Positions 1 through 64,000 of a stretch of 64,000 nucleotides of DNA are shown here, piece by piece. Source of the DNA: Carpediemonas membranifera BICM (taxonomy: Eukaryota; Protista; Fornicata). The notes under the pieces are model-generated. The model was not told the DNA's origin. It saw nothing but the letters and a program-made list of their open reading frames with translations, and ran no database searches. Positions within the stretch are counted from its first letter, which is position 1; every line of letters begins with the position of its first letter. The DNA lies in assembly GCA_019828565.1 (NCBI GenBank), contig JAHDYR010000069.1:438699-502698 (forward strand), given 5' to 3'. A program made the translations under genes and the position numbers.

Positions 1-965
1 CGTTCGTCATCTTCGCTGTTCCTGGCTCCATCATCGGCAGTCTGCTCGCCACGTTCATCCCCAGAGCCTCTATTCTCCAGGCGACCTTTTCAGTTTTCAT
101 GCTCAGTCTCGCCATCATCAAGCTCACCAGCATCGGCGGGAGCACGCTGACCAAACTCCTGCGCGTCATCAGGAAACGCAGAGGCGCCAAGGTCTACCCC
201 GCAGTAGACGGTAGCACAGCTGGGACATCTGTGATTATCACCATCGGGACCACCGACTCCGTGACGTCCGACTCGTCCGACTCAGAGGAGACTTTAGACG
301 TGACTGAGGTCATCCCAGACGACGACGCCAGCCAGGGCAGCGCTGCAGAGATCAACGAGTCGGACGAAGAGCCCCTTGACTCTGCCTCGGAGGACGGCCG
401 TGTTGCAGACGGCGAGGTCAGCGTGAGTCTGGACGAGCCTGTCTCGACCCAGCCCGAGTCAAGTCTGTTCGTCGGGCACAAGGGCAGCGTGCCCCGAATG
501 GTGGCCAAGGCATACTGCTCATGCCTCAAGATGACGCTCCGCAGACCGTGGCGCGTCCATCATGTTGCCCTGCCCGACCTGGACGAGCCTATGATGCTCT
601 GGCCCACCCTGCCGCTGTGTACTCTGGCAGCCGCCATGGGTGCCTTCATCGGCATGTCCGGCGGGGTCATCTTCGTCCCGCTGCTGACGATGCTGGCTAA
701 ACTGCCCGCCGCCAAGGCCATCCCGGTCTCGACCATGGCTATCTGGTTCTCCATCTGGTTCGCCGCGGCGACCCGGCTGCTACTCGCGTCCATGGACTTC
801 TACTACGTCGTCCCCATTGGAATCGGGTCCGTGTTCGGCAGCTCTTTTGCACTCAACTCTTTTGGTAAGCTCGACAGCGGTGTGTTGCTCGCTGTGTTTT
901 GGCTTCTGTGCATGTCGTCGGCGCTTCAGATGGGGTATGTGGCGGTCGAGGATCTATTTTTCTAG
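1..965 (+). CDS. TauE/SafE-like (sulfite exporter family) membrane protein, 5'-partial, with long acidic loop
   Basis: Frame open from window start. Hydrophobic segments FVIFAVPGSIIGSLLA and GAFIGMSGGVIFVPLL...AKAIPVS match the TauE G-x-G-G-G-x(3)-VP repeat. Confidence 0.7.
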   Translation, partial: FVIFAVPGSIIGSLLATFIPRASILQATFSVFMLSLAIIKLTSIGGSTLTKLLRVIRKRRGAKVYPAVDGSTAGTSVIITIGTTDSVTSDSSDSEETLDVTEVIPDDDASQGSAAEINESDEEPLDSASEDGRVADGEVSVSLDEPVSTQPESSLFVGHKGSVPRMVAKAYCSCLKMTLRRPWRVHHVALPDLDEPMMLWPTLPLCTLAAAMGAFIGMSGGVIFVPLLTMLAKLPAAKAIPVSTMAIWFSIWFAAATRLLLASMDFYYVVPIGIGSVFGSSFALNSFGKLDSGVLLAVFWLLCMSSALQMGYVAVEDLFF

Positions 966-1207
966 ATATGGGATATATACCAATAAAATACCACGGCGAG
1001 TCGCAGGGTAGGTCAAGGATCGTCTGCTGTGGTCAGCCACCTCGCTGTTCCTTGCCTCTGGGGTGAGGCCAGAGAACTGCTCCCAACCCCCGACCCGTCC
1101 TCATCAATTGATTATATGCCTGGCGTAGATACTATAACCCTCCCACACAGCCAAGCAGAGCCCCGCCAGCCATGGTACCGCGGCGACGCTAACCTGCATG
1201 GTCCGAG

Positions 1208-2011
1208 ATGGTTGAGAGCATGCTTGAGAACAAGAGAGACAACATCGAGGAAGTCTATGGCATCATATGTGCCGAGCAAGGTGAGATTGATAACCTCTCC
1301 AAGGACATCAAGGACCACACCGAGACTGAGATCGCCAGCCGCATTTTCATGCAGGGCACCCTCTACGGCCGCCAGGTTGTCCTCGTTCTCTGCCGCCCCG
1401 GCAAGGTTGCTGCTTCTATCACCGCTACCCTTCTGATCAAGCAGTTCAACGTCGACAAGCTCCTCTTTGTGGGTGTTGCTGGCTCAACGCACCCTGACGT
1501 CCACATCGGCGACATCGTCGTCGGCACCGAGTGCTCCCAGCACGACCTCGACGTCCGCCCCTTCCGCAAGCAGTACGAGGTTCCCGAGCTCGGCGTCACC
1601 TTCTTTGAGTCCGCTCTGGCCGAGAAGTTCTCCGAGGCTGTTTCCGCCTTCCTCGCTGGCAGCTTTAAGTCCGAGTTCGCCGAGTCCAACCTCGACATGT
1701 TCGATATCACCGTCCCCACCCTCCACAAGGGCCTCATCGTCTCCGGGGACCAGTTCATCGCCTCCAAGGAGGTCAAGAGCGCCATTGTCAAGGGCTACAC
1801 CGAGATCCACAGCCACACGCCCCTCGCCTGCGAGATGGAGGGCGCCGCTGTGGCACAGGTGGCATATGAGATGGGCTGCCCTGCTCTCGTTGTCCGTGTC
1901 ATCTCGGACGAGGCCAATGATAAGTCCCTCGACGACTTTGGCGCCTTCCTGACCAAGTGCTCTGGCCCTGTCATCGGAGCTATCGTCCGCGAGTACTTTT
2001 TCAGCCTCTAG
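1208..2011 (+). CDS. mtnN: 5'-methylthioadenosine/S-adenosylhomocysteine nucleosidase (MtnN/Pfs family)
   Basis: GIICAEQGEI, GKVAAS, GVAGS, GDIVV, SGDQFI, CEMEGAAVAQV and RVISD motifs. Confidence 0.92.
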   Translation: MVESMLENKRDNIEEVYGIICAEQGEIDNLSKDIKDHTETEIASRIFMQGTLYGRQVVLVLCRPGKVAASITATLLIKQFNVDKLLFVGVAGSTHPDVHIGDIVVGTECSQHDLDVRPFRKQYEVPELGVTFFESALAEKFSEAVSAFLAGSFKSEFAESNLDMFDITVPTLHKGLIVSGDQFIASKEVKSAIVKGYTEIHSHTPLACEMEGAAVAQVAYEMGCPALVVRVISDEANDKSLDDFGAFLTKCSGPVIGAIVREYFFSL

Positions 2012-2250
2012 AGGGTTGGATTTATAAAAATCGGATCATTCGAGCCGTCTATTCAATTTTTTGAGATTTAGTGTTATGCAGCGAGATTGAGTGGATCAAA
2101 CGTCACTCATATGATTGGGCAGGGTGGGCGTATCGGGCGCTCCCCTTACTCTTCCCTTACAGTTGAAGATCGAGAGTGATCTCGCGATTTGAGATTTTGA
2201 CCCATGCCACCAAACAACACTTTTACTCGCGGATCACTGGTTCAATCACA

Positions 2251-3063
2251 ATGAACGCATGCATTCTCTCAGCTATCTTTCTTCTATTCATTAGTACTGT
2301 CTATGCCACAGATTGCTTGACCTATGGTACGTAGCCTTCGTTTCTTCATTATTCAGGCATTGTCGTCAACGCCACGGCCCACGATACATACGATAACATC
2401 ACAGTCAGCTACAATGTCGTCCCTTCATGCTGGTACTCGTCCATGGCCTCCGACAGCGTCTACTTCTATCTTTCCGACTCCAATGGCGGCTACATGTCCG
2501 ACGGGACCGACGTCTCCTATCTCGCCAACATTTACTACCCTGAACCGTCTGGCGACACCGTCTTCTTCGACTTCTCTGACTACTTTGGCGACAAGAAGTA
2601 CATTTGCGTGGGTGTAGGCGCCACTGACGCCTACGGCTGCACTGAGAACACTATCACCATCGGCGAGCCGGTCCACTGGGCTGCCCTCGTCCTGGTCGGC
2701 TTCATCGTGCTCCTCTTCTTCTGCTCCCCGTGCCTCGTCTGCTGTGTCATCTCCGTCAAGGTCGTCATCATCGTTGGCGCTTTCATGTTCTGCATCTCTC
2801 TCAGCCAGAAGCGCCACAACAAGTACAAGCAGACCATGCTCTCTGGCCCGGCTCCCCAGGCATACACCTCTATCGGCGGACCTCCCGCCTTCAACCAGGC
2901 CTCCGTCCCCATCCCTACCGCCCAGCAGCCCCAGCAGCACTATCCCACACCCAGCTACCAGCCCGCTACATACGGCCAGACGCCCCAGACGTATGCCCAG
3001 GCCCAGTATAACCCGTACGGCGGCCAGGCCCCGCCCCCGCCTCAGGGTGACAGGTACTACTGA
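2251..3063 (+). CDS. Signal-peptide membrane protein with Cys-rich TM region and Pro/Gln/Tyr-rich cytosolic tail; one 30-nt intron (2327-2356)
   Basis: ATG 2251 gives signal peptide MNACILSAIFLLFISTVYA. Removing the GTACGT..TTCAG intron, which holds an in-frame TAG, joins it to ORF 2443-3063. Confidence 0.75.
2327..2356 (+). other. Spliceosomal micro-intron, 30 nt
   Basis: gtacgtagccttcgtttcttcattattcag; removal deletes the in-frame stop and restores a signal-peptide ORF. Confidence 0.8.
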
Positions 3064-3213
3064 GCGGTGAGTGGTTTGATCGTAAATTGATTACCCATGC
3101 TCAAGAAGAAGGAGCTGGGGTCGGATTTTGGACCATTGGCTGCTTGGCCATGTTCTTGATGAGTGGCTGGCCGGCGACGCGAGCCCTGCGGCTACATATT
3201 TGAGTAAATGTGT

Positions 3214-4299
3214 TTAAAAATCGAAAGAGAGGGAAAGGGGCTCGAAAGGGAGCTCGGCCTCCTGGGAGGAGTTGAAGTCGGCCACGCTGTCGTCCAGGAG
3301 CATGCTGGCCAGATCCACAGGGGCGGGGACGGCACTGGGCTCGAGGGCAGGCACGTGCGGCAGCTCGTAGAAGAGCGTGATGACGGCGCGCGTGTTCGTC
3401 GAGTTGTACGCCACGCTGATGCGGTCAGACTCGAGCGCGTCGGCGATGGTCAAGCCATCCTCCTCGGCAAGGCTAGCGGAGCCGACAGTTGGGAAGATTT
3501 GAAGCGGCAGCGTGGCGAGCACGGAGGAGTTGGCGGCTGCGTCGCCCGCCTTGCACTCGCGGGTCCACCTGGACCGCAGGTGGGAGACAAGCTGGCACAC
3601 GTTTGTCGACAGCATGCTCGCGGGGATCGCGAAGCGGGGCTCGACTGTAGCTCTGCAATTCCGGACAAACTGGGCTGCCTTCGACTCGGCGCCGCGTCTA
3701 GGCTCCAGCCGCACTCTGAAATCGCATTCGGCAGGGCTGGAGGGACGCGTGCTGGGCGTCGCGGTGCCCGGAGTGAGGGGCGTCATCAGGCCCCGGCCCA
3801 TGACCGCACCAGTGTCGATGGCGCGGATGGGTGTCGCCGGCTCGATGGGGCGCATGGTGCGGGACTCCATGGCGGCCCGCTTGGCGGCCTTGTCCCTGTT
3901 GGCGATGTTGAGCTGTTTGAGCACATCCGAGACGCGGTCGGCGATGCGCTGAAGCATCTCCTGGCCCTCAGGCGCAGTGGAGAACGCGAGGTTGACGGTG
4001 TACTTCTTCAGGCCCGACCGCTTGAACTCGACAAGCGTGTGGCGGAACTCGCGGAGGATGATGAAGCAATGCGCGCGGTTGTGGTGGTCGGGGACAAATT
4101 GGCCGCAGTATGGCCTTATCTGAGAAGCTAGAGTGCGCGCAGTGCTCTTGTAGATGATCTTGGCCTCCTGGCTGGTGAGATACCTTTGTGCTTTGGTGGT
4201 AAGGCCGCTGCAGATGGCCTCCCAGTTTCCAGCCTTGTGGCGGATGATATTCTCGATCAGTTGCATGCGTCCTTTCGCTGATTCTACGTTTCCTTGCAT
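3214..4299 (-). CDS. Hypothetical protein
   Basis: Long ORF from ATG 4299 (MQGNVESAKG) with host-like codon usage; no family recognised. Confidence 0.65.
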   Translation of the reverse strand: MQGNVESAKGRMQLIENIIRHKAGNWEAICSGLTTKAQRYLTSQEAKIIYKSTARTLASQIRPYCGQFVPDHHNRAHCFIILREFRHTLVEFKRSGLKKYTVNLAFSTAPEGQEMLQRIADRVSDVLKQLNIANRDKAAKRAAMESRTMRPIEPATPIRAIDTGAVMGRGLMTPLTPGTATPSTRPSSPAECDFRVRLEPRRGAESKAAQFVRNCRATVEPRFAIPASMLSTNVCQLVSHLRSRWTRECKAGDAAANSSVLATLPLQIFPTVGSASLAEEDGLTIADALESDRISVAYNSTNTRAVITLFYELPHVPALEPSAVPAPVDLASMLLDDSVADFNSSQEAELPFEPLSLSFDF

Positions 4300-4515
4300 A
4301 TTGGTGGTTTTCGTTCTGGCGCGCCGACAATTGCAAAACGCGCGCTCATCAAATGACCAATCAAATCTCAAGATTGCGCCATTTCGTGAAGCCAGCCAAA
4401 CACAGGGAAACGTCAAAACTACCCAGCACCGCTTCCCTGCGATCGGCTCGGTCTCTGGCTTGAGTCGATTCTCCTTTCAACGCCACTTGAACCAGAGTAA
4501 TTGTGCTTTAAAAAC

Positions 4516-7383
4516 TTATAGCAGCTCAGGGCCAGCCCACGAGTCGAGGCACGCCCTCAGCACCCTCTGCGCGGCATACTCTGCCGCGGCCACCTCCTTG
4601 CTGCCGACTTCCTTGCGGTCCTGGGCCATCGCTTTCCACCGATAGAACACGCCACTCGTTACCCGCTCGACCCTGATCTCAGCCAGCATTCGCCCAGACC
4701 TGCGCGCACTGACTCGACTCAGAGTCAAATCGGACCATGCGCTGAGAGAGTTGAGGGCAATGGCCCGGCTGTGGTTCTTGGACATAACATCAGCAGCTGC
4801 ACGCTCGAGACGGACCATAACGGACCAGGCCCGCCAGGCTCGGAACACGGCGTTCACGCGGCTTGTGTCGACAATCTGCCCGGTCGCATCCAAAGCGGCA
4901 TGGTGCGCCGCACGACGGGAAGCATACACACGCCAGGCTAGGAAAACTTCCCGCTCGGTGTGGTAGCTCCTTACTGCGTGCAGATTGTGCGAGACTGACG
5001 CGGCATGGACGCCATCATCATAGACACGGACCATCGTCTCAAAGGCATGCCGGAGAGGGTTGTGACGCTTGTTGAGGATGCCCTTGAGGTCTCGGGAGGT
5101 GTGCTCGAGCACGGTCATGCGATACCAGTGCCGGAGCGACTCAACGCGCAGTTTAGCGCTGACTCGGTTGACAGTCATGGACTCGGCCAGCTCGCACTTG
5201 CGGCGCCTTCTATTGAAGTCTCTGAGCGCCCTATAAGTCTTGGGGACGATTCTCTTGTCATGGAATGCAACCGCGACTCGCCACTGCTGCTGAGCCCTCC
5301 GATTCTCCCACAGCGCGACGAACACGCGATACAGCGTACTCTCGTGGTCGAACTGCCTGGCAAGTCTCATGTTCTCCCACTTCCGTCTTCTCTGCCTTGC
5401 CGCCGCGGCCCATGCGAGCAGGGCGACTCTGGCAGAGTCACGGAGGGCGGGCATGGACTCTCCTCTCCCAAGACAGAGCTGGCCAAGCACGAGCATGGCG
5501 CGCTGTCTCGTGGCGGGAGAGAGGGCGGCGAACCGGCTGGCGAGGACCATGCGACGCTCCTCGGCGTGGGCCTGGCGGTGGGCGACTTCGGCCCAGGCGA
5601 AGAGAATCTCCTTGGCGATGGCGCGGTTGTGGGCGAGCTGGGCGATCTCGAAGGCTTGGGTGATCCTCGCTTTCCGGCGCCACAGCCCCATCACGGTGCT
5701 GAGTTCGGCTCGCCTCTTGTCCTCGAGCACTGCACGGTGCCTTGCCCGAGTCGCTGCACGAAGCCGCCATTGCGCCAGAACTGACTGCTTGGAGAGCTCC
5801 TCGCGTCTGGCTATTACCCGCTGCTCTGTTTGTACCAGATCCAGCACCCCGACCCAGTGGGCCATAGTTGCGGTCTTCGTCTTCGTCTGCTGTCTCGCGA
5901 TATGCTGGTGGTATAGCTGCATGAGCTCGAAAGCTCTGGTCCACTTCGCGAGGGACTTGCGGAGGCGCCGCTCGACACAGGCGCGAGATGCATCGCGTGC
6001 GGCGACGATATCCCAGGTAAGGCCACGCCAGTGTGCAAAGTTGGACGTGACACTGCCGGTCTCTTTGGCCTGCCTGTGTTGCTCGTACAGCCCGTGGAGC
6101 CGCGCCTCCCTCCGCCACACTGCCAGCCCTCTTTCCAAGCGTGCCCGGTCGACTGTCGCGACAGCCTTGCCGTCGTCGACCCGCTGCGCCTCTTTGCTCT
6201 CCTTCCAATCGGCCATGGTACGAGTGAGGACCTTTGTCTCGTGGTACTCCGCGGCCTGCTCAATGCGGCGGGCCCGGCTGAGCTCCTCCTGCCAGATACG
6301 AAGAGCGTCACACGCGACACGGCGGTTCATGCTGATGGCGAACGTGTGTGCCTTAGCCTGAGTCCGCCAGCTGACGAGAGAACCGCGCATGAGACGGCAT
6401 GCCCGATGTAGGGCGGCGGCCTCAAGGTCCTCGCGGGCAGCCCAGTCGGCACTGGCGCTCGACCGCAAGATCGCGGACCGCTCGGTGACAATGTCATCAT
6501 CGTTGCTGTCACTATCCGAATCCTCCTGCTCGACCACACTTGTCTCCGATTCCGGCGCGCTGGAAGTATAGTAGTATCTTCTGCCGGCCCTGGGGAGAGG
6601 GGTGTCAGGCACTTCGGGAAGCTGCTGGGCACGTGTCGCGGGGTCTGTCTCGGGCTGGGCGGGTGTGGTCGATCGCCCAGCTATTCTTCCAGCGCTGGGT
6701 GTGGCTGGGCGGCCGGGCAAGTCTGATGACTGTCTCCTGCTCGAGCTCCTCATCTCATCCTCGGCCTCGTTCTCCACCAGTGTAGGAAGCTTCTTGCTAC
6801 TCGCCCATCCGGGCCTTTTGACAGAAGACGACGCTTGGCTGGTAAAGGCCGACATCAACTCCCTCGGCGAGTCAAGCATCATCGCTAGGGTGTTAAAGTC
6901 GGTGGGGGCGGGCGGAGTGTCCATCAGCTGACTGATGCTGAGCGACGAGGCCAGCGTGGGGCCGGGAAGGACGGCGACGCTGTGGTGTCGTTTCTTGAGG
7001 ACAGGTGCCCGGCTGGGAGAGGCGCTTGCTGAGGCGGTGGATGGACGACGTGTGCTTGTGTAGTTGTAGAGTGCGCTAAACGCGTTGCGTAGGTGGCGTA
7101 GGCGGTTGAAGCGGGCAGCATTGGCATCGTTCGTTCGTGCACGTCGCACAATCTCAAGCCGCTCGGTCCAATTCGGTGTCTCAGTGATCTCACTCATAGC
7201 CATGATCAGCTCGTACATCATCTTATCAGTTCTGCTGCCTTGATCGTGAGAGGAGGAGGCGTTCTGGTTGAGCGCAGTAATCAACGCCGTGAGAGAAACT
7301 GGAATGTCTTCAGTTGTGAGCGATGATATTAATCGTTGGACACCGGCGGCGGCCTTCCCAATGGCTCGCACATCCCCAGACAT
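4516..7383 (-). CDS. Sfi1-like centrin-binding repeat protein
   Basis: 955 aa; regularly spaced [LF]-x-x-W-[RK] motifs (LVSWR, LRIWQ, LAVWR, FAHWR, LAQWR, FLAWR, FRAWR, FYRWK) in helical repeats. Confidence 0.75.
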   Translation of the reverse strand: MSGDVRAIGKAAAGVQRLISSLTTEDIPVSLTALITALNQNASSSHDQGSRTDKMMYELIMAMSEITETPNWTERLEIVRRARTNDANAARFNRLRHLRNAFSALYNYTSTRRPSTASASASPSRAPVLKKRHHSVAVLPGPTLASSLSISQLMDTPPAPTDFNTLAMMLDSPRELMSAFTSQASSSVKRPGWASSKKLPTLVENEAEDEMRSSSRRQSSDLPGRPATPSAGRIAGRSTTPAQPETDPATRAQQLPEVPDTPLPRAGRRYYYTSSAPESETSVVEQEDSDSDSNDDDIVTERSAILRSSASADWAAREDLEAAALHRACRLMRGSLVSWRTQAKAHTFAISMNRRVACDALRIWQEELSRARRIEQAAEYHETKVLTRTMADWKESKEAQRVDDGKAVATVDRARLERGLAVWRREARLHGLYEQHRQAKETGSVTSNFAHWRGLTWDIVAARDASRACVERRLRKSLAKWTRAFELMQLYHQHIARQQTKTKTATMAHWVGVLDLVQTEQRVIARREELSKQSVLAQWRLRAATRARHRAVLEDKRRAELSTVMGLWRRKARITQAFEIAQLAHNRAIAKEILFAWAEVAHRQAHAEERRMVLASRFAALSPATRQRAMLVLGQLCLGRGESMPALRDSARVALLAWAAAARQRRRKWENMRLARQFDHESTLYRVFVALWENRRAQQQWRVAVAFHDKRIVPKTYRALRDFNRRRRKCELAESMTVNRVSAKLRVESLRHWYRMTVLEHTSRDLKGILNKRHNPLRHAFETMVRVYDDGVHAASVSHNLHAVRSYHTEREVFLAWRVYASRRAAHHAALDATGQIVDTSRVNAVFRAWRAWSVMVRLERAAADVMSKNHSRAIALNSLSAWSDLTLSRVSARRSGRMLAEIRVERVTSGVFYRWKAMAQDRKEVGSKEVAAAEYAAQRVLRACLDSWAGPELL

Positions 7384-7618
7384 GGTTGAGTTTTTTGGGA
7401 CTTCGGATTAGAGTCGGTCGAGAGTCAATCGTCTGGGTGTGGTCGATGAGGGCTGGCACGGCGCTGTAGATGCCGGAAGACGGTCATCCGAGTCTTTAAA
7501 CGAAGATTTTTGGTCCATCTTTCGAGAGCAGGAAGTGCCGGGCAGGCTTTGGACAAGAAATCAAGGAAACACGGCCGGGGACGGTTTAAATATAGCACCA
7601 CGGGTCTTCACCAGACAC

Positions 7619-8074
7619 TCACTGAGCCTTCGCGTACTTCTCGGTCCATTCCTTCGCGATCTGCATTGCCTTCTCGGGCTCCTCGATCCAGACCTTCGCC
7701 GCGGCGTTGTTAAGAGGATCGTCTGGGTTAGGGGTTGACATCAGCGCCTGGATGCTGAGTAGAACGCCGCGGATCTGCAAGGCCGGGGACCACTCGTTTT
7801 GAGTGAGGATGTTGAGGCAAATGCGCCCAAGCCTGTCGACGTTAGGATGCCAGACGGGAGTGAGGAAACGGACCTTTGGCGGAGCCATCGGATAGTTGTC
7901 GGGAATGTACAACTCCAGCCTGAATTGGCCGCCAGCATAACAGGTCTCGGAAGGCCCACTCAGGTGGATGTTGAAATGGTGCATGTTGTCCTCATTCACT
8001 GAGGCACTGATTCCGGGAATGCCACCACGAAGGAGATCCTTCGTCTCTTTCTGGATTCTCATAGCAAAGGCCAT
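7619..8074 (-). CDS. UBC13: Ubiquitin-conjugating enzyme E2 N (Ubc13)
   Basis: YPMAPPKVRFLT, HPNVDRLGRICL, WSPALQIR and PNPDDPL are Ubc13 signatures. Confidence 0.9.
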   Translation of the reverse strand: MAFAMRIQKETKDLLRGGIPGISASVNEDNMHHFNIHLSGPSETCYAGGQFRLELYIPDNYPMAPPKVRFLTPVWHPNVDRLGRICLNILTQNEWSPALQIRGVLLSIQALMSTPNPDDPLNNAAAKVWIEEPEKAMQIAKEWTEKYAKAQ

Positions 8075-8321
8075 CTTGACCGGGATTAACCTGCACGTTG
8101 AATTTATCGAGTGTGATTTGCCCCATTCAGGCAGAGCAACACGCTCACTCTGCCCCTGTCGCCTCTATAGCCTCTAACCTGCCCTCCAGCTCCGGCATGG
8201 ACCCAGACACCGGCTGAGCTCTGACCTCCTGCCCTGGTCGACAGTCACCAAACCGGCAAGAAATACATTTAAAAGACAAAGATATACCTGTCCAATACAC
8301 TACAGCTGTTCAAGAACTCCG

Positions 8322-9458
8322 TCAATCGACGTCGGCAAAGCTGCCGGCCATCTCCTCAGCGTCCTCCTGCATCTCGTCCGCCTCCGCCAGCAGCTTCGAC
8401 ACCGCCGCGCTCTCAGCAATCCTGCCCCTCTGCGTCGAGTCCTCCTGCGCCACCGTGCACTGTGCCTCGAGACGCCTGATCTTCCTCAGCAGCTCCTGGA
8501 CCTCCTCGGCGTGCATGGCGTCCGACTCCTTGGCCAGCTCTTTCAGCTCGTCGTTCTCAGCACGGACCTCCGCCAGCTTATCGAGGAACTTGTCGACCTT
8601 ATTCTGCATCTCTGCGAGTTCTTTCTCCGTGTCGGCGACGGCAGTCATGCCCTTGGCGTGGAGCTCCTCGGCCACACGCTGTTTCTTGACAAGCTCCTCC
8701 TTGTCCTTAGCGGCCACCTCAGCCTCCTTCTTGGCCTCTTCCTCGCCCTTCTTCGCCTCAGTCACCTGTTCCCGCAACCTCTCAATCTCTGCGGCGAGCT
8801 TCAGAATAGTCTGTCCCGCCTCAGATAAGTTACCCCTCAGCGTCTCAACCTCGGCCTCGAACTCTCCTCTGGCGTGCACGGCGTCCTCGGCATATGCTTT
8901 CCACTCCATGCAAGAGTCCCGCTGTGCCTTGAACTTTTCGAGAGCGGTGTTCAAGCTTGAAGTCAGCTTCGCAATGTACTGGTCCCGCGCCTTGATGTCG
9001 CTGCTGACGACCGAGAGCGTTTCATTGATAGCCCGCTGTGACATGCCTGAGAGCTCTTCCTCGAGCTCAGAAACACGGCGGCGGAGGCGGTTCCTATCGG
9101 CCACGGTCTTCGTGTGCCGGGACTCGAGATCTTGCATGTCTTCGAGGATGCGTTCAAGGCCTCTGGCCTCGTCACTCGAGTCGACAGCCTGTGCTTTGCT
9201 TTCGAGGTCTGTAATCGTCTGCTTCAGTGTCGTAATCATGTCATCCTTTGCTGCTAGCGACCTCTCAAGATCACTCTTGGAGTCGCTTGATTGGCGACTC
9301 CACTCAGGGCCAGTGCGCTGCTCCTCTTCTTGCATATCTTCCTGAAGCGCGCGAATCGTGGCGCTGATGTGATCTATTCTGTTCTGTGCTCTAGTACGAT
9401 CAAAAGGCGATGGTGGAACAGACATTGGTGTCCTCGGCGGCATTGCATCGCTGCTCAT
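8322..9458 (-). CDS. Long coiled-coil protein
   Basis: E/K/A/L-rich heptad pattern over about 330 aa; first ATG at 9458. Confidence 0.7.
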   Translation of the reverse strand: MSSDAMPPRTPMSVPPSPFDRTRAQNRIDHISATIRALQEDMQEEEQRTGPEWSRQSSDSKSDLERSLAAKDDMITTLKQTITDLESKAQAVDSSDEARGLERILEDMQDLESRHTKTVADRNRLRRRVSELEEELSGMSQRAINETLSVVSSDIKARDQYIAKLTSSLNTALEKFKAQRDSCMEWKAYAEDAVHARGEFEAEVETLRGNLSEAGQTILKLAAEIERLREQVTEAKKGEEEAKKEAEVAAKDKEELVKKQRVAEELHAKGMTAVADTEKELAEMQNKVDKFLDKLAEVRAENDELKELAKESDAMHAEEVQELLRKIRRLEAQCTVAQEDSTQRGRIAESAAVSKLLAEADEMQEDAEEMAGSFADVD

Positions 9459-9561
9459 TGCAGTCGGTGGTGTCTTCAGAAATCTCTCATTTACGATGAT
9501 ACATAACCCCACATAACTCCGCCATACCCCAGCCCACTAATATGTATTTACCGTAAACGCT

Positions 9562-11206
9562 CTAGCAGGTCATATACTGCACCAGATACTCCTTGAGCGC
9601 GTCCTGGGGGTCAATCTTGTGCTGGTAGAGCACGACCGCGTAGCCAGGCTTGGACGGCCCCACGAGGTTCAAGTGGTGGACGAACACGGCGCTGTCGTAC
9701 TTGGTGCAGACCACGTTGTACTGCTGGGCCACGTCGATGTCCTTGGGCGAGATGCTCAGCATATAGTGCGGCAGCTCCGCGTAGTTCGCACTAAAGGCGA
9801 GCTCGTCGACCCTGCTCTCCCGCTCGACGGGCTGGGCGGGGTCCGGGTGGTAGTTGAGGTCGAGTAGCATCTTCAGCTCTGCCCCGGTCAGTGTGAGGAG
9901 GTAAAAGTCGTCTGGGAAGGGGATGATCGTGTAGAGGTCACCCGTGGTCACCTGGCCGGCGTACATATTGGCCCTAAGAAGCCCTCTGTTGAGCAGCGAG
10001 ACAGTCGGGGTTGCGGGGGCGGGGGTGACGTAGACGATCTTCTCCATGACCTTGAAGAAGAAGTAGAGGAAGGACGACTCCTTGTCGGGCCCGTACGGGG
10101 CAGTGGTGCGACTGTACTTCTTGTCGGAGCAGCCGAGGACGTGGTCGAGGCGCAGCTCGCGGTTCATCTGGTCGACCTCGGCCTGCATCGCCTTGGACTG
10201 CTGGGTCTCGAACTCAGCGCCACCGACAGCCCTGGTGAATGAGCTAGTATACGCGGAGACGGACTTGTGGCTGGGGAGGTCGGCCCACTGCCACTTGCCC
10301 GAGGCGCGGGTGAAGTGCAGGTCCATCTCGACGAACATGTAGAGGTAGCACATGGGCTCGGACATGAAGCACTGGGGGTCAGTCGACCCGTCGGCGGCGA
10401 TGCAGTTGGCGTGGCGGAACTGGTGGGAGTGGCCCGTCAGGAGGAGGAGGGGCGTGTCGGGCATCAGGGCGCGCTGGGCGAGGTAGATGTTGTTGTTCTG
10501 AGGGTCAGATGTGGCGATGTGGTTGAGGTTGATCACAAAGTCGGGCTTCTCCTTCTCGATGACGGCCTTGAACCAATCAGAGTTGATCGTCTCGACCGCG
10601 TCGGCTACATAAGCGTCGGCGATGTCGTGGTCGAAGTTGTAGATCCAGCCGAAGATGATGACCTTCATGTCGAACTTCTTGAGCGTCATGGTGCGGTAAC
10701 GGGTCTGGCCGAGGGGCTTCATGTCCTCCTGGCTCTCGCCCTTGTTGGAGCCCCAGATGGTGTTGGTAGTAACGTAGAGATCGGACTCAGTGAAGAGGTC
10801 GGAGGCGTGGTCGTGCAGCATCTTCACAGTGTCGGGGAGGCCGAGCTCGTGGTTGCCCACAGTCATGCCGTCGTACGGCAGGTGCTTCATCATCGCGAAG
10901 ATGAAGGAGCCGTCAATGTCGGTAGCGTCGCTGAAGCCCGTGCCCTGGACCTGGTCACCAGAGTCGAGGAGGAGGAACTCAGTGGCCTCGTCATCGTCAA
11001 TCATTCCCTTCTCGGTCTCCACCAGCCCAAGGAAGTCAGCAAGGCCCTCAGTCATGTGCTGGTGGGGATGGGCATCAACCCAGCCGTGGATATCGCCTGT
11101 GTGAGGAGCATTCGTATGACGAACTCGTTTGCCAGATCCGAAGAGTGCCGCTCATTGGCGCACCGAGCACGCAGATCAATAAAAGTGTTACTAGCAGTAG
11201 CTTCAT
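9562..11206 (-). CDS. Secreted 5'-nucleotidase-like calcineurin-type metallophosphoesterase; one 28-nt intron
   Basis: Signal peptide MKLLLVTLLLICVLG. Splicing 11097-11124 creates TSDIHGW. DSGD, GNHE, GHSH and a C-terminal 5'-nucleotidase domain (NRGLLRANMYAG..IIPF) follow. Confidence 0.85.
11097..11124 (-). other. Spliceosomal micro-intron, 28 nt
   Basis: gttcgtcatacgaatgctcctcacacag; removal restores the DxH metallophosphoesterase motif in frame. Confidence 0.85.
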
Positions 11207-11695
11207 TCCAATTAGCAATGCCTGCCTTCCGTCACGGGGAAAACGAGTAGTTGTTGTGGAGATTCCCAGCCGGAATCTGCTTGACCCCGAGATTCTCATG
11301 GGTCCTACGAACCCACCCTATGCTCTTCCCGATGATGGTTTCAGGGCCATATAGGTCGCGTTTCTTTTCCCGCGATCGGATGTGTCATGGCACCTGTGGT
11401 TGGGTCAAGCATAGTCTGTGGGAGATATGATGAGTGTGATGGAATGGAAACGGATAATTGAGCGACTAACAAGCATGTGAGCTCTGGGCAGTCAATGGCC
11501 GAGCCGACACGGGCCTTGGCAAGCTCTCTTCTTGCAATCTCAGAGCAGCCGAGAATTCCTACGGCCCTTTCATCGCATCCTCATGCCCACCGTGCCAGTC
11601 CAAGGCTCATCTGAACACTTTACTGACCCTCAGCACGACTGACCTAAAACTGCACTTGCGCCATCGCGCGATTGCCGCAACACGAAGAATAGCAA

Positions 11696-12795
11696 ATGCT
11701 GTGGCTTGACGAGGAGCGCCCAAAGAAACTGAAGGAACTTAACTACCATCATGACGTGAATAATATGCTCATCCGGCTGTCGAGCAAGAACGACTTCCCT
11801 CACATGCTTTTCTATGGTCCCAGTGGATCTGGAAAGAAAACGCGCATAATGGCATTCCTTCATGACATATTTGGCGCCAACGTGGAGAAAATGAAGAGTG
11901 AAATGAAGACGGTGACTGTGAACCGCAACGATGTAGAGATCATGGTTCGTTCTCCTCCCCCGCGCCTCCCAACCTCACACAGATGATCTCATCGCCATTC
12001 CACTTCGAGTTCAACCCTTCTGACGCCGGTGTTAGAGACAGACACGTCGTCCAAGAGATCATTAACGAGATTGCGACGAACCCCTCCTCGGGCGTCCAGA
12101 CGGGGAACCGACCGACGTTCAAGGTCATCATCCTCAACGAGGCGGATAAGCTGACCACCGCTGCCCAGCAGGCACTCCGTCGGACCATGGAGTCGTGCGT
12201 GAAGTCGGCCCGCCTCATCCTGGTCTCAGAAAACCTCAGCAGAGTCATCGAGCCGCTCAGGTCAAGGTGTCTGCTGCTCAGAGTGCCCTCACCCGACGGG
12301 ATAGACGTTGCCACGGTGCTGAACGACGCCGCTATGAACCATAAGGTGCACCTCGCCCAACCGGTGGTGGACCGACTCGTGCTCACGGCCGGGGGCAACG
12401 TCAGGCTCGCCCTGCTGCTGCTCGAGGCCACTGCAATCAACAACAACCTCCGCTGCACCCCGGACACGCTGGTCACGGCCCCGAACTGGGTCCTCGCCGC
12501 AGAGTCGATCGGAGTCGACCTCGTCAAGGGCCCCCACAATCCGCTCGCCCTGCACAGGCTCCGCACCAAGACGTACGAGCTGCTGACCCGCGCAATCCCC
12601 CCTGAGCGTATCTTTGTCCTCGTTCTCGACACTGTGCTGCGGCATGGCAGCTGTCCGCCCGCCGCTAAGGGGGAGCTGGCGTACTGGACCGCTTTCTTCC
12701 AGCACAGGTGTGCGCTCGGCGGGAAGCCTGTGGTGCACCTCGAGGCGTTCTATGCCCGGGTGATGGGCGTCCTGGCCCAGTATGGCCGGGGTTGA
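11696..12795 (+). CDS. RFC3: Replication factor C subunit 3 (yeast Rfc5); one 38-nt intron
   Basis: MLWLDEERPK, PHMLFYGPSGSGKKTR, NPSDAG, NEADKLT..AQQALRRTME, EPLRSRC and HLEAF; exons joined across intron 11945-11982. Confidence 0.93.
11945..11982 (+). other. Spliceosomal micro-intron, 38 nt
   Basis: gttcgt...cctcacacag; removal joins the two RFC3 ORFs in frame. Confidence 0.88.
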
Positions 12796-12888
12796 GCAAT
12801 GAGACGAAATAAACTATCGTGTCGACTGTATGACTTTGGGAAACAACATTCCTCGCCTATTACCTTACCTAATAATCAACTTTTGCTG

Positions 12889-13470
12889 TCACACATCCTT
12901 CTTCAGGCGGTAGAGCTTGTAGCCCTCGGGGCCGACTTCCAACAGCTGTTTGGGGTGGGGAATTACGCTCTGGCGGTGGGCGCTGACCATGGTGATGCCG
13001 CGGCTGGTGCACTCAGTCCGCAGCCGCCTCTCGAGGGAGCTGTTGAGGGACGTCGCCTCGTCCATCACGGCCCAGCGCGGGATGTGGAAGAAGAGGCGCG
13101 CGAAGCCCAGGCGCTGCTGCTCGCCGCCCGACAGGATGTCACTCCACGGCGCTTCCGTGTCAAGCCCGAAGCGGTCCAGCAGATAGCCCAGCTCGCAGTC
13201 ACGCAGACAAGACTCGATGCGGTCGGCGTCCTTGCCATTCTCGTCCGCGGCATCGGAAGCGTTCAATTCCTCGTTCACCTCCTCGAGGGCCTGGTACGCA
13301 TTGGGCGGCGACTGTAGCCTGACTTGCTCGGAGTCGGATACGTTGGGATATGATCTGATCACGCAGCGTCCCCATGAATATTTAACTCTTCTGCGGTAGG
13401 AAGAACATGTCCGCGGCCGGGTCACAGTGCCCATGGTCGCGGGCCAGAGTCCAGCAATCACTCGGTGCCC
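12889..13470 (-). pseudogene. ABCD-type (fatty-acyl-CoA/cobalamin) ABC transporter, NBD C-terminal fragment
   Basis: IAGLWP, LSGGEQQRLGFARLFFH and DEATS are present. The FFLPQKS*IFMGTLRDQI block lies in another frame with an internal TAA. No Walker A or TMD. Confidence 0.8.
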
Positions 13471-13657
13471 CACGCTCTCACCCTCAGTGACTGCCAAGCT
13501 TGCGCCACACGTCATGGCGGGCCGAGAAGGCACCATGTCCAGGCCCATCTGACATGTGAGATTCTTGAGACAATGTCAACATCCGCCCATTTGACAGCTC
13601 GCTCAGTGTTTATCAGCGGGTCAAACAGTATTCCTCTGTGGGCTCTTCCATCTGGCA

Positions 13658-14557
13658 TCATTCGGGGAGCACGAGTCCTCGGACCTTGAAGGTGAAGTTG
13701 TTCTTGAACGCCAAGGCCATGCCATCGAGATAGCGCCGGACTGTCCACTTTTGATTGGTAGCCTCATCATTTGATTGGCCCTGATTCTTAACCTCTTGGT
13801 GGTCAGCCCACCAGTCGGCCAGCCGCCACGGATGGACGGCCCCAGTGGCCGTAAGCTTGATGTGGACCCCCACATGTTCGAACCCCACCCGCAATGCCGG
13901 AGTATGAGTCCGGAAATCAGTTTCACCAGCAAATCTGACAGTCCTCGGCCCGAGTATGCTCTGGTTGTACCACTGGGCGAAGTCCGTGTCGCCTACCCGG
14001 GGCGACCCCGCGGACTGTACCCCGGCCACGGGTAGACCGCTCCTGTGGAGACCCGCTGCTACTAGTACAGCTGCTGCGGCGGCATTTCCAAATCCTGAGA
14101 CCCAGATGCGGGTGACACCGGTCATGCCTCCGGCAACAACGGCGTCCAGTACGCCTCGAGCAGCCTCGGCAGCAACCGAGTTGACCCGCCCAGGCCAGAG
14201 CTTGTCGCTGACTAGTGCGGGCTCATCTGAATTCGACCAGTCCTTGATCAGGACGTAGTGGTTGCCCTCGATGATGACAGTGAAGAAGCGATCAGTCCAA
14301 ACTAGAGAACCCTTGGACCCCTGGCGCTCCATTTCCCACTCAATGACATAAAATGGCTCGTTAGTGAGAGAACAAAGGTGGCAGAGCTCCATGCAGTGCT
14401 GAAGCTGCATAGGACCTGTCAGTTCTCGTGCACCGGTGAAGCGATAATGGCTCTTTTTCGTCAGTTTCTTCATACCAGATCTGTACTGTCCCCAGTGTCG
14501 TCTATTACGCTCAAAAGCCTCTCCCATGGCCTGACCAAAGTCGTTGATATCTGTCAT
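13658..14557 (-). CDS. Lipase class 3-fold protein lacking the catalytic GHSxG serine
   Basis: IWVSGFGNAAAAAVL at the nucleophile elbow; AGSPRVGDTDFAQWYN, D..THTP and GFEHVG motifs. Confidence 0.75.
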   Translation of the reverse strand: MTDINDFGQAMGEAFERNRRHWGQYRSGMKKLTKKSHYRFTGARELTGPMQLQHCMELCHLCSLTNEPFYVIEWEMERQGSKGSLVWTDRFFTVIIEGNHYVLIKDWSNSDEPALVSDKLWPGRVNSVAAEAARGVLDAVVAGGMTGVTRIWVSGFGNAAAAAVLVAAGLHRSGLPVAGVQSAGSPRVGDTDFAQWYNQSILGPRTVRFAGETDFRTHTPALRVGFEHVGVHIKLTATGAVHPWRLADWWADHQEVKNQGQSNDEATNQKWTVRRYLDGMALAFKNNFTFKVRGLVLPE

Positions 14558-14760
14558 AAAATGCGAAATGCTCGTTTCTGCTGAGATCTGTCACTTTGAC
14601 TCTAGATGACCATGGAGACATGTGCTTACTGAGCTCCAGACCCTGCCCTGCCGCTTTTCCTCACTTATCCCACTCACCATGCCCTGTCATGGACCCCAAC
14701 TTCGGGCGAGTCATCACACATTGGACCGGTCTAGATACTACTTTACTACTACCACGCGGC

Positions 14761-17014
14761 CTAGCGGCCTGCCAGGACGGCCACCGGTGTCGCCATGCTT
14801 ATGGCAGAGCCCCGTATGGCCCTCTCCCTGCGCCTCACCCGCGCCCCAGCCCGCCTCGATGCCCATGCCCGCCACGTCTGGAATGCGGTGACAAGGCACT
14901 TGTAGTCATGGACCCTGAGACTCCACGGGTCGACTGGCACGCCGGTAGGAAGCAACCACGACCCCCCCTCGGAGAGCCGGACTGAAGCCAGCCGGGCCCC
15001 GCCGAGGAGCATTGAGAGGTGGAGCCCGGGCCGGGCAAGCTTGGCCGCGCGGCGGGGGTCGGCGGCAGCGAGGTGAAGCCGTCGGGCAAGGAGTGAGTCG
15101 GCAGCGTACTCGAAGCGTCGGGCACGCCGCTCGTCAGCAATGAACCGGCACCAGCGATGGAAAACTCGGGCCTGGCAGTGGAAGTCGGCCAGCTCGGCGG
15201 CATGGAAGTCTTGAAGTCGAGCCCGGTGTGCCGCATCAAATGATTGAGCCCAGTGGTTGAAGACTCGACGCCGGGTAAACGTAGCATGGAGGCTGCTGAG
15301 GAGGCGGCCCCGGTGGTTGAGAGACCGCAGTCGGCCGGCCATGGCGTGCAGCACCACGAGCTTGACACGTGATACCTGACGTCGCCGGAAAATGACGAGC
15401 CGGTCGGCTAGAAGCTTCTTTTGCCGGAGAAGTTTGACCCAGTGTGCAAAGTGGACTCTGGTGCTATGTATCGCGTGATGAGCCGCTGGTCGCTGGTGGC
15501 AGTCAGCTTTAACCACGGCTTGCCAACAGTGCAACGCGCGCCACTGGCAATGGCGGCGGACCAGCGTGTTATCATGTTGCCGGACATACCACTGCCGGAA
15601 ACACGAGTCAAGTACAACCAACTCCCGCCTTGATTGAATCAAATCTCCCCTGGAATCTATATCTCTCCGCATCACGCACCAGCTCTCAAGGAATGTGCGC
15701 GCCATCCTCTTCCCGCATGCCCGTTCGTCACCATACTCGCGCCAGGCTTGCCAGTGTCGTGACACCAGCAGGCCTCTGTTGAACAAGTCTGCCTTGGCCT
15801 GCTCGGCGAGGAGGGCGTGGTGTCTGGCCGAACGCTGGGCGATCTCGAACCAGGCCTGCAGGGCGGACCGAGCGAGGTCCACCTCTTCCTGCTCGAGCGA
15901 ATAGACACGCACGCGATACCGCCAGCACTGGGCAGCCACACCCACCACACGCCTCAGCAGCTGACGGCGGGCAAGGACCGTCCGCCACTGCTCCCACGCC
16001 GTGATCACGGAGAGCAGCTCGGCCCGGGTCTGGACGATCGCCGTACGCTGCCGATCTGGTCGATTGCGGCGGGTTATGCCTGCCCATTCAGTTACGACGT
16101 GTGCGAGCATGCGGCGGATGCCAGTTCGAGCCATCGCCTCGGCCTTCCTGTTCGCCTTCACGCGGGTCTCCCACTCGGTCCGCATGATCACCCACACTCG
16201 CCTCCGCACTTTAAGGTCATGGACGAGCATCATCCGATGGGCGACAACCTCCTCCATCCACCTATCCAGCGTGTGGCGGGCCAGTGCGGTGCTGTAGTGG
16301 GACGAGGCCAGGGCGGTGTCCTCGGCCACAATGTCTGGGATGGTCTGCCACCACGCAAGGAGACAGCCCCGGAGCAGTCGGGCTGCATTGGCTCCGTCTG
16401 CAAGTGCCTCTCTGTCATGCTGCCTGCGCTGTGTCTCGTGTCGCCACCGGATAAAAGCTGACACCATGTAGTGGTCAACGCGGTACTCTGCCCGCTCCCT
16501 AGCCCGAGCACTGACTAAAGCGGCGGCACCAGCCCTGAGTCTGATCTGCACGAAAGCATGGAGGCCAGCCTGGAGCAGGGCGCGGTTGTTGGGGTGTGTG
16601 ACGCACCGCTCTACTGCGGCAGCGGGGGTGATTCGGACAGCGGAACGCCAGAGAATGAATGGGCGTCGTATTTGGATGGCATAGACGATGTCCTGGAGGA
16701 ATAGGACGCGTACCTCGGTGTCCTCCCACTGGTTGCAGCGGGCACGGAGGCCTCGGATGGATACTGTGTGATGGGGAAGGAAATGACGTACCGTTGTCTG
16801 GGAGGGCACTTGTATGACCCATACGAGTGGCATTGAGTGGATGTGACGTCGGCGCTGGCGGTAGAACCATCAATTCGTCACGCACAAGCGCTAGCAGCCG
16901 ATTCAGGCGGTTGAATTCATGTTGAAGAGCATTCCGCTCATTATACATCCATGTTTGCGCCGACCGGATGAGATCAACGCGATTCCTGCCCAATTTCGGC
17001 GACAAGCGCGCCAT
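14761..17014 (-). CDS. Second Sfi1-like repeat protein; one 28-nt intron
   Basis: Repeated [FL]-x-x-W motifs (FILWR, FIRWR, LLAWW, FRQWY, FAHWV, FNHWA, FHRWC, FQTWR); 5' exon 17014-16792 joined via intron 16764-16791. Confidence 0.72.
16764..16791 (-). other. Spliceosomal micro-intron, 28 nt
   Basis: gtacgtcatttccttccccatcacacag; removal fuses ORFs 16499-17014 and 14761-16833 in frame (..PDN-VSIRG..). Confidence 0.82.
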
Positions 17015-17199
17015 TGCCTCGTCTTGAATGACGACTTCATTTCTTGTCTGTCAGGCAGCAACCGCCGAACCAGGACATGACTCGGCCAGCATCGCACCAG
17101 CACATACATATCATCGTGGAAGCTTAGGCATTTTAGTCTGCCGAGCACTGAACGATTACTGTAGAATGAGCGTGACCAGCTGCATTTTATGACACCGTC

Positions 17200-17844
17200 T
17201 TAGATCAGCAAGTAGCTGTCCTCCTCGACAGAGAACAACCCTTCGGACACTGGACACCCGTCCTCGTCAACCAGGCTCGTAAATGGCACTGCCCGACATG
17301 CGAATACCGCTATCTTCTTAGTCCTGGCGTTACAGAACAAAAAGACCCAGCCCCACAGACTCTCGTCTCCGAAGACGTCGTCCTGCCCCTCACCCGTCGA
17401 CAGGGAGTATATGGTGCAGTTTTTGACACCAATCGCGACATCCAGGGCGGCGAGTGCCTGGGACATGAGATCCCGCCCGTGTGGCATGCCCGCGAACTGG
17501 CTAAAGAGGAACTCGGCGACGAGCTGCGGGGAGTGCTCCTTCGTGAAGCTGTCAGGACTCATGCTGGAGAAGTCTGTCGCGGGAAAGACCTGGTTCAGCG
17601 TGTGCACCAGGTTGATGAAAGCTTTGCGGCCCTGGTTGGTGACCATGTCGAATGGATTGTCTGTATAGCTTGAGGGAGTTGCGATTATGCCGTCTTCGAG
17701 CGATTTGCTAACTCTCTTTTCGTTTGTGGATGGCTTCATGGTGTAGAGCTCGAGATGTGAAACCAACTGGGCTCCAACGACGTGGAGCTGTTCATCTATA
17801 GACGCTGCTATCGCTGACAGGCTTTCTTCTTGTATATATCGCAT
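17200..17844 (-). CDS. MAF1: Maf1 repressor of RNA polymerase III
   Basis: MRYI, LELYTMK, FINLVHTLNQVFPATDFS, CTIYS and LWGWVFLFCNARTKKI match Maf1 boxes A-C. Confidence 0.85.
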   Translation of the reverse strand: MRYIQEESLSAIAASIDEQLHVVGAQLVSHLELYTMKPSTNEKRVSKSLEDGIIATPSSYTDNPFDMVTNQGRKAFINLVHTLNQVFPATDFSSMSPDSFTKEHSPQLVAEFLFSQFAGMPHGRDLMSQALAALDVAIGVKNCTIYSLSTGEGQDDVFGDESLWGWVFLFCNARTKKIAVFACRAVPFTSLVDEDGCPVSEGLFSVEEDSYLLI

Positions 17845-18233
17845 CTCTTTCTCGGCGTTTGTATCTTGTCGTCGCCGCGACAATCTGCCCCCAAATTTTG
17901 CGCCAAGTTTGGTGGACTGACTCAGTCAACAATACGACCCTCTAGCGTCTGTACGCTGAGACGAGCCCTGCCTTATCCCCTATCGCGCAGTCAGGGTGCA
18001 TGACTGCCCCGAGAGTACCTGGCATCGCATGACCCTGAGCTGATGATGCGTGAGTGTGGGTGGCTTGGCTGGTTGGAAAGGCCTCACGGCGTTAAACTGC
18101 AGTTGTTTATTAGTCGGGTAGCTTAGTAGGATGTGATGAGTAGACAGGGACGGGGGGAAGCCATTGCCAGAGATATGGCACACCTCAAATCACTGAGAGC
18201 TATATCCCATCAGCGTATCACCACCAAGACGAC

Positions 18234-18488
18234 CTACTCGGTCGCTCTCGACAGCTCCCTCGTCATGTTCGGGATATCTCGACGCTGGAAGCGACCGACG
18301 ACATCTTCCCGCTTTGCATCCATTGCTCCGATCACCTCCTCTGACAGCAAGGGGTCGCTGGAGAGCGAGGCGATGATTTGAAGGTTATCGGCGAGCTCCT
18401 CGATCCACAGGTCTTCAATATCCTCGGGACGGATGCCAGCAGCAAGTACCGATTGTGGCGTCGGTTTTCTTGAGTGTACGCGTTCCAT
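18234..18488 (-). CDS. Small hypothetical protein
   Basis: 84-aa ORF from ATG 18488 with plausible composition. Confidence 0.4.
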   Translation of the reverse strand: MERVHSRKPTPQSVLAAGIRPEDIEDLWIEELADNLQIIASLSSDPLLSEEVIGAMDAKREDVVGRFQRRDIPNMTRELSRATE

Positions 18489-19380
18489 TTGTGCTATTGT
18501 TGCGATTGTTGTGTTCCTGTCGTTCTTCCGCGACTTTTGCGTGCAGAAAAATTGAGCAACGAATAACTGCTCTGGAGCACTTTGTGAGTGAGTCTCAGAG
18601 CAGTACTGACCCACCTGTGAGTTTTTGGAGACGCATTGTCAAAGTGCAGTTTATTTGAGGCTCCAATGAAAACATGAAACTTAACGATGAATCAACAATA
18701 GACTCGGCTTAAGATGGATTTGGGGATGATCGGCCTGCCGCCGCTCAGATGCCGGGATTCTCCAGGGGCAGTGTGGCGGGTTGGGGTCGAACCGACTCTT
18801 GAAATGTCACGATGGAGAAGAACACAAGCAAGAAAAAGAACCAAGGCTGAAAAGGTGATATGCAACACACAAAGCCCGCACATGCATCGGAAAGAAGCCA
18901 CGGCGTGAAAAATTCCACCACTTCTGCAAGAGAAGACAATCAAGCTGCCATAGCCACAGAACCCCACCAATCTCCCACAAAAGACAGAAATGAGGCACAA
19001 TACACAACTTTTAGCGAAACTGGGCCTTCTGGAGGCATGATGTACTCTTTCGGGATGAGCCAAGGGGACGTGCCTCTGTGGGCAGCCTCGCACGTGAAAG
19101 CCGCAAGCCTAGAAGAGAGGCGGCGGCACAAAGGGACCTGATATCTAGTAAATCAGCCACGAATCATGATCGCAGATGCTTGGGACGGCAGAAGCCAGGG
19201 TTCGCCGGCCACATCTCAATCTGTTTCCATACCGTCTAATTTCTTGCCAGGTTGGGGTCATAACGCGGGCACACGTCTCGGATCAGTCGAGCCCTTGCAC
19301 TCAGCGGTCTCGAATCTGTCTAGATTTACGGTTTATCTCAATCCGCCCATATATCCGAGGCGAAAAACGCAAGCGCTGCA

Positions 19381-21298
19381 ATGGCTGAAACCGAGTTGGA
19401 TCAGGGCGAAATTGCGCAAGTACCCGTCGAAAAGGTACAAGAGCCCTCGTATTCCGAGGAATTTGCGGAAGGAACAGCCGAGGTTGTTGAAGAATGCGCA
19501 CCAGCCGCTGCAGAGTCAAATGAAGGCGAGGCGCCATCTGAAGACATAGATGAGAGCAATATAGATAACTCCGATGAGCTTGAAGAGAACCCTGTCGCTG
19601 AGGAGGAGCCCGCCGCCGAGGAGGAGGCCAAGACTGAGGAGCCCGCCGAGGAGGAGCCCACCGAGGAGGAGGCCAAGACTGAGGAGCCCGCCGCCGAGGA
19701 GCCCACCGAGGAGGAGGCCAAGACTGAGGAGCCCGCCGCCGAGGAGGAGGCCGCCGAGGAGGAGCCCAAGACTGAGGAGCCCGCCGAGGAGGAGCCCAAG
19801 ACTGAGGAGCCCGCCGAGGAGGAGCCCACCGAGGAGGAGCCCAAGACTGAGGAGCCCGCCGAGGAGGAGCCCACCGAGGAGGAGCCCAAGACTGAGGAGC
19901 CCGCCGCCGAGGAGGAGGCCGCCGAGGAGGAGCCCAAGACTGAGGAGCCCGCCGAGGAGGAGCCCAAGACTGAGGAGCCCGCCGAGGAGGAGCCCACCGA
20001 GGAGGAGCCCAAGACTGAGGAGCCCGCCGCCGAGGAGGAGGCCGCCGAGGAGGAGGCCACCGAGGAGGAGCCCAAGACTGAGGAGCCCGCCGCCGAGGAG
20101 GAGGCCAAGACTGAGGAGCCCGCCGCCGAGGAGGAGCCCAAGACTGAGGAGCCCGCCGCCGAGGAGGAGGCCAAGACTGAGGAGCCCGCCGAGGAGGAGC
20201 CCACCGAGGAGGAGCCCAAGACTGAGGAGCCCGCCGCCGAGGAGGAGCCCAAGACTGAGGGAGCCCGCCGCCGAGGAGGAGCCCAAGACTGAGGAGCCCG
20301 CCGCCGAGGAGGAGCCCAAGACTGAGGAGCCCGCCGCCGAGGAGGAGCCCAAGACTGAGGAGCCCGCCGCCGAGGAGGAGGCCAAGACTGAGGAGCCCGC
20401 CGCCGAGGAGGAGCCCAAGACTGAGGAGCCCGCCGCCGAGGAGGAGCCCAAGACTGAGGAGCCCGCCGCCGAGGAGGAGGCCAAGACTGAGGAGCCCGCC
20501 GAGGAGGAGCCCGCCGAGGAGGAGCCCACCGAGGAGGAGGCCAAGACTGAGGAGCCCGCCGCCGAGGAGGAGGCCAAGACTGAGGAGCCCGCCGAGGAGG
20601 AGCCCACCGAGGAGGAGGCCAAGACTGAGGAGCCCGCCGAGGAGGAGCCCAAGACTGAGGAGCCCGCCGCCGAGGAGGAGCCCAAGACTGAGGAGCCCAC
20701 CGAGGAGGAGCCCAAGACTGAGGAGCCCGCCGCCGAGGAGGAGGCCAAGACTGAGGAGCCCGCCGAGGAGGAGCCCACCGAGGAGGAGGCCAAGACTGAG
20801 GAGCCCGCCGAGGAGGAGCCCAAGACTGAGGAGCCCGCCGAGGAGGAGCCCAAGACTGAGGAGCCCGCCGCCGAGGAGGAGGCCAGGCCATCCCCCGTGC
20901 CCAAGAAGGACGCCCCCCGCCCCGTCGCGATCCCCGCCCCCCACACGCTCATGAACGAGCTGACCATGTCACCGTCCGACATCACGGTCGGGCCCATCAA
21001 GCAGGGCTTCCTGTTCAAGCGGGGTGGCTTCAGAGGCAAGTCGTGGCAAAGGCGGTACTTTGTCCTTCTCCCAGACGAGCTGCTCTGGTTCAAGGCGAAG
21101 ACGACAGAGTACGAGAAGTGCACGAACAAGCTGCCTCTCGGTCAGGTGGCAATGGTCGTGGACGGCGCGGAAGATAACAGCAAGTTCGGCTTTGAGTTGA
21201 GGTCGACCCCGAAGCCGTACTCTTTGGCGGCCGAGAGCGACGAGAGCCGGCGGGAGTGGAGCCAGGCGATCCGCAGATGTATTCCTAAGACCGAGTAA
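19381..21298 (+). CDS. Acidic repeat protein with C-terminal PH domain (one-base frameshift at about 20260)
   Basis: EEEPKTEEPAA repeats continue across an extra G (actgagGgagccc). PH domain KQGFLFKRGG..KSWQRRYFVL..LAAESDESRREWSQAI. Confidence 0.85.
19600..20884 (+). repeat. Coding minisatellite built from 15-18 bp modules (gaggaggagccc/gcc, aagact, gaggagcccgccgcc)
   Basis: About 1.3 kb of codon-identical modules encoding EEEPKT / EEPAA / EEEPT / EEEAKT. Confidence 0.95.
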
Positions 21299-21405
21299 AC
21301 TAGTATCGACGGGTTTATATGATGGCCCGCCGCATCCAAGGGCAAGGCAGATGGACCTTCATCCGTGCAGTTTATGTCAGAAGCTTATGTACTAGTAGTC
21401 CTTCT

Positions 21406-22947
21406 TCACTCGACCTTTGCAGGCAGGGGCGGCACCACCATTGCGAACACCGTCCCCCCGAGCAAGAGTATGATGGGTGCAAGCCGGGTGGCCCTCAGAT
21501 ATGCGACAGAACGCTCCCAGGAGAGATAGTAGAACAGCGGCATCTGAAGGTAAATGAAGCTCATTGTCACGACAGTCGTAATTACATGATATACGTAAAT
21601 CAGCCGGCCTCTGGTGGCAAAGAACGGCCGGAAGATTGCATTCATACGCCGGGCGAGGTTGGAGAACATCCCAGACGACAGGAAGAAGACGTAGAAGCCC
21701 GGTTCCCAGCCGTGCCACACCGCACTCGTGGCGAATGTCGCAATAGTCGCGATCATCTTCACATGCCTTCCAAAACGGCGTTTGACTGTTTCATTTCCTC
21801 GAATGCCTGAGTAGACGTACGATGCGAGGAAGAACCCCACCCCGGCGTTCCAGTGTGTCGTCAGGAGGGCCAGATTCATGGGTGCCTGGGCGATGAGCCA
21901 CGTGTAGTTGGCCCCTTGTCTGAACTCGAACTTGGACCATACCCTGGCCATGGTGTGCCGCCGCCCGCTGTACGTCAGCCCGCTCATCGTCGAGGCGCCG
22001 TGGGCCAGACCCCAGACACCGTAGTACTTGGCTTTGATGAGTTCAATCGGGATGATGTGGTAGCGGACGATTCGCCAGAGCAGTGGTGTGGCAAGGTATG
22101 TCGCGTGTTGGGCATGGTAGGGGAGCATCGGGTCGGGCGGGAAGTATGCAAAGAGCACCCACAGGCCAATAAGACCGACACCCCATAACATGTAAACGAA
22201 ACCCCACGCGATCGACTCTAGATGGAGTCTGATTCGGTCCTTCTTGGTCAAGCCCTCGAAAGAGCGGCCCGACGCGAAGGATGCGTATTCTGCGAATGTG
22301 AAGAAGGGCCCGACGATGACAGACCCGTAAAACATGCTGTAGCCCAGGAAGGCAATGAGCGACGGACACTTGGCCAGCGGGGCCTTGATGCGGCCATACG
22401 GACCGACCGGTCTTGGCTTGACAGCGAGCTTCTCGGCGGGCACCCCTGCCCCACGGGCAACGTCGAAGGCGAGGGAGGAGAGGCGGAGGGCGAGGACCAT
22501 GGGTGTGCCGGTGAAGTGCAGATTTTCCATGGAATGGGGGTGGTAGAGGCGTCGGGCCTGCTCCCAGGACTGGTAGGCGAAGGTGAGAAGGAAGATCAGC
22601 CAGCTCATGCCGGTCGGGGTAAGACCCAGACGGCGGGGGTTGAGACGGAGCAGCAGGAAGACGGCACCGATCACCAGCCATACGTTCAGGACAATGGGGC
22701 CGTATGCAAAGGCCGTGAGGGAGCCCCCGACGAGGGCGTTGTATGTATGATGCAGCGTTGGCCGGCCTCGGGGTAGGAACTTGTGAAACAGCGCGAAAAT
22801 ATACGCAAGGAGAAGACTAAGGCCGATTCGAACATCCCACGGCGTTAGTGAGAGGGATTGGGCCGTGCCCTCGAGGAGGTTGTTCAATACGGAAGGGCTC
22901 TCACACCAACGATCGAGCCAGTTCAGATATGACCGCACAGGGTTCAT
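21406..22947 (-). CDS. MBOAT family lysophospholipid acyltransferase (LPCAT3/Ale1-like)
   Basis: MVLALRLSSLAFD, PSLIAFLGY..VGP, KYYGVW, HWN and SAVWHGWEPGFY (catalytic His). Confidence 0.9.
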   Translation of the reverse strand: MNPVRSYLNWLDRWCESPSVLNNLLEGTAQSLSLTPWDVRIGLSLLLAYIFALFHKFLPRGRPTLHHTYNALVGGSLTAFAYGPIVLNVWLVIGAVFLLLRLNPRRLGLTPTGMSWLIFLLTFAYQSWEQARRLYHPHSMENLHFTGTPMVLALRLSSLAFDVARGAGVPAEKLAVKPRPVGPYGRIKAPLAKCPSLIAFLGYSMFYGSVIVGPFFTFAEYASFASGRSFEGLTKKDRIRLHLESIAWGFVYMLWGVGLIGLWVLFAYFPPDPMLPYHAQHATYLATPLLWRIVRYHIIPIELIKAKYYGVWGLAHGASTMSGLTYSGRRHTMARVWSKFEFRQGANYTWLIAQAPMNLALLTTHWNAGVGFFLASYVYSGIRGNETVKRRFGRHVKMIATIATFATSAVWHGWEPGFYVFFLSSGMFSNLARRMNAIFRPFFATRGRLIYVYHVITTVVTMSFIYLQMPLFYYLSWERSVAYLRATRLAPIILLLGGTVFAMVVPPLPAKVE

Positions 22948-23211
22948 CTATAGATCTAGATCTTGGGATCGTCGCTGTAGAAGACTCAGGTCGTATTCAT
23001 GTCCGTCGATTACGAGGTGGCACAACGGAACAATTTAGCGAAGAATTTAGCGTGATACTAGTTATCAAATGGGTTGCTCGAGACTATATTCGCGGCCATT
23101 GTACACGCCACATGCGCTATGAATCTTTATAATGCCAACAGCGAGTCACCACACATTTACGAGAGTCACGTGACGCTTACCACTGCGCTCGACGCCATTT
23201 AACAAAACGTC

Positions 23212-24060
23212 CTATATACCTGAAACGTCGCCGCGGATGATGGCCCTGATGAGCCGCTTGGTCCCCTCGTCCGCCCGCTGGTTCGCGTCCGCCTGCAGCA
23301 GGGACCGGGGCGGGTGGTCGATCATCGTCTTCTTGAGCGCCCCGGTCGACCCAGCCAGCATGCCGTGCCACATGGCCGCCACCGAGGCTAGGTCAGCCTC
23401 CGCCACAGCTTGCTTCGTGCTGGGCAGCACAGCCCTTGCCGTCGCCATATCTATAGCCTTGGTGAGCGACTCGAGCATCCCCTCCGACTCCATCATGAGA
23501 GCGGGCCCGTTCGTGGAGGTGGCCACCGTCCGGGTGAGCAAGCAGGCTAGCTGGAGGACCGCGCCGCTGTGCTGCTCGATAAGCGTGACTAGGAAGGACA
23601 TGAGGTTCGCACCGAACGCGAACTCCGCGAAGCTGGCCGGATCTGGGTTTGCGAGGCTGATAAAGAACGACAGCGCCGCGACAGTGAGGACAACGGTCTC
23701 TTCTGTGGTCTCAGACGCAACTGAGAGGAAGGGAAAGAGCGTTGCTGGTATGTGCGAGGCCAGAAGATGCGACTGGGAGAGCGGGTCGGACGCGATGATC
23801 GTGAAGAGGTAGAGCGTCGCAGTGATGCGGTCGACATTCGGCTTCGTCATCAAGCCGGCCTCATAGATTGGAAGTACTGTTACAATGTCTTGCAGAAGCC
23901 CCAACGCTACTCCTGGGGCATGCCAGAGAATAGCACCAAGATTACTGATACTGGAGCTCATTGCGAGCACTTTTTGAACGGCAGGCCCTCTTGTATCTGC
24001 TGATAGCAGTTTTTTGATTTCCGCAACGACCTCCTGGCTGTTGTAGCCTCCAAGAGACAT
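23212..24060 (-). CDS. CNOT9: CCR4-NOT subunit Rcd1/CAF40/CNOT9
   Basis: LGAILWHAPG..LLQDIV..DRITATLYLF..ASDP..LASHIPATLFPFL parallels CNOT9 LWHSFG..LLQEI..HIPLFLYPFL. Confidence 0.8.
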   Translation of the reverse strand: MSLGGYNSQEVVAEIKKLLSADTRGPAVQKVLAMSSSISNLGAILWHAPGVALGLLQDIVTVLPIYEAGLMTKPNVDRITATLYLFTIIASDPLSQSHLLASHIPATLFPFLSVASETTEETVVLTVAALSFFISLANPDPASFAEFAFGANLMSFLVTLIEQHSGAVLQLACLLTRTVATSTNGPALMMESEGMLESLTKAIDMATARAVLPSTKQAVAEADLASVAAMWHGMLAGSTGALKKTMIDHPPRSLLQADANQRADEGTKRLIRAIIRGDVSGI

Positions 24061-24193
24061 TTCGTCCGCGTTTCCGCACCATAAGGCATGCTTGAAAAAA
24101 TCTAACGAGTAAAATACGGCCCCCAGCAGCTAACCAAGCATCACCAAACCTTCCCCGCGCCACACCTAGCAAGTATTATAATCCGCAGTTTAA

Positions 24194-25720
24194 TTACTCA
24201 GTCCTGGCCCGCTTCTCAGACGCCCCCTGGAGCTTTGCCCGAGCTCTTGCCCTCCCCACAATGCGGGTCAGAGCCCTGCTATCGTACTTGGTGAACAGGA
24301 TCATAGAAAGCGCCTCGCCCGCGGGCATACCGGCAGCATTCGCCCTGAGGATCTCGACGTAGTGGGCAGGTGTCTCCGGCGGTCCGACGAAGACCACCAC
24401 GTCCGCCTTCTTCAGCACGCACGGCTTGTAAAAGTGCGCGCGCTCAGAGTACAGAGCAATGCGGGCGGACGGGCCCACCGTGGGGCTCCCATTGAACCGC
24501 GCCCGCCGGTCCCGCCGCTTCCTCTGCGCTGTGTACTCCGAGATCGCGACATAATCTGCGGCATACTTCTCTGAGCCCTCGAGGAAGGCCTTGACTGCAG
24601 TGAAGTTGAAGTAGTTGGGGCAGACGAGGATGGTGCGGAGGTCCTTGTCCAGGATCTCGGGCAGGGCCGCAATCTTGACTCCGGCGAGGGCTTCGGCAGA
24701 GAATTCAGGGCATGAGAGCTTGAGGAGCTTCTGGGCCTTATAGAGCCCACGGACATCGTTGTATACGATCGCCTTGTCGTCTGCCGCCACGGTCTCGAGT
24801 GGCCGGGCAGACTCGCGGTGCCTAGTCTGCAGGGCGATGAGGTCTGGGAACATGAAACGGGTCACGACCACCCCCTGCCGGATCGTGGCCCCCTCCCCGT
24901 CGAGAAAGGCCGGTCGGACTCGGCTGTACTTCGCCCCAGAGGACACAGCGCCGTCCGGGGGCTGCTGGTTGAGTGAGGCCATCACCTTGGCCATGTGCTC
25001 CCAGTTTTGGTAGTAAATGATGTGGGCTGAGTCGATGGCGACCATCTCGACTGAGGAGAGGGGGTAATGGGTCGATCCGGTCACCATAAGCTGCAGGGCA
25101 AGCGGGCTGCCCACTATGACGTCCGCCTTGACCATGTCGGTAGCCATTACCTTGTAATCAGGCTTCTCTGAGGCCGTCTCCTGCACTGCGGCCGCCCGGT
25201 AAAGCACGCGATCCTTTTTCAGTGTCAGCCCGACCAGGAAGAAGTCGTTGTTCCGCTCGACCCCGTCGTCAGTATACGGGGTGACGGCAAGGCCATCGTA
25301 CTCCCGGGTGGTCAGCTCTTTGCCGTCTAAGTCAACTGAAGCGAGGGGCGGGCCGAAGACTGTCTGGAAGAGCTCGCGGCCTTCCCAAGAGCTGCGGTCG
25401 GCATTCGGGGAGGCGATAATGTCCTCGATACGCTCGCAGAGGGCGACTGCAATGGACATGGTGGGGGCGATATAGAGAATACGGCCCTTGGTGTAGCCTT
25501 GGTCCTTGTATGCTTCATCTACGATGATATCTTCATCTTCCGTGGCATTCCTAATCTTCTCGTTGTTTGCAGCGATGCGCAGCTTGCATTCAGTTGTGTA
25601 GCTGCAGATCCGTGCGGCAATCTCATCTCTACTCCGCTCACTGACGGTAATATAGTCGGTTTCGCCGGTAACGATGGCCAAATCCTGGCCAGCTCCAAGG
25701 ATTTCTGATATCTCGCCCAT
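24194..25720 (-). CDS. UTP25: U3 snoRNA-associated protein Utp25/DEF
   Basis: DFFLVGL, DVIVGSPLAL, LSSVEM..QNWEH, SRVRPAFLDG, ISEYT and LYSERAHFY. Confidence 0.85.
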   Translation of the reverse strand: MGEISEILGAGQDLAIVTGETDYITVSERSRDEIAARICSYTTECKLRIAANNEKIRNATEDEDIIVDEAYKDQGYTKGRILYIAPTMSIAVALCERIEDIIASPNADRSSWEGRELFQTVFGPPLASVDLDGKELTTREYDGLAVTPYTDDGVERNNDFFLVGLTLKKDRVLYRAAAVQETASEKPDYKVMATDMVKADVIVGSPLALQLMVTGSTHYPLSSVEMVAIDSAHIIYYQNWEHMAKVMASLNQQPPDGAVSSGAKYSRVRPAFLDGEGATIRQGVVVTRFMFPDLIALQTRHRESARPLETVAADDKAIVYNDVRGLYKAQKLLKLSCPEFSAEALAGVKIAALPEILDKDLRTILVCPNYFNFTAVKAFLEGSEKYAADYVAISEYTAQRKRRDRRARFNGSPTVGPSARIALYSERAHFYKPCVLKKADVVVFVGPPETPAHYVEILRANAAGMPAGEALSMILFTKYDSRALTRIVGRARARAKLQGASEKRARTE

Positions 25721-25829
25721 CAACCAAACGTGAAAACCTTAACCTGCGCGATGAAGAAAGCAGTGTTTTATCGCCATAGGACCCTTGCTGAGCCTCTTCC
25801 ACACGTCCAGCGTTCGATACCGCAGATAT

Positions 25830-26885
25830 TTACATAGAATTAATGTCGTAGACAACGACCGCGTTCCGGAAGCCCTTGATGGCCTCCCACCGACCGAACC
25901 GGTGCTCCCGGGCCAGCCCCACCGCCAGCCGGCCCCCGCCCACCTCCAGACCGACCACGACACCGTCCAGCTGCACCGAGTCGACCAAACTCATCTCATA
26001 CTCAGCGGTGTTGACACTGACGAGGTAGACACTGCCCCGAGTGTCGCCGGCCACGACCATGACGTCGCCTGCTTCACTCGCGCCAAGTACGGCGACAGTG
26101 GTCAGCCAGGGCTTCTCGTTAGTGGCCAGGTCGACCTGGGTGAGCTGCAGGTGGGTCACAGCCTTCTTCTTGTTGGCCCGCCAGAGGAAGACGGCGCCAG
26201 ACTGGGATGCGGTGATGAAGATGTCATGGGTCAGCATCACCACCGCCTCTGTCAGCTCCTCGGGCTTGTAGACCAGTTGGGTCATCTGCTCGGGCCGGCC
26301 CAGCCTGATGGACGCGTCGTGGGCGACCGTGGCGACTCGGTTGCCGTGGAACGCCGAGAGGGAGAGGATCGGGGCCTGGTGGCCGTACATGTTCTGCATG
26401 AGGATGCGGTCCTCGACGTCGTACACACGAATCGTCCGGTCAGCACCCGCGGAGAATAGAAGCTGCTTCTCTCCTTTGGGGTCCTTCGCAAAAGAGATCG
26501 CCTGGATGGCATCGCGATACATGCCGAAGGAATCGATCGATTCGCCAGTCTGGGCGTTCCACATGGCGAGAAGGCGGTCCTTGCCACCGCTGGCGAGGAA
26601 CTGGCCGTCTGGTGAGACAGCGATGGAGAGGACTGCACCGTAGTGGCCTTCCACAGGTCCTCTGTTCGGGAACTTGGACGAAGACGTCAATTCCTTGCGT
26701 CCTTTCTTCGGAATAGCGCCTAGCGATGGCTTCTTCCAGAGTTCTTTCAAGTCCGGGAGCGAATAGGCCACAAGGTTCCCAGCCTTGTCTCCTATCCAGA
26801 GCATCTCACCATGTGGATGAATACAGACGGCGGAAAGAGCTTTCTTCGAGATCCGCTTGCGAGAAAGCTCAGAAAGCGCCTCCAT
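25830..26885 (-). CDS. RRP9: U3 snoRNP WD40 protein Rrp9/U3-55K
   Basis: WD40 repeats, MYGHQ and the C-terminal EHRFGRW signature. Confidence 0.85.
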   Translation of the reverse strand: MEALSELSRKRISKKALSAVCIHPHGEMLWIGDKAGNLVAYSLPDLKELWKKPSLGAIPKKGRKELTSSSKFPNRGPVEGHYGAVLSIAVSPDGQFLASGGKDRLLAMWNAQTGESIDSFGMYRDAIQAISFAKDPKGEKQLLFSAGADRTIRVYDVEDRILMQNMYGHQAPILSLSAFHGNRVATVAHDASIRLGRPEQMTQLVYKPEELTEAVVMLTHDIFITASQSGAVFLWRANKKKAVTHLQLTQVDLATNEKPWLTTVAVLGASEAGDVMVVAGDTRGSVYLVSVNTAEYEMSLVDSVQLDGVVVGLEVGGGRLAVGLAREHRFGRWEAIKGFRNAVVVYDINSM

Positions 26886-27055
26886 TGCTCAATCACCAGC
26901 GATATACATGATGCCACATAAATCAGACAGACCGACGATTTGATGCAACCAATGCACCCCATACCCACACCAGCATATCCCTGCTTCCTCGATTATCCCA
27001 CACCACCGCCAGAGGCCCACCATCGGCTCTCTATTTACGAATTAACTCGATTTAT

Positions 27056-27709
27056 TTACATTGCCACACACCCCTGCTTCGACTTCGCGAGGGGCTCCAT
27101 CGTCGGGTGATCCACTACCTGAGCGTCCACCACACGCTGCTGAACGTCGACGTCGGCCTTGCTCACACCCACACCGGCCAACCGGGCCGCGATACGGTAG
27201 AACATGGCGTTGATGTTGTCCCCGCTCTTGGCACAGACAAAGAAGGACATGAAATCGTTGAGTGAGGCGAAATCCTGGTGCTTTTGGAGGCGGACAGCGC
27301 GTTGGTAGGACAAATCAGTCTTGTTGCCGACCAGTACAATCAGCGGCATCTTCTCAGTGCTGTACGTCTTCCGCACGAGGCGGTACCAGTCGTCGAGGTT
27401 CTGGAAACTCTGATAGTTGGTGATATCATACATCATGATCACGGCATGGGCACCGTACACGTAATTGCCGATCATGTTGCCGCCAATGGACTGTCCTCCG
27501 ATATCCCATACTTGCAAAGTCACTTCATTGCCTTCTGGAAGCGCCATTTGCTTGGCGTAGAAGTCTAGGCCAATCGTTTGCTTGTATGCCTGCGCAAAAT
27601 TGTCGCCTGTGAAACGCTGTGCAACAGAAGTCTTCCCAACGGAACCATCACCCAAAATAATTACTTTGAACTGCTGAAGACCAACGTCTTCGTCTGAATC
27701 GGAATCCAT
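27056..27709 (-). CDS. RAB28: Rab28 small GTPase
   Basis: GDGSVGKTS, YKQTIGLDF, WDIGGQSIGG (Rab28-diagnostic), GNKTD and C-terminal CVAM. Confidence 0.9.
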   Translation of the reverse strand: MDSDSDEDVGLQQFKVIILGDGSVGKTSVAQRFTGDNFAQAYKQTIGLDFYAKQMALPEGNEVTLQVWDIGGQSIGGNMIGNYVYGAHAVIMMYDITNYQSFQNLDDWYRLVRKTYSTEKMPLIVLVGNKTDLSYQRAVRLQKHQDFASLNDFMSFFVCAKSGDNINAMFYRIAARLAGVGVSKADVDVQQRVVDAQVVDHPTMEPLAKSKQGCVAM

Positions 27710-27777
27710 CGCGAGGTGCATAAAATGCAATTTTTGACGAATTCAAAACAAAAACGCTTTATATACAGCCGCAGACC

Positions 27778-28380
27778 CTAATCGAGCCTGTTGACAACAA
27801 CATTAGCTTCTCTCACCACCCGCTTCTCGCCGCCGACCTCCATCTCATATCCTTCAGCAACAACAGCGAGCACCTCGCCGTCCTTCTTGCTGGGGTCCTT
27901 GATGATGGACAGTGCATGCTGTGTGTTGGGATCGAACAGGCTGCCCAGGCTCTCCACCCGCCGAACACCCAGCCTCTCCAAGGCCGCCTTCATTTGACGT
28001 TGGGTGGTTCCAACGCCGTCCGCAAAAATCTTGGCGGTCTTAGCAGGGACCTTCTTGCCCTTGGCGATCTGCGGGGGGATGGATTCGAAGGCACGGTCGA
28101 GATTGTCGGCCACCTCGAGCATGTTCTTCAGCACCTTGATGGCGCCTTCCTGCTTGGCCTCAGCAAGCGCTTCCCGGCTCCTTTGGGCGGCGTTGCGCTG
28201 ATCAGCAATGGATCTGAGCAGCTGGTTCTTCGTGTCAGCGAGTTCTTGCTGGCAAGTAGCGAGCTCGTCAGAGATGCTTACTGAAGCTTCCTCCGCAGTG
28301 GAATTGAAGCGAGGGAACTGTATACCACTGAAAATAGAGCTCTGCAGGGCAGGACGGAGTGAAACAAAGGTGCTCAGCAT
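27778..28380 (-). CDS. grpE: GrpE/Mge1 nucleotide exchange factor with N-terminal mitochondrial-type presequence
   Basis: LRSIAD..N, LEVADNLDRA, FDPNTQHAL and GY..RVVREANVVV; acid-free N-terminus MLSTFVSLRPALQSS..PRFNS. Confidence 0.9.
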   Translation of the reverse strand: MLSTFVSLRPALQSSIFSGIQFPRFNSTAEEASVSISDELATCQQELADTKNQLLRSIADQRNAAQRSREALAEAKQEGAIKVLKNMLEVADNLDRAFESIPPQIAKGKKVPAKTAKIFADGVGTTQRQMKAALERLGVRRVESLGSLFDPNTQHALSIIKDPSKKDGEVLAVVAEGYEMEVGGEKRVVREANVVVNRLD

Positions 28381-28588
28381 CTGTTGGGCCTACGAAAATG
28401 AAGTTGTCAACGACGCCACTGTCAGCTCAGCCGGTGCTTTGCGGTGTTTAGCCCGGGGTGTGCTACCAGACTCCCCAGACTGTGCTGAGTCAGACATGGT
28501 CAAGCTGCAGTCAACGACAGTCCCAGGACAAGGGTGGGGGTGGCCTTCACGTAGCTAGTATTGTAACATAAACATCACAGCTACAGCC

Positions 28589-29155
28589 TCACTCGTACAT
28601 CTCGCCCGGCCCCGAGGCAACGGTCACCGGGACATTACTCGCTGCCAGCTGCCGCCTGAGCTCCACGATCTCGTCCAGCCTGGCCTTTGCAACGTTGTCC
28701 AGCTCCGCCACCATGTCCGTCTGATCGTTGTACAGCCCTAGGATCCGGGCCGCCTTGGTCTGGGCTGTGTCTCTTGCCGTCAGGGCGGCAGCGAGCTCTG
28801 AAGCTGGGACAAGTTGGTCGCTTGGGAGTGACGAGAAGTCGATGGGCGGCTCGGGCTCGGGATCGGTCTGTATTGCGCAGTGGACGCAGGGCGCGGATAG
28901 GAGCGTCTGTAGTTTGGCCCTCTCGTCCTGCAGATACTCCACTTCCTGCGCTGCTATGCGTACTTGTGAGGTAAGCTTTGCTCTCAGTTCTTCAACTTCG
29001 TTCCTAAGCGTTGAATTTTGGTGAACCAACGCAACGTTCTTGGTTTCGAGCTCTCTGAAGTTGAACAGACGTTCAATTGTCAAATCCGGGTCCAAGCCAA
29101 TATTCTTTCCACGGAACTCTCCTTTTGTATAGCCACAATAGCTTCCTTCGTCCAT
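28589..29155 (-). CDS. Hypothetical coiled-coil protein
   Basis: ORF with heptad segments; first ATG at 29155. Confidence 0.6.
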   Translation of the reverse strand: MDEGSYCGYTKGEFRGKNIGLDPDLTIERLFNFRELETKNVALVHQNSTLRNEVEELRAKLTSQVRIAAQEVEYLQDERAKLQTLLSAPCVHCAIQTDPEPEPPIDFSSLPSDQLVPASELAAALTARDTAQTKAARILGLYNDQTDMVAELDNVAKARLDEIVELRRQLAASNVPVTVASGPGEMYE

Positions 29156-29383
29156 GCGAGCCGTCGCAGCGCGTTTTTTGGTCCTATCCTGCACAACGAA
29201 AATCTCGAGATTGAGTCGATATACGGTCAGTAAACATCAGCCATGCCTTTAAAGGATGCTAATATACTCATTCCGCGTCCTCCTTCTGGCTGCCGCACCC
29301 TGGCTTTTGACCAGCATGCTCCATCCTCGTATTATTCATAAATGCGTCATCAGCGCAGTAAATCCACATCTATTCCTTTCTGC

Positions 29384-30766
29384 TCAGAGTAACCCGACCA
29401 GCACCCGGATCAGCGTGTACAACAGCCCCAACACCGCCACGATAGCGACTGTCACCAGTGCTATGGTTACCAAGAACGACGTCCGAACGGGCAGAGTCCC
29501 GTCTCTCACGATCGACTCCATCTGGTCAAGCTGCCGCTGGATCTGCCCCAGGTGGGCCATGATTCCCTCGAGCGAGGGCTCTGTCTTCGACAGTCGCACA
29601 GTCGGCCACAGGAGCGCGTCCTCGCCGCCGTCGCCCCGCATCATCCGGAGACTGCTACCAGCTGGAAGCATGGGATCAGTCTGCCCGGCCACACCATCCT
29701 TGGCAATCCGGGAGAAGACATGGCTGGCCCGACGTGGTCCAGGGGGGCTCCGGCCCGGCGTGGCGGGGCTGACGTGGAGGCTGGCCAGCCTCAGGCGGGG
29801 GTCGACCACGGGTGACGTGCCGTAGGCGTTGGCCCCCTCAGCCTCGCTCAGCACGCCGTGGATGCGTTCGACGAGGATGGAGGAGTCGTCCAGGCGCATC
29901 AGCTCGCGGTTGACTGCGGCGACCACGCCCTTTTGTAAATCCAACAGGGCCGACCGCTGCTGCTCGAACAGCTCGTTCTGGGCCTCCAGTCTGGCCACAT
30001 CCCCCGTCGCCGAGTCGACCTTCTCACTCAGCTCCCTCACCGCGGTCAGGGCGTCGAGCTGCCGTCGGAGCGTCTCCATGTCCCGCCTCGAAGCTTCCAG
30101 CGCCTGCCTCAGAGCCTCGTTCTCCTCTATAGCGGCGGTCTGGGCATCTCTAGTCTGGTCCAGCTCGGCCGTCACGGAGCTGAGGGTGCGGGACAGGCCG
30201 TCGAGCTTCGTCTTATACCCTGCCGCTTGGCCATTGTTCACCTCCATGGTGTCCAATGCGTCGGCCAGGGCGTCTCTGTCCTCTCGGAGCTCTGTCACCT
30301 CCTTGTAGAGCGCGGACATCCTGTCTGGTAGAGCTGCGGATCTTGACGCCATTGAGGGCCTTCGGGACTGGCCAATGGTCGAAAGAGCCGGGGTGGCGCT
30401 TGTTATGCGCTCGCGATCAGGCGAGAGTGCCGCCTCCGAGATAACGCCGGGGTCGTCCTCGTCGCCGGCAGGTCCCATGTCTCGGAAGATCGAGAACACG
30501 GCGTAGATGTCGATGGAGGCCTCATTGTCGGGGAACAAGCGGCTAATTACGCGGCTGCGATCTGATTCGGAAAGGATGGTTTCTAGGAACAGTTCTAGCT
30601 TCTGCCTTTGAATCTGGCCGTCCTCGTCGGTGACAGATGCTAGTTCTTCGGCAAACTCTTGGAAGTCCGGATCATATGCACCGCCTGCATTTCCTAGTTC
30701 TGCTCTTGTCATGTGAACGCTCTCCATTGCCGCGCGGTGCTGACTATCACCAGACATAAACTGCAT
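29384..30766 (-). CDS. Tail-anchored coiled-coil protein with possible degenerate N-terminal EF-hand pair
   Basis: N-terminal DEDGQI..DNEASID, central coiled coil, C-terminal hydrophobic anchor FLVTIALVTVAIVAVLGLLYTLI. Confidence 0.65.
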   Translation of the reverse strand: MQFMSGDSQHRAAMESVHMTRAELGNAGGAYDPDFQEFAEELASVTDEDGQIQRQKLELFLETILSESDRSRVISRLFPDNEASIDIYAVFSIFRDMGPAGDEDDPGVISEAALSPDRERITSATPALSTIGQSRRPSMASRSAALPDRMSALYKEVTELREDRDALADALDTMEVNNGQAAGYKTKLDGLSRTLSSVTAELDQTRDAQTAAIEENEALRQALEASRRDMETLRRQLDALTAVRELSEKVDSATGDVARLEAQNELFEQQRSALLDLQKGVVAAVNRELMRLDDSSILVERIHGVLSEAEGANAYGTSPVVDPRLRLASLHVSPATPGRSPPGPRRASHVFSRIAKDGVAGQTDPMLPAGSSLRMMRGDGGEDALLWPTVRLSKTEPSLEGIMAHLGQIQRQLDQMESIVRDGTLPVRTSFLVTIALVTVAIVAVLGLLYTLIRVLVGLL

Positions 30767-31060
30767 GGTATCTATAGTTCGCGGGCTCTGTAGCGCCTAC
30801 AGTTCTGTCATGTTGGATCTACTCATAGCGTGTAGAAGGCCAAAGTCCATGGCCGTAGCAGGTCTCGTTCGTGTGCTTGGAAAGGCACAAGATGGTACGG
30901 TCTCATCTCACAGCTGTCCCACTGTAGCGCTCCATCATGCTGTCAAACAGTCCTTGCGTGTCCCATTCTCTTCATATCGCGTAAAATCCATCGTCAAGAT
31001 TTTTTCGCATCCGCAGATAAGCAGTGACCAAAAACGCAGACAGTTGCACAATTGCTTCGA

Positions 31061-31918
31061 ATGGAACCTCTTACCGATCGTCAAATGCCCATTTCTGATT
31101 GCAGCTATATCACACGCGAGTCTTTGTCCGAAATAGTTGGACCAAGAGCTCGTGAGAGCTGGCGCATCACTCTTGAGCTCCATTTGAGAAAGGAAGAGAC
31201 TTCAACGCACTACAGAGACTATCTCGAGGATGTACAACACGGGTACATAACCAAGGAGATGCGCAAGGAAGCTATCCGCTTCATCGTCGATGTCTGCGCG
31301 TACGATGCCCACCCATCCGTCGTCTGCGAGCGTTCGATCCGCCTCTTCGACCAGTGCCTCGCCTATTCGCAGGTTCGTCGTCAGGCTGTCCAACTCTTAA
31401 CGCTTGGGGCAATCTCCGTCTCGACGAAACTTGAGGACGACGGGGGCGTCTCCCTGAACGACCTCGTCCGCTACTCCGACGGTCTCTACACCCCACCAGA
31501 GCTCATGGCGGCCGAGCAGCATGTCCTAGATGTCGTTAACTGGGATGCGTACGTCCCTTCGTCCCATCGCGCTCTCTCCTCCATGCTCGGCCTCCTCGCC
31601 TCGGACGGGGAAAAGGAGGAGCATATCGAGACCCTATGGGCACTCTCCTCGAGGTTTATTATCCTGTCGGTGGAGGACTATGGCATCTCCCAGATGCCCC
31701 CCTCTACGGTGGCCACTGGGGTGCTCACCGCAGCGCTCCTCTTCGTCAGGACTGCGACCTCCAGCAGAAGCTTGGACACCCTCGCCGGCATTGGGGTAGA
31801 TGTGATCGCTGCTGAGGATGTCGCTAAGTATCTTCTGGTCCGTCGCAAGTTTACATCCCAGGCTGCCCCAACCCTCACCACTCCGCACGACGCCAAACGA
31901 GCGCTGGGGAGCAACTAA
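31061..31918 (+). CDS. Cyclin (N-terminal cyclin box)
   Basis: ITKEMRKEAIRFI..SIRLFD..QLLTLGAISVSTKLED..AEQHVLDVVNW. Confidence 0.88.
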   Translation: MEPLTDRQMPISDCSYITRESLSEIVGPRARESWRITLELHLRKEETSTHYRDYLEDVQHGYITKEMRKEAIRFIVDVCAYDAHPSVVCERSIRLFDQCLAYSQVRRQAVQLLTLGAISVSTKLEDDGGVSLNDLVRYSDGLYTPPELMAAEQHVLDVVNWDAYVPSSHRALSSMLGLLASDGEKEEHIETLWALSSRFIILSVEDYGISQMPPSTVATGVLTAALLFVRTATSSRSLDTLAGIGVDVIAAEDVAKYLLVRRKFTSQAAPTLTTPHDAKRALGSN

Positions 31919-33138
31919 CATGTGTACTATGGCGAAAGCAATAAAAAATGCAAGGTGAAAACGAAAACCCAAGCCGGCAGCGTATAGACATCCGAAGCAG
32001 CACCGCTTCCCGAAGGATGGGCCCCGTGCGACGAGTATTCACCCGAGAGGCTTGAAATATTACTTGCCAGTGTCACGGGCTCCAGGATTTATGAATTTAC
32101 TCGATTGTATGTAAACATGTACATACCATTATTCAGCCATTGCTTTTTATTTATTTCTATGATACATTAGGTCACGTATATAGGTAGTAGCCATCACTAT
32201 GGCTCTGTAAAGGCATTCCCGCCTCACCAGGTGCTTTACCTTACCTTGCCCCTGAGTCCCGTTTCGAGCCTGTCTCGAACCATTCCCTGATGTTTCTCTG
32301 TCCCTGTCCTTGCCTTCAGGCAGGGATACTCAGGAGGGGGCGCATTGGTGTGACCCCCCTTTGGTTGCCGCCACAGCCCACTGGCAGTCGTGCATTTCAG
32401 CTAATGCCAGACCCTGGGTGGGAGCCAGGGGTTTTTGTAAAGAAAAAAAACTGAGTCTTATCCCTGAAATACAGCTCTTCCCTTGCTTTACTCTCTGCCT
32501 TTGCATATACTCTGGGCCTTAGAGGGTCCCTGTTCAACGGTGGCTGTGTTGCCAGGTGCCGGGGCCGTGTGGCAACGCCAATGAGAGGGAAAAGTGGCTT
32601 TATTGATACGGCCAGGATCATGACCAATCAGGACTAAGAAATATCGTCACATCATTTGATATGACAGGCCGCACCCACTGGCTGGGGCGCCTCGGCGGCG
32701 ACAGGGAGGTGCCATCTCATCCGCAGACTGGAGCCGAATGATGGTCATCTCGATCGTGGCAAACGTAAGCCCATCGCCGGCCTCTGCTGAGAAGGGTTAA
32801 GAAGCCAAGCAGAGCGATAGCCAACCTAGCCCAGAATGACGAGCTCAAGTATGACGTACGGAGACGGTGCCCACTGTGCTCGAGGCAATCGGAGATCAGA
32901 CTGGCGTGGAAGATACTCAGGGAGAAGCCCGCACCAGCAAGAGAGCAGAGTTTAATTTGAGACTGGGTAGCTGCACAGAAACTAGGAACAGCGTCACATA
33001 TCGTCTGCGAATGCCCTGCAGTGGATAGAGGAGAAGAATGGGCGAAGCTATGGCATCAAGCTAGAGACAGCACCAGGCACCAAAGATTCCGGAAGGGCGA
33101 AGACGGGGAATGGTTTAATGAGAGGCCCTTACTAGAAC

Positions 33139-33228
33139 TGTGGCCAAATAAAGAGAACTAATGACGAAGTGAGGTTTATTCGAAACCCGATCAAGGGCAA
33201 AAATGGTTATAACTAAAATTGCCCAACA
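33139..33228 (-). repeat. 3' LTR of element A (90 bp)
   Basis: Identical to 37073-37162. Confidence 0.95.
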
Positions 33229-33238
33229 CTTCTCTCTC

Positions 33239-36200
33239 TTAGAAGAGTGGGTGACACTCGAGATAATAGTCGAGAGCCTCGAGGTCCCTGACCTCGAGGT
33301 AGGGAAGCCATTGGTCGTCCTCGGCACCATAGCCATCCCAGCGGATGAGAAACTCGAAGGAGGTCTTGTTGGGGCCGCCACGGTGGGCCAGGATCTCTTG
33401 TACAAGGTAGGAGTCCTCGTCCATGGCGACGAGCTCGATGTCAGTGAGGAGGCCATTGGAGACGAAGCGGCGGAGGCGTGTGGCGTGATAGGTCTGGGTG
33501 CGACGAGTCGCAGGATTGATAACCTCGTAAATGTCGTTCGAGCGGGAAGTTATGGTGTAGGGGCCCATGAGCTTGGGGGTCAACTTGCTGTCGGGACGCG
33601 TCGGGTAGGTTACTAAGACCTGGTCGCCGATGGCAAAGACGTCCGAGGTTGAAGGTCTGATCCTGGTTAAGGCGGGCTGCTTGAACGAGGATCTCCTGGA
33701 TTTGGACGATGTCTGGGTGCTCTCCCTCTCCCTGTGACACTACGTCGATGATGCTGCGGTCGAGGTTGACGGCGGTGCCGAAGACGAGGGCAGCGGGTGA
33801 CATGCCAATGCTAGAGTTGGTGGTAGCGTTAAGAAGGCGTTGGACCATGGGCAGGTACAGAGACCACTTGGAGGAGAGTCTGAGTTCAGAGGTCAAGGCG
33901 ACGAGATGACGGTTCACCTCGCGGTTGACCCTCTCGACTAGGCCGTTCGCGCGGTGGTGGTAGGGCAGCGTGACGGTGTGGGCCACGTGCAGGGAGGCCA
34001 AGATCTCCTTGAAGAGCTTGGCAGTGAACTGGGAGCCGCCATCAGTGCGGACGGTCTGAGGGAATCCGTAGTGGCCGGCGAACTGGATGAATGCGCGGCA
34101 GGCAGACTCGGAGGAAGTTGAAGGGACAGCGACTAGCTCTGTAAAGCGTGAGAAGTTGTCAACCGTGACGATGATAAACTTGTTACCAAAGTCATCCTCC
34201 GGGAAGGGACCCATAGTGTCGATGGAGACGGCCACGAACGGGTCAGAGGAGAACGTAGGACGCAGGGTAGAAGTCGTCTTCTTGGCTGTCTCGCGGACCT
34301 TCTGACAGATGGGGCATGAGGCAATAAAGCCCTTGATGTCATCCAGCATGTTGGTCCATTCGATGCCGCGGAGCTTGAGGCGCTCCATGGTGGTCACCGC
34401 GCCCATATGGCCGGCGACGGGACCATGCACGGACTCAATGTCCACATGATGGTCAGACAGGGAAGTGACAGCCTTGAGACAGCGAGAGAGGACATCTGCG
34501 GCCGCGTTGTCGAGGCCGGGGATGTGATGAATCACGAAGACATACTCTTGGAGACGGAGGCTCCAGCGCACGACCTTCGGGGGTCTCACTGCGCGACATG
34601 TAGATCAAGTTCTTATGATCGGTCTGGACCTCGAAGAACTGGCCTCGGATGAACGGATCGAACTTGGTGATGGCGAAGAAGATTCCATATGCTTCTTGCT
34701 CGATCGTGGCCCAAGCTGACTCAGTCATCGTGAAGCGGCGCGAGACGAAGGCGACAGGTGCCTCCCTTGCCGGAGACGGGATCTTGCTGCGCGAGGAGAG
34801 CGCCACAGCCGAGCGAAGAAGCGTCGGTCTTGATCACCAGGGGCTTCGAGTAGTCTGGGAAAGATAGGAGGGGTGCCTGGACGATAGCGCGCTTGACGGT
34901 GTCCCAAGCAGTCTGTTCGGACTCACCCCACTCGAAAACGGTCTTGGAGCCGCAGAGGTCGTACAGGGGAGCCATGATACGGGCGAAATCTGCGACATGG
35001 TCACGGTAATAGTTCGCGAGACCGCAGAAGCTTCGCAGCTCGGAGGGGTTTGACGGAACGGTCATTGAGCCGAGGGCTTCCTTGCGCCAGCTGGAGATGC
35101 TGATGCCCTGTGAGCAGACCGTGTGGCCGACGAACTCGAGCTCGGTGCGGAGGAAGACGCACTTGCTCAGCTTCAGGCGTAAGTTGTGGGCGCGGACGAG
35201 TTCGAAGACCTGATGCAGAAGGGAGTTGTGGCCCTCGATCGTAGACGCGTGTACGATGACATCATCAAGGTAGCACTCGACCCCGCGGCCCAAGAGTGGA
35301 GCTAAGATCCGCATCATGCCTCGCTGGAAGTAGGAAGGCGCGTTCTTGAGACCGAAGGGGACTCTAACGAACTCGTACAGGCCGTTGTGCGTGGCAAATG
35401 CAGTCCTAGGAACAGCTATTGCGTCGAGGGGGAACTGGTGGTAGCCACTGCGCAGGTCAAGCGTGGTGAAGTACTTGCTGCCATTCAGGCGAGACAAGAT
35501 GGACTTAATGTTCTGCAGGGGGAATCGGAAGTCGCGGCTGACTGAGTTGAGGAGGCGGTAGTCTACGACCATCCTATGTTCACCGTTCGTCTTTGGCACG
35601 ACGAAGCAAGGGGCGGAGTAAGCCGACTCCGATAGGCGGATGATGCCAGCCTCAAGGAGGGCCTCGACCTCTCGATCGATGACCTCAGTCATGGCCGGGG
35701 AGAGCCGGCGAGGGGGAACGTGGGTCGGAGTTTCGTCCGTGACGGCGATCTCCATAGGCTGAACCTTGGCAGGCTCACGAGGGATGGGACCGAAGATGTC
35801 TTCGAACTCGCGAGCGAGGGCTGCGACGTTTTCATCGAGCTCGATCTGGCCATCTTCGTCAAGGGGTGTAACCTCGCCGAGGTCCTGAGGCTCAGTCGCG
35901 GGAGGAGCCAGTAGGTTGAACGTTTGGATCACGTCGAACCCAAGGATGAGGGGCTCACCGGTGTTGAGGACGTGGGCGCTGATAGTACCTCCGACTGAGT
36001 GGGGAGACCTGTTGACCTTGATGTCAAGGAGCGTGCGATGGGCAGACGTGGCGATGCCATTGGCCGTGCTTATCTTGAGCTCATCAGGGATCATGACCAG
36101 GCCCAGAGACTTGGCCAGCACTGGGCTGATGAAGGATGAGGAGGCGCCTGTGTCGACCAGGGCGTCGACGCGGTCGGTGCTCTGGGGAGCAGGGGAGCCG

Positions 36201-37054
36201 ACGGGCGCGAAGGCTCGTACGTTGGTGCTGAGGCGCATGACTGGTCCGCTTGTTGCCATCTTCAGAGAGATGGGCGTCGTCCGGCGGCCCGTAGCGAAGA
36301 AGCCGGGCTTGGACTTGTTGGGGCAGTCAGGCCTAAGGTGGCCGGAGAGGCCGCATCCATGGCAGACAGGCTGCGGCTTGGCAGGGGTACCGGCAGGCTT
36401 ATGGTTGTCTGGTTTGTTGGATGGGAAGTGGGGAGCAGGCGCTGCGGTAGCGTGAGGACGAGTGGGGTGGAAGCTCGGAGGCGGACGTGTGGCCTGAGGG
36501 CGCGGGACCTCGGGCTGACCGAACTCGGCGATGGTGCGCTTGGCCTCAGCCAAGGTCTCGACCTCTTGGAAGGCGGCACGCTTGGCGTCGGCGAGCGTCT
36601 CAGGTTCGGAGGCCTTGACCCGGCGGCGCAGTGAATCTGGGGACAGTCCGCGGATGAAAGTGCGGCGTAGTGTCTTCTCATCGGGGAGGTAAGTGGAACA
36701 GAGGTCCTCGACGCGGTCGAACCTGTCGAGGTAGGCGAGCAGAGCGCTGTTGCTGGCCGTCGTGGAGGACATGGCGGTTGCTTCCAGCTTAGACAGAACG
36801 GCCTGAGTGCTCTTGGGAGCGAATAAAGCGGAGTAGATCGCCGACAGGACGTTTTCATCTGGAAGGTCGTCAAAGTTGTCAATGCGAAGGCGGATCAGGC
36901 GTAAAACACGGCTGGAAATGAGCATACGGACAGATAGTGCTCTGTCGTCGGGAACTTGGGCGGAATAGGCCTCGAACTTGTCGTTGAAGCTGCAGAAGGC
37001 CGTTTCGGAACGAATGTCGTTGAGAAAAGGGGCTGAAATCGTTTGATAGTCCAT
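33239..37054 (-). CDS. Gag-Pol polyprotein of element A (at least three frameshifts in the RH/IN region)
   Basis: CHGCGLSGHLRPDC knuckle, LVDTGAS protease, YLDDV RT, TDAS/TDHKNL RNase H, HHCC+DDE integrase, YLVQEIL..FLIRWDGY chromodomain. Confidence 0.92.
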
Positions 37055-37072
37055 GGCGGTGAGTAAGCTTAC

Positions 37073-37162
37073 TGTGGCCAAATAAAGAGAACTAATGACG
37101 AAGTGAGGTTTATTCGAAACCCGATCAAGGGCAAAAATGGTTATAACTAAAATTGCCCAACA
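37073..37162 (-). repeat. 5' LTR of element A (90 bp)
   Basis: Identical to 33139-33228. Confidence 0.95.
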
Positions 37163-37995
37163 GAACTACAGTAATTGGTAATATGGGGAAGGGAGGACGC
37201 ATGGAAGGGAATAAGAGCAGTACAAACAGAGCAAGCAAGAGAAAGTAGAGAGAAGGGGTGAGCCCAAGAACAGACCCTAAACCCTCAGGGGGCAAGCAGA
37301 GACCCACTCAGCAGTGAAACAGAGACGCCCCACTCCTGGGATCAGTGAGGGGTGTAGCCTATGGCTATCTATATATATGATACTGACCATATTCACCATA
37401 GAAGGTTTACCTATAAATTCATTCCCGCTAAAGCCCGGCTCAGGCATCAGTAATTACTGGCCTGTGGTGGGCACAGAACAACAACAATCAATGCGAAGTG
37501 TTTAAATAGGGTCGAACCCTAGTGGTAAATATGGCCTAAATATATACGGGTCAGGTGACCACTACACTGCCCCCATGACTTCCACCATAACATTGTGGAT
37601 TGTCATCAAATTGAAAGATATCGATCAAATATAAAAGATCTTGTCGTCCCCAGACCTAATCTAAATTCCTTTTGCGATCTTCGGAAATTTGGTCCTTTTT
37701 GTCAGATTTGGCACAAAATGAGTCATTGCGTCTAAGTTGCCAGTGACGACGGATTGGTACGTAACTATGATCTTCTTCACGCTCTATACTTCATTCTTCT
37801 CCATTTCTGTCTCTTTCGCGCTTCTGTCTCGCTTCTTCAGTTTCATCGCTTCTCATTAGTTCGTTTCGGCGAGTTCACGCTCTCTCTCTCTCTCTTAGGT
37901 GATCATTTGCGTTCATTATCATTATCCTCGTGATTGCAATCACTTTTCCTCTTCTTCTCTTCTTTCTTCATCAAACAACATCAACAGCACACGTC

Positions 37996-38808
37996 TCAGG
38001 GGGATTTACCGGCGTGGCGTCCCTTCCTGAGCGATGGAAGCTTCAATCTCGGATGCTCATTAATGTATGCGTCCAGGGCAGCTAATCCATCGATTTCGCG
38101 GCTGTAATCGGTCCATGTGCCTTCGTCGTCATCGTAGCCCTCCCACAAGAGGAGGAACTGAAGGTTGCCCGCTTGTCGGCGATGGTCAGCAACCTTCCTA
38201 ACCACGTACTCTCCTTCGTTGCGGGCTGCCCAGTGTTTGAGCTCAGCGTCAGTGTAGCTGCCCTCGAACTGGTAAAGCTCAGAGGCATGTACTGTCAGGC
38301 GGTGGTCAGTGGTGAGGTCTTGAACGACGTAGGTGTTGGGGCGGTCGGGATTGGTGGAGATGACCCGGACCGGGCCCCGGGGTACGATGCCTATGGCAGT
38401 TTTGCGCTGGATCATGGCGGCGGATCCAAGGAGATGACTCGCTGGATGACTCTGCGCTGGAGTTTGGCCACCGACAGCGCGTTGTCTGCTCTGTAAACAG
38501 CGTAGGGTGGTACGGAAGTGGTCGACGGTGAGGGAAGGTTGTCTAGTCGGTTCGTGGACGTCCCTGGCGTATAGGACTTCGTACGGCGACAGGTTGGAGG
38601 CGGTTAGAGGTGCGTTGTTGATTATATTCGTGATTCGTGGTAAGGCGTCCTCCCAGTCGTCGTCATGTTCGAGAATCCAGGCGCGTAGGTGTCTCTTCAC
38701 CTCTTTGTTCGCTCTTTCAACAGCACCCTGTCCCGCAGGATGATAAGGCGTACCGATCTCGTGTCTTATACCGTGGTCTTGGCAAAATTCTCTGATCATG
38801 CTGTTTTT
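37996..38808 (-). mobile_element. Truncated Gypsy element: integrase C-terminal half plus chromodomain
   Basis: GTPYHPAGQGAVERAN and YVVRKVADHR..FLLLWEGY; coding similarity stops at about 38808. Confidence 0.88.
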
Positions 38809-38825
38809 TCTGGTACTTTAACCGG

Positions 38826-38912
38826 TGTTGTGATTTCGTAATCAGTTGATGTGTATTTAGTGTGTGTATTTAATCTAAATGAAGTACCATCCACAGCGCT
38901 TTATACGCCAAA
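38826..38912 (+). repeat. 5' LTR of element B (87 bp, TG..AA)
   Basis: Identical to 40864-40950. Confidence 0.92.
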
Positions 38913-40863
38913 TTGATCAATTTGAGCTATGCAGTCCGATTATGACGCTCGTATAGCAGCACTAGAAGAGACTATAGGTAATCTGGTCTCTCTCGTGAGT
39001 TCTCTCGCGAAGAAGCCCGATGTTCGTGCCCATGATGTCCCTGATTCGGATTCCACGCTTGATTCTTCATGCCTTGAGTCTTTCGAGACTATCTTTAAGC
39101 TCTTCCCCTGCGACTTCAAGCCGGGATCGATCGAACGCCAGATTTTCCATTGCGCTCTCCCCTCCTCGAAGGAAGGGTGGTTCCGCTTGATCCTCGACTA
39201 TGACGATTCGATCGCCGCTTCATTTCTTTCTTCTCTCGTGCCCTCTCCGGCTCGCAGTTGAGCTGGTCTATAACTGAGAAGGAGGCTGCTGCCCTCTACG
39301 AAGCCGTCTTGAAGTTCGACAGTTTCCTCAGAGGAACTTCCTTTGTTGCTGAGGTTGACCATAAGAACCTCACCTTCTTGACTGCTAGCAAGTCGGAGAA
39401 GGTCAACAGATGGAAGAACAGACTGGGAGAGTACATGTTCGAGATCGCTTACATCCCCGGAGAGACTAATGTCCTTGCTGACACTCTGTCTAGGATGTTC
39501 CAACCGAAAACTTCCTTCTGTAACGCTGTCCAGTCTCGCCTCCCCGTTCTATCTCAAGAGGAGAAGGTTGATCTATTCCGCAAGGTCCACGGCAACGCTC
39601 TTAGTGGTCACAAGGGAGTAGCCGCCACTGTTCAGACCCTCAAAGACCTAGGCCACGAGTGGGAGAACATGTCTTCGGATGCGGCTACCTTCATTTCCAG
39701 CTGTGGCATCTGTCAGAAATTCCGTCTCCAGAAGACTGTCAAGACGCAACTTGGCCACCTTGTCACCGACACCCCTTTTCACACGGTGTCTATCGATGCC
39801 ATTGGTCCCCTGCCAGTAGACGAGTCGTCTGGATCCAAATATGTGCTGACAATTATTGACAACTTCACAAGATGGGTCGAGCTGGTCCCACTGAGTGACC
39901 TTGGCGCTCTCAGCGCTGCCGAGGCCTTGGTGGAAAGAGTGTACTCACGTCACGGTTTGCCCCACTTTTTGCACTCCGACAACGGCTCCCAGTTCGTCAA
40001 CGACCACCATTGCTGCGTTGAACCGGTCTCTGCATATCGAACACACCACCATTTTCCCTTACGTCTCCCAGCAGAACGGTATAGCTGAAAGGGCCAATCG
40101 CGAGGTTAGGCGTCATCTGAAGACCCTCTTGCCTTCCCTTGGAAGACGTTGGAGCGACTGGAGTTCCTGTCTACCTCTGGTCCAGTTTGTCATGAACAAC
40201 GCCAAGCACAGGATCATTAACACCACGCCCTACGCCATGCTCTATGGCGATGTCCTTTCCCCATCCAACAGCCTGTTACCGAGGACGTTGACCCCTAACC
40301 TTGACTCTTACGAGTCCACCTCGTCTTATACCTCCGGGTTGCTGAGCAGATTGAGGGAGATCCACGACCTCGCCAGAGCCACCCAGTCCTCTGCCTTGGA
40401 CTACCCCTCAGTAGAGCCTGATGTCTTCAAGCCTGGCGACTATGTCCTGCTGGCCCCACCTAAGGGTCCGCGTAGCAAGACGCTCCCGAATTACCGAGGC
40501 CCATTCATGGTGAAAGACTCGCTTCCGAACAACCAATACGCCTTACAGGCCTTTTTCAGGGAGGGCGGAGCTGGTGTCACATGTACACCGTCTGAGGAGG
40601 TTCCATCGATCCTTCTTAACTGAGGAGGAGATATCTGAGCTCGCCAAGTTTGATGATGATGATGAATTATACGTTGTCGAATCAGTAGTGAGCCATTCGA
40701 CCGATGAGGACGGGAACATCGTTTTCAGACTACGCTGGAGCGGTTACGAGCCTGAAGAAGATACTTATCAGTGCTATGATGAGGATGTGAGAGGAAACGA
40801 ACAAGTTGAGTCGTATATCGACGCACACAAGTTGCGCGGCAAGCTCTTTGGAGAAGACGGAGG

Positions 40864-40950
40864 TGTTGTGATTTCGTAATCAGTTGATGTGTATTTAGTG
40901 TGTGTATTTAATCTAAATGAAGTACCATCCACAGCGCTTTATACGCCAAA
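40864..40950 (+). repeat. 3' LTR of element B
   Basis: Identical to 38826-38912; followed by the ACCGG duplication. Confidence 0.92.
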
Positions 40951-41945
40951 ACCGGGACTTAAAGTCCCGGAATAAGTCCCGGAATACATGAAAAAAGGAC
41001 GATTGCAAGAAAAAATGAACGCGCTCAAACAATTAAACTACAGCGTATTACGCCTTGCACTTGCACAAGGCATCGTTTAGACATCCGTACAACATGCTGA
41101 AGACCTTCACTCGCGAAGTCAGTGGCATCGCACAAACTCTCGTCGAAAAACTGTCTCATGGTTCATCTAGGGTCGGGATAGACTGCCGTGCCTCCCCCAC
41201 TGGTCCAGTATGCCGAGATAAAATTTCCTGGGTGCGTAAAGATGCGATTTTTGGGAATTGCTCCCAAAGAAGTTTGCTTTTGCTCGCCAACAAAGAAGGC
41301 CGAAAGCAAGTGAGAACATCTGTGTCACATAACAACCTTTGTTCTGCATCAAATAGCAGCAAGATTGCATACGGCATCGAGTATTCTCGAGAAAACACTC
41401 AAAACTTTGCCTGGCAAACGAAAAACGATCCTAAAAGCTAATTTACCTCCAATGTCTCCAAAAAGTGAGCCGCATGATGTGTATTTCTATGATCTTTGTC
41501 TTTCACCTTCAGTTCTTCTTCAAATCATCCATACGCGGCATATCAAGCATTCCTCGTCGTTTGGTCAATTCTGGCAAATCAACAAAAGGTATCCATCGGC
41601 TCAGAAGAGGCTGTGGTGGTAGCCTCGGTCCCGCTTACACCCCCGTGCGTGCCTTGTGATGAAGAAAACTTGTGATATGGCCGGAATGCACTTTATGACA
41701 AACGAATGAAGCGGGCCGAGTTTATCGCCGAAATCAAGCAAATGCGCGTTAAGCTGAGTCACTTGACTGAAATTGATGACTATTACGCCATTGCCGACGA
41801 CGTTACTAAGAATTACCTGACAGTTGCCTCAAATTTCTTACTGAAAGCTGTTCTTCGCTCGCAATAGACGTAATTGACTGTAGATTGGTGAAGATAGTGT
41901 AAACATAAAGAACCCTTTATATACATACTCCGATTATCCATCTAT

Positions 41946-42870
41946 CTATCTTCTCGGGCGAAGATTGTGCCCAGTCCTCCTCATCAGCTCCTCCGCTCGC
42001 TGCTCACTGTTGCACAGATTGCAGATGCAGAGAGTCTCATCCAGACCACTGTCCGCCGTCCTTACACAAATCGTCTTGGCTGTCTCGTCAACAGTGATGA
42101 GTTCCCGGATCTCCTCCGGCTCCTCACAGATACCCTTGACCCATCCACTAAACAGCGCATTCAGCGACTGTTGGCTCGCCTCCTATCCCAGTTGGGTACC
42201 TTAGTTAATAGACGATTTCTCCAGGCGGCACACCGGTCGGCATCAAATAGACACGAGCAGAATGTGACAGACTTACACTGCCTTGCAATCGGCAACACCA
42301 TACCATGCTTTCTCGATGAGCCACGGCGGGTGTAGTGAGCAAGGACACGACCGACCATTGTCTTCTGAGCCAGGAAGCCGAGAACCCAAGATCGATGCTT
42401 GTCCACTCGCAACTGGGCATTGATGAGGAAATCACGTTCGAAGTACTCCTCAAGCAAATAGAACATCGGAAGCCGCAGTTTCGAGTGAACCTTGGGCAGA
42501 ACTGACACCACTGCATTCAGATATAGCGAGCCGGTAAACTTGGGAGAGTAAGTCAGTCTGAGACCATCATTGAGCGTCGTAGCAACCGAGGAGCGACTCG
42601 ATGGAAGGTCATAGAACAACGTCAAGACATGGAACATGATGAACGTAGAAAAGGACGCCGCGTGATGGAAAGCGATTGTCTGGTGTGTCACGTGGTCAGA
42701 GGAGTAATACAACGCCTGTAACTTGGCTGTAAGGAGTATGAAGGGCTGGAGTGACTGGTCAAACTCCTCAAGGTGCTCGTTGACTAGTGTCGCGAGCTTT
42801 CGTCTGTTCCAGCTCTGCTCGTTGCAGCCAGTTGTCCGCGTGAACAGCTTTTCAATCTGCTCAAGTGTGT
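41946..42870 (-). pseudogene. 3' part of a putative RAG/Transib/CMC-like DDE transposase
   Basis: Reads in frame with 47222-48428 after removing element C (..GQNV|HTLEQ..). YLNAVVSVLPK..LLEEYFE resembles the Y-x-H..P..E-x-x-E region holding the catalytic Glu. Confidence 0.5.
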
Positions 42871-42875
42871 GCACG

Positions 42876-42969
42876 TGTCATGACGACCTCATTTAATGAT
42901 CAGTCTTATTTGGTCAATGATCTCAAACCTGCTTCTAAATTTCACTCTCTCAATTGTTTGGGTACCACA
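42876..42969 (+). repeat. 5' LTR of element C (94 bp)
   Basis: Identical to 47128-47221. Confidence 0.95.
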
Positions 42970-42980
42970 GTAATTACTGC

Positions 42981-45900
42981 ATGCATTTACCTGAAACAAA
43001 ACTCAACAACGCCCCGTTCCTGCGAAAGGCCACCACCAAGTCGTGGTATACTTTCCGTCAAGACTACGAGCAGTATGCTGCCCGTGAAGCCGATCCGATC
43101 GTTGCCTTTGACCTAATCGAAACGCAGGTCCTAGAGGTTCTTAAGATCCGAATCCCTGAACTTGAGGGGTTCCTTGAGTACGCTAATGAAACGCCGGATG
43201 AAGAGCCGGCCGATACCTCTGAACTCAACGAGGCCTTTATCACCATGGTAGACGAGCTGATGCAGCCTCTGGATGAGGTGGACGCTTTAGATCGCTTTAA
43301 GGACTTGTCGTGCGGCTCTGAGGGTAACCTCATTGACAACATGGCCGCGTATGCCCTGGCGTATAAGCGTCAAGTTCGTAACTGTTGTAAGGTTCGGCCC
43401 ACGGAGAAGCTCATCGTCGATGCCTTTGTTGCTGGCATCAGGTACGGTCGCTTGAAGGAGCGAGTGAATGCTAAGAAGGCGAAGACGCTTGACGAGACGA
43501 TCGCCGAGGCATTCATCCAGGCCACGGAAGCAGAGAAGGCTCGCAGAGAGCACCAGCGTGTGGAGCGAGAGAGTGCGACCTCCGCAACGATGACTAAGGC
43601 TAAGGAGAAGTCGGAAACTGCTTGTGAGTACTGCCAGCGCAAGGGTCACACTGCTGATACGTGTTGGAAGCGTAAGCGTGACGAGCGTGAGGGAGTAAAG
43701 GGGCAGAAGTACGTTCATCTTAATGCTTTGGTCGCGGAGGACCGCGACAACAGACCCATTGGCGAGGTGGGCATCCTGGGGAGAGTGTTGGCGTTCCTTT
43801 ATGACACAGGGGCCTCTGCCGACTTTATATCCCAATCCCTCGTCAAAGAGCTCGGCCTAGTCGTCGAGCCCGACCATGCTAAGGTTAAGCTGGCCACTGG
43901 TACGATTTACAACTCACCCGGCATTGTTAAGTTGAGTGCAGATTTTGGAGTGTTGCCATCTACTGGGCGGAGAACTCAAGCTGCTCTCAATTTGCGGGTG
44001 CTACCCGGGCTGAAGCCGACATTAGTTATGGGAATATCGACATTAAGTGCGTTGGGGCTAATCACGATCGTCAAGCCGACGATGGAGAATTCTGGAGAGC
44101 CACACTTCGCGGAGCTTGATGAAGATGAAGTAGACGAGACGTTATTTACCCTTGCTGAAGCGGAGCACGAACTACAGATACGTAGCTTCCCTGAAGAGAC
44201 TAATACCATCCTAAGCAAGTACAAAGACGTTCTCGGCGACATTTCGCAGCCAGCAGACGTTCCACCCTTCGAACTGGTTCTTACAAACCAGAAGGTTATC
44301 AACATCCCTCCATACCACGTCTCGGCTGAAGAAAGAGAGGATATGCAGCGCCAGACGGCGCAGCTGGAGGATCTGAATGTGATTGAGGAGTCTACGAGCA
44401 ACTATAACAATCCTACGGTGCTTGTATGGAAGCGCGATCGCACCCGCAGGCTCTGCTTGGACTTTCGGCGCCTTAACGACGCGACGGAGGACTTCGATCA
44501 CGACCTCCCTATCATTGACGATCTGGTAGCAAGACTAGAGGGTAAGACCCTCTTCGCTAAGCTGGACCTAAGCAAGGCCTTTCACCAGATTCCTATGACC
44601 AAGAGCTCACGCAGACTAACGGCGTTTACAGTTGGGAAGCGTAAGTACCAGTACAAGCGTTTAGCTTTCGGACTCAAAGGGGCCGCAGCCTTCTGTCAGA
44701 AGACCCTCGAATCCGTACTGGGCGATGCACTGTGGACACGGTGTCTCGCATATGTAGACGACATAGTAATATTCGGAGAGAACCAGAGAGAGTACCTCGA
44801 CAATCTGGACTATGTCTTGAGAAAGCTCAACTCGGCCAAGTTGAAGCTGAATCTGTCCAAGTCTGAGTTCGGACTGACAGAAATAGAATACTTGGGCTGG
44901 CTTGTGAATGGCGACGGCAAGCGAATCGCGCCTGACCGCCTAGAAGGCATCGACCGCCTAACCAGCCCGAGAGATGTTGCCGGAGTCAGAACCTTACTCG
45001 GGTTCACGAACTATTTTAGCCATATGATTCCGAACTACGGCAATATGATGGAGCCAGTCCTGGCTCTGACGAGAAACCAAGGAAGAGTTCCGTTGGGAGA
45101 AGGCCCAACAAGATGCCCTAGTCGACATCAAAGCGACCCTATCTCAGAACAACATGTTAAGTCACCCCAAGCGTGGCTGCCAATTAATCCTACAAACCGA
45201 CGCGAGTGACTACGCTGTCGGGGCAGTTTTGTTACAGATCGAAGACGGGGAGGAGCGTCCGATTGCTTTCTATTCCAAGACACTATCGGATGTTCAAAGA
45301 AGGTGGAGCACCTATGAAAAGGAAGGCTTCGGCATTTATTACGCTATGATCAAGGCCGAGCGGTTCCTAGTAGGCAGGCCGTTTACTGTGAGAACGGACC
45401 ACCGGAATTTGCTGTATATCGCGACAAGCACGAACGCTAAGGTAACTAGATGGCGCATGGCACTGGAAAGGTTCGACTATTCCGTCGTACACGTGCCTGG
45501 TCAAGCGAACGGTGCTGCCGACGCGCTATCTCGCCTATGCGGTGCAACAGTCGAGGCAGATGATCACGCCACGTGGATCTCCGAGGTTCACGGAGGCATA
45601 CACGGCCATCTCGGAGCGAGAGCGACGGTGAACAAGCTTATATCGCTCGGTAGGAGGTGGAGGGGCATGTATAAGGACGCAGAGGAGTTTGTCCAGTCGT
45701 GTCCTGTGTGCCAGGTCACGCGCAAGACGGCCAAGCCCGTCCAACACTTACGCCACCGTACGGCAGGTCGCCTGCCGTTTGATGTCGTGCAGGTAGACAC
45801 GATCGGACCCATCGCGGAGAGCGAGGGTCTGCGGTACGTGTGCGTGTTAATTGACACGTACTCGAAGCTAACTATGCTGGTCCCCACGCGTTCGACGGAC

Positions 45901-46818
45901 GCAGATGCCGCGGCAGGGGCAATTTTGGCCTGGGTGGGTCACTACGGAATTCCCCGGGTGATTCACAGCGACGGGGGCAGCCAGTATAGAAATAAGCTGA
46001 TTGACGCTCTAATGGAAAGGCTCGGGTCGCAACATCACGTCGGCACGCCTTACCGCCCGGGTTCTCAAGGAATAGTTGAGAGGGTCAACGCCGAGGTTAA
46101 GAGGCATCTAGAGACGCTAATGCTCGATCTGCAGGAGTTTAGATGGACGCGGCTACTACCTTTGGCTCAGTACATCATTAATTCAACATCTGTGGCCAGG
46201 ACAGGCCTATCGCCACTGAATTTGCTTTATAACCAAGACGTGGTCGTAAGACCAGAAGAGATCATGAGCAATGAGAGCAAGATGCCATTTGAGGCCTTCA
46301 AGCGCAGCCTGGAACTACAGAGAGTCATCCAAGACCAGGCGCTGCAACAACAAACACCATCAGAAGCATCACACGTGGCCCTATCGAACAAGCCAGTGCT
46401 GGTAACGACCACTGTCGGCCGCCGCACGAAGCTGGCTGGGCCAATGTGGTGCCAGGGACCCGCAGAGTCGCCGAACGTTTACTACGTGGAGAACCTGACG
46501 ACAGGCGTAGTGGCTAAGGTCCATGCCGAGCGTCTAAGACATTTTGAGTCTGACGCGACAAGGGCTGAGTTGACACGGCTCGCGGCCCAGAGAGTTGACG
46601 AATATGTCGTAGAAGCGATCGACTCTCACAAATTTGAGGACGGCGTCCTTCACCTACATGTGCTGTGGGAGGGGTACCTCGAGGAAGAGGCGACATGGGA
46701 ACGCTTCAACGCCGACCTTGATGAACTTAGGGCGTTTGAGGAGTACCTCGCAGACAAACCGAGTTTGCGCAGAAAACTCCGAGGTCAAAGGAAATTAGCT
46801 TCCTATAGGCAGCGCTAA
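42981..46818 (+). CDS. Gag-Pol polyprotein of element C (single frameshift at about 45075)
   Basis: CEYCQRKGHTADTC, LYDTGAS, YVDDI, TDAS/TDHRNL, HHCC, SDGGSQY..VERVN and YVVEAI..VLWEGY chromodomain. Confidence 0.95.
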
Positions 46819-47127
46819 TAACCAACGGCTCATCAAAAAGCCATTTTGGGGTTTTGCCCAGTTGGTGACCGCAGCCTAGGGGGGGAAGAGCAGAACGTTG
46901 GAATCTAGTTACTGATATTGGTTATTTCTTATGTTCTACACCATTCTGTGCGCTATTTGTTCGTTTAGAACAGCGTTCTTCAGACTATTGTGCTCAATTG
47001 CGTTTTTGACTTCACTGGAGTCGGTCTGGCGGGTTTTGCATTTCGCCGGACTTGAACCGTTAGAATTTTTGCTGACGGTTGGGAGGCACGTTTGAGCTTG
47101 TGGACGGTTTGGGATCATGGGGGGTAG

Positions 47128-47221
47128 TGTCATGACGACCTCATTTAATGATCAGTCTTATTTGGTCAATGATCTCAAACCTGCTTCTAAATTTCACTCT
47201 CTCAATTGTTTGGGTACCACA
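47128..47221 (+). repeat. 3' LTR of element C
   Basis: Identical to 42876-42969. Confidence 0.95.
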
Positions 47222-48859
47222 GCACGTTCTGACCAGCGTGTTGAACCTTGACAAGGCCAAGCAGCGTCCAGAAGTCCTTCATAAGATAGTGACTCACATG
47301 CATGACAGGTGGAATGAACGTGACATCAGCGTACTTTGTGAGCACGTGAAGTGGGCCATCTATCTCGTTGGCATAGGTCAGACAGCAGACATCTCGGTGA
47401 CCATCGCGGGACCCAAACCGTGTCATGTCTTTCACGCCACCAGCGTCACGAAGACGGATGCTATCTGCGATTGTCCAGCGATCGCAACGATTGGCAAACG
47501 GGTCGCTTGCGACCTTTCCCATGTGTAGGGAGGAGAATGGAGAGCGGTAGTATCGTCCCCGCTTGACGCCACTAACAATCTGCAACGCTTTGTGATCGCC
47601 GCAGATCCCGAGCAGGCTGATGACAACACGGCTGCGTGGGAGCAACGAACTGTCACCACATGCGAAGGGGATACCAATGAGCTTGTTCATTAGCCGCTGT
47701 ACATCATCAAAGAACGAAGGAATGAGCTTCTCTGTGCCCTGAAATGTAAGAAGCGTCATGGGTGGGGTAATCTTCTGTGGTAGGGCTGCTCCCTCGCGAT
47801 CAATTATGCGATATTTGACCGCCGTACAGTCGGCCCGATATCCATCAAACCATAGGAGCATCTCAAGACCATAAGCCTCCTGTCGGCTCTCCGGGTTAAT
47901 AGTGACGGATTGAACGAACTTGCTTGACTTGATATCGCGCTGAACTCGGTCGGGGAACTTCAGCATGAACTTAATCTGGGCGAAAGGGTCATAGGACAGA
48001 GCGCTGATCACCATCCGGTGAGATTTCTTTGTTCCACGCGGAATGATGCCCATGTTCCGGCATAATCTCTGAATCTCCGGCAGCTTGGATGGATCATCAT
48101 GCGAAATGTATAGCCGTGACTCCCCCGATATCTTCTCGAAGTGGTGAGCGAAGAGGCAGTCGTGTTCATCGAGAGTCTCTTGCAGGTCGGTGTGGGTGGT
48201 TGGGTCATATAGGACGTAAAAAGCCTCCGCGACTTCCACGCTACGCGTGAAACCGGCTCCTGCTTGACATTGAAGCTCTTGGTTAGACTCCCCATCACGC
48301 CCAGAGACATCGGGCTGCTCAGGAGTGAACGCGTTGACGTCCTCGATCAGTGTTGGGTCTGATATAACAGATCGTATGGCTGGGATGGACAGCAGGTCAT
48401 ACCCAAGATTCTGGAGACTGTCTACCACCGGTGGAGTGTGAATTCAAGGCGAACTCCCATGTCGGAGGCCATTGAAACAAATGCATGGCGGAGTCGGTCG
48501 TAGCGATTCTTCCCTAACTCGACGGCACAGATAATTGCCATGGCCGTGTATAGGCTCTTCGTCTTCGCCTCGTTGTCGACTCGCGTAACAGTCACATGAG
48601 CAGTGCTGTGATTCCTCATCAATGCGCTCCAATCAGCATTAACGACTGCACTACGTAACGTAGCATCACTATGTGTCACCCTCAGTGGACATGACGTCAG
48701 GAAATCTCGGAGAATGCGCAAGCACTGCTCCTTGCTGTCTAAACGAAACGATTTGTCGCGGTTTCGGAGCAGAAACTCGTCTAAGACAGCGGTGATGATA
48801 GATCCAAGAGAACTGTCCGCCCCATAGGTGATGACGACTTCCCAGTTCTCGAAACGCAT
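47222..48859 (-). pseudogene. 5' part of a putative RAG/Transib/CMC-like DDE transposase (frameshift at about 48425)
   Basis: LLWFDGY (first Asp), ICGDHKALQIVSG (second Asp, D-x-K motif) and IPPVMH. Confidence 0.5.
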
Positions 48860-49701
48860 TGCTTCAATAGCAATAGGACAAATTTACAAAGTAAATACAC
48901 AAATGTGCTGATGTAGGGCATGGTGGCGGATCTGGCGCTGGTGGCGGACGTGGAGACACTGGGGGTGCTCCACAACCACGTCCACTGCAAGGGTGACTCA
49001 TGTAGAGTCGCCCGAAAAGCAGAAAGCATGCGGACAACACAATAGAGGATGATTCAGAGATCGAGACAAGTGGTAAGAGGGTGAGGACTGAGTAAATGGA
49101 TTGCAAATGAGTCTTTTTAATGTCTCACCACCTGTTTGGGCCTCAGCGCTGTCGTTCAGGCCAATCCACGTTTGTGGATCCGTGCAGTTTATGGCTTATC
49201 GACCGGACATCTCCTGAACTGAGCGCCAGGGGGCGGAGGTGGCGTTGGCGTGGGGCGTGGGGCGTGGAGGCGCTGGGGGCGGGGGTGGCGTTGATATTGG
49301 GCAATTACATAAAGTGCACGGTGCTTGGAATTTCATTCCAACCTCAAAATGGCGGGAAAGCATTATTGGAAGGAACTAGTGGCAGCTATGCGGTTCTTTA
49401 TACTGCAAAAGCAACCAGCTGTCGTCAAAAAGCGCGCCATCTACCATCAATAACCAACATCTGCGTTGCACTCCACTGTTCTCGGTCGTTAATGCACAAA
49501 ATCACTAAACAACATCAAAAGGACTGTTCATACGTTATTAAACATTGCTTGCTACTTCTGTTTCATCTTATTGTCGTTTACAGCTGTGTTGTCCTCAACA
49601 AATGCCAAGACGGAGGCAACGCTGTCCGGGCCATCTGTGTCCATGACACTCACGCCTGTTCTCATTTCACAGATGAAAGACAGCCGAACACATCAAACCA
49701 T

Positions 49702-50420
49702 TTACTTCCTCCCCTTCCTTGTCTTCGGCACACTCTCTTCACCAGTGCCATCTGACAGAAGCTCCGCCACGAGATACACCGTGGCATGATTACCCGTAAT
49801 GACAATGACCTTCTCGTGGCCCGTCTCCCTGATGGCATCACTGAGTTGAGTCAGACTTCTGAAATCCTGAGGGTAGACCCTTCCGTTGTCGTAAACAGTC
49901 GCTGAGTTGACTATGCGACCATCTTCCTCTTCTCTGCGCTGCAGGACCATGACCTTCTCCTTCTCGAGATGCGTCCAAGCCGAGATAGCAGTGCCTGTCA
50001 GCCAGCCCTGGCCGTTGAACAGCTCGGAAGGGTCCCACCATGTGCCCCTGACCTGGCCCTCGGCCTTTTTGGCCATGGATTCCTCGGCGTGTTCTCTCAG
50101 ATGATTTTTTTGAAATGTTTGATTCGATTCTTACCCAGTACTTGGCCGTGCTTAATGTCGTTGAGCGAATGAGCGATGCAGGCTCCGTCACGGTGAATCT
50201 CCTTGGCAGGGCAGGTCAGGATCCTGTCGATCGCGGTTTGTACGTCGAAGACCAGCTCAGGCTCATGCTCGTTGTCACTGATCGTCACGACTGACATATT
50301 GTCGTCATCTTCCGGCCCACGCACCACCGTGTCAGGCTCCTCCTCGTCTGCCTACTTACCCTTCTTCTCCTCTGTCTCCACCTCCTTGTCCTCCTTCTTC
50401 TCCGTCTCAGCCTTCTCCTA
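49702..50420 (-). pseudogene. OTU-like cysteine protease (stop plus frameshift)
   Basis: IHRDGACIAH, GWLTGTAISAW and VIVITGNHATV spread over ORFs 50097-50327 and 49702-50076. Confidence 0.6.
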
Positions 50421-50462
50421 AACGTACACAGTCGAACGCACTACAAAGGCATATCCAAATCT

Positions 50463-52181
50463 TCATTCAATCTCAACGACCTCGCACTTCTTCTGGTACA
50501 GCGTGGCGTGAGCCGGATCGCCTTCGATGACAATAGCGAAATTATCTGTCAACCCCCACAAGTCTGCATCGGGTGCAAGCATGGTGGTGCCATCAAACAG
50601 GTATAAGATGGCGGAGATGCCTTGCATGCCGTTGTATCCGTCGTATGACTGGACAACAAGGATGTTCCGCTTCTGCTTCCTTGCCCAGACTCGGATGGCG
50701 TTCGAGTTATAGTAGCCGGAGTCCGGATCTGTCAGGCTACGCTCCGTGACATTCTTCTTAGACCAGTACTTGGCCTTCACTGACTGGCAGAGGCCACGCT
50801 GCCACTTTTCGAAGTCGCCATCAACTCGGCCACCCAACTCAATGGCTTGGAGACAATATGCAACGCAGTTGCCGTCACTCTTGACATGAATCGCGGTACA
50901 GTTAGTCGTGAGAGCCTCCACGTTGATGCACGTCTGCACCGCGGCCTCAGAGGTGATGCGAGTCTGAGTCTCCGGCTCAGTCTGGATGCAGGCGTCGCAT
51001 GTGTTCACCGTCTCCTCTTCTGCCTCACCCCTCTTCTCCTTCGCCTCCTCCTGCTCCTCCTCTGTCTCCTCCTCTGAGTCCTCAGGCCTGGCCTTCTCGG
51101 GCGTGATGAAGAGGGCCTTGCGCTTCACAGACATGGAGGCCTCGGGCTCGTTCGTAGCGCGTCGGGGGCAGGAAGTCCTGGAGAGCGTGCCAGACTGTGG
51201 CGGCATGGGGCTGGCGGCGAACGAAACATCGCAGGAAGCAAGGTACCCAACGTCATGCTCATGATGGATACGCCTGCACTCAAGAAAATGGTCTCTTCTC
51301 TCGTCAGTCACCTGCTTCTTCAGCCGCTCGACCTGCTCCTTGAGAGATTGGATCTCCGTCTTCTGAGCAGAGATCAGACTGGCTGTCACGCGACGTACGA
51401 CTCGAGCTTCAGCAGGGAGTCTCGTGGTCAACGTCTTCTCGCCAGTAAGCGCCTGAGTATCGATCTGGTCGGCCCAGAGATAGCGCTGAAGCACGTGGTC
51501 GGCGTGATCCTCGCCGGGACAGGGGGCGTTATCCCTGCGGGCCCGCACACGACGAGTACCGCAGATCTCATCGTACACTCGCTCCCATACCACGTCATAC
51601 TTGGACTCGCGCGTGTATTCCATCTCCTTTTCCAACTCCTTTCGGTCTTCCTCATCGGCCAGCTTCATCATCTGAACCCGAGTACAATCCCTGATGTCCT
51701 CGTCCTCCTCCTTCGCGAGTTCACACTCAAGCCTAGCGTTTGTCTTCATTCTAGCCTCACGAATGCTCTTCTTCACCCGAATACGCGCGCTCTCCACCTC
51801 GCCGTCGTACAGGTGCGTGAAGGTATCCCCGCCGAGGACCTGCTTCAGTGTTTTCTTGTGTTCCCCTGTGACCCTTTCACCCTCATTCAATTTCATCGTC
51901 GCCATAAACTGCGCCTTAAGGTCCTTCTTCATATCTTCCGTCTCCTGGCGCGTGAGGCGGAAGAACGTGGCAATACGCTTGAGATTAACACCTGTGTAAA
52001 CAATTTCGCTCAGTAACGTACGTTCCTTGATCACAGTAGCGAGTAAATCGCGCCTAGGCAGCAAAAGCGCGCGAAGGACGTCGCATTTGCCTTTAGCGCT
52101 TGCAGCTGCATTGATCTTGGTCATTAGCTCCTTCTTCTCGAACTCAGTGGCTTCTTCCAGCCAAGTGAACAAGTCTAGCAT
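50463..52181 (-). CDS. Helical/coiled-coil protein with C-terminal OTU-like protease domain
   Basis: Intact 572-aa ORF; IHVKSDGNCVAYCL..AIRVWARKQKRNILVV..IVIEGDPAHATL gives the D-G-x-C and His dyad. Confidence 0.68.
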   Translation of the reverse strand: MLDLFTWLEEATEFEKKELMTKINAAASAKGKCDVLRALLLPRRDLLATVIKERTLLSEIVYTGVNLKRIATFFRLTRQETEDMKKDLKAQFMATMKLNEGERVTGEHKKTLKQVLGGDTFTHLYDGEVESARIRVKKSIREARMKTNARLECELAKEEDEDIRDCTRVQMMKLADEEDRKELEKEMEYTRESKYDVVWERVYDEICGTRRVRARRDNAPCPGEDHADHVLQRYLWADQIDTQALTGEKTLTTRLPAEARVVRRVTASLISAQKTEIQSLKEQVERLKKQVTDERRDHFLECRRIHHEHDVGYLASCDVSFAASPMPPQSGTLSRTSCPRRATNEPEASMSVKRKALFITPEKARPEDSEEETEEEQEEAKEKRGEAEEETVNTCDACIQTEPETQTRITSEAAVQTCINVEALTTNCTAIHVKSDGNCVAYCLQAIELGGRVDGDFEKWQRGLCQSVKAKYWSKKNVTERSLTDPDSGYYNSNAIRVWARKQKRNILVVQSYDGYNGMQGISAILYLFDGTTMLAPDADLWGLTDNFAIVIEGDPAHATLYQKKCEVVEIE

Positions 52182-52656
52182 CGTATATCGCCAAGAGACG
52201 TTAAATGGTTACTAAAAGTTTATGTATATCGCCTGCGGCTTGTAAGCACTCACACCGTGACTACCACCAGCCGTCATCACACCCCTAGCCCTACCCACAC
52301 GTCCATTCTCGCCGATGCTGATTAAATCGTCCGGCCAGCGAGCCGGGGCCTTTCGCAAATTTAATATGGCCAAGAGACGTTATCTGCGGCTGAAACGAGC
52401 CCCATATAACCCCCTATGAAGTTATACGGAGAAATCATCGCCGATTTTCACGTTTCGGCGAGCTCCGGCCAAGGGGTCCAGGAGTCAGCTTTTGGGGGAA
52501 GGTCTGTGGTGCTCTAACGTACCTCGGGACGCACTGTGGAGGCCCCTAGAGTACTCGGTCATGGCATGTCAGACCAAGGGTCCCTCAAATCTGGCCCTAT
52601 TCAGGATGCACCCCCTACATACTGTCCAGGGTTCAGGAATTTCCCTTATTGGGTAG

Positions 52657-52692
52657 GGGAATTTCCTCGGGCTTTCCCCCGAGGAAATTCCC
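52657..52692. repeat. Perfect 15-bp-arm hairpin between divergent genes
   Basis: gggaatttcctcggg-ctttcc-cccgaggaaattccc, followed 20 nt later by an A-run. Confidence 0.9.
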
Positions 52693-53057
52693 TAGCATTT
52701 CGACTCGGTAAGAAAAAAAAAAAATCAACAACGAGCTGTATTCATAATCTATAAATGAGGTTGAATACATGCCTACACATGAGGACTACTCATGCGTAGT
52801 TTTGAGCTTTAAATCCTGCTAGAAAAAAGTAACATAGGGACAATTATTCCTTGGGAGTTCAGACTCAAAAATCGGGCTGGGGGGAGGAAATGGTCCATAA
52901 GTACGCCTTATGGGTCGCTTCCTCCTCTCTGCCCTTTTTTTATTGACTTCTGATTTGCCAGATTTGACACATGTTCGAGGTGAGTCTTAGATTACTCAAA
53001 ATGGCCTCCCTGATTCAGCAGATAGACTCAAAATTTCACAATTCGTACTCAAAACCA

Positions 53058-53134
53058 ATTTCAACAGACGTCTGTTGCAAAATCTGCCAAAAACGCACTT
53101 TAAAGTCATTTTTGCAACAGACGTCTGTGGAAAT
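53058..53134. repeat. 25-bp inverted repeat whose arms are themselves palindromic, abutting the kinase ATG
   Basis: atttcaacagacgtctgttgcaaaa ... ttttgcaacagacgtctgtggaaat (1 mismatch). Confidence 0.88.
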
Positions 53135-54385
53135 GGTCTTTAAGCTCTCCGCTGCCGATTTGACGCAACTACACAAGACTAACTACAGTAATACGTACAT
53201 TGCCGACATTAGCGGGGTCAAAACTGTCGTCAAGGTCGATAACTGTATGACACTTCGCCTGACACACGAAAAGACGATACTTCAGGCAATGAAAAGCCCA
53301 TTTATTGTTACAATCGTCGATGTGGGCTTTGTTGACAGCGATCAAGCGTTTGCCACTCGCTTTGTTGACCATATGTCGTGGCGAGACGTTCTGGCACTAC
53401 CAGTACCGGATCAATGTCGCTACTTGCGGCACTTACTGTTAGCTCTCAGCCATGTGCATGAGAATGGATTCATCCACGGCGACATCAAGCCCGACAACTA
53501 CCTTTTCAACCGAGAAGACGGTGGATTACTCATTGACTTCGGCTCTGCCATCAAAATAGAGGCTCCTACTGGGATTAACAGGTATATGGGACAAGACATG
53601 AGAGGGACACCTGGTTTTATCCCCCCGAGCTTCGTGCCGACGAACTCAGTCGGAAATCGAAGCATTGTACAGTAGCTATGCGGGAACCACAGAATTTGAA
53701 CCCCTTCCAGGCTTCCAGGAACACCACAACCAGAAACACCAACATGCACACAGTTGATGCGGCATACGACATCTTTTCCTGCGGCGTTATCGTCCTCATG
53801 ATGGCATTGCGACTGGATAAGTCTCCATTTCGATCTGTGAGAGTGGATGGTGGCAAGCCAAGTAACCCAGACGAGCATATTGGCGCTCTATATAACATGG
53901 CGTACTTCTACGGCCGCGAAATCACGATACACAGCAAGAAGAAGAATGCAGCCCGTGGTTTGATGATCAATCCGACTCTCTGCACGAGAGGAAGCCCTCC
54001 GACACAGTATAGGAGCCTTTATGACCTTGCAATGGGGATGCTCAGCTATAATCCGGAGGATAGACCAACAGCTTTGATGTGCGCTGAACATCTCAACGAT
54101 ATCGCCGCCCTAGCAGCAACGTTCGCATCAACACCACTGATGATCAACGACCAGGTGACAATCTCTCAGGAAACGCTCGCTGCCGCCAAACTCACCGTTG
54201 AAGCACTTCGAGAAACCCGATTTGCTGGCCGATGCATTGCATGTGGCATGCCGGTTCACGATAATCGAACAATAACTTGCAAGACACACCACCAAGATTA
54301 CAGAAGCATCATGAACCCCCACACAAAGAGAAGAGGACGAGTTTGGAGGGTTCATCGTGATCTATCATTGATTATTGATATGTAA
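53133..54385 (+). CDS. Ser/Thr protein kinase, Cdc7-like, with C-terminal Cys/His motif (frameshift in C-run at about 53625)
   Basis: VVK, HGDIKPDNYLFN, DFG, RGTPGFIPPE (restored by +1 C), DIFSCGV, MLSYNPEDRPTA and CIAC..C..H. Confidence 0.8.
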
Positions 54386-54859
54386 CCGCCCAGTATCGAA
54401 TCACCTCACTACCATGGGATGATCGCATTCACCTTCAAAAGAAAGAGATGAGGCCGCATACTCGACCAGATATAAAGGAGATATGCTGCAGCCTTGAAAA
54501 GAAAGAAAGAAAGAAAAGAAATTTATGGTGCTTGGATTCTGACCCCGGACTGAGCTTGTTTCCCGTGCTGCAGCCTTGCGCTGGCTTTATAGACAATACC
54601 CAGTTGTTTACACTAAAACCGAAAAATCAGTCCAGTAGACGCTCGAATCGAACTGGAGTGGGGTGGCTGTGATACAGTGTTCGTTCCTGTAGTACCCAGG
54701 CAGAAGACCCGACCGGACGATATGGCCTGGAACTCTACCGGCAAAAAGCAGCTGGCGGCCGCTGAGGAATATGTGGAAGGCGCTTCCAGAATGATCTTTA
54801 CACTACTTTCTTTGCTTCTATCTTGTACTTACTGTTAATCACTCTCATCATCTTTTTGT

Positions 54860-56571
54860 CTACTTGTGGATGACGGAGCGCCTTCCTGTATTTGCGCTTT
54901 TCTTTTGATACCCTCTGGGAGACTTGACAAGTTCCGCATGGTCGTCCTGGAGCAGAATAAAGTGGGTAATGCCATGTCTGGAACAGAACACCTGGAAATT
55001 CTCACAACGATCAGCAGCTGAGTCGCCAGAAGGGTACAAACCCCAAAACTGGTGACCATGTGTGAACAATATCACTGTAGAATTATTACCGTTGTTGCAC
55101 ACCATGATGACATTACGCATGTAGATCATGGAAAACTCTCGCACAGCATCATCGGTAAGCCAGCCCATCTTGGAAAACAGTTCTGCCTTAGCGGAATCCT
55201 CCGTCAGAGCCGTCCGCTTCACCCGGCTTTCCACCAGCTCGGCACGCAAAGCCATGGCTGCCTCAAGATCTGTTCTGTGGGTCAGGGTGGTCATATCCCG
55301 GAAATGGCCGTCCCTAATCATGCAACAGCAGTGCGCAACACAGCTGCCATCACGGTGTGTCGAGTATTTCCTCCATGACTTCAACCCATTCACAATTTCC
55401 TCAACGAAGGACTGTGGCTGACCGCTGGTGCCGATTGGAATCTCTTTCTTCTCAATCATATTGTTGATGTGAGACTCAATGGCCACAGATGACTCGTGTT
55501 CAGACTTGATCAAGAGCAGAGAGCGAAAGTCGACGATCTTAGCAGTGGAATCGAAGTTCGGGTACGCAGGCCGGTAAACCTTGTTAAGCAAAAGGATAAC
55601 AACGCGGCGGGGAGTCTTGCGTCTTCCTCCGATACGATCTTCGCTTTTGCACAACCGTCAGGTCTTGCGATAATGACTCTTCGCTTCATGTACGAGAGCT
55701 TGGACATCCAGAACCAGAATTGCGCGATCTCATGGAGGTGATCTGGCTGAGTCATGATTCTGATGAGCCACGTGGCGTCATGGGCGGCAAGTTCGACGGC
55801 GGGTAGCTCATCTGGTGTCAAAAAGCACCACACACCGTTGCATTGTGAACTTGAACTTGCCAGAATACAACTGAAAGATCGGCCGTGGGTCACGGGCGGA
55901 AGACTGGCAGGCGGCAATATACACACCCATGATTCGGGCGAACTTGCAGACATGACTCTCATAATTCTTCAGAATTGCCTCGATGAAGTCGAAGGCAGTT
56001 GTCCAGATGGCTGGTATCGTGCGGGCATCGACCACAAACCGACCATCAGAGTCCGAGTGACCAGTGATAATGAAAAAAAGTCTCATAGTCACCATACAGC
56101 TTGCCGAATTCCTTGATTTTTCGCCTCAAAATCGTCCTCGTTCTCGAACTGGGCCGTCTCGATAACCGTATACTCGCTATGCATTGCCGCAAAGATCTGA
56201 CGAATGCGTTCTGCGTGCCCTCCAATGGAGACAGATTCATCAATCGAAAACTGCCTGCTATCTCCAGCAACGAACCCATAGGTTGGCTCGAACACGATGA
56301 GGACACGTGTATTCTTCAGCGCCAGTGCAGTACGGGTGCACTTGTGACGTCGGGATGGCGAGGGAAAACCGACGTTGCGTGTTTCGCTACTGATGTCCCC
56401 ACAGACACATTCAAACAGCTTTGATCCATCCAGATATCGATTTCTCCACCCCATTGCATTGAAAATGTCTGATCGTCGTTCATGACGCCAATGCCAAATT
56501 GAGGGTGAGAAAATGGCATCGCACTTTAAAAGCAGCTTTATGTGAGAAATGTATTGCATATAATTCTGCAT
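54860..56571 (-). pseudogene. Frameshifted gene(s) with a caspase/CHAT-like segment and a C-terminal OTU-like domain
   Basis: LFFIITGHS..VYIAACQS (55808-56095); THRDGSCVAH..GWLTDDAVREFS..ILLQDDHAEL (54860-55654). Confidence 0.55.
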
Positions 56572-56581
56572 TCAGAAGACG

Positions 56582-57439
56582 ATGGCTAGAACAAAGCAAA
56601 CGGCTCGCCGGCCTACGCAAGGTGGAAAGGCGCCTCGCAAGCAGTTAGCAGCGATAGCTGCGCGGAAACAATACTTCGTCGTACCGCACCTACAAGCCGT
56701 TGTCTCAGGCCGCGTTGGAGAATTGCACGGCAGTCCTGCAAAAAGGCTGATGCTGATATCCAAGAAACTATTCTGTCGTGCATCAAAGAAGACGGAGGCG
56801 CACAACTTCAAGCAGATGGTCAAGAATTCAACACGAGCTGGTTTCCGACTTGCATTCAACACTGAGTCCGAGTCTGTCCACATGAACCCATCGAGGAAGG
56901 ACGAGGTGGCAGCGCGGGCAGAAGCTGCTTACCAATCAGCGCTGCATGCCTTCCGCAGCGTTGACCCTGAGACTGCTGCGACAGAAGATATGAAGACACT
57001 GCTTGACACCTTAGCGGTTGCTCTTGACGCAACGCCAGATGTGCCACATGCTCGCCTGGATCCTGAAGAACAGCGTCGGTTCCTGAAGCTGAAGGATACG
57101 AAGAAATTCTCCAAGTACTGCCTTCCTCGCAGTGACGAGAAGTTTTTCTCGACCAATCTTCGCGCTGCCTTGCGCGAACACCTGGCGAAGGTGTTTCCAA
57201 ACCTCCCTTGGAACAAGATTGTCTCCTGCTTCTCCCCTGAAGCGATCAATGCTGATTTCTTTATCCTGTCCACGAGCAATGCCACCTACGACGAAGCTTG
57301 CCTGACAATGCCGTCTGATGAGAGAAAGAAGCTTCGCAACCATCTTTCCATGACTGAAGAACGGCAGATTGCTCGTCAAGAGATGGAGGTTGAGATTTAC
57401 CAGTTTTTAAGAGAGCTCGGTATGTTCTCTACAGTGTAA
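56582..57439 (+). CDS. Divergent histone H3-derived protein with long C-terminal extension
   Basis: [29 protein letters not shown] is an H3 tail; [10 protein letters not shown]..AHNFK resembles H3 LIRKLPFQRL..AQDFK; 285 aa in total. Confidence 0.8.
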   Translation: [285 protein letters not shown]

Positions 57440-57645
57440 AAGATGCAATTGTTGACCATTGACTCGATCAGCGCGCCTCTAAACCCCACTATTCGAAGGC
57501 GTCTCTGCGGGCTGAAGAGACATAAAAGGTTAAAAACAGTTTAAGGAACTCGTCCAACGTCTTCGCATTGTGCGTCATGGCCACCTTGTCCTTCTTCGTC
57601 AACCTCGATTTGGTACCCTTTCTCTTCACAGTCGTCTTCTTCTTC

Positions 57646-58440
57646 TTAGAAGGCTCCCAGCTCCCATTGGCGCATGCTTTTTCTTAGCTTCTTCTGCTCT
57701 AATCTGTACTTCTCCTCCTCCGTCATGTCTGCTTCCTTTTTCTTTGCCTTCGCCTTCTTCTTCGACTTCATTACATCTAACTTCTTCGCCTTCTCTGCAT
57801 CCTCCTGGACCACGCGAGAAATTGAGTGCTTCACGTCCTTCGGTACATCACGATTCCTCGCATGCTTAACCACGACAAAGACATTATCGTCAGTGCCGCC
57901 ACCTTCAAGGATGACCTTGTCCTTTGGGATCTTGCTGGTGGCAACCAAGAAGCAGATCGGCTTCTTATCCACCTTGAATAGGGCAAACCTGCAGTTGCCA
58001 GCAGCCGAATGATGGCAAAGCTTGTTGACGCATGCTTCATCAGGAGTCATGAGGTGCAGCTGTGACGATAGCTGAATCCGAGAAGGCTGATCGCTAAGAA
58101 CACCCTTGGCAATCCCGAGCACTTCTCCCTCATCAACATCGCCAGCCGTGACCAAACCATACATCATGTCATCGCCCTTTGACACCATGCATGTGCTGCA
58201 CTTCAGAGAAATGAGCGATTGGCCGTCAAGCTCGACAATTTGGTCATCATCGAAAGGCAAGGCGTCTATCTTCATCGCGGCTTCGCCCATGTCCGCCCAA
58301 TTTGCATAGACACGACGCGCAAGCTCTTCCGGAAAGCAATCGCAGCAAAAGTTGACAGTTCCACTTTCTTGCTGCATTCTACGCAGTTTATACCAGCAGT
58401 TTATACGCAGCAATGACACAGCACCAAGAGCGTGGCACAC
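57646..58440 (-). CDS. SET-domain-like protein (divergent; 5' end uncertain)
   Basis: YGLVTAGDVDEGEVLGIAKG, KLCHHSAAGNC and FLVATSKIPKD follow SET motif order; Lys-rich tail. Confidence 0.6.
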   Translation of the reverse strand: MCHALGAVSLLRINCWYKLRRMQQESGTVNFCCDCFPEELARRVYANWADMGEAAMKIDALPFDDDQIVELDGQSLISLKCSTCMVSKGDDMMYGLVTAGDVDEGEVLGIAKGVLSDQPSRIQLSSQLHLMTPDEACVNKLCHHSAAGNCRFALFKVDKKPICFLVATSKIPKDKVILEGGGTDDNVFVVVKHARNRDVPKDVKHSISRVVQEDAEKAKKLDVMKSKKKAKAKKKEADMTEEEKYRLEQKKLRKSMRQWELGAF

Positions 58441-58579
58441 AACCCTTCAATGACCCATGTAAGGTTGGGTGGGTCTTATGTCAGGCTGTTTCTTTTTCAA
58501 TCATTTCAATCATATCCTGCACAGACTTCGTTGATGAAGAAGTTCTGCTATGACGAAGCCGGCTTGTCGCGACGAGAAC

Positions 58580-59344
58580 TGGGCCATAGAACTGAAATCG
58601 GCATCCGAATATCGCGGCACGCATGGGTATTTACCCCCAGAAATGTTCAAAGTGTGTTCGTGTTCGGTCATTCCGCCGTCAACGAGCGCCATACGAGACC
58701 TCAAGCATACGCGCATGACTGCATCGGCTCTTCCCGCCTGTTCTTCATGTCGTCACACCTGCCTCCGACATTTTACTCGTGCGGTGTAGTCATTGCTCTT
58801 TTACGGTCTCCCCAAGTCCCCCTTTGCCGCGAAGGTGACTGACATGGCGCAGATCGACAACAAGAAGAAGAATAAGATGCTGAAGCTTGGTAGCTTGCTG
58901 AACTGGTGCCACTTCTATGGTGGGCAGTTGCAGTTGTCACGTAAGACACTCGAACCGCTCAGAGATTGTCTCAACTTCGTGAACGTGAACTCTGCACTAC
59001 CGATTCGCGGCACAACGCCACCCACTTGCCTCGGAATGTACGACCTGGCAATGCAGATGCTCCACTTCGACCCAACGAAGCGTCCCACTGCTGCCGAATG
59101 TCTTGACAAGCTCAAGGTCATCATGCGCGTGCATGAATGCGTCGCCAAGCCGAGTCCGCTTCTGTTAGATGACACTGAACAGGTCTTACTCTCTGTAGAT
59201 CAGCGAAAGAGAATGGTCGACTGCTGCCAACTGGGGTCCTGGAGGAAAAGTTTAGAGATGCGATTCAGAAAGGGTCGTAGCATTGAACTCGAAACCATGA
59301 GTCCTAAGAACACCGGCGCATGCCCAACACTCACCCCAGGGTGA
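58580..59344 (+). pseudogene. Second kinase paralog, C-lobe only, frameshifted
   Basis: RGTHGYLPPE, KSPF, FYG and YDLAMQMLHFDPTKRPTAAEC are colinear with 53133-54385. Confidence 0.75.
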
Positions 59345-60149
59345 AATACCTGGCCGTGGTTTGAACATATACCGACACATAACTGGGTAAATACGTAAAT
59401 GTTGTGCGAAAATTGCGTCTTGTTCTGCACAGAGCGATGACGAAACTAAAAACGGAACAAGAAGAGGCCTGAAGATTTAACTGCCCGGCGGTGCAGGTTC
59501 GTCAAGTGGCCGGAGATGCCGCTTCCAGTAAGGTGTATGCCGTACAGCTCGCCGTATCCATCTCCGTGCCCGTCTCCATCCCCCACTCCGCCTTCAACGC
59601 CAGCCCCGCCACGCCTGTTGTAAGTCCGCCTCCATCTCCTGTCCGCAGTTCACCACCGAGTCTCGAAATCGAATCACCTCACTACCATGATTCCCCGCAA
59701 TACCATGATGTATGTGATGACCATTAAACGATCTCCTTCTATACAATGACTTCTGAAGCCGTCCGACCAACGGCACAGAACGGTTTATAACATGCATATG
59801 ATCCATTCTGGTGCCTTTATCCTCTATAACCAACATCAGTCCATCAAAATGAATCTTGCAACAGAATACTCATCCACACGCATCGAGAACGAAAAAGAAG
59901 CATATAACCAACATCAACAACCTAATAGAAGGCTGCATGCAAGCGTAGAGCTCTCCTAGTCGATTCTTCAATTTATCAAGCATCAATCTCCACGTCAGGA
60001 TGAAACTGTGCGCCCAAAAGCTCAGAGATGCCGTTATAGATGATATAACGACGTCTCTGAGCTTTTCAGCGATGTCAGTTTCTGGCCACGTCAAGTTCGG
60101 CTCTGCGAAAATAACAGTGCATTGCACTATAAGTCATACATTTGGAATA

Positions 60150-60620
60150 CAGCAATGCACTGTTATTTTTCGCCAAAACCACGCTGACCTACCATTGTCC
60201 ATGGGCTTGACGGGGGTGATCTTCTCGGCTTGGATTTGGCTGAAACTTGGTATATGTGTAGTATTTGATATGTTAGGACGGATCCAAGATTTTTTTACAT
60301 ATCGTTCGAGTCTATTTACCGAGATATACGTAAAAAGCAAAATTAGGGTTGAGTCTATTCTGGCTGAAAAAGCGGTATGGTGGGTTCTCTGACTGTCTGA
60401 ACACGGCTCCAGAAGTTTTTACGTGATGAATTGGCATATTTATATTGCTTTGCGTAAACAGAAAATTTTGACGAGTACCTACAATCAACTACCTGCATAT
60501 ACATGCTATAAACATGCTTAAAAATGCCTTCAGTCGTACGTGCTATATACTAAAAGCTCTTCCTGCATCTTATTTCCGAAAGAACAAAATATTCACTCTG
60601 AAAATAACACTGCATTGCTG
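60150..60620. mobile_element. Putative MITE with about 20-bp TIRs
   Basis: cagcaatgcactgttatttt (60150) versus aaaataacactgcattgctg (60601-20), 1 mismatch; AT-rich non-coding interior; flanks TA / TG. Confidence 0.55.
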
Positions 60621-60682
60621 TGAAATTTTTGGAAAAAGATGCTAGATATCACTATTCTACGCAGCTGGATTCGTGAGGCATC

Positions 60683-62326
60683 ATGAGAAGACCGTTAGGA
60701 TTGCTTCTGCTGCACCTGGTCAAGAGCGTAAGGCTATTCGAGCAGATAAGAGTATGTTCGAGAGATGGTTCGCACTCCGGACGAATAAGAGCCGCTTGGA
60801 GCACCTCAAAGGAGCACAAAGTGATAACGAAGACAGCCCTGAGATGCGCGCTGGTCGATAACATCGTCATTGACGAGATTCGTGATGTGTTTGGTCTCGC
60901 TGGCCGAGTTTCACTAATGGATCTCATCAACAAGGCTTCCCTTCCCGAGCTCATGGCCATTGGTGACGACCTTGCCCGGCCCGAGCTGTCTAAGGTTCCT
61001 GCAGGCTTGTTTATGGAGGATGATCAGGTTGAAATCGTGCGGAAGCAGTTTTTTTGACCACTACACCGGATCAGCGATCACCTTTGAGGGATAACCGCGA
61101 GGCTGTCATGCCGTCACATCGTGGCTCTATTCATCTAGAAGGAACAGGCCGTCTCTTTTCTTCCAGATCAAGTCAACCTGATCCTTCGCGCTCTCTTCGT
61201 CGCCCCTGAGGGTGCACTGTCGAGGCCCGCCGCGTGCATTCCCCTACGAGGACATTCTTTCTGGTTGCAAGAATGATCCGGGAAGCGATGTGACATCAGC
61301 CCAGCCAGAGCGGTTGCGTCGAGATGTTGCCAAGGCAGCCGCCGAAGCTATTCAGGCAAGGAATGACCGCGAGGGAAGCCATACACTCGCTTGAACTCGT
61401 TACTGCATCCTATGCGCAAGATACAGGGCATGCATATGTGACACCACCCGCCAGCGACGCCGTGGAATTTTTCCGACACTGACGAGGACGAGTCCGATGG
61501 CCACGCTGAACCGGCCGCCATGCAGGGTGACGGCGTTCCTTTGCCCCAGACTGATCAAGACGTCGAAGTAGAGTCCGATGTGGACGACACAGACACCGTT
61601 GGTCTCCAGACGGTTTTACGATGTTGATGCAGAGGCCGATCATGACGTCCGCGAGCCAGTGTCCCTGCTTAATCACAGCTTAGCACAGCTAGACGACACC
61701 ATTGCAGGCCTTGATGATGTACCCGAGTCTGTGCGCTTGTTGGAGCAGTACGAGCCCTTGATGAAACGGCTTGCTGAGGAGAGGGAGGCGAGGGAGGCGC
61801 TTGAACAGGCTAACAGAGATTCTGAGGGAGTCCCAGAAGAGACTAGAAGCTGGAGTTAGGTCAGCAGAAGGGCGAGGATCAGGCGATCCATCAGTTTACT
61901 CAAGCAGAGTTGGCACGGGCGAGTGAGGCTGGGCTTGAAGCGCTCGCCGATGAACTCGAGGACAACTGGGCTGAGCTTGTCAGGCGCGCCGAGGAGGCAA
62001 CAATCGAGCTTGACCGCTACGTTGCTCTCGCTGCCTTGATGGAACTGTTCCAGAGGAACAATGTGGCTGGAGCTTTGTGGACTCGGATCAATAGCACCAT
62101 GATGAGGTACGGGGGCCAGAAGTTCATAACGGTCCCACCCCTAGACCTCGGTCTTACGCCTGAGATGAAGGCTATCATCGCACAGCACTCTCGAGAGAAG
62201 AAGACAAAAGCTCGTGTAACACAGGGGAGAGAAGCTGGAGTTTCCCCTGGAAGGAGCGTTCATGCTAGTGGAGCAGTTGAAGTAAATGGGCACGGCGACA
62301 GGGCGGAACAAGCAACCGCGAAATAG
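60683..62326 (+). pseudogene. Fragmented hypothetical gene(s)
   Basis: Series of same-strand short ORFs with protein-like, helical composition broken by stops and frameshifts. Confidence 0.35.
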
Positions 62327-63439
62327 AGATATCAGGTCATCCCTGACATTGTATGGCGAGAACTGTTCTCAGTCTCCGCTTTGGGAGCTCTAAGATCAGT
62401 CTGAGATGAGTTACAGATGTCCACACGGTATTCGTCAAACTGAGCACTTCTCCAAATGAAAATGTACTCGTGCTGCTTTTAATGAGTCTTTGTTGTAGTC
62501 ATAAACATAAGCAGCACCAATTGCCTTCATTTTGCCTGTTTCTGCCATTATTGATCTGCATATTGATTCCAAGCGACTATCTAAACAAAAGCGGCTTTGA
62601 ATTTCTTCAACAATGCCAATTCCGCGCATAATGTCCGATGAAATGCTGACCGCTTGTGATGCAGCTCCCTCAGGCGTTTCTAGATGTGGTTTTCATTGGT
62701 TTCATTCTCAGTGACACCCTTTACATAATTCATTTTACGTTATAAACATATCGAGACGAAATGAAGCAAGTGCCGAAAGAAGTCTCCTGGAACCTATCGC
62801 GCGTTCACTGGTCATGATCTTACTACAAATCTTTCAAAGATCACTTTTTCGGGCCATGTTGACATGCTTCTTTGTCATTGTCGATGATATCGACGTAGAC
62901 AGTGGCCTCTCACTGGGAATGCCCAAAGACTCCGTGTTATCGGCCTATAACACTGTCGTGTCGAACTTGCTTGTCCTGTGTACGGTGGTTTTGTTGCTTT
63001 GAAGAAGAACTTCAACGAGAAGGGTTGCTAGACTGGGCGAGATTTGGGTTATAAGCTCGGTTACACCAAGACTAAGCCGATCATCTACCACCAGTTGACG
63101 CCGAAAAGAGAAGCCCTAGCGCCAAGGATCTGTCAGTTTTCATGAAGGAGATGGCGAATGTCCTCAGACTAGCCAACGCCCTGATATGGACATCGAGAAC
63201 CTGAAGAAGATGAAGTTCATCTTCCCGACAGATCTACTTCTTGATGCCAGGCAAAGATATCACAAGCAAAGCGTGCAGACCAAAAGGCTGAGGGGAGATG
63301 AACCCAGCTTTCCTGCGTCTCCAATCAAATCTGAGTCACTGCTCAACGATAGCAACCTTCTTGGATCCATTAAGACTGAAAGAGATGCGAAGACTCCCGC
63401 TCGTGACTCTTCTCTGACAAACCTTCGGTCCAACACCAA

Positions 63440-63995
63440 ATGATCCAGGATCTTCACCAATACGTTGTTGGTGAACGAAAGTTCGATATGGCACATCAGC
63501 AAGAGCTGAAGCGTCCTACTGCTGATGACAGTGATGACAGTGATGTCAGCATTGCTGAAGACAGGTCCGCTGATTTCTTTCGATATGTTTATGCGTCAAC
63601 TAGCATTTTGCGCTGCGGGCATTGCACTTCCCCAGTTGGTTGGGCAATCCGGAGAACAAACTGACTTCGCCCAGTGCGGATCATGCAACCGCTGCTTTCT
63701 GCATGGGAGGTGCGTGAGGTGATTGGCTCAGCAATGGGAAGAAGGCCATTACCAATTTCACGTGTCCGGATTTATTGCCAACAGCTGCAGATGCACCCGC
63801 TGCAAGGCTAAGATCAAATCGTCAAAGGGAAGGGACTCTTTCTTCTGCAACATGTGCAAATCTTGGTATTGCAAGCCATGCGGTGTGGCCATGTGGGAGA
63901 CCTCGATTGATGGAACCGTTGCCAGGTTCTTATTTTGCCAGGTCTGCAAGGAAAGCCTCCCTGGCACTGAATCCGAGGTCTGGCATTGTGAGTAA
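63440..63995 (+). pseudogene. Tandem PHD-like zinc fingers (interrupted)
   Basis: CGHC..CGSCNRCFLHGRC, then CTRC..FFCNMCKSWYCKPC..FLFCQVC. Confidence 0.6.
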
Positions 63996-64000
63996 AGGAA

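Follow-up and report, generated by a model that had tools for sequence, protein, structure and literature searches.

A reading frame in Carpediemonas membranifera that begins with a histone H3 tail and continues as a non-histone orphan

What kind of gene begins with the tail of histone H3 and then continues as something else? The question is raised by an ATG-started open reading frame (ORF) of 285 aa at positions 56582-57439 on the forward strand of the window, by which we mean the whole 64-kb stretch of Carpediemonas membranifera DNA that was analyzed. An open reading frame scan recovered it exactly where a first, sequence-only reading had placed it. That reading took it for an H3-derived protein with an edited tail and a long extension, possibly a histone mimic or an unsilenceable histone variant. 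The same locus is present in assembly GCA_019828565.1 as the single-exon, 127-aa KAG9389682.1 (UniProt A0A8J6B473), which is named "histone H3/CENP-A" and is located between J8273_8985 and J8273_8987. The matching public stretch is on JAHDYR010000069.1, about 28 kb from the end of that contig. The feature is real: a homologous H3 tail starts a non-histone orphan ORF, and this ORF is already in the public annotation. The first reading was partly confirmed in what it observed and is partly supported in what it made of it.

The likeness to H3 is confined to the start of the ORF. The first 29 codons align to H3 residues 1-28, with 23 of the 28 residues identical. Identity to canonical H3 (search match P0001:170-305, a reference that may differ from the H3 of the host) is 82.8% over 29 columns. 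When the window and the NCBI locus were searched by tblastn with H3 1-28, exactly this segment was matched (56582-56668, E = 4e-8). Local alignment of residues 1-30 to H3 scored 104, compared with 27 ± 5 for shuffled sequences (z = 14.7), and H3 chains from the PDB matched ORF residues 1-31 or 1-33 only (E about 1e-5). Judged by these alignments, the N-terminus of the ORF is genuinely H3-derived, and the H3-type N-terminal tail that characterizes the Histone H3 / CENP-A family is present.

Relative to the canonical H3 tail, the changes are K9R, S10P, T22A, and K23I, and K4, K14, K18, and K27 are retained. The first reading had listed K9R, S10P, K23I, and the four kept lysines correctly. T22A, together with a one-residue insertion (TQGGK in place of TGGK), was missing from its list of substitutions. 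It had also listed S28Q, which holds in the window but not in the NCBI assembly, where an extra G falls exactly at this point and the residue reads R. The tail had further been described as selectively edited. Two of its six lysines are changed, compared with 6 of 29 positions overall, which is indistinguishable from random change, and selective editing of the tail is therefore not supported by its sequence.

What follows the tail depends on which assembly is read. Between window positions 52618-64000 and the public contig, identity is 98.9%, and the alignment contains 75 indels, most of them in homopolymers; measured against the polished reference, this is about one per 150 bp. Within the focal gene, the window differs from the NCBI assembly by three 1-base indels (Table 1). 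The first of these, directly after the tail, changes codon 30 (Q versus R) and the downstream frame.

Table 1. Segments of the focal gene, differences between the two assemblies, and the convergent neighbor, in window coordinates.
Feature	Position	Strand	Basis or remark
H3-like N-terminal tail	56582..56668	+	tblastn of H3 1-28, shuffle test, PDB matches; identical in both assemblies
Assembly discrepancy 1	56669..56670	+	NCBI has an extra G between the bases (AAACGAATA against AAACAATAC)
Segment S1, about 38 codons	56670..56784	+	Frame differs between assemblies; both open, neither coding-like
Assembly discrepancy 2	56785..56787	+	AAA in the window, AA in NCBI; restores the ATG frame in NCBI
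Segment S2, about 36 codons, ending ...HMNPSR	56788..56894	+	ATG frame in both assemblies; coding-like
Assembly discrepancy 3	56895..56896	+	GG in the window, GGG in NCBI; sets the C-terminal frame
Segment S3, C-terminal orphan, about 180 codons plus stop	56897..57439	+	Coding-like in the ORF frame
J8273_8987 (KAG9389683.1, 281 aa in NCBI), convergent neighbor	57646..58440	-	98% identical to P0003; context only

From the shared ATG, the NCBI frame encodes, after the tail, 38 residues that differ from those of the window, rejoins the window frame for 36 residues, and then shifts again, with a stop at 127 aa. Another frame stays open there over the last 177-185 codons. Accordingly, the long non-histone extension of the first reading stands in frame in the window (285 aa), whereas in the NCBI sequence the same ATG yields 127 aa and the last 177 codons belong to a different frame. 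S2 was the only part common to the window ORF and the NCBI model (P0004) in an exhaustive search with residues 31-285. S3 is the same in both assemblies save for one substitution, and it is predicted with low confidence to be mostly helical (AlphaFold pLDDT 44).

The window is demonstrably the less accurate of the two assemblies. The public assembly was polished with Nanopolish and with Pilon using Illumina data (PMC8516963). In the NCBI sequence, the 559-aa J8273_8985 (7 indels) and an unannotated 424-aa kinase (Pkinase E = 1e-22; 3 indels) each form one ORF; in the window both are shattered, and all 10 of these indels are window errors. The C-terminus of J8273_8987 is likewise longer in NCBI than in the window. 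Errors in the window are biased toward added A/T and dropped G/C (29:13 versus 5:11, Fisher p = 0.016), and all three focal indels belong to these classes (extra A/T, missing G/C). With an indel about every 150 bp, conclusions from the window that depend on the reading frame need to be checked against the polished reference.

We then scored the reading frames with a codon-usage model trained on eight genes of this genome and expressed the result as a log-likelihood ratio (LLR) per codon. In leave-one-out trials, the correct frame won in 95% of 36-codon windows and in 100% of 180-codon windows. S2 scored +0.40 per codon in frame 0 and was negative in the other frames; S3 scored +0.22 in the ORF frame, its sole positive frame of six. 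Since both are positive in the single frame of the window only, S2 and S3 share one reading frame, which is broken at the G-run in the public sequence. The unannotated 177-codon piece of the public sequence scored +0.14, compared with 0.09-0.20 for the neighboring genes, and the NCBI 127-aa model overall scored -0.04. S1 behaved differently from S2 and S3. Frames 0, 1, and 2 gave it an LLR per codon of -0.06, -0.21, and -0.05, all short of the 10th percentile for true coding windows (0.05). None of the six frames gave the tail plus S1 a score above 0. The adjacent frame of S1 has both the lowest score and stops, which argues against the compensating frameshifts that had been suggested for 56670-56745. 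As for the break at the G-run, a rough weighing makes a residual error in the public sequence and a true recent frameshift closed by a window error about equally probable. Both frames are open over a zone of 77 nt, and the chance that a -1 error of the window falls in it is estimated at about 0.15.

We favor, with a probability of roughly 0.6, a lineage-specific chimera of Carpediemonas membranifera in which the 5' end of an H3 gene is joined to an orphan coding sequence and which is either intact or recently frameshifted. The 82% identity to H3 falls to chance at codon 30, which would place the fusion breakpoint there. A chimera is further suggested by the differing codon usage of the first 68 codons and of what follows, and by the absence of relatives of the latter part. 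That the pipeline of the host genome called a gene at the same ATG (KAG9389682.1) also counts in its favor, as do the close spacing of the neighboring genes and the agreement of the start with the sequence rules for H3 N-terminal mimics (both described below). Counted against it are the broken frame of the polished NCBI sequence, the fit of the focal indels to the error bias of the window, the missing coding signal of S1, the low-confidence structure model, and the failure of the searches to turn up a paralog, an ortholog, or a relative in environmental sequences.

Several of these points would equally suit a dead fragment, that is, a partial H3 copy that landed near the contig end, among many transposons and orphan genes, for which the NCBI sequence is true and the 285-aa ORF of the window is a product of consensus errors. 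Such a locus would yield no functional product. We consider this unlikely, though it is the alternative that we take most seriously. The polishing of the NCBI assembly, the window errors at 10 of 10 testable indels in neighboring genes, and the error classes of the focal indels all speak for it, as does the chance of roughly 0.15 for a -1 window error in the 77-nt zone. The NCBI model as a whole lacks coding signal, neither word nor exhaustive searches found homologs, and retrotransposons and an unannotated kinase lie nearby. A dead fragment would, however, have to accommodate the normal coding signal of S2 and S3 in one frame, which is continuous in the window alone, a 185-codon frame that is still open directly downstream in the NCBI sequence, and a 127-aa model that implies a 3' UTR of about 475 nt amid otherwise compact genes. 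For these three reasons, the locus would have been an intact chimeric gene until recently even if it is now dead.

A chimera of this kind supposes that nothing of the histone fold follows the tail, and none was found. Pfam gave no histone match for the whole 285-aa window ORF at E ≤ 1, or for the NCBI 127-aa model (P0004) and the 177-aa C-terminal piece at E ≤ 0.1. In shuffle tests against H3 29-136, the post-tail residues scored at chance level (z between -0.9 and +0.3). These tests covered residues 31-130, residues 31-285, the NCBI version, S2, S3, and a 28-residue adjacent-frame piece with YKPLSQAALE, from which stop characters were taken out before scoring. The downstream traces of the fold that the first reading had reported thus do not rise above chance. 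Its adjacent-frame trace, YKPLSQAALE, is not an HSP, has z = -0.37, and lies in the frame with the lowest codon score and with stops. By tblastn, H3 1-99 scored 44.7 bits in the window and the tail alone scored 44.3 bits in the NCBI sequence, a gain of 0.4 bit for lengthening the alignment to H3 residue 99. The few PDB alignments that continue to residue 85 gain about 1.5 bits. When 1.84 billion cluster representatives were searched by phmmer with residues 31-285, no histone was returned; the only matches were the NCBI model of the same locus, via S2, and a 2,372-aa repeat protein (P0005). At 26% identity, we judged the latter to be a chance or compositional match and not a relative. The single-sequence AlphaFold model of the focal protein (pLDDT 44, pTM 0.28) is mostly helical and too poor for a fold call.

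Two ways of rescuing a histone fold were rejected. A decayed fold is at odds with the chance scores in all frames and with Pfam, PDB, and exhaustive searches that give no histone past the tail. A split gene with a nearby histone-fold exon was excluded because neither the 64-kb window nor the 20.8-kb NCBI locus contains an H3 core segment by tblastn. As judged from the Pfam, PDB, shuffle, and exhaustive searches, then, the histone-derived part of the gene is the tail only, and the remainder is an orphan. The term "H3-derived protein" is apt for the N-terminal tail but not for a decayed fold, of which neither Pfam, shuffles, PDB, nor the exhaustive search gave a sign. A recognizable histone fold, as expected of the Histone H3 / CENP-A family, is absent, and the product therefore could not sit in a nucleosome. 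The idea of an unsilenceable variant falls with it.

Could the protein nevertheless be an extremely divergent H3 or CenH3-type histone, as its NCBI name and the first reading suggest, whose fold is no longer recognizable and which has a lengthened L1 loop and an extension at the C-terminus? We regard this as very improbable. It could draw on a weak collinear alignment of ...AHNFK to LLIRKLPFQR...AQDFK, but that alignment scores at the shuffle mean (z = -0.02) and adds 0.4-1.5 bits. The AlphaFold model is mostly helical, but with a confidence too low for any fold. The candidate α1 helix would fall in S1, whose frame differs between the assemblies, and neither Pfam nor phmmer of residues 31-285 found a histone. 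The genome paper mentions "other divergent H3 variants" in Carpediemonas, which make annotation ambiguous (PMC8516963). The published CenpA candidate, given in the table and supplement of the genome paper, is another gene, J8273_4235 (PMC8516963). The case that the focal gene is the host CenH3, which the first reading had allowed for, was checked and rejected on this ground: since the genome paper names J8273_4235, KAG9389682.1 is not the CenH3 candidate. Judged from its sequence, the focal gene is neither an H3 variant nor CenH3. The name "histone H3/CENP-A" on KAG9389682.1 is misleading, as the protein has the tail only and no histone fold, and it should be left out of counts of H3 variants or CenH3 candidates in Carpediemonas.

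We also give little credence to the tail and the orphan being separate units, with the orphan starting at an internal Met (57, 79, or 101) and the tail left as an upstream ORF or leader relic. The tail plus S1 lack coding signal in six frames where S2 and S3 have it, and in-frame ATGs occur in and just before S2. Yet both assemblies place the tail, with its 82% identity to H3, in frame with S2. The NCBI model, guided by RNA-seq, is a single exon that begins at the ATG of the tail, and a poor codon-usage score is expected for a short basic tail. The related proposal that S1 is an intron was rejected, as its many in-phase GT-AG pairs all lack a strong donor or pyrimidine tract and look like chance, and the reference model is single-exon.

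The orphan part of the favored chimera has no relatives that we could find. No paralogs turned up when the whole ORF or residues 1-130 were used as queries in word searches. Viral and metagenome contigs scanned with residues 69-285 yielded no relatives, and the variant tail peptide, searched in viral and metagenome contigs as a degenerate DNA pattern, was not found. For S3 in particular, no relatives appeared among the 1.84 billion representatives, in the word search, in the viral and metagenome contigs, or in Pfam. Metagenome contigs that clustered with the 559-aa neighbor proved unrelated, a clustering artifact. The part after the tail is most likely a lineage-specific orphan coding sequence, to judge from these searches.

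The surroundings of the ORF are compact and gene-like: the divergent J8273_8985 is 62 bp away, and about 90 bp lie between the stop of the ORF and that of the convergent J8273_8987. The first reading held that the gene faces a SET-like gene. J8273_8987 is indeed a convergent neighbor, but its likeness to SET is weak. The window version scored 13.3 bits against Pfam SET, below the gathering score (cut-off 22.4 bits, E = 0.11), and the NCBI version had no Pfam match at E ≤ 0.1. Its top 13 PDB matches were all SETD8/KMT5A at the NHS...GNC stretch, with non-significant E of 0.24-0.43. The catalytic signature of SET domains comprises NHS...PN and the ELxF/YDY tyrosine. In this weak match (E 0.24), LCHHSAAGNC stands opposite LINHSKSGNC, with His in place of Asn, and KVILE stands opposite the segment before the SETD8 tyrosine, with no Tyr aligned. 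A single-sequence AlphaFold model of J8273_8987 (pLDDT 35) was unusable. The remaining annotated neighbors had no Pfam domains and are orphans. The locus had also been placed next to chromodomain-integrase retrotransposons, which is a loose description: the nearest such ORF (45154-46818) ends 9.8 kb from the focal gene, inside an LTR element whose repeats are at 42875-42979 and 47127-47231. We rejected the notion that the locus itself sits inside a repeat-bounded mobile element, because the only repeat pair is that of the chromovirus LTRs, 9-14 kb away.

The chimera that we favor would have arisen, by partial duplication or fusion, when the beginning of a histone H3 gene (its start codon and first 28 codons) became joined to an unrelated orphan sequence. 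The orphan part would consist of S2 and S3, which together span at least 217 codons and whose codon usage is normal for the region. In its alternative state, the locus would be a recently frameshifted, decaying copy of the same chimera, in keeping with the break in the NCBI frame at the G-run. If instead the window frame is intact and the 285-aa product is expressed, the initiator Met would be lost, as is expected from the action of methionine aminopeptidase, and a free ARTKQTAR... end would be exposed. Such a tail could engage enzymes and readers of H3 R2, K4, K14, K18, and K27, except where K9 or S10 is required. The product would then serve as a soluble decoy or adaptor that bears the tail on its C-terminal domain. 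The MARTK start has the three sequence features of H3 N-terminal mimics (H3TMs), namely a removable initiator Met (a small residue at position 2), Arg at mature position 2, and Lys at mature position 4 (PMC8166343). A role as an H3 tail mimic is possible on this evidence. The fuller proposal, a soluble, non-nucleosomal, endogenous H3-tail decoy or adaptor for writers, readers, or erasers, with the K9/S10 switch of heterochromatin and mitosis abolished and possibly acting with the degenerate SET-like neighbor, is doubtful. Provided that the 285-aa product exists and is expressed, descent from H3 would have given rise to a histone-tail mimic of unusual length. The product would also offer a natural reagent for finding the tail readers and writers of a deep-branching metamonad, and the mimic would occur in an organism already noted for its unorthodox chromosome biology.

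Known systems resemble the locus in part. With the Histone H3 / CENP-A family (Pfam PF00125), it shares a homologous tail over its first 28 residues, including AARK, but the focal protein has no histone fold by any of the tests applied and would be neither a structural nor a functional member. With chimeric genes and fragments that arise from partial duplication or fusion, it shares a breakpoint, at codon 30, a contrast in codon usage, an orphan partner, and transposon-rich surroundings. Short histone mimics include the ARSK of influenza NS1 and the automethylation motifs of G9a and SETDB1. Short linear mimics in viruses and chromatin enzymes have been reviewed (PMC6028506). They share with the focal protein the idea of a non-nucleosomal protein that shows an H3-like peptide to readers and writers. 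Their motifs, however, are 4-6 residues long, often internal or C-terminal, and mostly ARKS or ARKT of K9 or K27, whereas the focal tail is copied whole at the true N-terminus and has lost the K9/S10 motif (ARRP). Human H3TMs are likewise non-histone proteins, and like theirs the mature N-terminus here would read A-R-T-K (Chen et al. 2021, PMC8166343). H3TMs share their first few residues with H3 by convergence or chance, whereas the 28 residues of the focal tail are homologous and would thus reflect descent from an H3 gene. If this is true, the locus would be a case of mimicry by descent and not by convergence on a short motif, in a free-living eukaryote rather than a virus.

Comparison of window positions 52618-64000 with positions 4408-15752 of L001, the matching stretch of the polished public assembly, revealed 75 indels, most of them changes in the length of a homopolymer, along with some 10 isolated substitutions across 11.4 kb. 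The indels were biased, with A/T preferentially gained and G/C preferentially lost in the window. The gene encoding J8273_8985, the 559-aa divergent neighbor of the focal H3-tailed gene (54860-56571, minus strand), falls into at least five ORFs in the window. The kinase ORF is in two pieces there, and J8273_8987, the convergent neighbor, is shorter than in the public assembly. No gene call for the kinase ORF was found in the gene list of the public contig.

Features of the window and the matching public stretch (L001)
Feature	Location	Strand	Detail
Tandem array	window 19612-20884		30-nt unit, about 40 copies
Second Ty3/gypsy copy	window 33441-37081	minus	
Ty3/gypsy chromovirus	window 42875-47231		direct repeat pair, two long ORFs
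Chromovirus protease-RT ORF	window 42954-45209		
Chromovirus RNaseH-integrase-chromodomain ORF	window 45154-46818		
Protein-kinase ORF, 424 aa	L001 13984-15258 = window 52971-54385		Pkinase E = 1e-22; intact in public sequence
J8273_8987 (P0003)	window 57646-58440	minus	
Non-LTR reverse-transcriptase ORF 1	L001 15659-18451		RVT_1
Non-LTR reverse-transcriptase ORF 2	L001 18671-20839		RVT_1

Colinearity of the two assemblies ends at window 52618 (L001 15752). Beyond this point, the public contig leads into two non-LTR reverse-transcriptase ORFs, for which no counterpart was detected in the whole window, including by tblastx. The break marks either a polymorphic transposon insertion or a divergence in assembly path.

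Base composition steps down at approximately 38000-40000 in the window, from a gene-dense half with a GC content of 0.56-0.60 (encoding Sfi1-like, 5'-nucleotidase, MBOAT, and UTP25 proteins) to a transposon- and orphan-rich half of about 0.50, which contains the focal gene. The GC3 of genes drops in parallel, from 0.71-0.89 to 0.53-0.63. The chromovirus is bounded by direct repeats of 105 nt each (96% identical, spaced 4,252 bp apart); a chromodomain was not detected in the second Ty3/gypsy copy. In the tandem array (GC 0.64, strong AT skew), overlapping long ORFs run along both strands in several frames, and the product of the array is probably an acidic Pro/Glu-rich repeat.

The J8273_8985 protein was assigned to the P0006 cluster, a "90% identity" cluster of the protein collection. 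The remaining members, proteins of 45-48 aa encoded on JGI metagenome contigs (L003 and L004) with a phage-like layout, had no detectable similarity to the J8273_8985 protein or to the window. Their grouping with it is a clustering artifact.

The C-terminal tail of J8273_8987 is rich in Lys. A short stretch of this protein, LCHHSAAGNCRF...LVATSKIP, recurrently aligned, never significantly, with the SET signature of SETD8/KMT5A, of which the catalytic Asn and Tyr are not kept. The stretch may represent a degenerate SET domain or a chance resemblance to SETD8/KMT5A.
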